From positions 8,162 through 72,161 of the forward strand of contig JAGVAH010000161.1 of the NCBI GenBank assembly GCA_020060385.1: a stretch of DNA of 64,000 bases, given 5' to 3'. Below the pieces are notes generated by a model. The model was not told where the DNA came from, made no database searches, and was given only the letters and a program-made list of their open reading frames with translations. The stretch comes from Syntrophobacterales bacterium (GTDB taxonomy: Bacteria > Desulfobacterota > Desulfobaccia > Desulfobaccales > 0-14-0-80-60-11). Below are positions 1 through 64,000 of this stretch, piece by piece; the stretch's first letter is position 1; the number at the start of each line of letters is the position of its first letter. Position numbers and translations under genes: made by a program.

Positions 1-1128
1 CTGTGTCTCCAGCTCCACTTTCAGGGAGAGGAATTTCATCAGGTCCTTTAAGGTCAGGATGCCCACCAGCTTAGCGCCCTCCATCACCAACAGCCGGCTG
101 TTCTCGGTTTGATGCATCTGGGCCAGGGCGTGAACGGCATCGGTATCCGGGGAAATGATATTTTCAGGCGTCCCCTGGGTGGCCAGTGCGCCGATGGTTA
201 CCCGGTTCCATTCCTCCCGGGGCACCTCCTTAATCTGGCGGGTGGTGACGCACCCCAGGAGCCGGCCGTCATCCAGCACCGGGAACATCTTAAAATGATA
301 CTTATAGACGTAGTCCTCCACCAGTTGCTCCACCGTAATGGTGCTGGGCGCGGTCACGGGGTGGGGGTTCATGAAGCGCCGCACCGGTTCCCCCTGCAGG
401 GCGTTGCGCACCAGGACCTGTTGATAGGAGGCCTGGGCCGCGCCCCGGATGAACAAGCCGATCAAAAACCACCACAGGCCGGCAATGAAACCACCGCTGA
501 CCATCTGCAGGATCCCCAGGGCAATGAGGCCGATGCCGAACGCGGAGCCGATGACCGCGGAAACCCGGGTGGCCCGGCGCAGATCATTCCAGGTCCCCCA
601 GAGAATCGATCTGAGGACCCGGCCCCCGTCCAAGGGGAAGGCCGGCAGGAGGTTGAACACGGCCAGCAGGACGTTGATATAGGCCAGGTAGCGGATGACC
701 CCATTCACCGGTAGCGGCCACTTGGCTGCCAGACCCTGAACATAGATCAGATAAAATACTCCGGCCAGGACAAGGCTGGATATGGGACCGGCAATGGCCA
801 TGAAAAATTCCACTCTGGCGCTGGGCGGTTCGTCCCCCATCTCGGCCACGCCCCCGAAGATAAAGAGGGTGATGCCCTTCATGGGCAACCCCAGACGGCG
901 GGCCACCAGGGAATGGCTGAACTCATGGAAGATCACGGACAGGAACAGGCCCAGGGCCCCGATTATCCCCATCAGCCAATAGGTCTGCTGGGAGAGGTTT
1001 TTGTAAAGGTACGGAAAGAGCCCGGCGGCCAGGGACCAGGAAACCAGGACGGCGATGATCAGCCAGCTCAGGTCGATACTTACTTCAAAGCCGAAAAGCT
1101 TAAAGAGTTTGTAACTGCGGCCAAACAT
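1..1128 (-). CDS. Site-2 (M50) zinc metalloprotease with C-terminal CBS pair. The 3' end runs off the window start.
   Basis: Absent from the ORF track because there is no stop inside the window. My translation from the ATG (rc of 1126-1128, GGAGGTGG 6 nt upstream) reads MFGRSYKLFKLFGFEVSIDLSWLIIAVLVSW... The HEFSH zinc motif is rc of 913-927. There are several hydrophobic helices, then CBS-like ...FPVLDDGRLLGCVTTRQI... and ...LLVMEGAKLVGILTLKDL... Confidence 0.85.
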   Translation of the reverse strand, partial: MFGRSYKLFKLFGFEVSIDLSWLIIAVLVSWSLAAGLFPYLYKNLSQQTYWLMGIIGALGLFLSVIFHEFSHSLVARRLGLPMKGITLFIFGGVAEMGDEPPSARVEFFMAIAGPISSLVLAGVFYLIYVQGLAAKWPLPVNGVIRYLAYINVLLAVFNLLPAFPLDGGRVLRSILWGTWNDLRRATRVSAVIGSAFGIGLIALGILQMVSGGFIAGLWWFLIGLFIRGAAQASYQQVLVRNALQGEPVRRFMNPHPVTAPSTITVEQLVEDYVYKYHFKMFPVLDDGRLLGCVTTRQIKEVPREEWNRVTIGALATQGTPENIISPDTDAVHALAQMHQTENSRLLVMEGAKLVGILTLKDLMKFLSLKVELETQ

Positions 1129-1336
1129 TTGCCACCTCCAGCTAAGTCACGGTAATTACTGGGGGATTGCTAAATGGATGTATCTTGCCCCAGGCCATCG
1201 CCCCTGCCGCTGGGTCTGCCCCGGGGATTATGAAGAAATTAAGGATTGCTAGGCCCCCCCGCAATAGGGGGGCCGCATCGGCTGTTTCCCCGCCGCCTAT
1301 CCCCATCATGCAGGGTGGAGGTGAGGCTTGTCCAGG

Positions 1337-2299
1337 CTAAAAGTTATAAAAAACGGAAAAGTTGGGGGTGTAGTTATACGTTGTGTTTTTGCCCCAGAGA
1401 TCAATCAGCACTCCGGCCACCAGGTAGAGGTCATCGCTGGCGATAAATTCCAGCGCGGGCATAATGCTGATCAGGGCTTTGGGAGGCTGGTTGGGCCGGG
1501 GCCCTAAGATACGCCCGGCGCTATAGGCGCTGACAAGTTCTCCCAGGAAAACCCACGGTCCCGGCAGTGGATATTCTGCGGCCAGGTTCACCGTCACCCA
1601 ATCCCGGTAATGGGTACTGACGCCGGCGACAGTGGCATCGGTGGACATACTATACCAGAGATTGCCATAAAGCAGGAAGGGCTGGGCCTTCTTAAAAAAA
1701 TTCAGTCCCGGGGTAAACATATAAGCTCCCTGGCCCAACTGGTCGGTTCCCAGGTTCCCGGGGTTCAGGCGGCGGTGGTGGCCGCTGGGAAAAGTGGTGG
1801 AAAAGATGCCGGCTACCGCGGGAAATCTTTCCCCTTCCTCCAGGAGTAAATACTTGCCGGTGAGGTTGATATCCCCGAGGCCCCCGAAGCTGGCGCACTT
1901 TTGACCGTTGGGTCCCGGTTGATTGACGTTCCCGGCCCAGTTATGGATATAAGGGACTACTATATATACTTCCGTCCGGGGGGCCAGGCCGTAATATAAT
2001 TGGGCCGGAGTGATGAGGGTTTGAAAGTTGCCGCCCGCGCTCACCCGGCGCCAATTCGCACTGAAGTTGCCGCCGGTAAGGGAGAGAAAGGTGGGAATCT
2101 CCAGGGTGAAGGTCCCCAGGGGTTGGGGAATGGCGGTGTCGGTGATAATGGGACCGCTGGTCACCCGGGTGGAGGTCTGCCTGGTGATGGGGGCCTCCTC
2201 TTCCTCCTCCCCGGCGGCTGCCGGGACCCCGAATGGCGTCCAGACCCACAGCCAGGCCAGCATCAAGATCGCAGTGCATCTCCAAAGACCGAAGGGCAT
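1337..2299 (-). CDS. Outer-membrane beta-barrel protein (putative transporter, Phenol_MetA_deg-like)
   Basis: 320-aa ORF with a signal-like N-terminus MPFGLWRCTAILMLAWLWVW and an alternating strand pattern. The C-terminus ...FSVFYNF ends in an aromatic residue, typical of OM barrels. AAGGGGG lies upstream. The family assignment is from memory only. Confidence 0.7.
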   Translation of the reverse strand: MPFGLWRCTAILMLAWLWVWTPFGVPAAAGEEEEEAPITRQTSTRVTSGPIITDTAIPQPLGTFTLEIPTFLSLTGGNFSANWRRVSAGGNFQTLITPAQLYYGLAPRTEVYIVVPYIHNWAGNVNQPGPNGQKCASFGGLGDINLTGKYLLLEEGERFPAVAGIFSTTFPSGHHRRLNPGNLGTDQLGQGAYMFTPGLNFFKKAQPFLLYGNLWYSMSTDATVAGVSTHYRDWVTVNLAAEYPLPGPWVFLGELVSAYSAGRILGPRPNQPPKALISIMPALEFIASDDLYLVAGVLIDLWGKNTTYNYTPNFSVFYNF

Positions 2300-2534
2300 C
2301 GCCCAGGCCCCCTTGGTTGGCCAATCTCTCCCAGGGGCTAGATTAGCAGCTTATCCATGATGTTTGCAACGCTCCACAGTTCCAGTCTCGCCGATATTGC
2401 GCAAAAAAGGGGAGGGCGGCAGAAAAAAGTTGGGGATAACCTTGCCCCGGCCAACTCCTCCAGTCTTCCCAAGCAGTGATAAATTAGTCTTTGCCCGTTT
2501 TCTTCCTGGCCTTTTCCCTGGCGGCCTCCAGTCT

Positions 2535-3335
2535 TCAGCCGAAACGGCCGGTGATATATTCTTCCGTCTTTTTCTGGGTGGGGTTGGTGAAGATTTGGGA
2601 AGTGGGGCCGAACTCGATGATCCGGCCCTGGTAGAAAAACGCGGTGAAATCGGAGACCCGGGCCGCCTGCTGCATGTTGTGGGTGACGATGACCATGGTG
2701 TAATGGGACTTCAACTCCTGGATCAATTCCTCGATCTTGGCGGTGCCGATGGGGTCGACGGCGGAACAGGGCTCATCCATCAGCAGCACTTCCGGCTCCA
2801 CCACCAGGGCCCGGGCGATGCAGAGGCGCTGCTGCTGGCCCCCGGACAGGGAGGTGCCCGGGCGGCGCAATTCGTCCTTGATCTCCTCCCACAGGGCCGC
2901 CTTCTGCAGGGCTTCTTCCACCCGGTCGGCGATGGCGCTTTTGCTGAGCGCGTAGTGCATCTTCAGGCCATAGGCCACGTTGTCGAACACGGACATGGGA
3001 AAGGGCGTGGGCTTCTGAAAGATCATGCCCACCCGGCGGCGCAATTCCATGACATTAAAGGCGGGGTCCAGGATATTCTCCCCATCCAAGAGCACCTCGC
3101 CTTCTGCCCGTTGGTCCGGATATAGTTCATAGACCCGGTTGTAGACGCGGATATGGGTGGATTTGCCGCAGCCGGAAGGGCCGATAATGGCCGTCACCCC
3201 GTTTTCGGCGATGTCCAGGTGGTTGTCGAACAGGGCCTGGGTTTCCCCATAGAAGAAATCGAGATGACGGGTGGCGACCTTGCTTTCCAGGCCGTGCGCG
3301 GCGAGGATTTGCTCCGGGGCGGTGGCGCTTTCCAT
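2535..3335 (-). CDS. pstB: Phosphate ABC transporter ATP-binding protein PstB
   Basis: Walker [10 protein letters not shown], signature [15 protein letters not shown] and Walker B LLMDEP. The PstB-typical N-terminus precedes ...FYGETQAL... Confidence 0.93.
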
Positions 3336-3347
3336 GGGCGGCCCAGG

Positions 3348-5117
3348 TTAGTCCGGCAGGAGGTGCAGAGAAAAAATGCTTCCCTGCCCCGGGGTGCTCA
3401 CCACCGTCACCTTTCCCAAGTGGGCCTGGGCGATGTGCTTGACGATGGCCAGCCCTAAACCGGTGCCTCCGGAGGCGCGGCTGCGGCCGGAGTCCACCCG
3501 GTAGAAGCGCTCAAAGAGCCGGGGCAGGTGCTCCGGTTTGATGCCACTGCCCTGATCCTTGACCCGGATGACTACTTCCGGCCCGGCACGTTCCGCCTCC
3601 ACCCGGATCTCCCGGTTCGCCTCACTGTATTTGATGGCGTTGTCCACCAGGTTCACCAGGGCCTGCTCCAGCAGGGGCGCGTTGACGCGGGCCCGGAGAT
3701 CCCCCGGGCAAACCAGGTGGACGGCGATCCCCTTGGCCTGGGCCTTGGGCCCGCACACCTGGATGGCCGTTTCCAGCACCCCTTGGATCTTCTGGGTGGT
3801 GAGGAAGATCCGCCCCCGTTCCGCGTCCTGCTCCAGGCGGGAGAGGCTCAAAAGATCATCGATAATTTCATTGAGGCGGTCAACCTGCTTGGCGATGATG
3901 CGGAGAAAGTTTTCCGCGTTTTCCGGCTCTTTAAGCGCCCCCGTCAACAGGGTCTCCACAAAACCCTTGATGGAGGTGATGGGGGTCTTCAGTTCATGGG
4001 AGACGTTGGCCACAAAATCCCGGCGCAGATGTTCCAACTGCCGCAGGTGGGTCACGTCGTGGAGGACGATGAGGACGCCGATATTGGTCCCGGACGCGTC
4101 CCTCAGGGAGGTGCCGTGAGCTTGCAGCACCCGCTGGCCCTCACTGATGGCCACCTCTTCTTCAATGGGGTCTCTGGCCACCAGGGCCCGGTTGATAAAC
4201 CACCGCAGCCCGGAATCCTGCACCACCTCCTGAATATTTTGATCTAAGGAGGCTTGGGGATCTACTCCCAAAAGGCGGGCCCCCGCCCGGTTCAAGGCAA
4301 TCAGGCGCTGCTCCGCGTCAATGGCCAGGACCCCCTCAATCATGCTGGAGAGCACCGCCGCCTGCATCTGTCCCTGCCTGATCAGGGCATTGATGCGGTC
4401 CTCCAGTTTGGCGGCCATGTCATTTAAGACCTCGGCCAGGCTGGCCAGTTCGTCGGTTTGGGGAATGGGCAGCTTCCGGCTCAGGTCACCCTGGGCAAAA
4501 CGCAGGGCTCCCCGTTTGAGGTTCTCCAGGGGATCGCTGAGACGCCGGGAGATGAAAAAGCTGAGGAGAGCCACCAGCAGGGCAATGGCCAGCCCCCCCA
4601 GGATGGTCTTAAAATAGAAGACCCGCAGGGCCTGGCCGATGGCGGTCATGGCCAGAGACGCCCGCACCACGCCAATGATGCGGCCCTGGTCCTTCAAGGG
4701 GACGGCCACGTACATCTGCTCATGTCCCATGGTGTAACTGAACCGGGTGGACATCCCCACCCGGCCTCCGATGGCTTGCCGAAATTCCGGGCGGTCCCCA
4801 TGGTTATCCATTTTGGCCGGGTCTTCTTCCGTATCCCCCAGGACTTTTCCGGAAGGGAGAATCACCGTCAGGCGGGTGGCGGTAATTTTTCCCAAATCCT
4901 TGCAAAGCTTGTCCACCCAGGGGCCGTTCGCCAGCGCGGCTTGCCCGCCTATACGGCCTTCCACCAGATGGGCCCGGGTCTCCAGGTCCTTGGCCGTTTG
5001 CTCCAGGAAGAACAACCGCCAGGAGCGGGCGGAATACCAGGAGACCGCCACCAGGGTGACCAGGGTGACCAGGAGGAAAAAAGGGAAGAGATGCCAGAGC
5101 AGTTTTTTCCGGCCCAT
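3348..5117 (-). CDS. phoR: PhoR-type sensor histidine kinase (TM-sensor-HAMP-PAS-HisKA-HATPase)
   Basis: 589 aa with an N-terminal TM segment. H-box FVANVSHELKTPITSI, and ATPase boxes DNAIKY, DQGSGI and GGTGLGLAIV. It lies directly between the phoB-like and pstB genes. Confidence 0.85.
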   Translation of the reverse strand: MGRKKLLWHLFPFFLLVTLVTLVAVSWYSARSWRLFFLEQTAKDLETRAHLVEGRIGGQAALANGPWVDKLCKDLGKITATRLTVILPSGKVLGDTEEDPAKMDNHGDRPEFRQAIGGRVGMSTRFSYTMGHEQMYVAVPLKDQGRIIGVVRASLAMTAIGQALRVFYFKTILGGLAIALLVALLSFFISRRLSDPLENLKRGALRFAQGDLSRKLPIPQTDELASLAEVLNDMAAKLEDRINALIRQGQMQAAVLSSMIEGVLAIDAEQRLIALNRAGARLLGVDPQASLDQNIQEVVQDSGLRWFINRALVARDPIEEEVAISEGQRVLQAHGTSLRDASGTNIGVLIVLHDVTHLRQLEHLRRDFVANVSHELKTPITSIKGFVETLLTGALKEPENAENFLRIIAKQVDRLNEIIDDLLSLSRLEQDAERGRIFLTTQKIQGVLETAIQVCGPKAQAKGIAVHLVCPGDLRARVNAPLLEQALVNLVDNAIKYSEANREIRVEAERAGPEVVIRVKDQGSGIKPEHLPRLFERFYRVDSGRSRASGGTGLGLAIVKHIAQAHLGKVTVVSTPGQGSIFSLHLLPD

Positions 5118-5120
5118 AAG

Positions 5121-5810
5121 TCATCCTTTGAAGCGGTAGCCCACTCCCCGCACCGTTTCCAGATATTTGCCGCAAGGGCCCAGTTTCTTCCGCAAGCTCA
5201 CCACCTGGACGTCCACCGACCGGTCGGAAGCCGGATAGTCGTCCCCATGGACCCCTTTGACGATCTGGTCCCGGGTAAAGACCCATCCCGGGCGGCTGGC
5301 CAACAGTTGCAGGAGCCGGAATTCCGTGAGGGTGAGGTCCAGGGGCTGGTCATTAACCAGGACTTCATGGCGGCCCGGATCCATGACCAGCTCGTGCCTC
5401 TTAATAGTGGCTCCCGGGGCCGGAGGCTCCGCCTGCCGCCGGCGCAGCACTGAACGCAACCGGGCCAGCATCACCCGGGGACTGAAGGGCTTGGTGATGT
5501 AGTCGTCGGCCCCCAACTCCAGGCCGGTGACAATATCCGCCTCTTCCCCCTTGGCGGTGAGCATGATGATGGGGATCCGGCTGGTTTTGGCCTCCTGTTT
5601 GAGGAGGCGGCAGACCTCCAATCCGTCCATGCCCGGCAGCATCAAGTCCAATAATACCAAATCCGGCAAGTCTGGTTTGATGATTTTTAGGGCTTCTTCC
5701 CCCGAAGCCGCGCCGGTGATCTGGTAACCCTCCTTGGTCAGGTTATACTTGAGCAATTGCAGGATGTCCTCGTCATCTTCCACCACCAAGATCCGCTCTT
5801 TAGCCATCAA
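5121..5810 (-). CDS. phoB: OmpR/PhoB-family response regulator
   Basis: Receiver motifs VVEDDEDI and DLVLLDLMLPGMDG. Winged-helix C-terminus ...LETVRGVGYRF. There is a 3-nt gap to phoR. Confidence 0.85.
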   Translation of the reverse strand: MMAKERILVVEDDEDILQLLKYNLTKEGYQITGAASGEEALKIIKPDLPDLVLLDLMLPGMDGLEVCRLLKQEAKTSRIPIIMLTAKGEEADIVTGLELGADDYITKPFSPRVMLARLRSVLRRRQAEPPAPGATIKRHELVMDPGRHEVLVNDQPLDLTLTEFRLLQLLASRPGWVFTRDQIVKGVHGDDYPASDRSVDVQVVSLRKKLGPCGKYLETVRGVGYRFKG

Positions 5811-5869
5811 GGGTCTCCCCCTCCCGGAAATATCCCCGAAAACCTCAGGCCATTATTGCCAGGCAATTT

Positions 5870-6250
5870 TCATTTAATAAATTTGAGTTCCTTCAACTTC
5901 TTAACCAGACTCTCCTGGGAAATCTCCCCTTCGTGGCGGAAAACCTCTTTGCCGGACGCGTCTAGAAAGACCTGGGTGGGAATAATGACGATCTGGTAAT
6001 AGCGGTACTGGGGCTCTGCGGTCTCCACATGGAGGATCCGTATCTCCACCTGGGAACCGTAGGCCTTTTTGACCTGGAGGAGGACATCCTCCATCCTCTT
6101 GCAGATAGGGCAGGCTGTGCGGCTGAACTCCAGAATGGCCGGCTTGGGCTGCCGGGGTGAGGGCCCCTGGCTCCAGGCCGGCTGGAGGAGGCCGAAGATC
6201 AAGATTACCAGGATCAGCCCGTTTATTAAAATACGCCTGTTTCCAGACAT
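5870..6250 (-). CDS. Exported thioredoxin-fold protein (CPIC active site)
   Basis: 126 aa with a signal/TM ILINGLILVILIFGLLQPAWSQ and a CxxC motif TACPICKRM in a thioredoxin-like context. Confidence 0.7.
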   Translation of the reverse strand: MSGNRRILINGLILVILIFGLLQPAWSQGPSPRQPKPAILEFSRTACPICKRMEDVLLQVKKAYGSQVEIRILHVETAEPQYRYYQIVIIPTQVFLDASGKEVFRHEGEISQESLVKKLKELKFIK

Positions 6251-6353
6251 TTTTCCTCCTTGGGGCAGGCGGTGGTTGGAGGCGCTGCCCTGGGCCCAGA
6301 ACTACCGACGTTACTTAGTACAAGATTCCATAATCGTAGCAATGTGTTCATCT

Positions 6354-6408
6354 CCTCTCACCCCAGCCCTCTCCCCCCGCAGGGGGGAGAGGGTTAGGGT
6401 GAGGGGGG
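6354..6408. repeat. G-rich palindromic (REP-like) intergenic hairpin
   Basis: Left arm cctctcaccccagccctctcccccc, loop gca, right arm ggggggagagggttagggtgagggg. Its 16-mer (rc cccctcaccctaaccc) recurs at 8997-9012. Confidence 0.7.
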
Positions 6409-6467
6409 TAACTCTTGCGCTATCTATTTAAAATACGTCACCAAATTTATTAAATGTGGTACTTATG

Positions 6468-8828
6468 TCATTGCACGGACACCTCGATGCTGTCCCCCAT
6501 CCCATCCTGGCCCAGGGCGGTGAGGCGGTGCCGGCCCCGGGCCAGGGACACCGTCAGTTGGTAGGGCGGGCCCACGGTTCCCACTTCCCGGCCGTCCACG
6601 AACCAGCTCACCTGGCGCATATGGTGGCGGCACCTGGCCTTCAAGGTCACTTCCAGGTCTTCGTCCCGGGGGGCCAGGAGGAAGCGGTCGCCGGGCAGGG
6701 GATAGACAATGCTGACCCGGGCCCCTTCCCGGTAGTCCCGGGCCGACGGCAAGGTCCAGGCCACGGCTGGGGCCGCGGCGCTTTCCCCCCGGAAGACCCG
6801 CTGCAGGTCCGGGTCGAAGCCCGCCAGGCGAAATCTGCCCGCAGCGCTCTTCTCATAGCGCTGTTGCAGCCACCCGGCGTAAGCAGTATCCAGGCGGTGC
6901 CAGGGGGAATGTGGCTGATGATAGGTGCATTCCCGGGCGGGTTCGGTGCCGCTGACAAAAAATTCCTCCACCTGGAAGGCGCACCCCGGGCCGGGGCGCA
7001 TCCCGGAAAAGGCGCAGACCCGGGCCCGGGTGACCCCCTCGGGCCGCGGGAAGGGTTCCGGGGGGGCAGCCCTGAAGAGGGCCGCGGCCATTGCCGCCAC
7101 CATGGGGGCTGCGGCCGTGGCTCCGCTTTGCTGGGCCGTGGGGCGGCCGTCAAAATTTCCCACCCACACGGCCAGGGTGTAGCGGGGGGAGTAGGCCACG
7201 GTCCAGCAGTCCCGGTAGCGGGTGCTGGTCCCGGTCTTGATGGCCAGGCGGAAGGGCGGGTTCATGGCCGGCGAGCCCCCGAAGGCCCGGGACCGGGCCA
7301 AAGGATCGGCCAGGATATCGCTGACGATGAACGCGGCCTGCTCGGAAAAGACCGCCACTTCCTCTCCGGGAGGCTGGTCCCGGCGCAGGCGCACCGTCCG
7401 GTAGACGCCGCCGTTGGCCAGGCAGGCGTAGGCCCCGGCCAATTGCAGGAGGCTCACTTCCGGGTTGCCCACCACTAGCCCCAGGCCGTAATATTCCGGC
7501 CCCCGCTCCCGGTGGTTGATGAGGCGCAGGCGGTTCAAGGTTTCATAATAATGCTCCTGGCCCGCCAGGTTGAGGAGGCGCACCGCGGCCAGGTTCAGGG
7601 AATTGCCCAGGGCCTCCCGGAAGGAGATGGGGCCGTGGGCCACCCGGTCGAAGTTGGCCGGGTGGAACTCCCCCCCGGGGATGCGGTAGCGCCGCTCCAC
7701 GTCCTCGATGATGGACGCGGAGGTGAAGCCCCGGTCCAGGGCCAGGGCATAGAGAAACGGCTTCAGGGCCGAGCCGGGGGAGCGCCAGGCCGCGGCCCCG
7801 TTGTTGTAGCCGCCGTCTTGAGGGCCATAGTTAAGCGACCCCGCCAGGGCCAAGACCTCCGGCCCCCGGTTGTCCAGGATCACCGCCGCAGCCTGGCGGG
7901 CGCCCCCGGCCCTAAGGCGCCCGGCGTGGGAAAGGAGGATCTGCTCCACCTGCCGCTGTAGGGTGAGGTTCAAGGTGGTGCGCGCCACTCCTGTTTTGCT
8001 CCCCTTCTCCCCGGCCAGCACCAGGTTCACGAAGTGGGGGGCCAGAAAGGGAAACCTGGCCCCCCGGCCCGCCATCCCCGAGAGAACCAGGGGCTCGCTC
8101 CGGGCCGTTTGCAGTTCCTTGGGGCTCAGGAAGCCCAGGGCGGCCATGCGGCCCAGGACCCAATCCCGCCGGGCCAGCAGCCGCCGGCGGTGGCGACCCA
8201 GGGGATTGAGCCGTCCCGGGGCCTTGGCCAGGGAGGCCAGGACCGCGGCCTCGGCGGGGGAAAGGTTGGCCGCTCTCCTGCCGAAATAGGCCCTGGCTCC
8301 GGTCTCCACCCCCGTCAGGTTATTCCCCTGGGGGACCCGGTCGAGATACCGCCTGAGTATTTCCTCTTTGGACAGGGCCGCTTCGATGCTGAGGCTCCGG
8401 CCCATTTCCACCACCTTCCGGGACCAGGTGCGGGGTCCGGGAGAGGTGAGGCGGGCCAGTTGCTGGGTGATGGTGGACGCGCCGGAGACCACCCTGCCGG
8501 CCTTGATATTGCTGAGCGCGGCCCTGACCACCGCCGCCGGGTCGACCCCGGGGTGCTCCCAGAAGCGCTGGTCCTCCGCGGCCACGAAGGCCGCGCTCAC
8601 CAGCGGCGGCAGGGGCCCCGGGGGCAGCTTCACCATTCGGCTGCCACCGGGCCCGGTCCCCAGAAAGAGGAGGCGGTCCTGGCGGTCCAGGACCAGGGGC
8701 CCCGGTCTGGGGTCCAACGCGGCCAGGTCCACCGGGGTGAGGCGTACCCACAGGATGCCCCCCGCGGCTAAAGCCACCGCCAGGACCATCACTACCACCA
8801 GCGCCCATCTAATTTTTAAGGATTGCAT
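6468..8828 (-). CDS. pbpC: Penicillin-binding protein 1C (bifunctional transglycosylase/transpeptidase)
   Basis: 786 aa with an N-terminal TM anchor. GT51 motif AAEDQRFWEHPGVD. Transpeptidase motifs are SxxK (GSALKPF), SxN (SLNLAAV) and KTGTS. It has a long C-terminal PBP1C-type domain and sits downstream of the alpha-2-macroglobulin gene. Confidence 0.9.
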   Translation of the reverse strand: MQSLKIRWALVVVMVLAVALAAGGILWVRLTPVDLAALDPRPGPLVLDRQDRLLFLGTGPGGSRMVKLPPGPLPPLVSAAFVAAEDQRFWEHPGVDPAAVVRAALSNIKAGRVVSGASTITQQLARLTSPGPRTWSRKVVEMGRSLSIEAALSKEEILRRYLDRVPQGNNLTGVETGARAYFGRRAANLSPAEAAVLASLAKAPGRLNPLGRHRRRLLARRDWVLGRMAALGFLSPKELQTARSEPLVLSGMAGRGARFPFLAPHFVNLVLAGEKGSKTGVARTTLNLTLQRQVEQILLSHAGRLRAGGARQAAAVILDNRGPEVLALAGSLNYGPQDGGYNNGAAAWRSPGSALKPFLYALALDRGFTSASIIEDVERRYRIPGGEFHPANFDRVAHGPISFREALGNSLNLAAVRLLNLAGQEHYYETLNRLRLINHRERGPEYYGLGLVVGNPEVSLLQLAGAYACLANGGVYRTVRLRRDQPPGEEVAVFSEQAAFIVSDILADPLARSRAFGGSPAMNPPFRLAIKTGTSTRYRDCWTVAYSPRYTLAVWVGNFDGRPTAQQSGATAAAPMVAAMAAALFRAAPPEPFPRPEGVTRARVCAFSGMRPGPGCAFQVEEFFVSGTEPARECTYHQPHSPWHRLDTAYAGWLQQRYEKSAAGRFRLAGFDPDLQRVFRGESAAAPAVAWTLPSARDYREGARVSIVYPLPGDRFLLAPRDEDLEVTLKARCRHHMRQVSWFVDGREVGTVGPPYQLTVSLARGRHRLTALGQDGMGDSIEVSVQ

Positions 8829-8867
8829 GGTAATTATCCTGCCGGGCTTGTCCGCACCCTCATTTTA

Positions 8868-9104
8868 AGTCCCCCTTTCCTAAAGGGGGATTTAGGGGGA
8901 TTATCGAGCGCTTATCTAATCCCCCCCTGACCCCCCTTTAGAAAGGGGGGGAAAGAATATCGGCATTTGGCCCTTATTCTTGTTGCCAGGAGTGCCCCCC
9001 TCACCCTAACCCCCCACCGGGGGAGAGGGAATAAGAGCAAAGAACTATTGGCAAATTCCAGAACTTTGAACCTTGAACCTTGAACCTTGAACTCTGCCAA
9101 TCAG
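8868..9104. repeat. Cluster of intergenic palindromes plus a TTGAACC heptamer array
   Basis: Hairpins tccccc-tttcctaaa-ggggga (8870-8890), tagggggatta...taatccccccc (8893-8927) and cccccc-tttagaaa-gggggg (8931-8951). The G-rich 16-mer is at 8997-9012. TTGAACC x3 plus TTGAACT (9066-9093) is enclosed by attggca (9047-9053) and tgccaat (9095-9101). Confidence 0.75.
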
Positions 9105-12100
9105 AGCACCAACTTTAGCGACTTCTTCACGTCCTGGGCCTTGATGGTGATTTCCCCCTTGGCCGTGCAGCCGTACACCTGGGGCGAATACATGGCCGAG
9201 ACCTTGGTGGCCGGGGCCACAAAGGTGCCCTCGCACACCGCCCGGGCGTAGTATTCGAACACCTGGGGGCCATGGTAGACCCAGTCCCGGAAGGCCAGGA
9301 CCCGGTCCTCCCGCATCTCCAGGTGGCTGGGCCGGAAGCGCATCAGGCCCTCCGGGGAGAAGTAGTCGAACCGGTCCTCGTCCTCCGGTCCGGGCTCCTC
9401 CGTCTTAAAGACCGGGTTCACCGCCACCAGGCCCGCGGGCAGGGGATCGTCGATCACCACATAGCGGGTGCTCTGGGCCGTGGGTTCCAACTGCACCGTC
9501 ACTTTCACCAAGTCGCCTACTTTAATCTCCTTGGACCCGTCAGTATTGGCGATGGTGCGGCTGACCTTGAAGCCCTGGGCCGCGCCCGTGGGTGCTAGAT
9601 CAAGGCGCGGATAGGTGAGGGTCAACTGGTAGAGCCAGGTGCGGCCTGGCTCCCCCCGCAGGTCAATGAAAGGATGGCTGAGCAGGGCCTCGGCGTCCAG
9701 GGTGAGCGTCTGGGACCGCTTGGGGTCCAAGGTAAGTTCGTAAGTGCCAGCCCCAGTCTGGCCCACGGTAATCATCCCGGGTGCGCCCCCGAACTTGGCC
9801 TTCTTAAAGTGCTGGCCCAGGGCCAGGAGGGCCCAACCCGTGTCGCTGGTGGAGGTCCAGATGCCCTGCTGGTCCAGGCCGCCCAAGAGGGCCGCAGCCG
9901 CCTTCCCGGTCAGAGGACTCTCGGGCATGATGGCGTCGCCAGCCAACAGCGCCAGGGCCGGGGCCCGGTAGCGGGCCATGAACTCGTCCTCGGCCAGATC
10001 CGCCTCGGGCCGCCCTTCCAGGAGCGGCTTCAACATCGCGGTCAATTCCTTGTCTGTCTTGAGATTTCCCAACCGGGCCGCCAGCAGCGTCAGCAGCTTG
10101 GCTTCCCGGGGGAAACGCGGGTAGTCCCGGGCCACCTTGTTGTAGGCGCTCCGGTCCAGGCCCTGGTTGAGGGCCAGGAGATAAATCACAAAACCTTCAA
10201 AAGAGGGGGAGCGCCGTTCGCCATAGAGTTTGTTGCGCAGGTAGCTGACGGCCTCCCTCAGGGCATTGTCTGATAGCGGCAAACCCTGGGCCTTGGCCTG
10301 GAGGAGGGCGGCCGTGGCGTAAACGCTGCCCCAGGGATGCGGCTCCAACTGACCCGGCCAATAGGGAAACCCCCCGCCGCTCACCTGCATATTCAGGAGG
10401 CGGGAGACGCCCTTGGCCAGATATTTGTCCACCTCCTCCAGGGTCACCCCGGACACCAGGCCGTTCTTGACCAGGCCCCGGAGGCTGGCCAGGGCCAACA
10501 CCCCGGAGCTGGTCTGCTCCACGCAGCCGTAGGGATAATGCAGCAGGTACTGGATGGCCCGGGACATCTTGATAAAGGGGGAACCGGCCACGGTCAGAAG
10601 GGCCTTGATTTCCTGGGGATTCACCTCTTTGCCACTCTTGGCCGCCAGATAGGAGGGTAGGGGGGCCTTGAACGCGGTGTGCCCGGCAAAGGTCCCGAAG
10701 GTCACGGTTGTCTCCCGCAGGTAGCCGGAGTTGACTTTAACCGGTAGCTCCACCGCATCCGTCTGCTGCTGGAATTCCCCGTTGAAACGGGCGGTGGCGG
10801 GCCCGGCCTGGGTGGCCTCCCCCCCTACCCGCAACTTGAGACTGTCCTTGGCCGGCAGATTCATCGCGGGGTCCAGGGCCTTGAGGGTGAGCCCTGCACT
10901 CCCGGCGGCGGTGAAATTCACCGGGCCGCTGGCCCCGCTGGAGTTGAAGGCCGCCACCAGGAACTGGAAGCGGTCCCCCTTGGTGAAGAAGCCGGGCAGG
11001 CCGGGCTCGATATAGAAATCCTTGGTGGCCAAAAGCGGCCGCTCCGGGCTGGCGAAGCGGCTGCCCCGGTCCAGGGCCACCACGTAGATGCGGTAGGTGG
11101 TCATATTGTCCGGCAGGGTGAAGGAGACTGCGGCCTTGCCCCCGGCATCGGTGCGCAGCGCGGGGTTGAAATAGGCCACGGGTTCGAAGCGCTTCCGGAG
11201 TTGGGCCAGGGCCGACTCGTCCATGCCGCCGCCGCCGGTCAGGGATTCGCTGCGGGCCAGGTAGAAGGGGGTCTGGTGCACCAGTAAGGCCCGCAACTCC
11301 CCGGTATACACCGCCAGGGGCTGATCGAAGCGCACCAAGCGGTCCAGGGTGGGGGTCTTGAAGCCGGTGAGGGCCAGGACCGCCTCATCCACCACCGCCA
11401 CCGCCAGTTCCGCCTCCACCCCTTTGCCGTCCGGGGTCTGCACCAGGAAATCCAGGGCCACCTTGTCTCCGGGCTCGGCCTTGAGGTCCTTCTTACCCGG
11501 GCTGATTTTTACCACCAGGGGGTCCACCTCCAGGCGCACCGGCAGATTGAGATTGCCCCAGACGAATCCCGGGGCCTCGGTGTCATAGCGGCCGGGCAGG
11601 ACCGGGAAATCCCCCCGGGGTGTCAAGCCCAGGACCGACACGTAGAAGTTGGGGGCGTATTCCTTTTTGATGGGCAGCTTCAAGGCCTGCGACTCTTGTG
11701 GGGCGGCGAGCACCTGGTGCCAGAGGACGCCGTTTTGTTCCAGGGTTACCAGGTAATAGGCCACCCGCTGGGGCGGGCTGATGGTCACCTGGGCCGTCTG
11801 GCCCGGCTTGTAGGCGGTTTGGTCCGCGGCCAGGGCCACGGTGGGGAAGGGCCGCCCCCTCCGGGGCTCGGTGTCCCAGAAGATATTGCCCGAAACCTCG
11901 TAGTAAGTGGAGGAAAGGAAACGCCGCCCCTTGTCGTCCTGGAAGGCGAAGGCCAGCAGATAGCGCCCCCCGTGGCTGAAGTCGAAGCGGAAATCAGCTT
12001 CCCCATTCTTGAGGTTCAAGTCCGCGGTGCGGGTGCGGCGCCACACCTCCTGGTCCTGCCAGAAGACGTCCCCCTGCTCATTGCGCTTGGCCACGTAGCC

Positions 12101-14299
12101 CCAGCGCTGCTCCATGATCTCCGCCTGGATTTTGCCCTGGGTGAGGAGTTTGCCGTCGGGCCGGGCCAGACGCAGCCGCAGGGCCAGGTCCTGGTTGGCC
12201 TTGACCCTCCCTGGGTGGGTGCTGATGCCCACCAGAATTTCCGGGTCCGCCTGCATGGTCTTGGTGGCGGTGGCGGGCCGGCCGTCGAAGTCCACCACCG
12301 TGGCCACTACCAGCAGGCCGTACTGGCCGGAGAGCATCTGGCGGTCCAGGGGAAACTCTATGGCCACCTGGCCCTTCTGGTCCAGGACGGCCTGGCCCCC
12401 TTCCAGGAGTTCCCCCTTCTCTTCACCCGCGCAGCCGAAGGTGAACCCCTCCTGGCCGGGGACCTGGTAGCTGGTCCTGGTCTGGTGAATCTTCCACTTG
12501 ACCTGGCCGTTCTTCACCGGCCCCCCCGCGTAGTATAGTCCGCTGATGATAATGCGCACAAATTCCCGGGGCCCGGCCCCCGGGGCTTGGTCCTGCCCGG
12601 GCTTGGTGAACCGCTGGAAGGCCACCTCGGCATAGTGCCGGGGAGGTTTGAACTCCTGCACCTCGAAGGTGCACTCCACCTTGGTCCGCTCCCCCCGGCT
12701 GGGCTGGGAGGAATCCTCATCTTCGACGTCCGTGTCCTCTGTTTCTCCCTCCTGGGACTCCCCCGCTTTTTCCTTGGCAGCCTTGCCGCCGAACTTGAGG
12801 GTGAGGGTATAGGCCCCCAGGGGCCAGTGGGGCTCCACTTTGAAGTCGCCGGCCGCGGTGCCGAAGTCCGAGAGCTTGGCGTTGGCGGTAAAAACTTGTT
12901 CCTGCTTGGAGTTGCGCACTTCAAAAGTCACGGCCCCGCCCGCGGGAGGCGAAATTTTCCCCCCGGCATACTCCCGGACCGTGCCCTTGTAAAACACCTT
13001 CTCGCCGGGGCGGTACACCCCCCGCTCCGTGAACACCTGGCCGGTCAGGGCCCGGGGCTTTTCGCCCCCTTCCGCCTGCCAGACGCCCACGGGCTTCAAG
13101 CCCCCCTGGGGCTTGATTTCGATGAAAGAGACGTCATTGCCGGTCCCGGCCAAAAGAAACCTGAGGCCCTCCCGGGCCACCAGCCGCTTCACCGTCCCGA
13201 ACTGGCCCAGGTGCTGGAGGGATACCCCTTCCAACTCTTTTTCCTGCCAGATGAGGATGCCGTCCTTGTCGGTGGTCCCCAAAGGAAAGATTTCCAGGTC
13301 CTTGCTGATGGCCGCCACCTGCACCCCGGCCAGGGGCGCGCCGGTCTTCAGAGAAGTGACCCAGAGCAGCACCCCGTTGCTCCCCAGTTTGTAGGTCAGG
13401 CCCAGGTTGGTGACTCGGAAGACCCGGGGCCCGGTGCCGATCTTGGGGTCCTGGGGGTCCCGCACCCGGATGAGGGAGAACGCCCCCTCCTTGGGCTCGG
13501 GCCGGAAGGTGAGGGGCAGGGACACGGCCTGGACTTTGTTCTTCTCCGCCGGGGCGGCAAAGAGCTGTTTTTCCGGCTGCAGCTTGCCCCAGAAGGGGGC
13601 CAGGGCCTTTTGCCCCGGCACCAGCTTCTCCGCCTGGGCCGCGGCCGTCTTCAGGAGTTCCAGTTGCTTCTCCCAGGCCGCCGGGTCTTTCTCCGCGGCC
13701 AGGGCCATGGGCAGGAGGACGGGGGGCACTTTCACCCCTTCCACCAGCAGATTGCCCACGTTTTGGGTGCGCACATGCAGGAGTTGGCGGCTGTCCAGCT
13801 CGATGACGCTCTTGGCCCCCACATACTCCACCTTGGGCGGCCGGTCGGGCATGGGGAAGGTCCTAACCGTGGGGCTATAGGTCCGGTCCTGGACCTTCAC
13901 ATCCTCGGGGAGGGACAGCAGGTACTTGGCGCCATAAACAAAGTTGCCCTTAAGGGTCAGGACCTTTTGGTCGTCGCTCATGGTGGAGTTGGCCCAATCC
14001 ACCTTGCTCCGGGGCAGGAGGCGGAGATGCTGGCGCAGAAATCCCAGGGTGAGGGGGTGGCTGAAAGTCACCCTGATCTCTTCTTTGGCGGGGTTGGGTT
14101 CAATCTTCTCCATGGTGAAATGCTTGGCGGGATCAAACGGGGCCTTGGTCTCGGCCGCCGGTCTGCTCCAGGCCCCGGCCAGGAGCAATAGGGCCAGGGC
14201 GGCCAAGGCCGCAATTTTACCCGGGCATAAGGCCCGGTACCGGTTAGAGCCCGCTTCCTTCCCTGTTACCCCGCCCCTTGTTGGTTTCTGCGATTCCAT
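9101..14299 (-). CDS. Bacterial alpha-2-macroglobulin (YfhM-like) with thioester site
   Basis: Thioester motif YPYGCVEQTSSG, with CVEQ being rc of 10514-10525. It has the very large multi-domain size typical of bacterial A2M and is paired with pbpC. I prefer the ATG at 14299 (MESQKPTRGG...), with AGGAGG 6 nt upstream, over the ORF-track start at 14434, which would overlap the upstream gene. Confidence 0.9.
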   Translation of the reverse strand: MESQKPTRGGVTGKEAGSNRYRALCPGKIAALAALALLLLAGAWSRPAAETKAPFDPAKHFTMEKIEPNPAKEEIRVTFSHPLTLGFLRQHLRLLPRSKVDWANSTMSDDQKVLTLKGNFVYGAKYLLSLPEDVKVQDRTYSPTVRTFPMPDRPPKVEYVGAKSVIELDSRQLLHVRTQNVGNLLVEGVKVPPVLLPMALAAEKDPAAWEKQLELLKTAAAQAEKLVPGQKALAPFWGKLQPEKQLFAAPAEKNKVQAVSLPLTFRPEPKEGAFSLIRVRDPQDPKIGTGPRVFRVTNLGLTYKLGSNGVLLWVTSLKTGAPLAGVQVAAISKDLEIFPLGTTDKDGILIWQEKELEGVSLQHLGQFGTVKRLVAREGLRFLLAGTGNDVSFIEIKPQGGLKPVGVWQAEGGEKPRALTGQVFTERGVYRPGEKVFYKGTVREYAGGKISPPAGGAVTFEVRNSKQEQVFTANAKLSDFGTAAGDFKVEPHWPLGAYTLTLKFGGKAAKEKAGESQEGETEDTDVEDEDSSQPSRGERTKVECTFEVQEFKPPRHYAEVAFQRFTKPGQDQAPGAGPREFVRIIISGLYYAGGPVKNGQVKWKIHQTRTSYQVPGQEGFTFGCAGEEKGELLEGGQAVLDQKGQVAIEFPLDRQMLSGQYGLLVVATVVDFDGRPATATKTMQADPEILVGISTHPGRVKANQDLALRLRLARPDGKLLTQGKIQAEIMEQRWGYVAKRNEQGDVFWQDQEVWRRTRTADLNLKNGEADFRFDFSHGGRYLLAFAFQDDKGRRFLSSTYYEVSGNIFWDTEPRRGRPFPTVALAADQTAYKPGQTAQVTISPPQRVAYYLVTLEQNGVLWHQVLAAPQESQALKLPIKKEYAPNFYVSVLGLTPRGDFPVLPGRYDTEAPGFVWGNLNLPVRLEVDPLVVKISPGKKDLKAEPGDKVALDFLVQTPDGKGVEAELAVAVVDEAVLALTGFKTPTLDRLVRFDQPLAVYTGELRALLVHQTPFYLARSESLTGGGGMDESALAQLRKRFEPVAYFNPALRTDAGGKAAVSFTLPDNMTTYRIYVVALDRGSRFASPERPLLATKDFYIEPGLPGFFTKGDRFQFLVAAFNSSGASGPVNFTAAGSAGLTLKALDPAMNLPAKDSLKLRVGGEATQAGPATARFNGEFQQQTDAVELPVKVNSGYLRETTVTFGTFAGHTAFKAPLPSYLAAKSGKEVNPQEIKALLTVAGSPFIKMSRAIQYLLHYPYGCVEQTSSGVLALASLRGLVKNGLVSGVTLEEVDKYLAKGVSRLLNMQVSGGGFPYWPGQLEPHPWGSVYATAALLQAKAQGLPLSDNALREAVSYLRNKLYGERRSPSFEGFVIYLLALNQGLDRSAYNKVARDYPRFPREAKLLTLLAARLGNLKTDKELTAMLKPLLEGRPEADLAEDEFMARYRAPALALLAGDAIMPESPLTGKAAAALLGGLDQQGIWTSTSDTGWALLALGQHFKKAKFGGAPGMITVGQTGAGTYELTLDPKRSQTLTLDAEALLSHPFIDLRGEPGRTWLYQLTLTYPRLDLAPTGAAQGFKVSRTIANTDGSKEIKVGDLVKVTVQLEPTAQSTRYVVIDDPLPAGLVAVNPVFKTEEPGPEDEDRFDYFSPEGLMRFRPSHLEMREDRVLAFRDWVYHGPQVFEYYARAVCEGTFVAPATKVSAMYSPQVYGCTAKGEITIKAQDVKKSLKLVL

Positions 14300-14372
14300 G
14301 ACCGCCCTCCTCGCTTCTGGGACTAAACCGCCGCCTAACCTTCCCTCTTTTTCCCCTGTCAGCCGGGTCGCC

Positions 14373-15242
14373 TTAGAGGAACTGTTTTTCCCGCTCCCTG
14401 ATGGCCCGGGCGCCGATAAACTCGAAGTACTCATCGAAGGTCAGCATGTGCTCTTGATAATCTTTGGTGCTGCCTTTTTCTTTCAGGTGCCGGGCCCAGC
14501 CCTGCAAGGCCTTGACTGCGGTAAATACGGACCCGCAAGGATAGGCCACCACGCTGTATCCCAAATCTTGGAGCTCTTGGGCCCTGAGCAAAGGGGTCTT
14601 CCCTCCTTCGATCATGTTCGCCATGCTGGGCGTATTGGACTCTGCCAGGGCCTGGTTCACCCGTTTCATGTCCTCCACCGCCTGCACCGCCTCCACAAAG
14701 ACCATGTCCGCCCCGGTTTGGGCGTAGATCTTGGCTCTCCTTACGGCCTCCTCGATACCATGGACCGCGCAGGAGTCCGTGCGGGCCATGATCACCAAAT
14801 CCGGGTCTTCCCGGGCCCAGAGGGCGGCCTTGAGCTTCGGCAGGTATTCCTCCACCGGGATGACGTCTTTTCCGGCCATGTGGCCGCAGCGTTTGGGATA
14901 AGTCTGGTCCTCGATAATAACGCCCACTGCCCCGGCCTTCTCGCAGTCTTTGACGGTGCGGATGACGCTGTTCACCCCGCCAAAGCCGGTATCGATATCC
15001 ACTAAGACGGGAAGACTCACAGTATTGCAGATGTTCCGGTACTGGGTGATCATTTCGGACCCCATCAATACGGAGATATCAGGCATACCCAAAAGGCTGC
15101 CTGAGAGGCCGTAGCCCGCCGCGCCGATGGCCTTGAATCCTGCCTGTTCCAGGACCTTGGCGGCAAGGCCGTCATGGCAGCAGGGCAATTGGAGGATTTC
15201 GGGAGCCTGGACCAGGTTCCGGAAAATGGCGGTCTTTTTCAT
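14373..15242 (-). CDS. Isocitrate lyase/PEP mutase superfamily enzyme (methylisocitrate lyase / oxaloacetate decarboxylase-like)
   Basis: 289 aa with motifs ...LPVLVDIDTGFGG..., ...GVIIEDQTYPKRCGH... and ...IMARTDS..., characteristic of the ICL/PEPM fold. Confidence 0.85.
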   Translation of the reverse strand: MKKTAIFRNLVQAPEILQLPCCHDGLAAKVLEQAGFKAIGAAGYGLSGSLLGMPDISVLMGSEMITQYRNICNTVSLPVLVDIDTGFGGVNSVIRTVKDCEKAGAVGVIIEDQTYPKRCGHMAGKDVIPVEEYLPKLKAALWAREDPDLVIMARTDSCAVHGIEEAVRRAKIYAQTGADMVFVEAVQAVEDMKRVNQALAESNTPSMANMIEGGKTPLLRAQELQDLGYSVVAYPCGSVFTAVKALQGWARHLKEKGSTKDYQEHMLTFDEYFEFIGARAIREREKQFL

Positions 15243-15525
15243 CGCTCCTCCTGGAATTTGCGGAGATCAGGGCCAGACTGGACCATCGAGGTCAAAGAGT
15301 AGTTTCGGGACCCGTGGCAGCCTCTCAGTATGGTAGCAGATTTTTCAGGGGAAAATAATGTTTCTTCAGATGCAGCCTGGGCAGAAAAGGGGGAGGCAGT
15401 CGTTCCAGGCCAGGTCTGAGGCGCGGGGGAAAAAAGGGGGAAGAATGGAATATCTACCCTTTGGTCCCCGGCCCCTGGCAGGAAAAAGTGGCAAATCATG
15501 GAAATTTTGCAGTTAGAAGGCCATG

Positions 15526-15783
15526 TTAGGCCGACTCATGGGTCTCCCGCTCAATGGCATGACAATCCATATCCACGGCCTGGCCCAGGATTGATGGTTC
15601 CCCGGGAGGAGGCGCGGGGTCCACCACCACTATGGCCGCGCAAACCCTGCAGACCGCCACCTGCGCCGGCCTTTCTTGGTGGGACCCGGAGGTAATTACC
15701 GAATCCATAAATTTCCCCAGCTGATGGCCCCTCAATTTTGCCGTCCCCCTGGCTTCTGCCTTTAATTGCTCCATTCTATCCAT
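15526..15783 (-). CDS. Hypothetical small protein (85 aa)
   Basis: AAGGAG lies 6 nt upstream of the ATG. The sequence contains CRVC and a later Cys. No family recognised. Confidence 0.55.
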   Translation of the reverse strand: MDRMEQLKAEARGTAKLRGHQLGKFMDSVITSGSHQERPAQVAVCRVCAAIVVVDPAPPPGEPSILGQAVDMDCHAIERETHESA

Positions 15784-15803
15784 GGCCGTCTCCTTAAGTT
15801 GAT

Positions 15804-16037
15804 TGAGCAGTGAGCAGTGAGCAGTAAGCAGTTACTCATGGGCCTTCGGCCCCCGCCTGAATTATGCAGACCCGTAGCGGCGGGCGTCCCCGCCCGCTTT
15901 GCTAATCCGTTGGCACACCCGCATATTATAGGGTATCAAAGTCGTAACTTTGCACCTGGAACACTGAACTTTTTCAAGGCAGTAAGAGGCAAAAGAAGGC
16001 CGATGGGCCTGGTTTTCTGCTCACTGCTCGCTGCTTA
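15804..16037. repeat. Inverted heptamer arrays (TGAGCAG)n ... (CTGCTCA)n bounding about 185 bp
   Basis: 15804-15831 reads TGAGCAG x3 plus TAAGCAG. 16017-16037 reads CTGCTCA, CTGCTCG, CTGCTTA, the reverse complement orientation. The enclosed segment carries a GC hairpin (agcggcgggcgtccccgcccgct). Confidence 0.7.
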
Positions 16038-16043
16038 CTCTCC

Positions 16044-16658
16044 TCAACCCCGCAGCTTCTTCGCCATCTCCGCCACCCGGCGGCCCAGGGCCTGGGCGAT
16101 GGCCAAATCTTCCGGGGCCGGGTTCAGTTCATTGCGGGAGCCCGCCAGGGTGGAGGCGCCGTAAGGGGTGCCCCCCCGGCCTTCGGTGTGCAGCATCCCC
16201 GGGGTGGAATAGGGCACGCCAACGATGACCATGCCCAGGTGCAGCAAGGGGGCCATCATGGTGAAGGGGGTGGTCTCCTGGCCCCCGTGGGCGGTGGCCG
16301 TGGAGGTGAAGACCCCCGCGGGCTTACCCTCAAAGGCCCCTTCCAGCCACAAGGACGCGGTGGAGTCGAAGAGCCGTTTCATCTGCGCGGCCATGTTGCC
16401 GTAGCGGGTGGGGGTGCCGAAGACAATGCCGTCCGCGTCCTTCAGGTCCTCCAGGGTGCAGACGGGAATCTCCTGCTGGCGCTTCCAGACCGCCAGGGCG
16501 TGCTCATGCTGGGGAATATCCCGTTCAACCTCCTCAAATTCCCGGACCCGCCGCCAGACCGGCTCCACTCCTTTAACCGACTTGACTCCCTCCACCACCG
16601 CCTGGGCCATTTGCAACACGTGGCCGTACATGGAATAATACACCACTAATACTTGCAT
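16044..16658 (-). CDS. wrbA: NAD(P)H:quinone oxidoreductase WrbA (flavodoxin-like)
   Basis: 204 aa with N-terminus MQVLVVYYSMYGHVLQMAQAV, plus ...GTPTRYGNMAAQMK... and ...HGGQETT..., typical of WrbA. Confidence 0.9.
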   Translation of the reverse strand: MQVLVVYYSMYGHVLQMAQAVVEGVKSVKGVEPVWRRVREFEEVERDIPQHEHALAVWKRQQEIPVCTLEDLKDADGIVFGTPTRYGNMAAQMKRLFDSTASLWLEGAFEGKPAGVFTSTATAHGGQETTPFTMMAPLLHLGMVIVGVPYSTPGMLHTEGRGGTPYGASTLAGSRNELNPAPEDLAIAQALGRRVAEMAKKLRG

Positions 16659-16681
16659 GTTCCTTCCTCTGTCATCCAGGG

Positions 16682-17000
16682 TTCAAAGTTCATGGTTCAA
16701 AGTTCAAGGTTAGGGGGCCTCGGGGCCACCCTGGTGAAATCGCCGTATCTTCCCCGGCGTTGGGGAATACCCCCAGTCAGGGGTAACTGCTCCCCCTGGC
16801 TGACCATAACTTAAACACCGGAAAGGGGATGTCAATCCGATGTCCCAAGCGTGGCTGGACAATCCCTGGGGATACTGCCCGCGGCCTCAAAGATATCTGC
16901 ACTTGCGTTGCCGTGGTTAGGTGTTATTTTGAAGTAAGTGCCGGCAACAATCCGGGTTAGTGGGAGACAGGCTTTTTTTTAAACCTTAAACCTTGAACTT
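16682..17000. repeat. Inverted GGTTCAA / TTGAACC-type heptamer arrays bounding the wrbA-glgP intergenic region
   Basis: 16682-16715 reads ggttcaa agttcat ggttcaa agttcaa ggttagg. 16982-17000 reads aacctta aaccttg aacttc in the opposite orientation. About 270 bp lies between them. Confidence 0.65.
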
Positions 17001-17016
17001 CTCAAAGGATATGACG

Positions 17017-19152
17017 ATGGATGACCTCCTGGACCGGTTTCCCCCGCTGCCCGCCAGAATCGCGGGTTTGGGAGAGTTGGCCTACAATCTCTGGTGGAGC
17101 TGGCACCCCGAAGCCCGGATGTTGTTTAAGAGATTGAACCGCATGGCCTGGAAGGCCACCGGTCATAATCCGGTGAAGCTGCTCCGGGTGCTCCCCCGGG
17201 CCTCCCTGGAGGCCGCAGCCGCAGACCCGGACTATTTGCGCCGCTACGACGCGGTGCTGGCCGATTTCCGGCAGCAGACCCAGACCCAGGTCTGCTGGTT
17301 CACGGAGAATATCATCCCCGGGGAGTGCCTGCCCATCGCCTATTTTTCCCTGGAGTACGGCCTGCACCACTCCCTGCCCTTTTATGCCGGAGGCCTGGGT
17401 TTTTTGGCCGGGGACCACCTCAAGGAATCCAGCGATCTGGGCATTCCCATGGTGGCCGTGGGCTTTATGTATCCGGGGGGGTATGTGCGCCAGCAGATCG
17501 ATGCCCACGGCTGGCAGGAAAGCGTGGACGAGGTCCTGGATCGGGACGCGGCTCCCATCACCCGGGTCCTGGACGGTCAGGGAGGCCAACTCATCGTCCA
17601 GGTGCCCTTTACCACCCCCCCCATTCATGTGGCCGTCTGGCAGGTGATGGTGGGCCGCATCCCCCTGTACCTGATGGATACCGACCTGGAGACCAATGAC
17701 CCCGCGCACCGGCGCATCTCTGACCATCTCTATATCGGCGATATGGAACAGCGCCTGCTCCAGGAGATCGTCCTGGGGATCGGCGGCAGCCAGGTGCTGG
17801 CCACCATGGGCATCCAGCACTCCGTCCTCCATCTGAACGAGGGCCATCCGGCCTTGGCTCTGCTGGAAAGGATCAGGGAGCGGGTGGAAGGCGGCATGGC
17901 TTATGAGGACGCGGTGCAGCAGGTCCGGGCCACTTCCATCTTCACCACCCACACGCCGGTGGCCGCGGGCCATGACGTCTTTCCCTTTGACCTCATGGAC
18001 AAATATATCTGCCATTGTTATCCGTTGCTGAACCTGACCCGGGAGGATTTCTTCCGCCTGGGGACCTCGCCCACGGATTCTCCCAATGCCGGCTTTAACA
18101 TGACCGCCTTTGCCCTGCGTCTGTCCCAATATCACAACGCGGTCAGCCGGAGGCACGGGGAGGTGGCCCGGAGCATGTGGCAGCCCTTATGGCCCCATCT
18201 GCCGGTGGAGCAGGTGCCCATCGATCACATTACCAACGGCGTCCATGTGCCCACCTGGATCGATCCCAAAATCGAACTCCGCTGCGTGGAGTGCCTGGGC
18301 CCCTTCTGGCTGGCGGAACATGATGACCCCGCGGTCTGGGGGGAGGTGGAAGATATTCCGGCGGGGGAATTTTGGGCCCTGCATTATCGGAAAAAGATCA
18401 AGCTGATCAACTACCTCCGGGAGCGGACCCGGCAGCGTTGGGTCACGAACCACGTGGGCTTAGGAAACGTGGTGGTGGGAGGGGCTTTGTTAGACCCTGC
18501 GGTCTTGACCCTGGGGTTTGCCCGGCGCTTCACCGCCTACAAGCGCGCGGACCTGATTCTTCATGATCTGGAGCGCCTGAAAAGACTCCTCAATGACGAC
18601 TTGCGGCCCCTGCAGATCATATTTGCCGGCAAGGCCCATCCCGCGGATGATCCCGGCAAGCGAATCCTGCAACGCATCTTTAATCTGGCCCGGGACCCGG
18701 ACCTGGGGGGCAGGATCGCCTTTGTGGAGGACTACGGGGAGCAGGTGGCCCAATACCTGGTCCACGGCGTGGACGTCTGGCTCAACAATCCCCTGCCGCC
18801 CCTGGAGGCCTGCGGCACCAGCGGCATGAAGGCCGCCATCAACGGCGTCCTGCATCTGAGCATCCTGGACGGCTGGTGGCTGGAAGGTTTCAACGGCCAG
18901 AACGGCTGGGCCTTCACCGGCGCGGCCGAGGGGGATAGGGACGCCAGGGACGCCGCAGCCATTTATGACCTGTTGGAGAAGGAAGTCATCCCCCTCTACT
19001 ACCAGGTGAATGATGGGGGGGTGCCCCTGGGCTGGGTTAAGAAGATGAAGGAGGCCATGCGCAATATCGGCCCCCGATTCAGCGCCCGGCGCATGGTCAA
19101 GGAATATTCCCAGAAATTTTACCAGCCCGGCCTCCAGGCCGCAGGCAGTTGA
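17017..19152 (+). CDS. glgP: Alpha-glucan phosphorylase (GT35, maltodextrin/glycogen phosphorylase family)
   Basis: N-terminus ...LGELAYNLWWSWHPEARMLF..., with PLP-site region EACGTSGMKAAINGVLHLSILDGWW. The ORF-track TTG start (16993) lies inside the heptamer repeat. The ATG at 17017 has AAGGA 8 nt upstream, and the ATG at 17011 is also possible. Confidence 0.9.
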   Translation: MDDLLDRFPPLPARIAGLGELAYNLWWSWHPEARMLFKRLNRMAWKATGHNPVKLLRVLPRASLEAAAADPDYLRRYDAVLADFRQQTQTQVCWFTENIIPGECLPIAYFSLEYGLHHSLPFYAGGLGFLAGDHLKESSDLGIPMVAVGFMYPGGYVRQQIDAHGWQESVDEVLDRDAAPITRVLDGQGGQLIVQVPFTTPPIHVAVWQVMVGRIPLYLMDTDLETNDPAHRRISDHLYIGDMEQRLLQEIVLGIGGSQVLATMGIQHSVLHLNEGHPALALLERIRERVEGGMAYEDAVQQVRATSIFTTHTPVAAGHDVFPFDLMDKYICHCYPLLNLTREDFFRLGTSPTDSPNAGFNMTAFALRLSQYHNAVSRRHGEVARSMWQPLWPHLPVEQVPIDHITNGVHVPTWIDPKIELRCVECLGPFWLAEHDDPAVWGEVEDIPAGEFWALHYRKKIKLINYLRERTRQRWVTNHVGLGNVVVGGALLDPAVLTLGFARRFTAYKRADLILHDLERLKRLLNDDLRPLQIIFAGKAHPADDPGKRILQRIFNLARDPDLGGRIAFVEDYGEQVAQYLVHGVDVWLNNPLPPLEACGTSGMKAAINGVLHLSILDGWWLEGFNGQNGWAFTGAAEGDRDARDAAAIYDLLEKEVIPLYYQVNDGGVPLGWVKKMKEAMRNIGPRFSARRMVKEYSQKFYQPGLQAAGS

Positions 19153-19593
19153 TTGAAGTGAATAGTTGGCAGTGAGCAGTAACCAGCGAAAAAAGAATGG
19201 CCCGCTGCTTATTTTGCACCTTAACCCGGAGATTTGGTGTCCCAAGCCGAAGAGCTGACCCGCCAGTGCCAACAAGATACACCGTGGCTATTGAACTAGG
19301 GACTGCCGCCGGGCGGGTTTACCGTAATCCCTTTAGAGGAATTCACCCACAGCCTGGTGCCCGTGGAAAATTTTTATATCTACCTGGTGACCGAGCCGGT
19401 GGCGTGAACAATTTCTGGCTTTGGTGCTTGACAGGAAGAGGTCCAGGAGCAGGAAGTCCACAGGGCCCACCAGGGGGCCTGCGGCAAATGCAGCCTCTGC
19501 GTGACCTGTTTTCCCACCGCGGCTTTGGCCTTCCAGGAGGTCCCTGGGAATGAAAAAGCTGCTTGATCCGTAGCGGCTCAGTTTGAAGAATTT

Positions 19594-21864
19594 TTATTCA
19601 TTCATAACTCGTTGTAATACTTTGTTCAGCTCAAAAATTCTATAAGGCTTGGCAATAGCACCGCTGAAGCCATATTTTTTAAAGTCGAACATTATTTGGT
19701 CATCTAGATATCCGCTGGTAACTATAGCTTTAATCTGCGGGTCGACCACTATCAGTTGTTCTATGGTCTCTTTGCCTCCCAGTTTATCGGGAACGGTTAA
19801 ATCCAAAATTACTGCGGCAAAAGGTTGATTGGAGTCTTTAGCTTGTTTATATAAATCTATAGCCTCTATTCCATTCCGGGCGCCAATCACTTCATAGCCG
19901 AGCTTTTCCAGGAACTTGCTCACCACTTCTCTAACCGTTTCCTCATCATCCATTACCAAAATCCGCCCCTTGCCTCTGCTAATTTCAGTAAATTTTTCTT
20001 TCTCAAAAGGGAGTTTTGCTTCTTTAAAAGAAGGATGATGTTCCTTCAAGCAATCAGGACAAATACCGTGGGAGAATTCTACTTCGGAGCGATCATGGAT
20101 ATATTTCTCCACACTATTCCAATAACCTTCATCGTCCCGAATTCTTTTGCAGTACGCACAAATTGGCAAAAGCCCTTTTAAAGTTTTCACTTGGGCCAGG
20201 GCCTTTTGAAGCTCGCTAATCATTCTCTCCCGTTCCTCTTCAGCCATTTTTCTCTCACTAATATCCCGGATGATGCCAATGAATCCCAAAATATTGCCCT
20301 GGGGATCTTCCACAAAAGTGCCCATAGTCTCGGCAGGAAAGGCACTGCCATCTTTGCGGCGGTAATTTATTTCATATATAGGCAAACTTTTATCCGCCCC
20401 AATACGAAAGCGTCTTATCCCTTGCTCTTCATAAGCTTCTTTATCAATGTAAAGAAACTCGGTTGTCTTTCCCTTCATTTCTTCAGGGCTGTAGCCAAAT
20501 GTGTCTTCCGCAGCAGTATTTACCATTAGTATCCGACGATTGGTGTCAGCAAAGATCGCGGTATCCGTTATGGAGTTAAAAATAGATTCGAATAGGGTTT
20601 TGCTGCGCACTAAGTCCTGCTCCAGGCATTTGCGCGCGGTTATATCGTCAAGCATGGCGAAGGAGCCAGCAAAGGAGCCATTTGCGTCTAAGATTCGCTT
20701 GGTTTTCAGATGCACCCACCTGACAGAGCCGTCCTTATGCCTTAAGCGGAAGTCGAAAGGCTCTTCTCTCCCCTGAAGATGCCGGTCGACCAGGATCTGA
20801 TATTTTTCCCGGTCCTCCGGAAATATAAACGCTCCCGGAGAGAGGCCGTTCATCTCGGCAGGCGTGTATCCAAGCAGATCGCTTACTTTTTGATTGACCA
20901 AAACAGTCTCAAATTTGGCATTTAGAACCCAAATGACTTCGTTCGCCGTTTCAAAAATATACCGATACTTTTCCTCGCTCTGGCGTAGCGCCTCCTCCAT
21001 CTGCTTGCGCGCGGTAATGTCACTAAGGATACCCATAATGCCGGTGATCCGCCCTTCAGCATCGCGAATGGGCGCTGACGAAAGACTCAGATCAATGGGC
21101 GAACCGTCTTTCTTACAGCGGCGAATCTCCAGGTCGTGAAAAGCTTCGCCGCGCAGCTCCCGTTCGCGCAGAACCCGGAATTCCTCCTGTTTTTCTGGAG
21201 GAATGATGGGGTTCATTTGCCCCATAACCTCTTCTTTTTGCCAGCCGAAGACCCGCTCCGCCGCGGGATTCCATAATTGAATATTTCCTTCTGGATCAAT
21301 GGCCAGGATAGGCTCTGGCGAGGCATGGATCACGGCATCAAGAGTCCGATTGGCTGCCATCAGTTCCGCAGTCCTTTCTTGAATTCGCTCCTCCAGATTG
21401 TTGTATGAGCGGCGCAAGGCCTCCTCTGCCTGCTTCTTTTCGGTGATATCCATGAAATATCCCAAGATAGCTCTTTCCCCCTCGTATTGCATGGAGATAA
21501 CTTTTTGCATACACCACTTGGCCTCTCCACTCTTGGGAAAAAATTTGAAATCAAATGGGATTGAAGTCTTTTCCTTCAACATTTTAATAGTATTTGCCCT
21601 GACCTTCTTTCTGAATTCAGGAGCAACCAGACTCATACAATCCCTACCCAGCAACTCATCTTCGCTATAATCGGTAATTTTCTGGAATTCTGGATTGACC
21701 AGTTTAAATTTCCCATTCTGAATGATGAAGAAACCGATGGGAGCGTTAAAGACTATAAGTTCCAGCGGTTCGGGGAGTTTAGTTCCTTCCAATTCCACCA
21801 ATCGCTTGCGTAATTCCCGCAATTCCTCGATAAGTTGCTCTTTGTTCTTATCTCTATCGTACAT
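19594..21864 (-). CDS. Signalling protein with 4 PAS domains, a Cys/His-rich module and a C-terminal receiver. No kinase domain.
   Basis: 756 aa with four PAS-like blocks. The Cys/His module is LLPICAYCKRIRDDEGYWNSVEKYIHDRSEVEFSHGICPDCLKEH (about rc of 20030-20175). The REC domain shows ILVMDDEE, ILDLTVP, VTSGY and IAKP. The gene is visibly AT-richer than its flanks. Confidence 0.85.
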   Translation of the reverse strand: MYDRDKNKEQLIEELRELRKRLVELEGTKLPEPLELIVFNAPIGFFIIQNGKFKLVNPEFQKITDYSEDELLGRDCMSLVAPEFRKKVRANTIKMLKEKTSIPFDFKFFPKSGEAKWCMQKVISMQYEGERAILGYFMDITEKKQAEEALRRSYNNLEERIQERTAELMAANRTLDAVIHASPEPILAIDPEGNIQLWNPAAERVFGWQKEEVMGQMNPIIPPEKQEEFRVLRERELRGEAFHDLEIRRCKKDGSPIDLSLSSAPIRDAEGRITGIMGILSDITARKQMEEALRQSEEKYRYIFETANEVIWVLNAKFETVLVNQKVSDLLGYTPAEMNGLSPGAFIFPEDREKYQILVDRHLQGREEPFDFRLRHKDGSVRWVHLKTKRILDANGSFAGSFAMLDDITARKCLEQDLVRSKTLFESIFNSITDTAIFADTNRRILMVNTAAEDTFGYSPEEMKGKTTEFLYIDKEAYEEQGIRRFRIGADKSLPIYEINYRRKDGSAFPAETMGTFVEDPQGNILGFIGIIRDISERKMAEEERERMISELQKALAQVKTLKGLLPICAYCKRIRDDEGYWNSVEKYIHDRSEVEFSHGICPDCLKEHHPSFKEAKLPFEKEKFTEISRGKGRILVMDDEETVREVVSKFLEKLGYEVIGARNGIEAIDLYKQAKDSNQPFAAVILDLTVPDKLGGKETIEQLIVVDPQIKAIVTSGYLDDQIMFDFKKYGFSGAIAKPYRIFELNKVLQRVMNE

Positions 21865-22098
21865 CTAGAGACACTCCAGGTGGATGACTGCCGTTTAAAG
21901 CAAGTCTTCCCCATTTCTTTCCTATCCTGAGAAATGAAGGAGGCGAAGCTGAAATCAGGCCGAACTGAAGGGAGAAGCCTGTTATTCTTCAATATATCAT
22001 GTAAATTTCGGAATAACAAAAGAGATAATTTTCATTGAATAAGTTTGCGGTCTCCCGGACCAAAGTTGATGGTCTTTGGGGGAGGACGGGTAGCCACC

Positions 22099-23655
22099 TC
22101 AGCCACCTTGGCTGTCTTTCTCTTGCCCATCTCTTCTAACCAGGTCCTGGTTTAGCCGCTCCCTTTCCTGGAGGATATACTCCAGCAGCTCCCGGGCGAA
22201 GGGAGAAGAGAGATGGAGGCGTTCCAGGTCCAGGGGGGCGTTGAGGTACTGGAGGCGCAGGAAGTCCCCGTCCCCCGCGAATTCCGGCTGCACCCCGGAA
22301 AGAAAGAAGCCTTCTGCTTCCGCGGCCTCACAGAGAAAAGGCGTGCCTCCCTGGGCCAGGGGCAGATAGAGGCCCACCACCTTGGCCCCCGCCATGTGGC
22401 ATAAATCCCGGCGGGCCTGGTAGATCGCGGGCAGGGTGTCGATGCCGATGCGGTTGACCTGGATGCTGCCGGCGCCGGTGGTCTGATCGTAATGGACCGC
22501 TAATCTGCCGGGACCGGTGGCGCCGCTGGGCTCCAGAAAATGCAACTCCACCTTCAGGTTCCCATAAATTTTCCCCAGCATCTCCCGGTGCCGGGAGGGG
22601 GCGCAGACCGCCTTGGCGCCCGGGTGGGACAGATACTGGAAATAGAAGACCAGGCTCTCCCGCTGGGGGGCCTCTTCGGTGCCGGTATCCCCCTGGTAAA
22701 GATACTGCAGCCTCTTGAAATGGGCCTGCCAATCCAGGAGCTTGATGCCGGTGGGGAAGAGGCCCCGGCTGTCGCTGCCCTGCTGGCTGACGGTGTGGAT
22801 GGTCACCGCCTCGGCAAAGAGGCCGATCAACCCCAGGCGTCGGATCTCCGCCTGGAGCCGGTCGCCCATGCGTTTCCGCAAGCCCTGGCCCCGGTGCGCC
22901 GGCGCCACCGCCAATTGCCCCAGTTCGGCCAGGGGCCCCAGATCGGGGCGCTCCACCCCCACATGGCCCACGATTTCCCCATCGCCGGCCACGGCCACCA
23001 CCCCTAAATGCCTGCCGGTTTCCAGGTCGTGGGCCAGACGGTCAGGATAATAGAAGTCCACGTTGGAGTAAGTGTAACCGTAGACCCGGTACATTAACTG
23101 GGCGATGCTCCTGGCGTCCCCCGGGGAAAGGAGCCGGATGGCGTAGTCCCCGGCGGCGCCCGGCTGGATGGTCCCGGGTCGGGGGACCGGGGGCTTATCC
23201 CCGGGCGACTCCAGGCGGCAGACCCCGGCGAGATATTTGGTCAGACGCAGTTCGTTGCCTTCCACCCCGTGGTTGATCCAGCGCACTTCGTCCGCGCCGT
23301 GCTGGATGGCGGCCAGACTCCCGCCGGGAAAGGCAGGGGTAGAAGCACTCTCCGGATCAGGGAGGGGCGCCTCCGGCTCCAGGGTCTCCGAGAAGGGCAG
23401 ACCCCGGTCAAAAAGGGAGAGGGTCAAGGCCGCGGGGGTCAATTCCCCCGTTAGCTTGAAGACGCTGGTTTCATCCTCTTCACCGGCCCGGTCCAAGGAA
23501 TTCTTACACGCCTCCCGGACCGCCAGGGCCAGCGCTTCCCCCTGGTCGCCGGGGAGGCCGGCGATGGACCCCAGGCTGCGCACGTGGTCTTGCACCAGGG
23601 GCAACATGGCCGGGGCCGCGGGCAGGGTAAGTTCGGTGCGCACCGGCGCCGGCAT
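22099..23655 (-). CDS. GNAT-family acetyltransferase domain protein with extra N- and C-terminal regions
   Basis: 518 aa with a central GNAT core ...GVVAVAGDGEIVGHVGVERP...LAVAPAHRGQGLRKRMGDRL... The N-terminal ~100 aa loosely resembles RsbW/SpoIIAB-type anti-sigma ATPase folds (weak, by eye). Confidence 0.7.
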   Translation of the reverse strand: MPAPVRTELTLPAAPAMLPLVQDHVRSLGSIAGLPGDQGEALALAVREACKNSLDRAGEEDETSVFKLTGELTPAALTLSLFDRGLPFSETLEPEAPLPDPESASTPAFPGGSLAAIQHGADEVRWINHGVEGNELRLTKYLAGVCRLESPGDKPPVPRPGTIQPGAAGDYAIRLLSPGDARSIAQLMYRVYGYTYSNVDFYYPDRLAHDLETGRHLGVVAVAGDGEIVGHVGVERPDLGPLAELGQLAVAPAHRGQGLRKRMGDRLQAEIRRLGLIGLFAEAVTIHTVSQQGSDSRGLFPTGIKLLDWQAHFKRLQYLYQGDTGTEEAPQRESLVFYFQYLSHPGAKAVCAPSRHREMLGKIYGNLKVELHFLEPSGATGPGRLAVHYDQTTGAGSIQVNRIGIDTLPAIYQARRDLCHMAGAKVVGLYLPLAQGGTPFLCEAAEAEGFFLSGVQPEFAGDGDFLRLQYLNAPLDLERLHLSSPFARELLEYILQERERLNQDLVRRDGQEKDSQGG

Positions 23656-23870
23656 CAGCGGCCACCTTTTGCGTAGTCAGCGAGTCCCACTTCCTCTCCC
23701 CAGGCCCGGGTAGGGCAATGATGGCGCCCTCCAGGGGCAAAAGTCCAAGGTTAGGCCCATGCTTTGGTCAATCCTTTGGGGAAAAAGATACAGGAAAATT
23801 CCAAAGCCCTTCCCTCCCCCCGGAGAGGTGCTTATAATAATGGGCACATTCAGCGAGGAGGAACCTGCCC

Positions 23871-24335
23871 ATGGAAGTGCGCACCATCCTGTGGCCCACA
23901 GACCTGTCCAAGAATTCCATCAAGGCCGCAAAGAACGTGGATTCACTGGCGGAGACGTATAAAGCCAAAGTCGTCCTGCTCTATGTGGGAGTGGATTTAA
24001 AGTCCCATTTCGGTGCCTACGGAGAGCCCAGCGCCGAACACCTGCAGCACTTCCAGAAATGGGAGACGGAGCAGGCCAGGAAAAAGTTGGAGAGCGTTTG
24101 CGCCAAGGAATTAAAGGCCTGCCCCACTATAGAAGTCCGGTTGGTCCAAGGGGACGCAGCCACGGAAATCATCAAGGCCATCAAGAAGGAAAAAGCGGAC
24201 ATGGTGGTGATCACCACCCATGGCCGGGGCGCGGAGCACGTGGACCAGGTGAGCGCCGAATTCGGCAGCGTGGCCAAGAAGGTCATCGCCAATTCTCCGG
24301 TGCCGGTCCATCTGGTGAATCCCTTGAAGAAGTAA
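23871..24335 (+). CDS. Universal stress protein (UspA family)
   Basis: 154 aa with ...ILWPTDLS... and ...MVVITTHGRG...GSVAKKVIANSPVPVHLV. GAGGAGGAA lies upstream. Confidence 0.85.
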   Translation: MEVRTILWPTDLSKNSIKAAKNVDSLAETYKAKVVLLYVGVDLKSHFGAYGEPSAEHLQHFQKWETEQARKKLESVCAKELKACPTIEVRLVQGDAATEIIKAIKKEKADMVVITTHGRGAEHVDQVSAEFGSVAKKVIANSPVPVHLVNPLKK

Positions 24336-24400
24336 GGCATTAAACGGGGGGCGAGCCCTGGGGTTCGCCCCCATCCAGGACGCATACCAGATTCGCCCCG

Positions 24401-24433
24401 AAAAAAACGCCGGCCTGTCCCCAGGCCGGCGTT
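24401..24433 (-). terminator. Rho-independent terminator downstream of fdx/dsr operon
   Basis: On the minus strand, an 11-bp perfect stem AACGCCGGCCT/AGGCCGGCGTT (24406-24416 / 24423-24433) is followed by a T7 run (the A-run 24401-24407 on plus). Confidence 0.7.
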
Positions 24434-24456
24434 GCCGGTCAAGAGTAATAAGCGCC

Positions 24457-24645
24457 TTAGGTTTCGGTTACGGTAATTGCGCCAGAGGGGCAAACCTCTA
24501 TGCAGCTCTCACAACCTAGGCACTCTTCCTCGTTAACGGGGACCGCTTTGCCGTCCTGCATCTCGAAAACGCCAGTAGGACAAACATTAACGCATTCTTC
24601 ATCCCCGGTGCACTTGTCATCGTCGACTTCTACCCGCCAGGACAT
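24457..24645 (-). CDS. fdx: Small 2-cluster ferredoxin (one Cys motif with Asp substitution)
   Basis: 62 aa. Motif 1 is CTGDEECVNVCP (CxxDxxCxxxCP) and motif 2 is CLGCESCIEVCP. GGGAGG RBS is present. Confidence 0.9.
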   Translation of the reverse strand: MSWRVEVDDDKCTGDEECVNVCPTGVFEMQDGKAVPVNEEECLGCESCIEVCPSGAITVTET

Positions 24646-24725
24646 TAAGCTTTACCTCCCTTAGATTGGCACTCTTAAATATTCTATCCGGGGACCAGAA
24701 AACGGCCCCGGGGAAGACACATTTC

Positions 24726-25883
24726 TCAGGATCTGATTTCTTCCTTGATGGATACGGCCACCTTATATAAGAGGGTGAGAACCAGGAACCCCAGGGCCCA
24801 AACTCCCAGGGTGATGATGCCTTCGGGGATGGTGGGGGCGTATTCCGTCACTTTTTCCATGGGGTTGGGCACGAAGCCGCCGGTCATCAAGCCCAGGCCC
24901 TTGTCGATCCAGGTGGTGAGGATCACCATGCCGCACAGGGCCGCCAGGGTATTTTCATTCTGCCGCAGCTTGGGGTTGGTGAGGAGGATGGCGGTAACGG
25001 TCATGCCCACGATGGAGAACCACATGAAGGGCACCAGCCGGGCCTTGCCGTCCAGCCCCGCAAAGAGATACTTGAAGTGCAGCATATGGTCCGGAATCTG
25101 GCTGTAGAACACGGTGAAAACTTCGCAGAAGAAGAAGAACACGTTAATCAGAGTGGCATAGGTGACGATCTTGGCGATGCTTTGAATCTGCTCCCGGCCC
25201 GGGTCGAACTTGGTGTACTTGCGGACCAGGAGACAGAGCAATATCAGGAGCGAGGGGCCCGCGGCAAAGGCCGAGGAGAGAAACCTGGGGGCCATGATGG
25301 CCGTGAGCCAGTAACCCCGGCCCGGGAGACCGGCGTACAGGAACGCGGTCACCGTGTGAATGGATACGGCCCAGGGGATGGAGACGTAACTCAGGAACTT
25401 GACCCATTTGGGGGGAGGCACCGAGTGGCGCTCGCACTCCAACACGTTCCAGCCGATAAGGATGTTCAGCAGCAGGTAGCCGTTGAGGACGATGATATCC
25501 CAGAACATGACGGAGTTGGGGGTGGGGTACTTGAAAACGTTCATAACCCGGTCCGGCCGCCCCATGTCCACCAGCACGAAGGTGACGCACATGGTCACCG
25601 CGGCCACGGCCAGAAACTCACCCAGGATGGTGACCCGGCCGAAGGCCTTGTAATTATGCAGGTAGTACGGCAGGACCACCATCACCGCGGAGGCTGCGAC
25701 CCCGACCAAATAGGTGAACTGGGCGATATAAAAACCCCAGGACACGTCCCGGCCCATGCCGGTGATGCCCAGGCCGACCTTCAGCTGCTGGAGGTAGAAA
25801 AGAAACCCCAAGGCGAAAATGCCTGCCAGGACGGCCAGCAGTGTGTAGTATCTCTTGGTGCCGACTAGTGCTTTCTCAAGCAT
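24726..25883 (-). CDS. dsrP: DsrP (NrfD/PsrC-family integral membrane quinol-interacting subunit)
   Basis: 385 aa and highly hydrophobic with multiple helices. It is the last gene of an M-K-J-O-P ordered cluster. Confidence 0.88.
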   Translation of the reverse strand: MLEKALVGTKRYYTLLAVLAGIFALGFLFYLQQLKVGLGITGMGRDVSWGFYIAQFTYLVGVAASAVMVVLPYYLHNYKAFGRVTILGEFLAVAAVTMCVTFVLVDMGRPDRVMNVFKYPTPNSVMFWDIIVLNGYLLLNILIGWNVLECERHSVPPPKWVKFLSYVSIPWAVSIHTVTAFLYAGLPGRGYWLTAIMAPRFLSSAFAAGPSLLILLCLLVRKYTKFDPGREQIQSIAKIVTYATLINVFFFFCEVFTVFYSQIPDHMLHFKYLFAGLDGKARLVPFMWFSIVGMTVTAILLTNPKLRQNENTLAALCGMVILTTWIDKGLGLMTGGFVPNPMEKVTEYAPTIPEGIITLGVWALGFLVLTLLYKVAVSIKEEIRS

Positions 25884-25891
25884 GACCTACC

Positions 25892-26701
25892 TCACACGAT
25901 ATAGTAGACTTGCGGGTTCGTACCGAGATGGACTTTGCGGCGAATGCTGAAATATTTCTGCAACATTCTCCTCACTTGGGACTTTTCATCATTCAGATCG
26001 CCGAAAATCAGGGTCCCGCCGGAGGCCTCCGCACACGCGGGCGCCAGACCCTGGGCCAGACGCTCGGCGCAGAAGGTGCACTTTTCCACCACCCCGATTT
26101 CCCGGGTGGGATACCCCGGATAGGTGTCCTTGATGTAAGGTCTGGGGTCTCTCCAGTTGAAGCTCCGGGCGCCGAAGGGACATCCCGCCATGCAGAAGCG
26201 GCAGCCGATGCAGCGGTGCATGTCCATATTGACGATGCCGTCATCTCGCCGGAAGGTGGCCTTGGTGGGGCACACCCGCACACAGGGAGGGTTGTCGCAA
26301 TGATTGCAGAGCAGGAGAAAGGCCATCTGTTTGACCTTGTCCGGCAGGTTGGTCTGGTCTTCCACAAAGGCGTTATGGTAATGCTCGGTCCAGATCCACT
26401 TGACCTCATAACGGTTGGCGATCTCAGGATCAAGTTTATTCTTAGGATCATTGGGGTTCTTGAAGTCCGGGACATTATGAACCCGGTTGCAGGCGTTGAT
26501 GCATTTTTGGGCGGTGGCTTCGTCCATTTTCTGCATGTTCACCACCATGGCCCAGCGTTTGCCTGACAGGGCTCCCGCTTCGGGCTTGAGGGCTGCTTCC
26601 ACCTGGCCCGGACGCAGCAGTTCAAAGGCCCCTTTGCCGCCCAGCCCCAATAACGCCGCCAGTCCAGAAATGCGGATGAATTCTCTTCTATCGATACCCA
26701 T
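25892..26701 (-). CDS. dsrO: DsrO (periplasmic Tat-exported 4Fe-4S ferredoxin-like subunit)
   Basis: I prefer the start at the ATG rc 26699-26701 (MGIDRREFIRISGLAALLGLGG, twin-arginine signal), which overlaps the dsrJ stop as ATGA. Cluster motifs are CNHCDNPPCVRVCP, CIGCRFCMAGCP and CTFCAERL. Confidence 0.88.
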   Translation of the reverse strand: MGIDRREFIRISGLAALLGLGGKGAFELLRPGQVEAALKPEAGALSGKRWAMVVNMQKMDEATAQKCINACNRVHNVPDFKNPNDPKNKLDPEIANRYEVKWIWTEHYHNAFVEDQTNLPDKVKQMAFLLLCNHCDNPPCVRVCPTKATFRRDDGIVNMDMHRCIGCRFCMAGCPFGARSFNWRDPRPYIKDTYPGYPTREIGVVEKCTFCAERLAQGLAPACAEASGGTLIFGDLNDEKSQVRRMLQKYFSIRRKVHLGTNPQVYYIV

Positions 26702-27195
26702 CACTTCGCCTCCGCCAGCTTTTTGCCTTCCTGGAGATGACAACCAAAACAATTGGGCACCACCGCCACATAGTTGTGACATTGGTCACAGAATTTCTCC
26801 TTGTTGGAGTGGCAGTCCAGGCACGTGTTGGTAAGGCTGGCAAGGAATTTTCTACCATCAGGAGAAACAAATTCCCGAACTTCCGGTGCGCCCTTTTCAT
26901 CGCTGCGGACCACGTTGTCCCGCCAGTCCACGAGCATCTGCATGTGGTTGGCCCGCATCCACTCCGTGGGCATGATGCACTTGCGGTCTTTCTCCGCGAT
27001 CTTCTTGATGACCGGAGTATCCAGCTGCCGCTCCGGCGGGGGAATGGTTTTCCCCACGTTGGGCAAGAAAGGCAGGGCCACCATGGCGAGGAAGATGATC
27101 AGCCCGGCGAGGATATATTTGCCGTCGTAGAACTTCTTCTCCACCTGGGGACGCGGGGCAAAGGCCCCGAATTCATTTTTGTATTTGTCGTCCAT
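26701..27195 (-). CDS. dsrJ: DsrJ (membrane-anchored trihaem cytochrome c)
   Basis: Three CxxCH motifs: CLDCH, CDQCH and CFGCH. There is one N-terminal TM helix. The ATG at 27195 (MDDKYKNEF) has GGAGGAAGG upstream and sits 1 nt after the dsrK stop. The ORF-track start at 27216 is less well supported. Confidence 0.88.
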   Translation of the reverse strand: MDDKYKNEFGAFAPRPQVEKKFYDGKYILAGLIIFLAMVALPFLPNVGKTIPPPERQLDTPVIKKIAEKDRKCIMPTEWMRANHMQMLVDWRDNVVRSDEKGAPEVREFVSPDGRKFLASLTNTCLDCHSNKEKFCDQCHNYVAVVPNCFGCHLQEGKKLAEAK

Positions 27196-27196
27196 A

Positions 27197-28843
27197 TTAT
27201 TCGCCTTCCTCCGCATCTTCCTCCGCGGCTTCCCCGAATCCCTCCAGGTCGCGATCGCGGAGATCGGTGGTGCGCTCTATCTCATCAGGGAAGATCAGGG
27301 CGTTGCCCACCATTTCGGTGATGCCCGTGACCTGCATTTCCGGCACCCAGTATTCCAGCAGGGTGGGCAGGGTGGCCCGGTCCAGGGCGCAGATGCAGCC
27401 CAGATGGTTCACCCCGTATTGTTCGTAAACCCAACGCACGGCATTGGCCCGGGGCAGGCCCCCTTGCATGCGCAGCTCCATGTTTTCACTGGCGTTGATG
27501 CCGCTGGAGCTGCCGCAGCAGAAGGTCTTTTCCCGGATGGTGTTGGGGGGCATTTCCACAAAGTGCCCCTCAGGCAACACGTTGTTGATAATGTAGCGGG
27601 GCTCCTCGAAGATCCCCATCCCCCGGGCGGTGTTGCAGGAATCGTGGAAGGTCAGTTTGATGTGGGCGTTGCGCTGGGGATCCAGGTTGAGTTTGCCGTT
27701 CTTGATGAGGTCCGCGGTGAATTCGGAGATGTGCACCATTTTGTGGATCTTGGCGTTTTCAAAGCGGGTGCCGGTGATGGGGGATACCGGCTCCTCCAGG
27801 AAGTTCACCGGCTCCCCCCAATAGGTGGGCATGTACTGGTTGCACACCCGCCACATATGGCCGCACTCGCCCCCCAGGATCCACTTCACTCCCAGGCGCT
27901 TGGCCTCCGCGTAGATCTTGGAGTTCAGACGCTTGCCCATCTCGTGGGAGATGAACCAGCCGAAGTTGCCCCCCTCCGCGGCGTAGGTGCTGAAGGTGTA
28001 GTCCAGCCCGATATATTCGAACAAGAGGAGGTAGCCCATCAGGGTGAAGCTGCCGGGGTCCGCGAAGTAGTCGCCGGAAGGCGTCACAAAGAGGACCTCC
28101 GCGCCTTTGCGGTTATAAGAGGGGGTGGTGGTGATGCCGGTGATGCGCTCATTTTCCTCGGCCAAAAAGTCGATCATGTCCTTGAAGGCCTGGGGGGTGG
28201 CGCCGATGTGGCTGCCCTTGTCGTAGCATTGGGCCACGGAAGCCATGGCCCAGTCGATGTTCAGGCCCACGGAGGCCAGCAATTCCCGGCCCAAAAGCGT
28301 CATCTCCGCCATGTCGATGCCGTAAGGACAGAACAGCGAACACCGCCGGCAAATGGTGCACTGGTATAGATAAAAGAACCATTCCTTAATGACGTCTTCG
28401 CTTAAGTCCCGGGCCCCGGCGATCTCTCCCAGAACCCGCCCGATCTTCTTGAAGTAACGGCGGTAGACCGATCTCAGCAGTTCGGCCCGGAGCACCGGCA
28501 TGTTCTTGGGATCCCCGGTGCCCAGGAAGAAGTGGCATTTATCCGCGCAGGCGCCGCAGCGCACGCAGATATCGAAAAAGAGCTTCAGGGAACGGAAGCG
28601 GTCGAGCCGGTCCTCCATGCCTTGTAAGACGATCTCCTGCCAATTGTCAGGCAGACCCCACTCGTTGTCGGGAATCGACCGGGCTTGAGGGTAGGGGTAG
28701 CCGATCCACTCCATCCACTTGGGGGCCGCGGGGTTACAATAAGTGCCCGGCCGGAAATCCGGTTTGACGTCCATCCACCCTTTAGCCGGCGGCTGGTAGC
28801 TGATTCCAGGCAGTAGTTCTGAGGGTTTTGGAACCTTAGCCAT
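27197..28843 (-). CDS. dsrK: DsrK (HdrD-like catalytic FeS subunit with CCG domains)
   Basis: 548 aa with motifs CVRCGACADKCHF and CTICRRCSLFCPYG. CCG-type Cys are present (FHDSCN, TFCCGSS). AAGGAG RBS. Confidence 0.9.
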   Translation of the reverse strand: MAKVPKPSELLPGISYQPPAKGWMDVKPDFRPGTYCNPAAPKWMEWIGYPYPQARSIPDNEWGLPDNWQEIVLQGMEDRLDRFRSLKLFFDICVRCGACADKCHFFLGTGDPKNMPVLRAELLRSVYRRYFKKIGRVLGEIAGARDLSEDVIKEWFFYLYQCTICRRCSLFCPYGIDMAEMTLLGRELLASVGLNIDWAMASVAQCYDKGSHIGATPQAFKDMIDFLAEENERITGITTTPSYNRKGAEVLFVTPSGDYFADPGSFTLMGYLLLFEYIGLDYTFSTYAAEGGNFGWFISHEMGKRLNSKIYAEAKRLGVKWILGGECGHMWRVCNQYMPTYWGEPVNFLEEPVSPITGTRFENAKIHKMVHISEFTADLIKNGKLNLDPQRNAHIKLTFHDSCNTARGMGIFEEPRYIINNVLPEGHFVEMPPNTIREKTFCCGSSSGINASENMELRMQGGLPRANAVRWVYEQYGVNHLGCICALDRATLPTLLEYWVPEMQVTGITEMVGNALIFPDEIERTTDLRDRDLEGFGEAAEEDAEEGE

Positions 28844-28847
28844 AAAA

Positions 28848-29882
28848 TTATGACTCCTTTTCGACCGGGATGTCGGCCTCGATCATGGCTTCCCTGAATT
28901 TGTCTTCATATTCCAGATACGGGGTAAATTTCACCGGATAGTTCCAGGGGTTGACGTGCAGGACCCAACGGTTGTTGGCCACCATGTTTCTGCTGGGGCT
29001 CAAGAATACTCCCGGCGCGTGCATCAGTTTGCTGAAGGGGAAATAGGCGAAGAGGACGCACACCAGGAAGAGATGCACATAGAAGATGGGGCCAATGCCC
29101 GCAGGCACCACGGGGTGGAGGGTGACCAGACCCAGGGCCAGTTGCTTCACCGCCACGATGTCCACCTTGTAAACATAGCGCATGAGGATGCCGGAAATGC
29201 CGATTCCCAGGATCAGGAACAGGGGGAAGTAATCCGCGGCCAGGGAGATATAGCGCAGAGTGGGATTGGTGATCCTCCGGGCCAGAAGATAGAAGAGGGC
29301 CACCACCAGAATCACGCCGCTCAGGTAGACCGCGGGCACGAAAAACTGGAAGAAGCCGTCCATGTGTTCCAGTAACTGGATGGGCATGGGCACCGGCTCG
29401 GTGAAGAACCGCAGGTGCCGCAGGACAACCACCAGAAAAGCGTAGTGGAAGGCGATGGCCCCCAGCCACAGCCACTTGTAGGACCAGTGGATCAACCGGG
29501 CCCCTTCGGGATTGTCCGGGTCCTTGCGCAACTCGGTCCGCAGGTTCCTAAAGAGGCTGCGGAAGGCCAGGATCTCCAGGGCCATGCGGCCCAGCAGGTA
29601 CTTGAAGGTGTCGGGGTTGTCCAGTTTATCGTCCAGGTCCCGTTTGATCCAGGGCAGGGTCCGGTTCTGGCCGGCGGTGGTGGGAATACGGAAAGGTACC
29701 GGGGAACGGGCCCACTGGATGAGGCGGTAAACCAGCCCCTCCACAAAGATGAGAGCGGCCAGATAGGGGACGACGACCCCGAAGAGGATCTGTAACTTGG
29801 TCTGGGCGCCGACGTAGGCCACCACCACCAGTCCCAGCACTGCAGCTAAGGCCACTAAGAAATGACGTTTAAAAAAATCCAT
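28848..29882 (-). CDS. dsrM: DsrM (NarI-like dihaem cytochrome b membrane subunit)
   Basis: 344 aa with multiple TM helices carrying conserved His. It is the first gene of the dsrMKJOP order. GAGGTG RBS. Confidence 0.88.
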   Translation of the reverse strand: MDFFKRHFLVALAAVLGLVVVAYVGAQTKLQILFGVVVPYLAALIFVEGLVYRLIQWARSPVPFRIPTTAGQNRTLPWIKRDLDDKLDNPDTFKYLLGRMALEILAFRSLFRNLRTELRKDPDNPEGARLIHWSYKWLWLGAIAFHYAFLVVVLRHLRFFTEPVPMPIQLLEHMDGFFQFFVPAVYLSGVILVVALFYLLARRITNPTLRYISLAADYFPLFLILGIGISGILMRYVYKVDIVAVKQLALGLVTLHPVVPAGIGPIFYVHLFLVCVLFAYFPFSKLMHAPGVFLSPSRNMVANNRWVLHVNPWNYPVKFTPYLEYEDKFREAMIEADIPVEKES

Positions 29883-29928
29883 TTACTGTCACCTCGTTTC
29901 ATGTTGACCGTTGGTCATGCCCTTCCTG

Positions 29929-30438
29929 CTAAATGTCGTTCATGCTCATGCCGGATTTGCGCAAAAAGCCGCTGACCCGGTTTTTCACCTCGTTAATCCG
30001 CATATCCTGGAGTTTCTCCCGGCGCCGGGTATAGACATCAAAACCCAACAGGGACAGGCCGTCTATCCGGGCATCCAGTTCCTGGAGTTCCTCCATGAGA
30101 TTCTGTTGTTCCAGTTCCTCGGCCAGTTCCTCCCGGACGATGTTCTTCAGTAAAAAGATGAAGGCCAGGGCCTGGGAGGGGGAACAATCCTGGAGAGCCC
30201 GGATGCGGATTACTTCATCCAGGGCCGCGAGGATCTGCTCCCGTTCCATTTCTTGGACCAGGGTCTCAAAGAGTCCGTTTAAACCCCGGGAGATGCCGTA
30301 GCCGATGGGGTTGTCGAACTTATCCTTTTCTTTCTTCAAAAAGATGGCAGTCTCCGGGGGATAGCTGTCGTAAAGCAGGTTGATCCACCGGGCCACGATT
30401 TGAGATTTTTTCTGTGTTAAGAGATCTGCCAATTTCAT
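29929..30438 (-). CDS. RsbRD_N-like small cytoplasmic protein upstream of dsrM
   Basis: MKLADLLTQKKSQIVARWINLLYDSYPPETAIFLKKEKDKFDNPIG... resembles proteins I recall being encoded upstream of dsrMKJOP in sulfate reducers. The start is uncertain: ATG 30438 or TTG 30477, neither with a clear RBS. Confidence 0.6.
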   Translation of the reverse strand: MKLADLLTQKKSQIVARWINLLYDSYPPETAIFLKKEKDKFDNPIGYGISRGLNGLFETLVQEMEREQILAALDEVIRIRALQDCSPSQALAFIFLLKNIVREELAEELEQQNLMEELQELDARIDGLSLLGFDVYTRRREKLQDMRINEVKNRVSGFLRKSGMSMNDI

Positions 30439-30496
30439 AATTTCGGTTTGGGAAGGAAGTAGGCTGCGTCTTTGCAAAACACGCTGGGGCTGTTTA

Positions 30497-30556
30497 AGTG
30501 AATTTCATCACAAATTCAACCTCCAGATAATTAAGCATATTGGACTTAGGTGTCAA
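30497..30556 (-). promoter_or_regulatory. Candidate sigma70 promoter plus TGTGA-N6-TCAC palindrome upstream of the dsr cluster
   Basis: On the minus strand: TTGACA (rc 30551-30556), a 17-nt spacer, TAATTA (rc 30528-30533), then TTGTGATGAAATTCACTT (plus strand AGTGA-N6-TCACA at 30497-12). The palindrome is CRP/FNR- or Rex-like and sits just downstream of the -10. Confidence 0.35.
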
Positions 30557-30609
30557 GAAAAAAATGGGTAAAGGCAAATTATCAAGGGTATTACGGGGAT
30601 GTAGTGAAA

Positions 30610-30870
30610 TCAGGCTTCCGGAGCCTTTTCCGGAGAAGGGGCCTCTTCCCCCGGGGTTGCCGTCTCCGGGGGCGGCCGTTTCCTTTGGCGCAGTCGAAAA
30701 GCGATGCGGTCCCGGTATTCCAGGTAGTCAAACCCATAGAGATTGCCCAGGAAGACCATCGTCAAGCCCATCAGGTAGGCCTGGGTATCCAGACCCAGGA
30801 GCCGGAGGAGGAACTTGGCGGCCACAAAGCAGAAAAAGAGGCGCAGGAAAAAGGTGAAGAAGACTTTCAT
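30610..30870 (-). CDS. Hypothetical small membrane protein with Pro/Glu-rich tail
   Basis: 86 aa with two hydrophobic stretches (FFTFFLRLFFCFVAAKFLL; LMGLTMVFLGNLYGF). The RBS is weak. Confidence 0.45.
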   Translation of the reverse strand: MKVFFTFFLRLFFCFVAAKFLLRLLGLDTQAYLMGLTMVFLGNLYGFDYLEYRDRIAFRLRQRKRPPPETATPGEEAPSPEKAPEA

Positions 30871-31000
30871 GGGCTCATTTTTACCCTGTCAGGCCCGGAA
30901 TATCAAGGGAAAGGAATAGGGGCCAGGGGCCAGGGGGCGGCAAAAAGCGCCAGTTAAGAAAGGAATGCTTTATTCTGGCCCCTGACCCCTGGAATCACTA

Positions 31001-32062
31001 TCAGATCCATTTTTTCCTGCGGAAATACCGGACCATGCAGAGGGCGATGACGATCATCAGGCTCAGGGCCGCGGGATAGCCCCAGATCCAGTTCAGCTCC
31101 GGCATGTATTTGAAGTTCATGCCCCACACCCCCGCCAGGAAGGTGAGGGGCATGAAGATGGTGGCGATGACCGTCAGGACCTTCATGACTTCGTTCAGCC
31201 GGTTGCTGATGCTGGAGAGATAGATATCCAGCATGCCGGAGAGGATGTCCCGGTAGGTCTCGATGTTGTCAATGGCGATGATGGTATGGTCATAGACATC
31301 TTTGAAATAGATGCCGGTGGCCTCTTGGATCAGGTCCGATTCCCGCCGGTCCAGGCGGGCGATTACCTCCCTCAAGGGCCACACGGATTTGCGCAGCAAG
31401 ATCATGTCGTATTTAAAGCGGTGGATATCCCGGAGTGTACCCGGCGTGGGCTGTTTCACCACTTCTTCCTCCAGGTACTCAATGGCCTCCCCGAATTTCT
31501 CCAGGACCACGAAATAGTTGTCCACGATTAGATCCATCAGGGCGTAGGCTAGATAATCCGCGCCGGTTTTGCGGATACGCCCCTTGGAGGTCCGGAGGCG
31601 CTCCAGGACGGGCGCAAAAACCGCACCGTCGCTCTCCTGGAAGGAAATGAGAAAGTTGCTCCCCAGAATCAGGCTGATCTGCTCACTGCTTAGTTCATTG
31701 TCTGCCGCATAGTTGATGAGTCTCAGGACAATATAGATATAGTCGTCAAAATCCTCTATCTTCGGACGCTGGTCGGTGTTGAGAATGTCTTCCAAGACCA
31801 GGGGGTGCAACTTGAAGCAATCCCCCAATTTTTGCAGGTTCTCCACCGCATGGATGCCGTCCACCTTGATCCAGGTGACGCCAGGTTTGTTCTTCAGTAA
31901 CAGACATTCGTCAAAGCTGGCTATCTCCCTTTCCTGAAAATGCTGTTCATCATACTCAATGATGGAGATACTGACTTTTTCGTCCACCTTCTCCCCGGTA
32001 TAGACCAGGGACCCGGGGGGCAGGCCGGCCTTTTTCGCCTGCTTCCTCAAGAGCTTGCTCAT
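31001..32062 (-). CDS. corA: CorA magnesium/cobalt transporter
   Basis: 353 aa with two C-terminal TM helices and the signature GVWGMNFKYMPE (GMN motif). Confidence 0.92.
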   Translation of the reverse strand: MSKLLRKQAKKAGLPPGSLVYTGEKVDEKVSISIIEYDEQHFQEREIASFDECLLLKNKPGVTWIKVDGIHAVENLQKLGDCFKLHPLVLEDILNTDQRPKIEDFDDYIYIVLRLINYAADNELSSEQISLILGSNFLISFQESDGAVFAPVLERLRTSKGRIRKTGADYLAYALMDLIVDNYFVVLEKFGEAIEYLEEEVVKQPTPGTLRDIHRFKYDMILLRKSVWPLREVIARLDRRESDLIQEATGIYFKDVYDHTIIAIDNIETYRDILSGMLDIYLSSISNRLNEVMKVLTVIATIFMPLTFLAGVWGMNFKYMPELNWIWGYPAALSLMIVIALCMVRYFRRKKWI

Positions 32063-32320
32063 CCGGACTAATCCTCATCGGCTAAAATATGGCGCCAAGA
32101 ATGGGCCGGGGTGTGGGGACCCCGGTCTTCTTAGACAACCTGCCGAAAAAATTTAAATTATTGGGCAGTCGGGGTCAAGGGAAATAAAAGGCCGGCAAGG
32201 AAAGGATTCAGGATTCAGTTGGGCCCGGGGCCCAATGGACAAAAACTTCGGGAGTGCTTAAGTTTGGGAAAATTGGCAGGATGGCTCCTGGCCTGACTGC
32301 CGGATTCGGGGAGAAGAGAG

Positions 32321-33280
32321 ATGCAGGCCATATGTGTACATAATTTCGGCGGCCCGGAGGTAATGCGTTTGGAGGAAATGCCAAGCTTGCAGCCCGGTTC
32401 CGGACAGGTGGTGGTGCGGGTGAAGGCCGCGGGCGTCAACCCGGTGGATACCTACATCCGGGCGGGCCTTTACGCCGCGCCCCCATTCCCTTTCACCCCC
32501 GGGTTCGACGCGGCCGGGGAAGTGGAGGAACTGGGGCCGGGGGTCAGCCGGGTGGCCGTGGGCCAGAAGGTATATACCGCGGGCACCTTAAGCGGCGCCT
32601 ATGCCCAACAGACCCTCTGCGAAGAGGCCCAGGTCCACCCCCTGCCCCTGGGGATCTCCTGGGCCCAGGGCGCGTCCCTGGGCATACCCTACGGCATCGC
32701 CTACCGGGCACTGTTTCAGCGGGCCCGGGCCCTGCCCGGGGAAACCGTCCTGGTTCACGGCGCCAGCGGCGGCGTGGGCACGGCTGCCATTCAGTTGGCC
32801 CGGGCCGCGGGCCTGAGGGTCATCGGCACGGGGGGCACCCCCCGGGGCCGGGAACTGGCGGCCCAGCAAGGCGCGCACCAGGTCCTGGATCATCACGCCC
32901 CGGCCTACATGGAAGAAGTCCTGAAGCTCACTGGCGGCCGGGGAGTGGAGATCATCCTGGAGATGCTGGCCAACGTCAACCTGGGGAAGGACTTGAAGGT
33001 CCTGGCCCCGGGGGGGCGGGTGGTGGTCATCGGCTCCCGGGGCCCGGTGGAGATCGATCCCCGGGACGCCTTGAGCCGGGAAGGAGCCATCCTGGGAGCC
33101 CTGATCTTCGGGGCCACTCCCCAGGAGTATGCCGGCATCCACGCGGCCCTGACCGCGGGCCTGGAAAACGGCACCCTGCGCCCGGTCATCGGCCGGGAAC
33201 TGCCCCTGGCGGAAGCCCCTAAGGCCCATCAAAAAGTCCTGGAACCCGGGGCGTATGGTAAGATCATCCTGGTCCCCTGA
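32321..33280 (+). CDS. qor: NADPH:quinone reductase / zeta-crystallin-type MDR oxidoreductase
   Basis: 319 aa with Rossmann motif VLVHGASGGVGTAAIQLA and a GroES-like N-terminus ...GQVVVRVKAAGVNPVD... Confidence 0.88.
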   Translation: MQAICVHNFGGPEVMRLEEMPSLQPGSGQVVVRVKAAGVNPVDTYIRAGLYAAPPFPFTPGFDAAGEVEELGPGVSRVAVGQKVYTAGTLSGAYAQQTLCEEAQVHPLPLGISWAQGASLGIPYGIAYRALFQRARALPGETVLVHGASGGVGTAAIQLARAAGLRVIGTGGTPRGRELAAQQGAHQVLDHHAPAYMEEVLKLTGGRGVEIILEMLANVNLGKDLKVLAPGGRVVVIGSRGPVEIDPRDALSREGAILGALIFGATPQEYAGIHAALTAGLENGTLRPVIGRELPLAEAPKAHQKVLEPGAYGKIILVP

Positions 33281-33304
33281 AATATTTTGAGGGGCCAAGG
33301 GAGA

Positions 33305-33385
33305 AGTGAGCAGAGAGCAGTAAAAACCAAGAACTATTGGCCATTCTTTTAACTGCTCACTGCTTACTGCTTACTGCTCACTCCA
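33305..33385. repeat. Long imperfect hairpin built from TGAGCAG/CTGCTCA-type heptamers around a conserved 13-mer
   Basis: The sequence reads agtgagcagagagcagtaaaa-accAAGAACTATTGGCcattc-ttttaactgctcactgcttactgcttactgctcact. The 13-mer AAGAACTATTGGC (33329-33341) is identical to 9040-9052. Confidence 0.65.
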
Positions 33386-33397
33386 GAAAGGCCGCCC

Positions 33398-35122
33398 ATG
33401 AAAAACAAGGAAGTCGCCAAGATTTTCAACGAAATTTCGGAGTATCTGGAGATGGAGGGGGTGGCCTTCAAGCCCTATGCCTATCAGAAGGCGGCCATGA
33501 CCCTGGGGACCTTGAAGGATGACGTGGCGGACCTTTATCGCCAGGGGGGTCTCAAGGCCCTGAAGAAGATTCCCGGGATCGGCGAGAGCATGGCCGCAAA
33601 AATCGAGGAATATCTCACCACCGGGAAGATACAGTACTATGAGAATTTTAAGGCGAAGATGCCCATCAATCTGGAGGACATCATCGGCGTGGAGGGGGTG
33701 GGGCCCAAGAAGGCCAAGGTCCTTTACGAACAACTGGGCATCAAGACCCTGGAAGAATTGGAGGAAGCCGCCAGGGCCCATAAAATCGCCCCCCTCTTCG
33801 GCTTCGGCCCCAGGACCGAGGAGAATATCCTCCAGGGCATCGGCTTTTTGAAGACCGGCAAAGGCAGGTTTCTCTTAGGGGACATCCTGCCCATCGCCCA
33901 GGGGGTGCTCCAAAAACTCCAGGGTCTGCCGGAAGTGGAAAAGATCGATGTCGCCGGGTCCTTGCGGCGGATGAAGGAAACCATCGGCGACGTGGATCTT
34001 CTGGTGATCTCCAGCCAGCCCGAGAAGGTCATGGACTTTTTCGTCTCCCTGCCCGGCGTCGTCAAGGTCTGGGGCCATGGGTCCACCAAGTCCTCGGTGC
34101 GCCTCAAAGAAGGCCTGGACATGGACCTCAGGGTCATCCCCCCGGCCAGCTACGGCGCGGCCCTGCAATATTTCACCGGCTCCAAGGAGCACAACATCGC
34201 GCTCCGCAAGATTGCCATTGACCAAGGCTATAAGCTCAGCGAATACGGCCTTTTTCAGGGGGACACGCCGGCGGCCGCGGAGAGGGAAGAAGAAGTCTAC
34301 GCCCAGTTGGGCCTGGCCTGGATCCCCCCGGAACTGCGGGAGGACCGGGGGGAGATCGACGCGGCTGTGCATGGCCGACTCCCGGAGTTGATCGGTTATC
34401 AGGACCTCAAGGGAGACTTGCACGTCCACAGCAATTGGAACGGCGGCAAGGAGCCCATCCGGGAGATCGCGGCTGCGGCCCGGGAGATGGGCTATGAATA
34501 CGTGGGCATCTCCGACCATACGAAATTCCTGAAGATTGAACACGGGCTGGACGAGGCGAGGCTGCGGCAGCGGAACCGGGAGATTGACGCCATCAACCTG
34601 GAGCTGCGGCAAGCAGGGGTCAACTTCACCGTGCTCAAGGGCTGTGAAGCCAATATCATGGCCGACGGCTCCATTGATATCGCCGATGAGGTGTTGGCGG
34701 AAATGGACTACGTCATTGCCGGGGTGCACTCCCAATTCAAGATGCCCCGGGAGGAGATGACCCAGAGGCTGCTCACCGCCATGGCCAACCCCCATGTGGA
34801 CATCATTTCCCACCCCACCGGGCGCCTATTGAAGAAGCGGGACGAATATGACCTGGCCCTGGATCAGATTTTGGAAGGGGCCAGGGCCACCGGGACGGTC
34901 CTGGAAATCAACTCCTATCCGGAGAGATTGGACCTCAATGACTTGAATATTCATACCTGCAAAAACCTGGGCATCAAGATGGTGATCAACACCGATGCCC
35001 ACCAGGTGGACCAATTAAGGCTCATGCGGTTCGGCATCGCCCAGGCCCGGCGCGGCTGGGCTGAAAAGGAGGACATCATCAACGCCTGGCCGGTGGAGAA
35101 GTTATTGCAGATGCTGAAATGA
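33398..35122 (+). CDS. polX: Family X DNA polymerase with C-terminal PHP domain (PolX)
   Basis: 574 aa with HhH IPGIGESMAAKI and nucleotidyltransferase motif GSLRRMKETIGDVDLLV. The PHP domain shows GDLHVHSNWNGG and ...INTDAH... Confidence 0.9.
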   Translation: MKNKEVAKIFNEISEYLEMEGVAFKPYAYQKAAMTLGTLKDDVADLYRQGGLKALKKIPGIGESMAAKIEEYLTTGKIQYYENFKAKMPINLEDIIGVEGVGPKKAKVLYEQLGIKTLEELEEAARAHKIAPLFGFGPRTEENILQGIGFLKTGKGRFLLGDILPIAQGVLQKLQGLPEVEKIDVAGSLRRMKETIGDVDLLVISSQPEKVMDFFVSLPGVVKVWGHGSTKSSVRLKEGLDMDLRVIPPASYGAALQYFTGSKEHNIALRKIAIDQGYKLSEYGLFQGDTPAAAEREEEVYAQLGLAWIPPELREDRGEIDAAVHGRLPELIGYQDLKGDLHVHSNWNGGKEPIREIAAAAREMGYEYVGISDHTKFLKIEHGLDEARLRQRNREIDAINLELRQAGVNFTVLKGCEANIMADGSIDIADEVLAEMDYVIAGVHSQFKMPREEMTQRLLTAMANPHVDIISHPTGRLLKKRDEYDLALDQILEGARATGTVLEINSYPERLDLNDLNIHTCKNLGIKMVINTDAHQVDQLRLMRFGIAQARRGWAEKEDIINAWPVEKLLQMLK

Positions 35123-35318
35123 ACGTTGGGGCTGGGCGGGTGAAGGAATGGCTGGGGCCGGGCCGGGAACGGCTTGACGGATGGGGTCCCACAGGCCATA
35201 ATGGCGCAACTCCAGGGCCGTAGGAAGGAACACCCCCCCGGGGAAATAGGAAATGGCCCGCTGCAGGGGAGCTGGCTCCGGGTCACTTGGACGCGCCGGT
35301 TTTCACCCCCATGGTGCC

Positions 35319-36167
35319 ATGAAAGAACTCTTTGACCAGAAGCAGGTCGCCAGACTGGCAGGGATCTCCGAGAGCCAGGTGCGCTATTGGGACAGCGTCG
35401 GTCTCATTCCCCACGTGGAGCGCCGGAAAGGCAGGTTGTTCTTTGATTTCCAGGCCCTGGTGGCCTTCCGTACGGTCAAGGAACTCCTGAATCGGGGGGC
35501 CTCCTTGCGGAAGATCAGAAAATGCCTGGCCCAGTTGCGCCAGCGGCTCCCGGAACTGGGACAACCCCTTTCCGAGGTGCGGGTGGCCATTCGGGGGGAC
35601 CAGATCATCTTTGGCAAAGACAGCCAGACCTTTACTCCGGAAGGGCAGCTGCTCATCAAGTTTGAGACCGATGGGGGGGCTGCCCCCTCCTTGCCGGCGG
35701 ACCCGGCGGAGGAGCTCTTTTTCCAGGGGCTGGCCGGGGAGGAGATGGGGGAGTTGGAGGAGGCCCGGGAGAAGTATGAAGCCGCCCTGGACCTCAAACC
35801 CGAATATCCCGATGCCCTGGTCAATCTGGGCCACCTTCTGTACCGCTTGGAAATGCACCCCGCAGCCGAATGGGCCTACCGCCGGGCCTTGTACCTCAAT
35901 CCGGATCATCCGGAGGCGAACTACCAGCTGGCCAGGCTCCTGGAGGAGCGGGGAGACCTGGATAACGCCCTCCTGTTCTACCGTAAGGCCCTCCATGAGG
36001 ACCCGGAGTTCGCGGACGCTTGTTTCCACCTGGGCCGGGTCCTGGAAAAACGGGGTGACGTCGAGAGGGCCGGGAAATACTGGCGGCAATATCTGCTTCT
36101 GGAGCCCGAAAGCGAATGGGCCGCCTTTATCCGCCAGTGGCTGGGGGAAGAAGACCATGACCCTTGA
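35319..36167 (+). CDS. MerR-type HTH regulator fused to TPR repeats
   Basis: I prefer the ATG at 35319 (MKELFDQKQVARLAGISESQVRYWDSVGLI, MerR HTH). The C-terminal half has repeated TPR-like ...A...Y..AL.L.P... units. Confidence 0.8.
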   Translation: MKELFDQKQVARLAGISESQVRYWDSVGLIPHVERRKGRLFFDFQALVAFRTVKELLNRGASLRKIRKCLAQLRQRLPELGQPLSEVRVAIRGDQIIFGKDSQTFTPEGQLLIKFETDGGAAPSLPADPAEELFFQGLAGEEMGELEEAREKYEAALDLKPEYPDALVNLGHLLYRLEMHPAAEWAYRRALYLNPDHPEANYQLARLLEERGDLDNALLFYRKALHEDPEFADACFHLGRVLEKRGDVERAGKYWRQYLLLEPESEWAAFIRQWLGEEDHDP

Positions 36168-36366
36168 CCTGGACCAGTTCCGGGCCGGCAGGTTTAGCCT
36201 CCCCGGCTCCTCCCGGGACGAGCTGCCCCCCTGTTGCGGCCGCTGCCTCTATCTGGCCGCAGACCAGGCAACGGTCTGTTTCTGTGACGCTTCCTATTAT
36301 TTCTGCACTTACAGCTGGCCAGACAAGCTGACCGAGACCACCCCGCCCTGCCTTCAAGAGGTTTAA
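36157..36366 (+). CDS. Possible small Cys-rich protein (69 aa), overlapping the MerR-TPR stop
   Basis: The ATG at 36157 overlaps the upstream gene end by 11 nt. The sequence is MTLDLDQFRAGRFSLPGSSRDELPPCCGRCLYLAADQATVCFCDASYYFCTYSW...PPCLQEV, with 7 Cys. It is only visible as the tail of a longer spurious ORF in the track. Confidence 0.4.
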   Translation: MTLDLDQFRAGRFSLPGSSRDELPPCCGRCLYLAADQATVCFCDASYYFCTYSWPDKLTETTPPCLQEV

Positions 36367-36576
36367 CTCCATTGGGGACCCCTGGGCCTCATAGATGAGC
36401 GGGGCCACACCAGCCGGGGCTACCGGGACATTGCCTAGGCCTTCTCCCAGGCCCAGGGGAGTCTGGATTTTCTGGGGCCTGTCCCCGATGTTGCCTAGAT
36501 TTTATGGTTTCCTTTGGAGAAGGGGGGCCTTAGGCGTTTCTCTTCATGGAAGACCCCGGCTGGTCCGGTTTAGCAG

Positions 36577-37839
36577 TCATGAACCTAGCGGCAATTGTCG
36601 GAATTCGACCGCAGCTGCTTGCTGTGCCTGCAGGCGCAGGGCATCAATTTCCTCGGCATTCCTTCGCAATAGTGAAACAATTTCGTAATCCAACGCCTGC
36701 TTTTCGGCCATCTCCAGAATAATTTTCAGCACCTGGTCGACCCTCATACCCCGCCGATATGGTCTGTCTTCGGTGAGGGCCGTGAACACATCAGCCACCC
36801 CAATAATCCTGGCCCCCAAAGGCAGATCTTGGCCTTGGAGATGAAAAGGGTAACCGCTGCCATCTAGCCGCTCGTGGTGAAAAGCAGCCCAGGTGTTGAT
36901 AGTGCTGAAATCCGAGAGGTTCTGGAGTGAGCGGAATGAGTAGAAAGGATGGCTGCGAATGACGTTGAACTCTTCACCAGATAAGGCCGAAGGCTTTTCC
37001 AGGATTTCCTTTGACACTACCAACTTGCCCAAATCATGCAAAAAACCTGCGACCTCCATCATCCGGCATTCCCTCTGGGAGAAGCCAGCCAACCGGGCAA
37101 TGCCAATAGCGGTGGCCGCCACCCCGCTGGAGTGGGTGGCAGTATATGGACTCCGAAAATCAATGATGCGATGAAACAATTTGGCCAGGCCGGTCAGGGT
37201 CTTGGTATCTAATTCCGCACTCCCCAAAGCGACCTCCCGGGAAAGGATAGAGCCAATAGTCAAGGAATTTACATCGAACCAGAAATACTCCTTACTTATT
37301 AGGGCTTGTAAAGCTTCTACCAGCTTGGGTATGAACATCTTCCCTGACTGGGTGGCGATGCGTTGGCGAATCTCTGGAACCTGGCCTAAAATCTCCCGTT
37401 CTTTATCAATAAGAACCGCTACTCGGTCAGCCAGATGGAGGATGTGGCTGCCTAAAGGCACTTCCGCTCCTTGAAACTCTGCCCCCCTGCCCTCCTCCCA
37501 GGGGACATGATGGAACCGTACGTAAGTGGCGATGGGAGAAAACGGGGCAAACGTCTGGAGCAGTGAATCGCCGATGGCTGCATGCAGGTGGGGATGTTTG
37601 TTTTCAAATTCCAGTAGGGAAAGTCTCTCCTGTAGCGACAGTGCCCCCACATCGTGTAAGGCTCCCGCCAGCGCCAATGCCTTCTGTTGTTCCACCGGTA
37701 AGCCCAGCTCTTTTCCCAGCTTGAGGGCAATGTACGCCACCCGTTTGTGATGGTCCACCAACGTCGGAGACACTAAATCAATTACGTTTGACAGGCATAT
37801 CACCAAGTCAAACAGAGTGGTTTGTATATCTTCAGCCAT
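36577..37839 (-). CDS. HD-GYP domain phosphodiesterase (tandem HD-type domains, no receiver)
   Basis: 420 aa. The first HD-like block is HHKRVAYIAL...GALHDVGAL. The second has GFLHDLGK and the signature HHERLDGSGYP. Confidence 0.88.
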   Translation of the reverse strand: MAEDIQTTLFDLVICLSNVIDLVSPTLVDHHKRVAYIALKLGKELGLPVEQQKALALAGALHDVGALSLQERLSLLEFENKHPHLHAAIGDSLLQTFAPFSPIATYVRFHHVPWEEGRGAEFQGAEVPLGSHILHLADRVAVLIDKEREILGQVPEIRQRIATQSGKMFIPKLVEALQALISKEYFWFDVNSLTIGSILSREVALGSAELDTKTLTGLAKLFHRIIDFRSPYTATHSSGVAATAIGIARLAGFSQRECRMMEVAGFLHDLGKLVVSKEILEKPSALSGEEFNVIRSHPFYSFRSLQNLSDFSTINTWAAFHHERLDGSGYPFHLQGQDLPLGARIIGVADVFTALTEDRPYRRGMRVDQVLKIILEMAEKQALDYEIVSLLRRNAEEIDALRLQAQQAAAVEFRQLPLGS

Positions 37840-38418
37840 TGATGCCTTTCCTTATTAAACTTTACAGGTAGTTATCGGTCAGAGAGATAATCTATTCTTA
37901 TAAAAGCGGCAGGTCACCCTGGTGCTCCAGAAATTAAGGACTGGGCGAGGATTATGGAAAACCGAGATTATGCAGCAGTATCGGCCACCATGTCCAAGAA
38001 AAGGTTTTTGGACGTTCCAGCCCAGGTTCAATCCCAAGAACGTCTCTCCTGTTTCGACCAAATCATCTTAAATTGTCTAAGATAGCACAAATTCCCCTCA
38101 AAATGTATCTTTTACCAGGTTATTGGCCCACTATCCCCCTGCGAGCTTATCCTTCCCGAGTAGGCGGCCGACGATGGCCCCCAGGCCAGCACTGCCTGGA
38201 GCAGTCCGCAACTCACGACCGCAGCCCTGCCGACCTGCGCCAGCCCAGCCCCCGGCCCTGCCCGAGATCAAGTATTTTTAACTATCCAAATCCCACTCCG
38301 GGGCTTGGTTTTAGGGTCCTTCTCCTTGAAATTCAGTGCGGTGATGCCTACCTTGCTTTCACTAACGCACTTTCTCCCAAGGGATATTAAATTTAAGGGA
38401 AAAGGAAGGGCAGGGGAC

Positions 38419-39690
38419 ATGAAGAAACTGGTAATTTTGGGCAGCGGCACCGGCGGCACCATTATCGCCGCCAAGATGCGGGCATTATTATCCGAAACCC
38501 AATGGGAAATCACCATCATCGACCGGGACTGGCAGCACCACTACCAACCCGGATGGCTCTTCATTCCCTTTGGTATTTACACCGCCCAGGACTGCGTCAA
38601 ACCCAAGGTCAAATATATCCCGCCAGGGGTCAAATTTGTGCTGGATGAAATAACCGCCATCGATCCGGCCCAAAAGCAGGTAAAGACCAAGAGGGACACC
38701 TACCCCTATGATTGGCTGGTGATTGCCACCGGCTGCCGCCTCGTCCCCGAAGAAGTGGAGGGCATGATGGAAGGCTGGGGGCGGGATATCCACAATTTTT
38801 ATTCCCAGGACGGCGCGGTGGCCCTGTATGAGAAACTGAAATACTTCGAGAAGGGCCGGGTGGTCATTAATATCGCCGAATTGCCCTTCAAGTGTCCGGT
38901 AGCCCCCCTGGAATTCGCCTTTATGGCCGACTGGTATTTCACGGTCAACGGGGTGCGGCCCCATATCGAGATCGAGCTGGTGACCCCCCTGGGCGCGGCC
39001 TTCACCAAACCGGTGGCCGCCGGGATCTTGGGCCATATCTGCGAGCAGAAAAATATCAAGGTGACCACCAACTACCAGATCGCCCAGGTGAATGCAGGCA
39101 AAAAAACCATCGTCTCCTACGGGGGGGAGGAGGTCCCTTATGATCTCCTGGTGGCCATCCCTCCGAATTTCGGGGCCCAGTGCCTCATCGACAGCGGCCT
39201 GGGGGACCCCATGGGTTACATGGATACCGACCACCACACCTTGCAGGCCAAGAACTACGACCATGTCTATGTGATTGGCGATGCCACCAACGTTCCCACT
39301 TCCAAGGCCGGGGCCGTGGCCCACTATGAGGCCGACACCATCGCCGCCAACCTGCAGCGGGAGATCGACGGCCAGCCGCCCCGGCCCGATTACGACGGCC
39401 ACGCCACCTGACTGGTGGTCACCGGTTACGAGAAGGGGTCCCTTCTCGACTTCAACTACAAAATTGAGCCCCTGCCGGGGAAATTCCCCTTTCCGGGCCT
39501 CGGCCCCATGGACCTCCTGAAGGAAAGCTTTGCCAATTATGTCGCCAAGATGATGTTCCGGTGGGTCTATTACAACCTGATGCTCAAGGGCAGCCATCTG
39601 CCCCTGGAAACCCAGTTTGTCATGGCCGGGAAGGTGCGGGGTATTTTGTCCCCGGATATCGAGATGCCCCTCAGGAGGAAACGGCCATGA
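38419..39690 (+). CDS. SQR-like NAD(P)/FAD-dependent oxidoreductase, read through an in-frame TGA (39409-39411). Selenocysteine candidate, or a disrupted gene.
   Basis: The ATG at 38419 (MKKLVILGSGTGGTIIAAKM, FAD GxGxxG) follows AAGGAAGG. ORF-track pieces 38305..39411 and 39415..39690 are in the same frame, separated only by TGA plus CTG. The second piece (..TGYEKGSLLDFNYKIEPLPGKFPFPGLGP..) has no RBS or ATG of its own. The downstream gene is ATGA-coupled to the end of the second piece. Confidence 0.7.
39429..39448 (+). promoter_or_regulatory. Candidate bacterial SECIS-like hairpin
   Basis: CGAGAAGG-GGUC-CCUUCUCG forms a perfect 8-bp stem. It starts 18 nt after the UGA, and the apical loop GGUC lies at +29..+32 from the U of UGA. 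Confidence 0.45.
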
Positions 39691-40286
39691 CCAACGAGGA
39701 ACTGCTATTGGAAAGGCTGGCCCGCATCGAGGAAAGGCTGGAAGGGGTCGCCCGGGTGGAGCAGCAGCTTGAGGAGTGGGCCAGACCTTGGGAATCCCTG
39801 AGTGACCTGGGCCGGGATCTCTCCATCCTCATGGACCCGGCCGCCAGGAGGTTGACCGAAGAACTGGTGGAAGTGGAAATAGGCTTCCAGTTGGAGGACT
39901 TCTTTGCTCTCCTCAAACGGCTCCTTCCCAGTCTCAGATACCTCACCTGGGGCATGGAACAGTTGGAAAACCTCATCGACTGGTGGGCCGATATGGAGCC
40001 GGTGTTGAAAGTCGCGGTGCCCAAGATGATCGACCGGTTGGATGTCCTGGAGCAGCAGCGGGTATTCAGTAGTTTTGCCAGGATCTTTTCGGTGGAGATG
40101 CTCCAGTTCATGGGCAGGCTTTCGGAGGTGGCCCTGGCCGCGCGTCTGGAGGAGGCCAAACCCCGGGGGCCCTTGGGACTGCTCTGGCAGATGCGGAGCC
40201 CGGAATGCCGCCGGGGGCTGGGGGTCCTCCTGGAGCTGACCCGGGCCCTGGGCCGGATGCAGCCGGAGCCCGCAACGGCCCCTTAG
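39687..40286 (+). CDS. DUF1641-like protein
   Basis: MTNEELLLERLARIEERLEG..., with C-terminal ...GPLGLLWQMRSPECRRGLGVLLELTRALG matching my memory of the DUF1641 C-terminal motif. Its ATG overlaps the upstream stop (ATGA). This family commonly follows SQR-like flavoprotein genes. Confidence 0.72.
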   Translation: MTNEELLLERLARIEERLEGVARVEQQLEEWARPWESLSDLGRDLSILMDPAARRLTEELVEVEIGFQLEDFFALLKRLLPSLRYLTWGMEQLENLIDWWADMEPVLKVAVPKMIDRLDVLEQQRVFSSFARIFSVEMLQFMGRLSEVALAARLEEAKPRGPLGLLWQMRSPECRRGLGVLLELTRALGRMQPEPATAP

Positions 40287-40524
40287 TCCGGTCCGGAAAA
40301 GGCGTGGGCAGGGGAAGGGGCCGGGGGCCGGGGCCCCTGCCTCTTCCCCGAAATTCCTTGTTACTGCCTTGATTCTCCAGGGTAAGGGTAGTTTGAGTTA
40401 AAGACAAAAATAAATCAAAGTCCCAACTTATTCTTGACACGGACAAAATAGGTCCTAGAATTTATGAATGGGAAAAGGTGCGGTATTTCTTTCCACCTAA
40501 GCGCTTAGCGAAAGGAGCCCATAA

Positions 40525-41046
40525 ATGGTACGCACCGCAAAATGGTCTACAGTCCTGGCGTTGTCAGTCTTAGCGGTTTTTTTGGTAATCACCTCTTCAG
40601 CCTTTGCCCAACCCCGGATTATGTCGCAGGATGTCTATACCCCTCTAGCCAAAGGGTATGATTTGATGCGGGACGGCAAATATGTTGCCGCTGAAGCCGA
40701 GTTCAAATCGGCCTTGAGCAAGGACCGCTATAACCCCTTTGCCCTGAATAATCTGGCAGCCATCAAGACTCAGGAAGGCAAGCTGAAAGAGGCCATGGCT
40801 TACCTGACGGACGCGCAGGCCCATGCGAAAGATTATCTCGATAAGTACCAGGAAGTCTGCTTTACCGGCGGCCTCTGCACGGGCGTCAAACCTGTGAAAG
40901 TGTTGGGCAATGAGAGCGCCATTGCCAAAGTGGTGGCCGAGAATATGGCGAAGCTGAAGGCCAAAATCGCCGCCACCCCCGAAAAGCCGGTGCCCTCAAC
41001 CCCTCCTCCCATGGAGAAAGTGCCAGTCGAAAAGAAAGGCAAGTAA
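40525..41046 (+). CDS. Exported hypothetical protein (TPR-like helix pair)
   Basis: 173 aa with signal peptide ...LAVFLVITSSAFAQP. AAAGGAG RBS. Confidence 0.65.
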   Translation: MVRTAKWSTVLALSVLAVFLVITSSAFAQPRIMSQDVYTPLAKGYDLMRDGKYVAAEAEFKSALSKDRYNPFALNNLAAIKTQEGKLKEAMAYLTDAQAHAKDYLDKYQEVCFTGGLCTGVKPVKVLGNESAIAKVVAENMAKLKAKIAATPEKPVPSTPPPMEKVPVEKKGK

Positions 41047-41194
41047 GACGGCTTCCCTTAACTCTGGTTAATTGTAGCCGCTCCTTTTCCCTGCTGTCCA
41101 GACTTTACCGTGATTTTGTACCTCCGAGAGGCCAGGGCGGGTATCCCGCCCCGGCCTTTTCCTTTTCCTTGGACATCTTCAAGTCTATGGTTTC

Positions 41195-41316
41195 ATACCA
41201 TTTCGCAATCAAAAGACATTGAACTGTAGGGGCGAATCTTGTATTCGCCCTGTGCGGGCGGGCGAACCCAAGGTTCGCTCCTACAAGAAAATTGCCGTTA
41301 GATTGCGACTTGGTAT
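41195..41316. mobile_element. MITE-like element, shorter/degenerate copy
   Basis: The right TIR gccgttagattgcgacttggtat (41294-41316) is near-identical to 60756-60778. The left TIR ataccatttcgcaatcaaaagac (41195-41217) is degenerate. Internal hairpins are GGGCGAA-tcttgta-TTCGCCC and GGCGAACC-caa-GGTTCGC. Confidence 0.6.
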
Positions 41317-41593
41317 CAGTTATTACTCGGAGTAAGAACTCATCTGCATTTACTGTCATTCTGAGGCCCCGCAGGGGCCGCAGAATCTAGGCCCTTACCT
41401 TCGTTCAGGATGACATACTGGTTTTGGGAAGAGCTCTCAAGCTGCCGTCAAAGAGAATTTTGGCTGGAGGCGCCTCCTTATGTCCGTCCTTGGCTGGCGC
41501 AGACCTGGGTAAGCCCCGATAACAGTACTTTGCTTTATGCCTCGGACTAGCCTATAATTTTCTCATCTCTGCGCTTCTGGTAGAAAAGAAACC

Positions 41594-41854
41594 ATGCTCT
41601 ACACCACCCAAAAAGGCGAATCCTTCGACCTGGAGAAAGATTTCTCCGGGCCGGAGCGCCACATCCTCCAAAAATTGTTGCTCTGGCGGGACCTGGCCGC
41701 CAGCGTGGAGGAATTCCGCCGTAAGAAGCAGGAGGCCCTAAATAAGGGCTGGGGGGATTCCGGCCCGGTCCCGGCCAGCCGCAATATGCAAGTCCTTACC
41801 AAGGACCTGGAGGAAGAGGTGGCCCGGCGTCTCCGGGCGGCGCAGCAGGATTAA
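41594..41854 (+). CDS. Hypothetical protein (86 aa)
   Basis: The ORF has coding-like composition. No family recognised. Confidence 0.5.
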   Translation: MLYTTQKGESFDLEKDFSGPERHILQKLLLWRDLAASVEEFRRKKQEALNKGWGDSGPVPASRNMQVLTKDLEEEVARRLRAAQQD

Positions 41855-41909
41855 TGTAGGGCGGGCATGGCCCGCCATAATATGCTTCTTCGACCGCCAG
41901 ACCGGCGAA

Positions 41910-42254
41910 GTGTTGACCGTCTTTCCAGAAGAGATGGACGCAGAAGATGCACAGAGGCTGGAGGCTGACCCCGATCGCTATCTGCTTATTGAGCCGGTTC
42001 CTTCTTGGATGGGCTATAATATTATGGCGGATTTCGTGGCAACCTTGCCGGAGAGTAAGGTCCGGTGGGAGTTAGATAAGGCGCTCCAGCAAAATAGGCC
42101 CGTCCGCAGCTTCAAAGATGTATTGCTCAAATACCCTTTGGAGCAGGAGGCCTGGTTTCGTTTCCATGAACAAGCCTTCATCAAAATTATCCTGGAATGG
42201 CTGGTGGATCACGGCGTGCATGTAATTCTCGTGCCCTTGCTGCCGCAGCCATAA
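41910..42254 (+). CDS. UPF0158-like protein. The start is uncertain.
   Basis: 114 aa from a GTG start. The in-frame sequence upstream (..CFFDRQTGEV) has no start codon and is preceded by a GC hairpin (41860-41876). Family call from memory. Confidence 0.5.
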   Translation: MLTVFPEEMDAEDAQRLEADPDRYLLIEPVPSWMGYNIMADFVATLPESKVRWELDKALQQNRPVRSFKDVLLKYPLEQEAWFRFHEQAFIKIILEWLVDHGVHVILVPLLPQP

Positions 42255-42350
42255 TCTCTGGCGGGCTCAGAGGCCCATCCCAGCTTTACAAAGCAATTCA
42301 CTATCAGGCTCAGGCTCAAGACTGAGGCCACATTCTTCAGAGACCAAACC

Positions 42351-43460
42351 TTGTCCCACTTTCTTCCCGCCGCCCAGCAATTCACCCCCCAGGGCCGGGT
42401 CCTGGAGGTCCGGGAATACGGCCAGGGCAATGTCAACGACACCTTCCTGGTGACCCTGGCGGGCGCGCATACCAAAAATTTCATCCTGCAGCGCCTCAAT
42501 ACCCGGGTCTTTCCCCACCCGGAACTGATCATGCAGAACCTGCGCGTCTTTACCGCGCACCTGCATGGGCGTCTGCCCAGGGAGCCTCTGCCCCCGGGCC
42601 GCCGCTGGGAAGTGCCCGCAGTGCTCCTGACCCTGGACGGGGCTGACCATTGGCTTGATCCGGGGGGGTCCTTCTGGCGGGCCCTCAGCTTTATTGACCA
42701 CGCCCAGTCTTACGACACCATCCAGGACCTGGAGCACGCCCGGGAAGTGGGCTATGCCCTGGGCCTGTTCCACCATCTTCTCAGCGACCTGTCCCCGGAA
42801 AGACTGGCGGACACCCTCCCCGGGTTTCATATCATCACCTCATATTTGCGGCACTATGATGGCGTCAATGCCCAAAACCCCGGCAAGAGGTCCCCGGAAG
42901 CGGACCTTTGTCACCGCTTTATCAAAGAGCGCCGGGGTGGGGCCGGGGTCCTGGAAGAGGCCAAGGCCCAGGGGAAGCTGCCCCTCCGGGCCATCCACGG
43001 CGATCCCAAGGTGAACAACGTCCTGCTGGATCAGGCCACCGGCCGGGCCGTGGGCCTGGTGGACCTGGACACGGTCAAACCCGGCCTGGTGCACTATGAT
43101 CTGGGGGACTGCCTCCGCTCCGGGGGCAACCCCCTGGGGGAAGAAACCGATGATTGGCAGAAAGTGCGCTTTGCTCTGGACATCTGCCGGGCCCTCCTTC
43201 AGGGCTACCTTTCCCGGGCCCGGGACTTCTTCACCGCCGCTGACTATGACTATCTCTATGAGGCCATCCGTCTCCTGACCTGGGAACTGGGGCTGCGCTT
43301 CTTTACCGATTATTTGGCGGGAAATGTCTATTTCAAGGCGAAGGGGCCGGAACATAACCTGGCCCGGGCCCTGGTGCAGTTTCAGCTGGCCGCGAGCATC
43401 GAATCCCAGGAAGGGGCCATCAGGGGCATCATCAAGGAATTATCTAAAGGAGGGCGCTAA
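42351..43460 (+). CDS. APH-fold sugar/small-molecule kinase, N-acetylhexosamine 1-kinase (NahK)-like
   Basis: 369 aa with GQGNVNDTF, ILQRLNTRVFP, the catalytic loop IHGDPKVNNVLLD, VDLDTVKPG, and C-terminal ...FFTDYLAGNVYFKAKGPEHNL.... These align well by eye with NahK-family proteins. Confidence 0.8.
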   Translation: MSHFLPAAQQFTPQGRVLEVREYGQGNVNDTFLVTLAGAHTKNFILQRLNTRVFPHPELIMQNLRVFTAHLHGRLPREPLPPGRRWEVPAVLLTLDGADHWLDPGGSFWRALSFIDHAQSYDTIQDLEHAREVGYALGLFHHLLSDLSPERLADTLPGFHIITSYLRHYDGVNAQNPGKRSPEADLCHRFIKERRGGAGVLEEAKAQGKLPLRAIHGDPKVNNVLLDQATGRAVGLVDLDTVKPGLVHYDLGDCLRSGGNPLGEETDDWQKVRFALDICRALLQGYLSRARDFFTAADYDYLYEAIRLLTWELGLRFFTDYLAGNVYFKAKGPEHNLARALVQFQLAASIESQEGAIRGIIKELSKGGR

Positions 43461-43504
43461 GGGCCGCAGGCCTGACCTGCGACTGCCATCCCGGGCCCAA
43501 AGCT

Positions 43505-43532
43505 AAAAAAGGGCCGGATATCTCTCCGGCCC
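43505..43532 (-). terminator. Rho-independent terminator downstream of the tRNA 3' end. It could also serve the plus-strand kinase gene.
   Basis: The hairpin is GGGCCGGA-tatctc-TCCGGCCC (43511-43532). On the minus strand it is followed by T6 (the A-run 43505-43510 on plus). Confidence 0.6.
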
Positions 43533-43544
43533 CTGGCAATTACT

Positions 43545-43590
<46 letters not shown>

Positions 43591-43672
43591 ACTAAGGGAA
43601 ATATTTACCCCACCTTACCCGCCTATCATAAACCCCATTAAGTTCTTTCATAATTCCGTCTTCTCTTTCTCC

Positions 43673-43700
43673 TTGACTTACTCAATTTTACCTATATATT
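43673..43700 (+). promoter_or_regulatory. Candidate sigma70 promoter for the integrase gene
   Basis: TTGACT (43673-43678), a 16-nt spacer, then TATATT (43695-43700). Confidence 0.3.
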
Positions 43701-43708
43701 GCTCTCAG

Positions 43709-43732
43709 GTGTGGGGAATAGTGTGGGGAATG
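43709..43732 (+). repeat. Tandem 12-bp direct repeat GTGTGGGGAAT(A/G) x2 overlapping the int RBS region
   Basis: 43709-43720 reads gtgtggggaata and 43721-43732 reads gtgtggggaatg. The pair lies between the candidate promoter and the int ATG (43749). Confidence 0.6.
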
Positions 43733-43748
43733 GAAGGAGGGCCTGTCC

Positions 43749-44909
43749 ATGCCAAGTTTAAAGAGGTTCAAGACGAATTACCCTGGCGTGTTCTTTATCG
43801 AGGGGACCTCCCCGACGACAGGCAAGCCAGAGAAGATTTTTTATATCCGCTATCGCAAGGCCGGGAAGATGATTGAGGAAAAGGCGGGGCGGCAATTCGA
43901 TGATGACATGACCCCAGCCCGGGCCTCCTTAATCCGGGGAGAGCGGGCGCAAGGAAAGAAACCGACCCGACAAGAGGCCAGGGAGCAACGGAAAGCGGCT
44001 AAACAGGCAGAGGCCGCACGATGGACAATCAATCGCCTGTGGCAGGAATACCGGGACCGAAGACCAGGGCTCAAGGGCTTAATCACCGATGAAAACCGCT
44101 ATCAAAACCACATCAAGCCTATCCTGGGGGACAGGGAGCCCCACACTCTTACCCCGTTTGACGTGGACCGGCTACGCCTTAAACTTCTCAAAACCCGCAA
44201 GCCCGGCACGGTTAAAAACGTCCTGGAACTCTTGCGCCGCCTGGTGAATTTCGCCGCTAAGAAGCACCTCTGCCCTGTTCCTTCCTTCATTATCGAAATG
44301 CCCAAGGTAAATAATCTGAAGACTGAAGACCTTAATCCGGATCAGCTGGCCGCCCTTCTGGAGGCCATGGACCGGGACCCTAATTTGCAGGCCGCCAATT
44401 TCATGAAAATGGCCCTGTTCACTGGCATGAGGCGGGGAGAACTCTTCCGGCTGCAATGGCAGGACGTGGATTTTGAGCGGGGCTTTATTCATCTGCGCAC
44501 CCCTAAGGGCGGCCAGGATCAGAAGATACCTTTGAACCAAGCGGCCCGGGAACTCCTGGAGGCGCACCCCAGGACTGACGGCAGCCGTTATGTCTTCCCC
44601 GGGCGCGGGGGACGGCAACGCACAGACATCAATAAGCAGGTGACACGCATTAAAGAGGCGGGGGGTCTGCCTAGGGACTTCCGGGCGCTCCACGGCCTGC
44701 GGCACGTTTACGCGTCCATGCTGGCCTCTTCCGGCCAGGTGGACCTTTACACCCTGCAAAAGCTCCTGACCCACAAGAGCGCGGCCATGACCCAGAGATA
44801 CGCCCACCTGCGGGATGACGCCCTGCGCCGGGCCTCGGACCTGGCCGGGGACCTGTTAGGGCAGGTGGTCAACGGCAAACAGCGGAAAATCGCCAACTTG
44901 GAGGAATAG
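43749..44909 (+). CDS. int: Tyrosine recombinase / phage-type integrase
   Basis: 386 aa. The C-terminal catalytic region has ...MRRGELFRLQW..., ...HGLRHVYASML... and ...LLTHKSAAMTQRYAHL (R..HxxR..Y pattern). GGAAGGAGG RBS. Confidence 0.92.
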   Translation: MPSLKRFKTNYPGVFFIEGTSPTTGKPEKIFYIRYRKAGKMIEEKAGRQFDDDMTPARASLIRGERAQGKKPTRQEAREQRKAAKQAEAARWTINRLWQEYRDRRPGLKGLITDENRYQNHIKPILGDREPHTLTPFDVDRLRLKLLKTRKPGTVKNVLELLRRLVNFAAKKHLCPVPSFIIEMPKVNNLKTEDLNPDQLAALLEAMDRDPNLQAANFMKMALFTGMRRGELFRLQWQDVDFERGFIHLRTPKGGQDQKIPLNQAARELLEAHPRTDGSRYVFPGRGGRQRTDINKQVTRIKEAGGLPRDFRALHGLRHVYASMLASSGQVDLYTLQKLLTHKSAAMTQRYAHLRDDALRRASDLAGDLLGQVVNGKQRKIANLEE

Positions 44910-44913
44910 AGAG

Positions 44914-45147
44914 ATGGAACCGGGAAACCTGGAAAACCTGGTGGAGAAGGTGAAGGCTATCGCCCACGGCCCTAATGCCGACCTGTTGGAAAAATTCATT
45001 GACTTGCTTTATGGGCAGGAGATGGAGGAAGAATATTTCTCCCCAGAAGACTTGGCCGCCATTGAGGAAGGCATGAAAGCAAGTCTGAGCGGGGATCGTT
45101 CGCAATTCATCCCTTGGGAAGAATATAAAGCCAGGCGGGGCTTATGA
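44914..45147 (+). CDS. Putative antitoxin of the RelE/ParE module
   Basis: 77 aa and acidic. It overlaps the toxin start by 4 nt (ATGA). It is a paralogue of 45417..45635. Confidence 0.65.
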   Translation: MEPGNLENLVEKVKAIAHGPNADLLEKFIDLLYGQEMEEEYFSPEDLAAIEEGMKASLSGDRSQFIPWEEYKARRGL

Positions 45148-45404
45148 TCTACCGGATAGAACTTCACCGGGAAGCGGAAAAGACCCTTGACCGACTGGAC
45201 CGGACTACCGCCAGGCGCATCGAAGCCAAGATAGACGAACTGATCCAGGACCCTTTCAATCCCCGCCTGTCCCGCCAAATGGAGACGGATCCAGAAGCCC
45301 GGTACTCCCGGGTGGGAGACTGGCGGATCATCTACCGAGTGAACGAGGCGGCGGGAACCCTGGACATTGCGGCTATCCGGCCCCGGAGTTCGGCCTACAA
45401 ATAG
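45144..45404 (+). CDS. RelE/ParE-family type II toxin
   Basis: 86 aa reading MIYRIELHREAEKTLDRLDRTTARRIEAKIDELIQDP...RYSRVGDWRIIYRVNEAAGTLDIAAIRPRSSAY, which fits the RelE/ParE pattern (YRLRVGDYRIIY-like). Confidence 0.85.
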   Translation: MIYRIELHREAEKTLDRLDRTTARRIEAKIDELIQDPFNPRLSRQMETDPEARYSRVGDWRIIYRVNEAAGTLDIAAIRPRSSAYK

Positions 45405-45416
45405 AGGAGGCGGTTT

Positions 45417-45635
45417 ATGGACCCCCCGCTTATTGACAAAGACCTATTGGCCATGATCGAAGCTATTAACCAAGGCCCCAACCGGGATGCTTTGAGAAAG
45501 TTCGTGGAATTTCTTTATGAAGAACAAGAGGAACTTACCCCAGAGGAATGGCGGGCCATCCGGGAGGGTCAGGAAGACGCCAGGCAGGGCCGGGTGATTA
45601 CTCTGAAAGAGTATGAAAAGGCCCGGGGCCTGTGA
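45417..45635 (+). CDS. Second, orphan antitoxin-like paralogue
   Basis: 72 aa. GPNRDALRKFVEFLYEEQEELTPEEWRAIREG...LKEYEKARGL compares with GPNADLLEKFIDLLYGQEMEEEYFSPEDLAAIEEG...WEEYKARRGL in 44914..45147. No toxin ORF follows. Confidence 0.6.
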   Translation: MDPPLIDKDLLAMIEAINQGPNRDALRKFVEFLYEEQEELTPEEWRAIREGQEDARQGRVITLKEYEKARGL

Positions 45636-45737
45636 GCTTCCTGAGTGACCTTTGCCAAGAGGAAGTATGGCAAACCAGTGGCTATCTGAATCTAAGGGAC
45701 TAGAAGATAGCTGATCGGGAAGGGAATAAGGAAAGCC

Positions 45738-45875
45738 ATGGAATATTGGCTGACAGCGGCTGGCGGCTTTCTTGCCGGGGCCGGCCTGATTTTCTGGGTG
45801 CGATTCGATTGCCTGAGAAAAATGCAACGGCTAATTGATATGCACAGGCGTCTCTGTCCTTGGCGGAGACAGTGA
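45738..45875 (+). CDS. Possible 45-aa single-TM peptide
   Basis: Below the ORF-track cutoff. AAGGAAAG lies 3 nt upstream of the ATG. The sequence is MEYWLTAAGGFLAGAGLIFWVRFDCLRKMQRLIDMHRRLCPWRRQ, one hydrophobic helix plus a basic tail. Confidence 0.3.
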   Translation: MEYWLTAAGGFLAGAGLIFWVRFDCLRKMQRLIDMHRRLCPWRRQ

Positions 45876-45981
45876 ACACGGCTATCCGGCCCCTGGGGGC
45901 CAGAAGATAGCGGGCCAGCCTGGGTGCAGCACCACCTGGCCGGCCCTACCACCACACAAACCTGCAAAGGAGGTTCATGTC

Positions 45982-46539
45982 ATGGCTGATGAACATTTTA
46001 CCACAGGTTCTGAAGAGAATAAACCTCAGGACCCATCTGCTGAGGCCATAACCCAGGTCTGCGAAGAATGCGGTGAGGAAATGAAAGCCCGGCCCGGCAA
46101 GACAATCGGCTATGTCTGTGAAAAAATACAGATGAGAGCGGAAAAGGAAGAAGAAATCAAGAAGCAGGAGGAAGCAATCAAGCAGAAGATTGTTATGGAA
46201 AACACTTACTCCATAGGTCTCGTGGATCTTCTCTTAGATACCACCCATAATCTTCAATCGTTTTGCAAGATACTCGACATCGGCGGCCCGGAATGTGAGG
46301 AATATGATCAAATTTTTCAGGTTCTCAAGCCCCTCATAGAGTGCCAGCACGCAACCCTTGAAAAAATAGGGGTATTTATTTTTAATGCTATTGGAGATAT
46401 TCAAATCTTGGTTTGCAACGAGGTCATGCAAGTTGATGGCAAATCCTATAGGGAGGGGGAATTCTATAAAGCCGAATTGAAACCAAAAGAGGCCCCACCA
46501 TTACCAAGACTATATAAACTGGCCGAATCTCCGGCTTAG
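45982..46539 (+). CDS. Hypothetical protein (island cargo), N-terminal CxxC...C element
   Basis: AAGGAGG lies 8 nt upstream of the ATG at 45982. 185 aa, AT-richer than the host genes. It has VCEECGEEM...YVCEK followed by a Lys/Glu-rich helix. No family recognised. Confidence 0.65.
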   Translation: MADEHFTTGSEENKPQDPSAEAITQVCEECGEEMKARPGKTIGYVCEKIQMRAEKEEEIKKQEEAIKQKIVMENTYSIGLVDLLLDTTHNLQSFCKILDIGGPECEEYDQIFQVLKPLIECQHATLEKIGVFIFNAIGDIQILVCNEVMQVDGKSYREGEFYKAELKPKEAPPLPRLYKLAESPA

Positions 46540-46648
46540 ACTAACTTAAAAAGTTCCAAAGATAGGGAGCGCGACCCGACAAGGGGGGGATTTCCTGACC
46601 CTGCCTTCCCCGGATTCCCCCCCAGGACCGCGACAGGAGGCGGTTCAC

Positions 46649-47368
46649 ATGCCCCACGATAAGCCTCATCGCACCATGGGCGATATCCTCAAAGAGATTT
46701 CAATCTCCCGCAACGCTTCAAAAGAGAAGTATTCTATTAAGGTTCCCAAAATTAAAATAGCGGAACCTGAAGACCTTTCCCCTGAACAGCTAAGTATTAT
46801 CAATAATGGGTTAAAAAATGGAGTCCTTTATCTGTTTCTTGATCATGATAATTCTGCTTCAACAATATCAGCGCCTTTAACTACTAAACAGCAGGATATT
46901 ATCAAACTCCTAAATAACACTAATAAGAGTCTTAAAGAATACGATGGATTAAATCATAAAGCGTGTAAACTATTAAAAGACGATAAACGATATTGTGAGC
47001 TAAGAGAGGAATACCTTGAATTGATGAAGGAAGCTGTTCGTGCTGGGCTACTTTGGCATCATTTAGTTCATGAGTTCATTTACACCTATAAAGCACTTGG
47101 TGATAAGGAGATTTTAAGAAAAATAAAGCGAGGTTGGGAAACAGATGTTCAACGCCCTCTTACGATAACTGACTTTTCGTTTATAAATCATCTCGAAAAA
47201 ATAGCAGAGTACAGAATAGAAGGTAAGTCATGGCCCCAGATTCGCCAGATTTTGATGAAGCACAGAATTATCAAAAAAATAACCTGGCAGGCGCTACGTA
47301 TGAAATTTAAAAAAGCCTGGGAAGAGGCATTCAAAGAGGTCAATAAAAAGCCTCCTCCCATTCCTTGA
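46649..47368 (+). CDS. Hypothetical protein (island cargo), possible C-terminal HTH
   Basis: 239 aa with a GGAGG RBS, in the most AT-rich stretch of the island. The C-terminal ...GKSWPQIRQILMKHRIIKKITWQALRMKFKKAW is HTH-like by eye. Confidence 0.68.
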   Translation: MPHDKPHRTMGDILKEISISRNASKEKYSIKVPKIKIAEPEDLSPEQLSIINNGLKNGVLYLFLDHDNSASTISAPLTTKQQDIIKLLNNTNKSLKEYDGLNHKACKLLKDDKRYCELREEYLELMKEAVRAGLLWHHLVHEFIYTYKALGDKEILRKIKRGWETDVQRPLTITDFSFINHLEKIAEYRIEGKSWPQIRQILMKHRIIKKITWQALRMKFKKAWEEAFKEVNKKPPPIP

Positions 47369-47553
47369 CCTTCATTTCCACCGAGATCCCCCCCTCCTTC
47401 CGGACTGTGAACAGCCCAAAAATTTTCTCGCCCTTTAACAGCAACACTCTCCGGTAAAAAAAGCACCACAACCATTTTGGCAGAAAAAAATTATTACCTG
47501 AATTTTCTGGTATGCCTGAGAAAGATCAGGCACATACAGGAGGTTTTAGTTTC

Positions 47554-47805
47554 ATGGAAACGGATCGTTATCTAACAACGGCAGAGGTGGTGCAAATTAC
47601 TGGGCGGGCATATCAAACTTGGGCGAATGAGAGATTTAACGGGCTTGGAGTGCCCTATTACAAGGTAGGGAGGAGCATACGTTATAAGTTGAGTGACATT
47701 ATCTCGTTTATGGAAAAACATCGGGTAGACCCCGAGGCCCGGTTATGTTCAGCAAATGTAGCGGGGGAAGGGGCTGACCAAAACGGCGACCATGTTGGCC
47801 GGTAG
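47554..47805 (+). CDS. AlpA/excisionase-like HTH DNA-binding protein
   Basis: AGGAGG lies 10 nt upstream of the ATG at 47554. METDRYLTTAEVVQITGRAYQTWANERFNGLGVPYYKVGRSIRYKLSDIISFME fits the MerR-superfamily excisionase/AlpA pattern. Confidence 0.65.
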   Translation: METDRYLTTAEVVQITGRAYQTWANERFNGLGVPYYKVGRSIRYKLSDIISFMEKHRVDPEARLCSANVAGEGADQNGDHVGR

Positions 47806-47816
47806 GGGAAGGCACC

Positions 47817-50144
47817 ATGGCCAGCATTGATACCATCCGCCTATCCCTTTCTTGTGGGCAGCCTGGGTGCGCCTGCGGGCAACCCCGGGGGCATGTCCAT
47901 TGCCCAGCGCATGATCCGATGCGCACTGATAAAACCCCTTCCCTCTCCCTTTCCGTAAGCGGGGCCGGCAAGATTCTGTTTCACTGTTTTAACGGTTGTT
48001 CCCAAGACCAGGTACATTCTGCCCTTGTAGGCATGGGGCTTTGGCCTTCTTCCGTCAAAGGGAAAAATTATAAATATAAAAAAAAGAAGCAAAATAAGGC
48101 TTCCGGTAAAGGGCGCAACACTGCAACACCCACCCAAAAGGCTAATAAAAAAAGAAAGTTGGGTGTTGTATCCACCACTGCAACACCGGGCAACAGTCCT
48201 GCGGCATCTCCCGGTCTTGGCCTAGCAGAACTGGCCGAAGCAAAGAAGCTCCCAGTTGATTTCCTGGCTGGTCAGGGTTTGACCGACAAAAAAGTGCAGG
48301 ATTCTCTTTGCGTAGTCATCCCCTACATGAACGAGGCCGGTGAAGTGGCAGCGGTGCGCTATCGCCATTGCCTGGAGGTAGGACAGCGCTTCTCCTGGCG
48401 CAAGGGCAATAAGGTCTTGCTTTATGGTCTCTGGCGGCTGTCAGAGGTCAGGAAGGCCGGTTGGGTGTTGCTGGTGGAAGGGGAAAGCGACTGCTGGACC
48501 GGCTGGCTTTTGCGTATTCCCGCTCTGGGGTTGCCGGGAAAAACCACCTGGCGGCCGGAGTGGGCCGAACACCTAAAGGGATTGAAGGTCTACCTCTGGC
48601 AGGAACCGGACGCGACAGAACTACCCGGGAAGGTCCTGCGAGACATCCCTCACCTGAAAGTTATTCAGTCCCCACCGGGATTCAAGGACCTGAACGAGGC
48701 GCACCTGAAGGGAGAAAATGTCTCGGCTTTGCTGAACAAACTCAAGGCGGCTGCGGTCCCGGCTGAGACATTGCGCCAAGCAGAGCGGGCAGCCAAGGCC
48801 AAGGAACTTGAAAAGGCTGCTTGGCCGATTCTGTCCGCCCGGGACCCTCTCGACCATGTGCGCCAAGCTGTTCTCTCTCAAGGGTATGGCGGCGACGTAA
48901 AGCAGCCCATCATCGTCTATCTGGCGGCCACGTCGCGGCTCCTGGCGATGAGGATTGGAGCCATGCCGGTACACCTGTTGCTGGTGGCTCAATCCACTGC
49001 CGGGAAATCTTATCTGCTGATGGTCATCTTAAAGCTTTTGCCTGGTGAAGCATACCATTCCATTGACGCCGGTTCCCCCCGGGCGCTCATTTACGACGAC
49101 GCTGACTTGCAGCACCGGGTCCTTGTTTTCGGGGAAGCCGATTCTTTACCTGCTGGCGAAGATAACGCGGGGGCCAGTGCTGTTCGTAATTTGCTTCAAG
49201 ACCACTGCCTTCATTACGACGTGACCGATAAAAATTCCGAAACCGGCCAATTTATGGTCAGGAAGATTCGCAAGCCTGGCCCTACCGTGTTGATTACTAC
49301 CTCCACGAGGCGATTAGGACATCAGTTTGATACGCGGGTCTTCTCTTTACCAGTGGCGGATACCCCGGAAAAGATTGGAGCGGCGCTTATGGCGCAAGCC
49401 GAACTCGAACTTAAGGGCGACATGGGCGACATGGTTTCCCATAATGCACTCATCGCCTTTCAAGGTTATCTCCAAGCCCTGGCCCCCTGGAATGTCGTGG
49501 TTCCATTTGCCAAGGAGCTTGCCGCCGAAATTAAACGCACGGCCACGGCCACCCGCATCTTGAGAGACTTTGCCCGGCTCGTTTCCTTGATTAAATCCGT
49601 GGCAATCATCCGTCACCGACATCGCCAGAGGGATGACGCTGGGAGGATTATCGCTCAGATTGATGATTACTCTACAGTTTTTAAATTGGTGGGGCCGATG
49701 TACGAGGCCACCTTGACAGGGGCCACAAAAGAACTGCGGGTCACGGTTGAGACCGTGGCAAAGATGCTGAAGAAACAAGAAAGCGTCACAGCCACCACCC
49801 TTGCGGTGCGTCTGGGCATACATCCAAGCACTGCATCACGCCGCGTGACATCGGCCATTAATATGAGGTGGTTAATCAACCGGGAAACTAGGCAGGGTTT
49901 GCCTTGGGCCTTGGAGATAGGGGAACCACTACCGGAGCCTCAAGGCTTGCCCGCCCCCGAGATTTTAACTGCTGCAACCGTTGCACCATTGCATTCACCC
50001 CAAAAAACCGCGCAACACTCACAACCTACCGAAAGTGTTGGAGATATCGCCAACCGTTGCACTGTTGCAGGCGTTACCGGAACTCTGACATGTCCAGTAC
50101 AGAAAGACGGTCAGGAGGAGTGCATTAAGGAGGTGGTACTGTGA
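47817..50144 (+). CDS. Primase-helicase-like replication protein (Zn-finger + Toprim + P-loop NTPase)
   Basis: 775 aa with N-terminal Cys/His cluster [10 protein letters not shown]...HCPAHD...FHCFNGC and a basic linker. The Toprim-like acidic motif is [12 protein letters not shown]. Walker A is [11 protein letters not shown] and a Walker B-like motif is [10 protein letters not shown]. Confidence 0.78.
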
Positions 50145-50443
50145 TGAACCCCGGCATTGCGGCGGTGAAGAAGCTGGTAGCCATGGGCTACCGACCCCAT
50201 CTGGAAGGCGACAACATTCGCTTGCGGCATGAAGGCCAGGGGGCCCCGGCCCCTGCCCAGGTTTCCCCCCTCCTGGACGTGGTTAAAGCTCACAAAGACG
50301 AGGTGCGCCACTTCCTCAAATACTACTGCCCCCGATGCGGCGGCGCGGCCACCTGCCCGGATTACGAGGGGCGGCCCTTGTGCCTATCGTGTGATTGGCA
50401 GGAGCTAACCCGCCTTTATCCAGCTTTGAGAGTGAAGCATTGA
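50144..50443 (+). CDS. Hypothetical protein (island)
   Basis: AAGGAGGTGG lies 7 nt upstream and the ATG overlaps the primase stop. It contains CPRCGG...[15 protein letters not shown] (a 4-Cys zinc-ribbon-like element). Confidence 0.6.
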
Positions 50444-50486
50444 TTACCGTCAACACTGAGGGTCTATTCTATTAGGGAGGCAGACC

Positions 50487-51485
50487 ATGCCTGAAGATGT
50501 GCAAGAACCACAACCAATTTCACCTGAAGGAATAAAAGAAAATCAACCCTCCACGTCTAGCTTAGCGGATGTGGCCCGGAAATGGCTGCAAATCCGGGAC
50601 GCCATTCATCAAGCCACAGCGCGGGGGCTAGGCCGCTGGTTGGCGGGCCCAGGCAATCCACGCAGAATTTTAAATCCGTTCCTCGGACTAGGTGGCCCCG
50701 GGCCAGGTAAAGCTTACGGTCCCGGGGGATTGAGGGGCGTGGGGGCGATGGGGGGCAGGTTAAGAGTCACCGAGGATGAAGGCTCCCGCCCCATGGTTTC
50801 TTTACGCGAGGTGGCCTTGCGTAACCCCCTAATCCAGGAAAGCAAAATTAAGGTGGAAGACCTGCCTTTCGGGGTACCTGGACAAATCAACTATCAAGAC
50901 CCGCTACGACCCACAATTACACTGGCCCCGCTTGTTAGCCCTTATACCGACCCCGGCGCCACCGCAGTCCATGAGCTGCATGGTCATGCCATGCATGGCC
51001 CAGCCGCTTGGCGGGCGAGGGACCTGGCGGAAATGGAAAGAGTTATTAGGCCCCAAGCAGAGGGCATGGCGGAAGGAGTGGTTAAGAATTTGTATGGGGC
51101 CATAGCACCTCCATCGGCCTATGATCAAATTTACGGCGGTGATCAGAATTATCAGATAGCTAAGGCCCGGGGTGAATTACTGCCCCAGTATATCGCTGAA
51201 ACCGGTAAAGTCTCCCCTTGGCAGGTCGTCCAAAATGTTATCTTTGGCCGGCCACCTGCATCTCCGGAACCAAAGCCGGAAACCCCTGTAGCCCAGGAAC
51301 CCCCGAAAAATCAACCACCCTCTCCGAGAGGTGCTCTCCGGGCCTTCGGGATCAAGCCCAGGCAACCTGAAGTCCTTGGGCCTGTAGGTGGATCATCTTC
51401 CGGCGATTTGAAACGGAAGGCATTCGGGATAAGGCCCACGTCCGCTGAAAGGTTGGAGGAAATGTTTGGCAGGATGTGGGATTGA
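50487..51485 (+). CDS. Hypothetical protein (island)
   Basis: 332 aa with a GGGAGG RBS. It contains HELHGHAMHG (an HExxH-like motif). No family recognised. Confidence 0.6.
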   Translation: MPEDVQEPQPISPEGIKENQPSTSSLADVARKWLQIRDAIHQATARGLGRWLAGPGNPRRILNPFLGLGGPGPGKAYGPGGLRGVGAMGGRLRVTEDEGSRPMVSLREVALRNPLIQESKIKVEDLPFGVPGQINYQDPLRPTITLAPLVSPYTDPGATAVHELHGHAMHGPAAWRARDLAEMERVIRPQAEGMAEGVVKNLYGAIAPPSAYDQIYGGDQNYQIAKARGELLPQYIAETGKVSPWQVVQNVIFGRPPASPEPKPETPVAQEPPKNQPPSPRGALRAFGIKPRQPEVLGPVGGSSSGDLKRKAFGIRPTSAERLEEMFGRMWD

Positions 51486-51520
51486 TCTTTTAGCTTCTTC
51501 AATAAGGAGCTTCGAAGCCA

Positions 51521-52072
51521 ATGACCAGCAAAGACGAAAACACTGTTAATGGCAGGAAGAAGCCGGTTTTTCTTTCTGATCTCACCAAGCGCTTCAGGAT
51601 TGTCTTGGAAGAAGGGTCTGAGCGTGGGGCCGATCATCTGGGTTTCTGCCAACTAATACCTTGCAAGGGGTTTAGGCCCGGGCCAGGGCAATCAGGTCCG
51701 TTCATTGGGCTCCATTCAGAGGCCCCGCTGGTCTTAATGCTTTACACAGACAGGGTCCAGAACGCCAAAAACATATGGAACGCTATCGAGCAGCGTCCTG
51801 GGACCCGGGCTGATTTCGCTCTTGACGGCGAAGCGTTAATCTTCTTTGGCCCCGAACTTTTAAAGATAGTGGCGGAGATGGCCGGTGGACGGAAGCGGCG
51901 GCAGCTTTCAGCAGAGCACCGGGCAAAATTGGTGGAGGCCGGGAAAGCGGGTAGGGCGGCCTTAAAAAAATGGCGGGCGCAAAGGGTACAGAGTCAAAAT
52001 TCGACCCCAAATGAGGCTCCAGGACCCCAGGCAATGGAAAACGATGTTGGGATTGGGGGGAGCGTTTTTTGA
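51521..52072 (+). CDS. Hypothetical protein (island)
   Basis: 183 aa with an AAGGAG RBS. No family recognised. Confidence 0.55.
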   Translation: MTSKDENTVNGRKKPVFLSDLTKRFRIVLEEGSERGADHLGFCQLIPCKGFRPGPGQSGPFIGLHSEAPLVLMLYTDRVQNAKNIWNAIEQRPGTRADFALDGEALIFFGPELLKIVAEMAGGRKRRQLSAEHRAKLVEAGKAGRAALKKWRAQRVQSQNSTPNEAPGPQAMENDVGIGGSVF

Positions 52073-52334
52073 GTGGCCCAAGGAAAGGGCAAGGGAGAAA
52101 ACGGGGGCCGCGGCGAGTGATGTCCCTTCCGAACTCCTTAAAAGAGTCCAGAAGTCCCCCCTCTTTACGCCCGAGGCGTCTCCGCGGCCACCTGCTTCGG
52201 GAAAAGAGCGAACCCGTTTCAGCCATGGCCGGCCCATGGCTTCCCTTTGCGAGTGATCCTGAAAATGTGGCCGGTCAGGGCACCCCCAACGCTCAGGGCC
52301 AAAGCAAGTTAATTTTATCATCGGGAGGTGATCA

Positions 52335-52631
52335 TTGCCATACGCGGATGTTGAGAAACGGCGAAAATTTCAAAGGCGGTACAAGAAAGCCTGGAGGAGA
52401 CGACAGGCCGCCAAGGTCAACCCACTCCGGGCGGTGAAAATTTACGTCTGCCCAAGGTTCCCATTTCTCCGGGTGGGCCGGGCTCAGTTCGATGGGGGGT
52501 TTTTGATTACGGATCGGTTTGAGGTTCAGGTGGAAGTGGAACAGCATCCAGAGTTCGGAAAATTCATATTCCCCATCGCCCTGGATTTGGACCTGGTCTC
52601 CCCGCTCATCGCTAACGGTGCGGACGAGTGA
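52335..52631 (+). CDS. Hypothetical protein (island), basic N-terminus
   Basis: 98 aa with a TTG start preceded by GGGAGGTG. The N-terminus KRRKFQRRYKKAWRRRQAAK is basic. Confidence 0.45.
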   Translation: MPYADVEKRRKFQRRYKKAWRRRQAAKVNPLRAVKIYVCPRFPFLRVGRAQFDGGFLITDRFEVQVEVEQHPEFGKFIFPIALDLDLVSPLIANGADE

Positions 52632-53255
52632 ATTCCTATTTTTAATAACGCCTTAATTTCAATAACTTTTGGCTAATTTTTCTTTGTTTTCAATAAATTT
52701 CCGGACTTTTGCTATCTTTTTGCCATGTCTCCACCCCTTATTTTCTCCTGTCCACCCTTCCATTTTACTGCCAGGAAAAGCAGCAATAGAGCAACTTTCA
52801 AGGATTTCTACCCTCATCAACTATTTCCCCCCAAGGGAAACAGGGGGTTTTTCTTCATTTTTCTTCTGGGGGTTGTAGGGGTATTTTACGATTATTTATC
52901 TAATAATATTCTTTATTTAATCCATTATCTCTCTATATAAATTATATTATCTAGGTTTCATCCAGATATAAAAACCAGGGGCCGGGCATGGTCAGGTGAT
53001 TAGCTCCGCGGCCAGGGGTAGCAGGATTCTTTCATGGCCTGGTAGCTGGTGTTCAAGGCGGGCTCCATCAGGACAATGGCGGCCAGGCGCCGGGCCATGT
53101 TCATGACTTCCCGGGCTTCATCCATGCTGTTGGAGCGGCCCAGCGGGGAGCCCCCTATCCCGCCAAGAGTCATCCTTGTTTCTCCGATCCATTATTCCCC
53201 CTATAATCGAAACCTGTTATAATGAAAGGGCAATTCGGCCAACGAGGAGAGGATT

Positions 53256-53477
53256 ATGCCGTACGATCTCCTTCCCGCGAGTAGCGTCGCCTTGCCTACT
53301 GACGATACCATAACCGGGTATGGTGGCAACCCCGGCACTGATAAATACAGCATCTTCATGGCGCCCATCCTCCTCCTGAAGCGTTGCCCTGTGGATTATA
53401 ATTATATCCCCTTTTCCTTGGACCCTGGTAACCCGGAATCATCACTGGCCAGCAACCCCTTAAGATATAAAAATTAA
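53256..53477 (+). CDS. Possible small hypothetical protein
   Basis: 73 aa with GAGGAGAGG 5 nt upstream of the ATG. No family recognised. Confidence 0.35.
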   Translation: MPYDLLPASSVALPTDDTITGYGGNPGTDKYSIFMAPILLLKRCPVDYNYIPFSLDPGNPESSLASNPLRYKN

Positions 53478-53493
53478 ATGGTGGACGTGCCCT

Positions 53494-56400
53494 ATGTTCC
53501 CCTTTTTCCTCAGCTTGCGTTTTCGCTTGTTTGGACTGGTGGGCCTGGCCTTGCTCCCGGCTTTAGGATTTATTTTGCACCATGCCTATGAACAACAAAA
53601 AAGGGTGGTGGTGGAGGCGCAAGATGAGGCTGTCCGCCTGGCGGACCTGAACGCCTTGCATCTGGAGCAGATGATAGGGGGCGTGCGCCAGTTGGTCGTG
53701 GCGCTGGCCCAGATAGCCCAGGTCAAGGATACGCCGGAATTCCAGAGGGCCGACTTCCTGGCGAAACTTCTCAAGCAGTACCCGTATTATCATATCCTCG
53801 GTGTCGTCAATATGGACGGCAGCCTGGCTTGCAGCGCGCCTCCAGCGCCCCCCCACCAACCTATGAATTTCGCCGACCGCCCCTGGTTCAAAAAGGTGGT
53901 GCAAACCCGGCGGTTTTTTGTAAGCGACCTGCAAACCAGCCGGGTAGTGCCGGGCAGAAGGGACGTGGTCTTCGCCCATCCCGTTCTTAACCCGGAAGAT
54001 GAACTGGTGGGGGTGGCCGGGGTGTCCTTGAGTTTAAAGTGGCTCGGGGAAATGGCGGCTAAAGCCAACCTCCCCCCTGGAGCAGTCTTGCTGGTCACCG
54101 ACCGGCGGGGCAACATATTAGCCCGCTCTGCAGAATCCGTAAAGTGGGCCGGACAACCGGCACCAGGTTCTCCTTTGATTGGGACTATCTTACAGCAGCG
54201 CCAAGGCTTGGCGCAGGTGGCCGGTCTGGATGGAGTATCGCGGCTTTATGCCTTTCTGCCGGTATATCGTCAGGAAGGACCGCCGGAGCCGGATGTCGCC
54301 ATGTATGTGGCCGTTGGCCTTCCCACGGAGATGGCCTTTGCCGCAGTTAACCGGACCTTGGTTGACAACCTTGCCGTCATTGGCCTCATCACAATCCTGA
54401 TTTCCATCCTTGCCTGGTGGGGCGGCAATCTCTTGGTCCTGAAACCGGTGCAGGCCCTGGCCGGGACTGTGGCGCAATTGGCCTCCGGAGACTTGAGCGT
54501 ACGCACTAACTTGGGAGGCGGACCGGATGAACTGACTCGCTTGGCCGGGGCTTTCGACCGCATGGCGGATAGCTTGCAAAGGAGGGAGGCGGAGCGGGAC
54601 CAAGCCGCCAGCCGGGTGGCGATCCTGAACCGGCTGTATCTGGTGCGCAGCCGCATCAATGCCGTCATGGTGCGCACCCGTGATCCCCAAAGGCTTTATG
54701 AGCAGGTGGTGGGCATCGCCGTGGAGGAGGGCGGGTTCCGCATGGCCTGGGTGGGGGAAGTGAACCAAAAAGCCCACCGGGTGATGCCGGTGGCCCAAGG
54801 CGGCCACGTGGACAACTATCTCGACGGCATCATCATTTCCACCCTGGATGTCCCGGAAGGCCGGGGGCCCACCGGCACCGCCGTCCGGGAGGACCGGATG
54901 GTTTTTCTCAATGATTGGGAGCAGGATCTCCAGATGGCCCCCTGGAGGGAGTCTGGCATAAAACGTGGCTACCGCTCCTCCGCAGCCTTTCCCCTGCGCC
55001 TGGACCACCAGGTGGTTGCGGTTCTCTCCCTTTACGCCGGCACCCCCGATTTTTTCACCGCCGAAGAGGTGGCCTTGCTCACAGCCTTGTCCGACGACCT
55101 CTCCTTCGCCCTGGAGGCCATGGGCCAGGAGAGGCAGCGGCGGGAAGCGGAGGCGAGACTGAAAAACCAGATGGAATTTGTCACCACCCTTCTGGAGACC
55201 ATGCCTACCCCGGTCTTTTACAAGGATGCCGCAGGCCGCTATCTGGGCTGCAACCTGGCCTTCGAGGAATTCTTCGGCCAGCCCCGGGAAGAGATTGTCG
55301 GCAAGGATGTCTACGACATGGGGCCGCCGGAAATCGCCGGTAAATACGCGGCCATGGATCAGGCCTTGTTTAACCAGCCCGGCAAGCAAATGTATGAATG
55401 GAAAGTAATGGCCGCCGATGGGGCGGAAAAAGAGGTGATCTTCAACAAGGCCACTTTCTCGGACGCCAGCGGCCAGGTTGCCGGTCTGATCGGAGTGATC
55501 CAGGACATCACCGCGCGCAAGCAGACGGAAGAGGCGCTACGGGAAAGCGAAGGGACGCTGCGGACCCTCATTAACGCCAACCCCGAAGGGCTCTTTCTTA
55601 TGGACTCCGAGGGGATCATACTGGCAGCCAACGAGACCATTGCCCGCAGATTAGGAAAAGACGTGGAGGAACTGGTGGGCTCCTGCGTCTACCAATTTCT
55701 TCCCCCGGACACGGCCGCCAGGAGAAAAACTATGGTGGCTCAAGCTGTTGCGTCCGGCGCACCCCTCATTTTTGACGACCAACGGGGGGACCGGTTCATT
55801 GACAACCGGATCCACCCTATCCTGGACGCGGACGGCAAGGTGAGAAGGGTGGCCGTCCTGGGCATCGACATCACCGCGCGCAAGGAGGCGGAGGAGGCCT
55901 TGCGGGCCGCGAGCCGCAATTGGCAGACCACCTTTGACGCCATCAGCGACGGGGTGGCCCTGTTGAACCGGGAGAGCCGCATAGTTCAGGCCAACCGGGC
56001 CTTTCTGGACTTGGTGGGGAAAGAGGCGGCAGAGGCGGAGGGCCGCCACTGCTGGGAATTGGTCCACGGCACTGAAGCCCCCATTGCGGATTGCCCCCTG
56101 GTGCGCATGTGGCGGAGCCGCCGCCGGGAAACCCTGGAGTTGGCTGTGGGGGAACGCTGGTTCCTGGCAACCGCAGACCCCATTCTGGATGAGGCCGGGG
56201 AAGTCACCAGTGCAGTGCATATTATCGCTGACATTACTGACAGTAAAAAGGCGGAGGAGGCTATACGGGAGAGTGAGGAACGGTTCCGCCTGGCCTTTGA
56301 GAGCGCCAATGTGGGCATGACCCTGGTTGGGCTGGATGGCCGCCACCTGCAGGTCAATCCTGCCCTGTGTAATATGGTGGGCTTCCGGGAGGAAGAGCTT

Positions 56401-59400
56401 CTGGGAATGTCCGTCCAAGAAACTACCCATCCGGATGACCTGGCTGTTAGTAGGGATTTCATTCAGCGGGTCATGGCCGGGGAGATCAGCGCGGGCACCT
56501 TCGAGAAAAGGCACCTGCACAAGAGTGGCCGGGTGGTTTGGACCCGCGTTTCCAGCGCTCTGGTTCGTAATGCCCAGGGGCAGCCTCAATATTTTATCTC
56601 CTTAGTGGAGGACATCACTGCACGCAAGCAGGCGGAGGAGGAACTGGCGGCTATCAAGACCCGGTTAGAGAAAACCTTTGCCGTCATGGGAGAGATGGTG
56701 CTGGTAACGGATCCGGCAACCCGCACCATCACCGCTTGCAATCAGGCGGTACAAGACATCTTCGGTTACCGCCCGGAAGAGGTTATCGGGCGCAACACCG
56801 AGTTCCTTCATGTGCACCGGGCCGCTTACGAGGAATTCGGCCGCCTGCTATTCCCCGCCCTGGACCGGGACGGCCGGGTCGCTTTTGAGTTTCAGATGAA
56901 GCGCCGAGACGGCAGCCTCATCTCCTGTGAACATTCGGTGACGGAAATCCTGGACGAAGCCGGGCGCCGTACCCATTTGGTGGGGATTATCAGAGATATT
57001 TCGGCGCGGCGACGGGCCGAAGCGGAACGCGACCGTCTATTCAATCTCTCCATAGATATGTTGTGTATCGCTGGCTTTAATGGGTTCTTCAATCAAGTTA
57101 ATCCCGCCTGGAGCAAGACCCTGGGCTGGACCGAAGAGGAACTGCTGAGCAAGCCCTGGCTGGAATTTGTGCATCCTGAGGACCGTCAGGCCACTATCGC
57201 CGCCGGGGAACGACTGATCGCCGGGGAGGCGGTCTATGCTTTCGAGAACCGTTATCTATGCCGGGACGGCACACATCGCTGGCTTTCCTGGAATTCGTTC
57301 CCTTTGCAGGAAGAAGGTTTGATCTTTTGCGTGGTCCGAGACGTCACCGAGCGCAAGCTTGCCGCAGAAGCCCTGCTCCGGGAGAAACAATTCTCGGACA
57401 TGGCCATCGAGAGTCTGCCCGGAGTGTTCTATTTATTTTCCGCGGATGGGAAATACCTGCGGTGGAATGCCAATTTGGAGCAGGTCACCGGCTATACCGG
57501 GGCCGATTTTGCCGGGATGCTTCCCTGGGATCTCTTCCGGGGGCCAGAACGGGAGAGAACGGCCGCGGCCTTCCAGGAGGCCCTGCAAAAGGGAGAAGTT
57601 GCCATAGAAGCGGAGCTGGCCGCCAAGGACGGCGGCCAAACCCCGTATCTCTTCACCGGCCGGCGGGTTGAGATCGGCGGCACGACCTGCGTGTTGGGAA
57701 TGGGGATCGACATCACCGCCCGCAAACAAGCGGAGGCGGCCCTGCAGGAAAGCGAGGCGCGTTTCCGGAACCTGTTTGAACAGGCCAGCGACGGCTTTTT
57801 TGTCATTAACGCGGATAACCATTATTTAGATGCCAATACCCAAGGGCTCGCCATGCTGGGCCACACCCGGGATGAACTCCTGCAGATGAACGTGGCCGAT
57901 GTCCTGGTGCCCCCCGAACGCCCCCGCCTGGAGGTGGAGCCGAAGCTGATGATGGCCGGCCAGCTGCACCTGGCTGAATGGGAACATCTGCGTAAAGACG
58001 GCTCGACTTTTTGGGGGGAAGTCAGCGCCCGCAGGGTCACCGACCAGTACTATCTGGCCATCGTGCGCGACCTGACCGAACGCAAAGAGGCAGAGGCGGC
58101 GTTGCGGCAGAGCGAAGAACTCTACCGTTCCCTGTTCGAGAACATGCTCAACGGCTTTGCTTACTGCAAGATGCTCTTTGAGAATAACCAGCCCCGGGAC
58201 TTCATTTACCTTGACGTCAACCAATCCTTCGAGGCTTTGACCGGTTTGAAGGACGTGGTGGGGAAAAAAGTATCCGAAGTCATTCCGGGAATCCGGGAGT
58301 CTGATCCGGGATTACTTGAAACTTATGGCCGGGTGGCTTTGACCGGCCAACCCGAGAGGTTTGAAATCTATCTGGAAGCCTTGCAGATGTGGTTTGCCAT
58401 CTCGGTGTACAGCCCGGGAAAAGAATACTTTGTGGCCGTATTTGACGTGATCACCGAGCGCAAACAGGCGGAAGAGGCCCTGCGCCATGAGAAGGAACTC
58501 TCGGATTTCATCATCAACAGCCTGCCGGGGGTTTTTTACCTCTATGATGAGCAGCTCCGTTTTCTCCGGGTGAACCGGAAATTTGAAGAGGTTCTAGGCT
58601 ACTCCGCCCCAGAGATCGCCAACATGTCTCCCCTGGATTTATTTGAGGGACCGGACCGGGACCTCGTGGCCCAGAGGATCGAGCAGGTGTTCAATGAGGG
58701 AGAAGGAGAGGTCGAAGCCTTCTTTGTGACTAAGGAAAGGGATCACATCCCTTATTATTTCACCGGGTTACGGACCATGATAAACGGTAAGCCGCACCTG
58801 CTGGGGGTGGGGATCGACATCACCGCCCGCCGGGAGGCGGAGGCGGCGCGGCGGCAAAGCGAAGAGCGCCTGCGCCTGGCCGTGGCCGCCTCCGGCACCG
58901 GCCTTTGGGACTGGGACCTGCGCACCAACCGGGTCTATTTCTCCCCTGAGTGGAAGAGACAGCTCGGTTACGAAGACCTTGAGCTTCCCAACCGTTTTGA
59001 AGAGTGGGAGAGCCGCCTGCACCCGGAGGACCATGACCGGGCGGTGGCCACCGTGCAAGCCTACATTGAAAATCCCTGGCCCGATTATGAGATAGAGTTC
59101 CGGCTCCGGCACAAAGACGGCTCCTATCGCTGGATTCTAGCTAAAGCCGACCTCTACTTTGATGAAACGGGACGGCCGGTGCGCATGATGGGCTCCCACC
59201 TGGATATCACCCGGCGGAAGCTGATGGAGCAGGAACTGGAAGAGGCCAGCAAGCAATTGCGGGGGCTGGCGGCCAGGCTGGCGGAATCCGAAGACGCGGA
59301 ACGGAAGAGGCTGGCCCGGGAGCTGCATGACCAGGTGGGCCAAAATCTCACCGTGCTCAGCATCAACCTCGACATCGTTAAAGGCCAATTGCCCGAAAAG

Positions 59401-59907
59401 ACAATGGCTCCGGCCCGCTCCCGTCTCGATACCTCCATGGCCCTGATTCAACAGACCGGCAGGGCCATCCGCAACCTGATGGCCGAACTCCGCCCCCCGG
59501 TGCTGGACGACTACGGACTGCTGGCGGCCTTGCGCTGGCACGCCGGTGAATTCACCGCCTGGACGGGCATTGCCGTGGAGGTGGAGGGAGAAGAACTAAC
59601 CCCCCGCTTGGACCCCACCGTGGAGAACGTCTTCTTTCGTATTTCCCAGGAGGCCCTGACGAATGTGGCCAAACACGCCCAAGCCTCCCGGGCCGTCGTC
59701 AGCCTCGAAGCTCTTGGAGACACGGTGAGAATGGTCATTGCCGACAATGGGGCGGGCTTCGACCCAAAGAGCGTCGGCAAGCCCAAGGGGGGGCACGGTT
59801 GGGGGTTGCTCTCCATGCAGGAACGGGCCCTGGCCGTGGGGGGGCGCTGCCGCATCGAATCTTCTCCCGGGGAAGGCGCTAAAGTAGTGGTGGAGGTGAA
59901 CCGATGA
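53494..59907 (+). CDS. Giant sensor histidine kinase: TM-Cache-like-TM-HAMP-GAF-(PAS)x11-HisKA_3-HATPase
   Basis: 2137 aa. The periplasmic-type domain sits between two TM segments. HAMP is ...LASGDLSVRTNLGGGPDELTRLAGAFDRMADSL and a GAF-like block follows. The inter-PAS linker D(I/V/L)T(A/E/R)RK..E occurs 11 times by my count. The NarL-type H-box is LARELHDQVGQNLT (about 59320-59350) and the ATPase shows DNGAGF and GGHGWGLLSMQERA. Confidence 0.92.
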   Translation: MFPFFLSLRFRLFGLVGLALLPALGFILHHAYEQQKRVVVEAQDEAVRLADLNALHLEQMIGGVRQLVVALAQIAQVKDTPEFQRADFLAKLLKQYPYYHILGVVNMDGSLACSAPPAPPHQPMNFADRPWFKKVVQTRRFFVSDLQTSRVVPGRRDVVFAHPVLNPEDELVGVAGVSLSLKWLGEMAAKANLPPGAVLLVTDRRGNILARSAESVKWAGQPAPGSPLIGTILQQRQGLAQVAGLDGVSRLYAFLPVYRQEGPPEPDVAMYVAVGLPTEMAFAAVNRTLVDNLAVIGLITILISILAWWGGNLLVLKPVQALAGTVAQLASGDLSVRTNLGGGPDELTRLAGAFDRMADSLQRREAERDQAASRVAILNRLYLVRSRINAVMVRTRDPQRLYEQVVGIAVEEGGFRMAWVGEVNQKAHRVMPVAQGGHVDNYLDGIIISTLDVPEGRGPTGTAVREDRMVFLNDWEQDLQMAPWRESGIKRGYRSSAAFPLRLDHQVVAVLSLYAGTPDFFTAEEVALLTALSDDLSFALEAMGQERQRREAEARLKNQMEFVTTLLETMPTPVFYKDAAGRYLGCNLAFEEFFGQPREEIVGKDVYDMGPPEIAGKYAAMDQALFNQPGKQMYEWKVMAADGAEKEVIFNKATFSDASGQVAGLIGVIQDITARKQTEEALRESEGTLRTLINANPEGLFLMDSEGIILAANETIARRLGKDVEELVGSCVYQFLPPDTAARRKTMVAQAVASGAPLIFDDQRGDRFIDNRIHPILDADGKVRRVAVLGIDITARKEAEEALRAASRNWQTTFDAISDGVALLNRESRIVQANRAFLDLVGKEAAEAEGRHCWELVHGTEAPIADCPLVRMWRSRRRETLELAVGERWFLATADPILDEAGEVTSAVHIIADITDSKKAEEAIRESEERFRLAFESANVGMTLVGLDGRHLQVNPALCNMVGFREEELLGMSVQETTHPDDLAVSRDFIQRVMAGEISAGTFEKRHLHKSGRVVWTRVSSALVRNAQGQPQYFISLVEDITARKQAEEELAAIKTRLEKTFAVMGEMVLVTDPATRTITACNQAVQDIFGYRPEEVIGRNTEFLHVHRAAYEEFGRLLFPALDRDGRVAFEFQMKRRDGSLISCEHSVTEILDEAGRRTHLVGIIRDISARRRAEAERDRLFNLSIDMLCIAGFNGFFNQVNPAWSKTLGWTEEELLSKPWLEFVHPEDRQATIAAGERLIAGEAVYAFENRYLCRDGTHRWLSWNSFPLQEEGLIFCVVRDVTERKLAAEALLREKQFSDMAIESLPGVFYLFSADGKYLRWNANLEQVTGYTGADFAGMLPWDLFRGPERERTAAAFQEALQKGEVAIEAELAAKDGGQTPYLFTGRRVEIGGTTCVLGMGIDITARKQAEAALQESEARFRNLFEQASDGFFVINADNHYLDANTQGLAMLGHTRDELLQMNVADVLVPPERPRLEVEPKLMMAGQLHLAEWEHLRKDGSTFWGEVSARRVTDQYYLAIVRDLTERKEAEAALRQSEELYRSLFENMLNGFAYCKMLFENNQPRDFIYLDVNQSFEALTGLKDVVGKKVSEVIPGIRESDPGLLETYGRVALTGQPERFEIYLEALQMWFAISVYSPGKEYFVAVFDVITERKQAEEALRHEKELSDFIINSLPGVFYLYDEQLRFLRVNRKFEEVLGYSAPEIANMSPLDLFEGPDRDLVAQRIEQVFNEGEGEVEAFFVTKERDHIPYYFTGLRTMINGKPHLLGVGIDITARREAEAARRQSEERLRLAVAASGTGLWDWDLRTNRVYFSPEWKRQLGYEDLELPNRFEEWESRLHPEDHDRAVATVQAYIENPWPDYEIEFRLRHKDGSYRWILAKADLYFDETGRPVRMMGSHLDITRRKLMEQELEEASKQLRGLAARLAESEDAERKRLARELHDQVGQNLTVLSINLDIVKGQLPEKTMAPARSRLDTSMALIQQTGRAIRNLMAELRPPVLDDYGLLAALRWHAGEFTAWTGIAVEVEGEELTPRLDPTVENVFFRISQEALTNVAKHAQASRAVVSLEALGDTVRMVIADNGAGFDPKSVGKPKGGHGWGLLSMQERALAVGGRCRIESSPGEGAKVVVEVNR

Positions 59908-60557
59908 ATATCACCGTCTTTTTGGCTGACGATCACGCCGTGGTCCGGGACGGGCTCAAGTTATTATTGGAATCCCAAGCCGACATCAAGGTGGTGGGAG
60001 ACGCGGCTGACGGACGGACCGCGCTCAAACAGCTGGGGCGGCTCCGCCCCGACGTGGCCATTCTGGATATCGCCATGCCCGGCTTAAACGGCATCGAAAT
60101 AACCGCTCAGCTCCAGCAAAGCGCCCCCGGCACCAAGGTGGTCATCTTGTCCATGCATTCCACCCCGGAACATATCTACCGGGCCTTGCAAGCCGGAGCC
60201 CGGGGTTATCTCCTGAAAGAGTCGGCCGGCCTGGAGGTGGTCAAGGCGGTGCGCCGCGTCCATGGCGGACGCCGTTACCTGAGCGACGCAATCTCCGACC
60301 AGGTGATCGAAGGATTTCTCAAGCCAGGCAAGGAGCAAACGGAGGAAAGCCCCCTGGAGCGCCTCAGCGCCCGGGAGCGGGAAATCCTGCAACTGGTGGT
60401 GGAGGGCAAGTCCAGCGCCGAGATTGCCGAAATTTTGTTCCTATCCACCAAGACGGTGGAAACCTACCGCAGCCGCTTGATGCAGAAGTTGGGGATCAAC
60501 GATATTCCAGGTTTGGTCAAGTTCGCCATTCAGCACGGGCTGACGCCGATAAAATAG
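59904..60557 (+). CDS. NarL/FixJ-family response regulator (REC + LuxR-type HTH)
   Basis: 217 aa with FLADDH, VAILDIAMPGLNG and ILSMH. The HTH is LSAREREILQLVVEGKSSAEIAEILFLSTKTVETYRSRLMQKLG. It has an ATGA overlap with the kinase. Confidence 0.92.
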   Translation: MNITVFLADDHAVVRDGLKLLLESQADIKVVGDAADGRTALKQLGRLRPDVAILDIAMPGLNGIEITAQLQQSAPGTKVVILSMHSTPEHIYRALQAGARGYLLKESAGLEVVKAVRRVHGGRRYLSDAISDQVIEGFLKPGKEQTEESPLERLSAREREILQLVVEGKSSAEIAEILFLSTKTVETYRSRLMQKLGINDIPGLVKFAIQHGLTPIK

Positions 60558-60627
60558 GCTGAGCCTCTTCCCCCGCCGACCAATCCTACCCCTCCCTCCC
60601 CTCTGACCCGCCTGCAAGGGTGCGGTC

Positions 60628-60778
60628 ATACCAAGTCGCAATCTAACGGCATTTTTTTTGTAGGGGCGAATCTTGTATTCGCCCTTTGTGAGCGGACGAA
60701 CCCATGTGTCCGCCCTAAATAGGGCGCACACGCGGGTGCGCCCCGACTATTCCTCGCCATTAGATTGCGACTTGGTAT
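60628..60778. mobile_element. MITE-like element (151 bp) with 23-bp terminal inverted repeats and three internal hairpins
   Basis: The left TIR is ataccaagtcgcaatctaacggc (60628-60650). The right TIR gccattagattgcgacttggtat (60756-60778) matches 22 of 23 positions as reverse complement. Internal hairpins are GGGCGAA-tcttgta-TTCGCCC, GCGGAC-N10-GTCCGC and GGGCGCAC-acgcgg-GTGCGCCC. Confidence 0.7.
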
Positions 60779-60919
60779 GCGAGAGTCTTCGCAGGGGCCG
60801 AAATAACACGATATTCGGGCTTTCCGCGTTTATCAAGCAACCCCCACAAGATTTATCAAAATCCACCGACAGACACAGGCGCCCTGAAACTTTAAATTTA
60901 CACTGCCAGCCACTGATTG

Positions 60920-61444
60920 ATGGCGCTGAACATTTTGGCAGAAGGAGAACCTGTGCAGCCAACCATAGTTATCGCCGAGAATCATGAAGGACTGCGGGAG
61001 TGGCTACGGCGGCGTTTGGAAGAAGCATATCCGGGCTGCCGCGTGCTGGAAACGGACAACGGCGAAGAAGCCGTGAGGGTGGCCTATGTGAGAGTCATCT
61101 CCCTGGTGATTGCGGCCTTCCATCTGCCCGGCCTGAACGGCCTCCAGGTAGCCCAGTGTCTTAAGGCGGTGAGGCCCAAGCTCCCGGTGGTAATTCTCAT
61201 CCCCTGGGAAGATGAGATGTATGCTCTCGCCGCGGCTACGGCCGGGGCCGGCGCTTGCGTGGCCAAAGGGAAGATGGATGCCGACCTTCTGCCTGCCTTG
61301 GAGAATATCTGGCTCAATGAATCTGTAGAGCCCAACCCCGCTTGCCAATGCCAAGGCCGAAGCCGGGAGGAGGCTGAATTTGTAAACTTCCCTGACAAAA
61401 AGAATCAAAGTCCCCTGACGGACAAGGGAGGTGGTCTTGTTTAA
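60920..61444 (+). CDS. Pseudo-receiver domain protein (REC fold lacking the phospho-acceptor Asp)
   Basis: It aligns by eye to the next gene. IVIAENH corresponds to LIVDDH, VIAAFHLPGLNG to [12 protein letters not shown] (Asp replaced by Ala), ILIPW to MLSVY, and the Lys is kept (CVAKG). An alternative start is the GTG at 60953 after GAAGGAGAA. Confidence 0.72.
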   Translation: MALNILAEGEPVQPTIVIAENHEGLREWLRRRLEEAYPGCRVLETDNGEEAVRVAYVRVISLVIAAFHLPGLNGLQVAQCLKAVRPKLPVVILIPWEDEMYALAAATAGAGACVAKGKMDADLLPALENIWLNESVEPNPACQCQGRSREEAEFVNFPDKKNQSPLTDKGGGLV

Positions 61445-61487
61445 CCTAAATGCAAAAAGAGAATCTCGGCACCAAAGAAAGGCAACG

Positions 61488-61856
61488 ATGAGCCTTACTG
61501 TTTTAATTGTCGATGATCACAGGGCGGTGCGTCTGTCATTGCGGAGCTGGCTGGAAATGGCTTTCCCTCAGTGCCGGTTTGTGGAAGCGGCCAGCGGCGA
61601 AGAAGCCGTGACCATGGCCCAGTCCGTCAATCCCGCCCTGGTGATTATGGACGTGGGCCTTCCGGGGATAAACGGCATTGAGGCCACCCGCCAGATTAAA
61701 GCCTCCCGGCCGGATGTCCTGGTCGTCATGCTTTCAGTTTATGACGACGAAGCCTACCGGTTTCAGGCGGCCGACGCCGGAGCCAGCGCCTATGTCTCCA
61801 AGTGGCGCATGCAGGCCGAACTCCAGCCTGTGGTGGCGCAATTGCTTTCTCTATGA
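61488..61856 (+). CDS. Stand-alone receiver (CheY-like) protein
   Basis: 122 aa from the ATG at 61488, with canonical [25 protein letters not shown] and YVSK. Confidence 0.88.
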
Positions 61857-61934
61857 AGTCTCAGCCTTCCCAACCCGGGCGGGTACAGGGATTTAATCAG
61901 GTAAAGATACGACTTGCCCTTAAGGAAGAAAGAA

Positions 61935-62039
61935 ATGCAGCTGTTGAGCGATCCAATCGAAACCTGGAAAAACTTAAGTGACGAACCGCGCCTATTATTA
62001 TGCCGGCGCCTCTCCAACTCCATGAGATACGGCTTCTAA
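61935..62039 (+). pseudogene. Decayed duplicate of the 5' end of the PAS sensor gene at 62779
   Basis: Nucleotide similarity to 62779-62880 covers ATG..TTGAGCGATC..GAAA.C..GACG.A.CGCG..TTAT.ATTATGCCG.CGCC. A frame shift is then needed to keep the similarity (LTERVYHYADA vs VTNRAYYYAGA). It ends after 34 codons. Confidence 0.45.
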
Positions 62040-62062
62040 AGATGGCGGAAAGGGAACAAAGG

Positions 62063-62275
62063 ATGAATTGCTGGGAATTTAAAAAATGCGGGCGGGAGAC
62101 AGACTGCCCGGCTTATCCTGATCACGGCACGGAATGCGCCCGGGTGACGGGGACTCTCTATGAGGGGAAGGTGCAGGGAATTTTTGGCATGAAACTGACC
62201 ACCTGCATGCATTGTGATTATTACCGCAGCCCCCATTACCTCTTGGAATTAAGGACTGTCTCCAGAAACCCCTGA
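62063..62275 (+). CDS. Small Cys-rich 'NCWEF' protein, copy 1 (two-CW-like domain)
   Basis: 70 aa reading MNCWEFKKCGRETDCPAYPDHGTECARVTGTLYEGKVQGIFGMKLTTCMHCDYY... It is a tandem paralogue of 62376..62579 and shares the leader ggcgg.aaagggaacaaaggATG. The Cys of the GTLCGG motif is replaced by Tyr in this copy. Confidence 0.75.
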   Translation: MNCWEFKKCGRETDCPAYPDHGTECARVTGTLYEGKVQGIFGMKLTTCMHCDYYRSPHYLLELRTVSRNP

Positions 62276-62375
62276 ACTTACCGTAAAGGGATACTCTACG
62301 GCGTTTTGCGAGATAACCCCATTAACTTGGGCCGTATAATAACAGGCCCCCATTAGGCGGCAAAGGGAACAAAGG

Positions 62376-62579
62376 ATGAATTGCTGGGAATTTAAAAAGT
62401 GCGGATGGGAAAAAGACTGCCCGGCTTATCCTGATCACGGCACGGAATGCGCCCGGGTGGCCGGGACTCTTTGTGGCGGGCAGGTGCAGGGAATCTTTGC
62501 CCTTAAACTGCTTACCTGCATGGAATGCGATTTCTATCAGAGTCCCCACAACAAGACCCGTAATAGTTGGAATTCATAA
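62376..62579 (+). CDS. Small Cys-rich 'NCWEF' protein, copy 2 (two-CW-like domain)
   Basis: 67 aa reading MNCWEFKKCGWEKDCPAYPDHGTECARVAGTLCGGQVQGIFALKLLTCMECDFYQSPH..., with 7 Cys. A stop lies in frame 36 nt upstream, so the start is fixed at MNCWEF. Confidence 0.78.
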   Translation: MNCWEFKKCGWEKDCPAYPDHGTECARVAGTLCGGQVQGIFALKLLTCMECDFYQSPHNKTRNSWNS

Positions 62580-62778
62580 GTAACCGGATGATTTCCACAT
62601 TTAAGTGATAGGGGTAGCGCCGATGTCTGGAAATGGCAAATGCAAACCGAACCCATCCTGGCCCACCAACGTGTTCTGGGCTATTTCAGATTTGGAAATC
62701 TGTGGCGGTTCCAGCCACTCAGGTACCGGCATCTCTGCAAGCCATAGAGGCAAGAGTTTACCCCTGAAGGAAAATGAA

Positions 62779-64000
62779 ATGAAGCCTTTGAGCGATCTCA
62801 TAGAAAGCCATGAAGTCTGGTTGACGGAACGCGTTTATCATTATGCCGACGCCCATGGCTACTTGAAGCACACCTCCATTGCCAAGGAAGAGTGGCGGCA
62901 CTCCATAGCCTTCCTGTCTTTGGCCGTACTGTCTTGCCTTAACGGCCATGAAAGGATACGGGGGGTTGAGCCGGAGGTCGATTACCTCCAGGGTCCCCTG
63001 GCCGATTTTGCCGCGGCGGAGGCGAAGAGGCACCGGCAATGGGGAGGCGGTTTAGGACTATTTCTCGGCTTGCTGAAATTCTACCGCCAGGGCTATCTGG
63101 ATCTGATCCATCAAGCCCATCTCACCCCCCATGAAAAAAATCATGGTTCTTTCTTGATTAACCGGCTATTCGACCGCCTGGAGATTGCCGGTTGGACTGC
63201 CTGGAACAGCTTTGGCCAAACGGAATATGGCAAGGAGGATAACTCTCCGGATGGCAAACGGGGTGAAGGGGTGGTCTGGCACCGGTCTCCGGATGAATCA
63301 TCTTTGCGGCTGCGGAGCCGCTATGAAGTCATCCTGAATTCCGCCTGGGAAGGCATCATAGAATTGGACCTGAACGGCAACGTCACCTTTATCAATCCCG
63401 CGGCCGCGCGGATGTTGGGCTATGAGGCTGAAAAACTCCTGGGGCGTCACGGCCATTCCACCTGGCATCATACTAAAGCCGACGGGACCCCCCATATGTA
63501 TGAAGACTGCGGGCTGCATGTCGCTCTGCAGGCGGGTGAGGTTCTCCATGCCCAAGACAGCGTTTTCTGGCGGCAAGACGGCACAAATTTCCCGGTGGAG
63601 TACGCCGGCATCCCCCTGATGGCAGGCGGCAAGAGAATAGGAGCGGTGTTGACTTTTTGGGACATTACCAAGCGCCGCCGGGCGGAAGAGGCTTTGCAGG
63701 ACCGGGAGGAGCGTCTGCAGCGCTTGGTGGAGACGGTTCCCAGCGGCATTGCCATCACCGACGACCGCGGTAGCATTACTTTTGCCAACCCGGCGGCGGA
63801 GAAGATCCTGGGATTGCGGCGTAGTGAGGATCCCCAAACGGCTTATCAGAATTCGGGTTGGCGGTTCACCCGCATCGACGGCCAACCGGTTCCACTGGAG
63901 GAGTTGCCTTGCAATTTAGCCCTTCGAACCGGTAATGCGGTGTACGACCTGGAGTATGCCGTGGTCCTGCCGGACGGCGCCCGCACCCTGGTGTCCGTCA
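62779..64000 (+). CDS. PAS-domain sensor protein, 5' part (continues beyond window end)
   Basis: Absent from the ORF track because it has no stop. The ATG at 62779 follows GAAGGAAAA. The N-terminus is MKPLSDLIESHEVWLTERVYHYADAHGYLKH... From about 63310 there are two PAS blocks (...LNSAWEGIIELDLNGNVTFINPAAARMLGYEAEKLLG... and ...LVETVPSGIAITDDRGSITFANPAAEKILG...) joined by the linker DITKRRRAEEAL. Confidence 0.85.
   Translation, partial: MKPLSDLIESHEVWLTERVYHYADAHGYLKHTSIAKEEWRHSIAFLSLAVLSCLNGHERIRGVEPEVDYLQGPLADFAAAEAKRHRQWGGGLGLFLGLLKFYRQGYLDLIHQAHLTPHEKNHGSFLINRLFDRLEIAGWTAWNSFGQTEYGKEDNSPDGKRGEGVVWHRSPDESSLRLRSRYEVILNSAWEGIIELDLNGNVTFINPAAARMLGYEAEKLLGRHGHSTWHHTKADGTPHMYEDCGLHVALQAGEVLHAQDSVFWRQDGTNFPVEYAGIPLMAGGKRIGAVLTFWDITKRRRAEEALQDREERLQRLVETVPSGIAITDDRGSITFANPAAEKILGLRRSEDPQTAYQNSGWRFTRIDGQPVPLEELPCNLALRTGNAVYDLEYAVVLPDGARTLVSV

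Follow-up and report, generated by a model that had tools for sequence, protein, structure and literature searches.

The gene at positions 38,419 to 39,690 of the analyzed DNA most probably encodes a single flavoprotein of 423 residues, a type III sulfide:quinone reductase (SQR), in which the UGA at codon 331 is decoded as selenocysteine (Sec). The window, meaning the whole stretch of 64,000 nucleotides that was analyzed, contains one frame on the + strand that runs from the ATG at 38419 to the TGA at 39688-39690, and its sole interruption is the TGA at 39409-39411; all features described below lie on the same strand. Joined across this TGA, the frame forms a complete CDS of 423 codons plus stop with the interrupting TGA as codon 331. 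A sequence-only reading of this DNA had described two pieces in one frame split only by this TGA, regarded the joined length as typical for the family and proposed the gene as a candidate selenoprotein. The frame was found as described, and homologues comprise 401-430 amino acids. The selenoprotein call is supported by a Cys column among homologues, an invariant hairpin, the curated NCBI family NF049943 and an HxxU motif given in the literature. The call is correct, but it is not new: the selenoprotein family was already predicted in 2025 and is curated by NCBI, and nothing in the window protein alters existing knowledge of it. Examination of all in-frame TGAs in the window revealed strong coding signal on both sides only for the TGA at 39409-39411 and for one plain gene junction; furthermore, a window-wide scan for TGA-interrupted coding regions yielded no second selenoprotein candidate.

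The joined protein matched the NCBIfam profile NF049943, which describes the selenoprotein subtype of type III SQRs, over positions 1-405 of 406 with an E-value of 1e-200 and 666.8 bits, thereby passing the curated cutoff of 525 bits. NCBI also assigns the name of this selenoprotein subtype to Cys-containing homologues (P0066 and P0120); hence, the Sec state is unproven by the score alone. Pfam analysis revealed an FAD/NAD(P)-binding Pyr_redox_2 domain (E 1.9e-17) and a weak match to FCSD_central. An N-terminal GSGTGG motif was found together with homology to solved SQRs and to FCSD, which places the protein in the flavoprotein disulfide reductase fold.

The closest solved relatives are structures of human SQOR (E about 1e-54, residues 4-391). 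In this alignment, in which the chain numbering is offset by 40, Cys159 of the window protein, encoded by the TGT at 38893-38895, corresponds to Cys201 in the human sequence VKCAGAP, and codon 331 corresponds to Cys379. The C-terminal 92 codons past the UGA (39412-39687) can be aligned with the C-terminal part of human SQOR as far as chain residue 393. In human SQOR, the two cysteines are connected by a trisulfide, Cys379-S-S-S-Cys201; an acceptor takes the persulfide off Cys379, and the thiolate then re-forms the bridge (PMC11039317). The canonical catalytic pair of type III SQRs consists of Cys159 and Cys331 in Desulfovibrio marinus CS1 (bioRxiv 10.1101/2021.03.23.436689) and of Cys159 and Cys339 in cable bacteria. 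Both canonical positions were found in the window protein, with the first catalytic cysteine present as Cys159 and UGA, read as Sec rather than Cys, at codon 331. As judged by alignment, codon 331 is the position of the second canonical catalytic cysteine of type III SQRs; the equivalence to the C-terminal active-site Cys of SQRs, which the sequence-only reading had proposed, was thus reproduced for Cys379 of human SQOR and for Cys331/339 of the type III enzymes. The type III label is a prediction derived from the family name in NCBIfam and from the shared numbering of the cysteines; human SQOR, the best solved relative, is a type II enzyme.

Exchange of Cys and Sec at this position was analyzed among the best 120 database homologues. 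All 111 full-length proteins in this set (401-430 aa) carry Cys at the TGA column, within the motif DGH[SA][TN]-C-[FY][IV]. The remaining nine of the 120 are the closest relatives, with 84-87% identity, and were called as proteins of 330 aa ending in ...YDGHAT; their annotation thus stops at the same TGA. Additionally, related loci were collected from one genome per species, which gave 80 loci, two of them cut by contig ends and 78 informative. All 80 loci belong to Thermodesulfobacteriota, namely Desulfobaccales, Syntrophales, Syntrophobacterales, and Desulfovibrionales. At the aligned codon, 43 of the informative loci have TGA, 28 TGC and seven TGT, so that the conserved homologous Cys expected at the TGA was found both in the 111 proteins and in 35 TGC/TGT loci. 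The two codons directly 5' of the UGA, GCC ACC (Ala-Thr, 39403-39408), are invariant or nearly so in Sec-type loci: among the 43 Sec loci one codon is used at position -2 and two at position -1 (entropy 0.16). GCC ACC may represent a context requirement. Sec and Cys paralogues were observed together in at least 15 sampled MAGs; chromosome OY969108.1 is one example of a genome with both.

A lone stop in an otherwise intact gene is what a recent nonsense mutation or an error in base calling would produce, and the metagenome annotation gives two separate genes of 330 and 91 aa. A pseudogene with a nonsense mutation, or a TGC or TGT misread as TGA in sequencing or assembly, is nevertheless highly improbable, because independent assemblies of 43 other species-level genomes share this TGA, and a metagenome contig encodes a 100% identical product. 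Furthermore, 43 Sec-type sequences, counting the window, extend to a stop within the available DNA, and in 42 of them the frame past the TGA is open over 92-98 codons; the lone exception, locus L041, carries a 1-nt indel. With the window sequence as reference, 873 synonymous versus 341 nonsynonymous differences were counted in the 75 codons after the TGA, as compared to 765 versus 639 in the 75 codons before it; the synonymous excess is stronger after the TGA. At the protein level, purifying selection acts on the codons past the TGA. The orthologous loci thus showed no decay. The two alternatives that the sequence-only reading had named for its own call did not hold: a sequencing error is excluded by the independent assemblies, including the contig with the identical product, and a pseudogene is contradicted by conservation of the TGA, by selection on the downstream frame and by a nucleotide-invariant hairpin which accompanies only the TGA form.

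The stop codon of the SQR gene overlaps the ATG of a DUF1641 gene (ATGA), which was assigned to Pfam PF07849 (E 8e-10) and extends from 39687 to 40286; because of this overlap, the DUF1641 gene is probably translationally coupled, as had been proposed. It is located immediately downstream in 41 of 42 Sec-type and in 35 of 35 Cys-type loci, and within the Sec clade its start codon and the end of the second piece usually overlap as ATGA. A GTG is located at 39415, two codons past the TGA, and gene callers give an ORF of 91 aa there; polypeptides of 330 and 91 aa might thus be made separately and assemble into the enzyme. Such a split gene is extremely unlikely. No purine-rich Shine-Dalgarno sequence was found 5' of the GTG at 39415, in agreement with the earlier observation that the second piece has neither a ribosome binding site nor an ATG, and the second codon past the TGA is GTC or CTC in some relatives. 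Moreover, neither piece would contain the catalytic residue, and in each locus the break coincides precisely with the Cys column. A single polypeptide extending through a Sec at codon 331 remains the preferred reading.

A hairpin is located downstream of the UGA at 39429-39448, and its fold, its conservation and its agreement with the bSECIS model mark it as the predicted SECIS element. The stem arms CGAGAAGG (39429-39436) and CCTTCTCG (39441-39448) form a perfect 8-bp stem around the loop GGTC (39437-39440; GGUC in the RNA), with a gap of 17 nt between TGA and stem and of 25 nt between TGA and loop; its energy ranges from -11.5 to -12.6 kcal/mol. Stem and loop are exactly as the sequence-only reading had drawn them. 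The window holds 26 perfect 8-bp hairpins (about 17 distinct) versus 8.4 in shuffles. Such hairpins are thus not rare in the window, so that the hairpin alone is weak evidence and its weight comes from conservation. The 23-nt block TACGAGAAGGGGTCCCTTCTCGA (39427-39449) is identical in 43 of 43 related TGA loci. Among the 43 unique Sec-type sequences, codons +6 to +12 showed a third-position entropy of 0 with one codon per position, and the codons flanking this block reached entropies of about 0.4-1.8. In the Cys paralogues, the peptide at codons +6 to +12 is identical or similar, but two to nine codons are used per position. The element is wholly invariant across species whose proteins are 73-94% identical to that of the window, and a copy of the hairpin in decay was still observed in a small subclade of Cys type that branches within the Sec clade.

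The consensus fold of 23 loci contained this hairpin as its sole structure (-12.6 kcal/mol). No covariation could be counted in this fold, all eight pairs being invariant; this invariance is expected because both arms also encode conserved residues (E-K-G and S-L-L). According to the bSECIS model, a bacterial element has a loop of 3-9 nt starting with G followed by G or U within the first two positions, an upper stem of 4-16 bp, a UGA-to-loop distance of 16-37 nt and a minimum free energy of ≤ -7.5 kcal/mol (PMC13188914). The window hairpin agrees with this model throughout, with a GGUC loop of 4 nt starting with GG, a stem of 8 bp and a spacing of 25 nt, which also bears out the earlier remark that the spacing lies within the bacterial range. 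Rfam gave no match in the whole window at gathering thresholds, and a permissive Rfam scan of 39380-39500 returned only chance-level matches to unrelated families. Another hairpin at 39409-39428, which is the first one in the minimum-energy fold of the window sequence and also has a GGUC loop, was rejected as part of the element since its sequence varies among the other loci and it is absent from the consensus fold.

Furthermore, we searched for the Sec machinery. ARAGORN detected no tRNA-Sec in the 64-kb window or in the 43 Sec-type loci, and selA, selB, and selD were found in the 64-kb window neither by Pfam analysis of 36 window ORFs nor by tblastn with E. coli SelA, SelB, and SelD. The same tblastn queries against the window and 81 loci revealed one clear selD, in locus L038, and a weaker match with 29.5% identity in locus L056. 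The selD homologue of L038 is 41% identical to E. coli SelD and is separated by 9 kb from a gene that shares the TGA and hairpin of the window gene. The reading frame of this selD itself contains a TGA where E. coli SelD has Cys17 (...VRAAG-U-AAKIPP...), and a long stem-loop is located 3' of that TGA. A Sec-containing selD near the same TGA-type gene indicates that this lineage decodes Sec. A reassignment of UGA in the genetic code was ruled out, as TGA is the commonest normal stop and ends 16 of 30 window genes. The window also contains a dsrMKJOP-like cluster, which marks the host as a sulfate or sulfite reducer; this agrees with the taxonomy of the related loci.

The UGA might also be read without Sec, either by hairpin-stimulated insertion of a near-cognate amino acid (e.g. 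Trp or Cys) or by termination that yields a truncated protein of 330 residues besides a minor full-length form. UGA followed by C is a leaky termination context in E. coli, and C follows the UGA in the window. This context, the failure to find Sec machinery in the 64-kb window and a hairpin that provides no covariation evidence are in line with such programmed readthrough, which we nevertheless consider unlikely: the UGA sits on the catalytic Cys, precisely where Cys/Sec exchange is expected, the hairpin presents a SelB-type GGUC loop at a spacing allowed by the bSECIS model, a Sec-containing selD is present in a relative that shares the element, and the family is curated as a selenoprotein. 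Moreover, a truncated product would miss one catalytic residue and the entire C-terminal region. All of those tests proposed by the sequence-only reading for refuting its own call that could be run favoured Sec; the selenocysteine interpretation is thus supported.

For decoding of codon 331 as Sec, we propose that the 8-bp hairpin with its GGUC loop 25 nt past the UGA acts as a bacterial SECIS while the mRNA is read. Through it, SelB loaded with Sec-tRNA(Sec) would be recruited to the UGA and compete there with release factor 2; both binding of SelB and actual insertion of Sec are inferred steps of this model. Translation would then proceed through the C-terminal 92 residues to the ATGA overlap, where the DUF1641 partner starts. 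By analogy to human SQOR, Sec331 would replace the second catalytic cysteine and, like Cys379, carry the outgoing sulfane sulfur; it may subsequently re-form a bridge with Cys159 beside the FAD. Electrons from sulfide would pass via FAD to the membrane quinone pool of the sulfate or sulfite reducer. Selenium would thus substitute for sulfur at the very SQR residue that carries the outgoing persulfide, in sulfate reducers which themselves produce sulfide.

A selenium-containing bridge, the direction of catalysis and a role of the DUF1641 protein can be suggested along these lines. Taken jointly, a selenium bridge between Sec331 and Cys159 (Cys-S-S-Se-Sec or a selenenylsulfide) and a job other than sulfide detoxification in strict anaerobes form a speculative and rather doubtful proposal. 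If such a bridge exists, one possible job would be the fast transfer of sulfane sulfur or selenium linked to menaquinone, the reaction might run in the reductive direction with the DUF1641 partner, and a Cys paralogue in the same genome might serve as a selenium-independent backup. For annotation, the consequences are immediate: metagenome gene calls split the gene into an "SQR" of 330 aa and an orphan of 91 aa, and many database entries of the closest relatives are likewise truncated, so that active site and C-terminal region are lost from the records.

Selenoproteins of this type have been described before. deep-Sep (2025) predicted an NAD(P)/FAD-dependent oxidoreductase selenoprotein in two Desulfosediminicola species, and its supplement gives a sequence with U in ...SDGHAV-U-FIESGF...; a 2026 review, which credits deep-Sep, gives the family with the motif HxxU. 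No biochemical, 75Se or mass-spectrometry evidence for the selenoprotein SQR family was found in the literature searched; the published support is computational. The published Sec member from D. ganghwensis shows 52% identity to the window protein, the U columns of both coincide, and the H-x-x-U motif reads H-A-T-U in the window protein (codons 328-331) and H-A-V-U in D. ganghwensis. Both proteins come from sulfate reducers of the Thermodesulfobacteriota, but the clade of the window protein comprises Desulfobaccales, Syntrophales, and Syntrophobacterales, unlike the published member, and many Cys-type proteins, with 65-80% identity to the window protein, are closer to it than the published Sec member. 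The peptide after Sec is LVVTGYEKGSLL in the window protein and FIESGFGKAYII in the published member; hence, the RNA of the published member must differ at the position of the hairpin.

Cys-type type III SQRs, such as those of Desulfovibrio marinus CS1 and Caldivirga maquilingensis, have the same architecture as the window protein, and the numbering of the catalytic residues in the D. marinus enzyme, Cys159 and Cys331, is identical to that of the window positions 159 and 331. A DUF1641 gene is also found 3' of Cys-type genes in related loci. These enzymes differ from the window form in that they carry Cys at position 331 and lack the SECIS hairpin, whereas the window form carries Sec. The Cys-type SQR of D. 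marinus clears H2S when expressed in E. coli (bioRxiv 10.1101/2021.03.23.436689). Sulfide:quinone activity is known for Cys-type relatives only, and the Sec form is a predicted SQR. In human mitochondrial SQOR (PDB 6OI5, 6MO6, 8DHK), both catalytic cysteines align with Cys159 and Sec331; this enzyme is, however, a eukaryotic type II SQR with Cys instead of Sec, and it is the human enzyme for which the Cys379-S-S-S-Cys201 trisulfide is established.

For the RNA element, the best known counterpart is the SECIS of E. coli fdhF, which is likewise a stem-loop within the coding region just past the UGA and has a GGUC apical loop identical to that of the window hairpin. The fdhF SECIS sequence was verified, as 5,419 of 5,426 E. 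coli genomes contain it with 100% identity, so that the loop likeness proposed by the sequence-only reading was well founded. The distance from UGA to loop is 25 nt in the window and 18 nt in fdhF. The window stem is a perfect 8-bp helix, but in the fold of fdhF one base below the three uppermost pairs is unpaired; in addition, the window-type hairpin has no conserved extended lower stem, unlike that of fdhF. The loop is thus identical, while the unpaired upper-stem base and the E. coli spacing of an fdhF-type SECIS are absent from the window hairpin. From its predicted structure, the window hairpin would work in the manner of the fdhF SECIS without being a copy.

The UGA codon 331 of the SQR gene is preceded by two codons, GCC ACC (window 39403-39408), which are almost invariant across all Sec-type loci, i.e. 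those carrying TGA at this codon; the codons located farther 5' show synonymous-site variation in the same loci. The conserved GCC ACC may represent a context requirement for selenocysteine insertion. A second hairpin contains the UGA itself (window 39409-39428, 8 bp, UGACUGGU/GGUC/ACCGGUUA) and also exhibits a GGUC loop, like the SECIS hairpin directly downstream. Its sequence is common to the window and the closest relatives and variable in the remaining loci; furthermore, this second hairpin was not found in the consensus fold of the loci.

Public gene calls break the selenoprotein into two genes on L081 (JGI 3300007354, contig Ga0104761_1000232), a metagenome contig that carries the same DNA as the window here and encodes an identical product: a 330-aa Pyr_redox_2 protein (10001-10993) and a 91-aa orphan without annotation (10997-11272). 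The same truncation was observed for nine protein clusters among the best 120 matches. At the related locus L041 (10991-11965), the SQR gene differs from that of L037 by 1 nt close to its end, which joins the SQR C-terminus in frame to the partner DUF1641; the ORF 3' of the TGA comprises 324 codons. Either the two genes are truly fused here or the MAG assembly contains an erroneous indel.

Six genes of the Cys type, which carry a cysteine codon in place of the TGA (L042, L044, L045, L047, L048, and L049), were located inside the Sec clade beside L038 and L043 in a neighbour-joining tree without support values. The hairpin region of these six genes lies about 18-40 nt 3' of the Cys codon. In L048 (Desulforhabdus sp. 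TSK), the hairpin is retained with a single change from TCC to TCT, which results in a G.U pair; two changes were found in the hairpin of L047. This pattern suggests that Sec reverted to Cys in this subclade and that a relic of the SECIS is decaying there.

A selD homologue with 41% identity to E. coli SelD was identified at L038:56-862 (-), 9 kb upstream of the TGA-type SQR gene of this locus. An in-frame TGA (L038:835-833; ...VRAAG-U-AAKIPP...) stands where E. coli SelD has Cys17, and a long stem-loop whose loop reads CGGUGAAUU lies 3' of it. The L038 gene thus encodes a SelD that itself contains selenocysteine.

The window also harbors a dsrMKJOP-like cluster (24726-29882, -) encoding an NrfD-family membrane protein, a 4Fe-4S dicluster protein, a 548-aa Fe-S protein, and a nitrate-reductase-gamma-like membrane protein; a 171-aa ORF inside the cluster gave no Pfam match. 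The cluster identifies the host as a bacterium with dissimilatory sulfate or sulfite reduction. A tyrosine integrase gene (43749-44909, +) lies 3' of the SQR operon at a distance of a few kb; in the gene calls of L081, a ParE-toxin-like gene comes after it. Several ORFs beyond the integrase, including one of 775 aa at 47817-50144, gave no Pfam match. The region 43749-52072 (+) may be an integrated mobile element. A sensor histidine kinase of 2,137 aa (53494-59907, +) combines Cache, HAMP, and GAF domains with about nine PAS repeats, which are visible in the DNA as a periodic repeat family of about 365 nt. Genes for a bacterial alpha-2-macroglobulin (1,777 aa; 9101-14434, -) and a PBP1C-type penicillin-binding protein (6468-8828, -), which form the usual gene pair, adjoin each other.

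Two further repeats were detected. A 59-nt intergenic element occurs in two copies with 83% identity (41225-41283 and 60659-60717); both begin with a common 8-bp hairpin (GGGCGAATCTTGTATTCGCCC) and may contain a second one. The element could be a small dispersed repeat. Additionally, a 187-nt sequence is present twice with 85% identity (62049-62235 and 62362-62548), 313 nt apart, in a stretch without a long ORF.

Sec-type and Cys-type SQR-DUF1641 pairs were found together in at least 15 MAGs. Loci paired within a genome include L005/L055, L016/L054, L018/L057, L020/L067, and L041/L056, as well as L013/L059 on a single 2.6-Mb contig and L026/L073 on the single chromosome OY969108.1; one MAG contains two Sec-type copies (L004/L012). 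The coexistence of Sec-type and Cys-type SQR resembles the Sec/Cys isoenzyme pairs described for other selenoenzymes.
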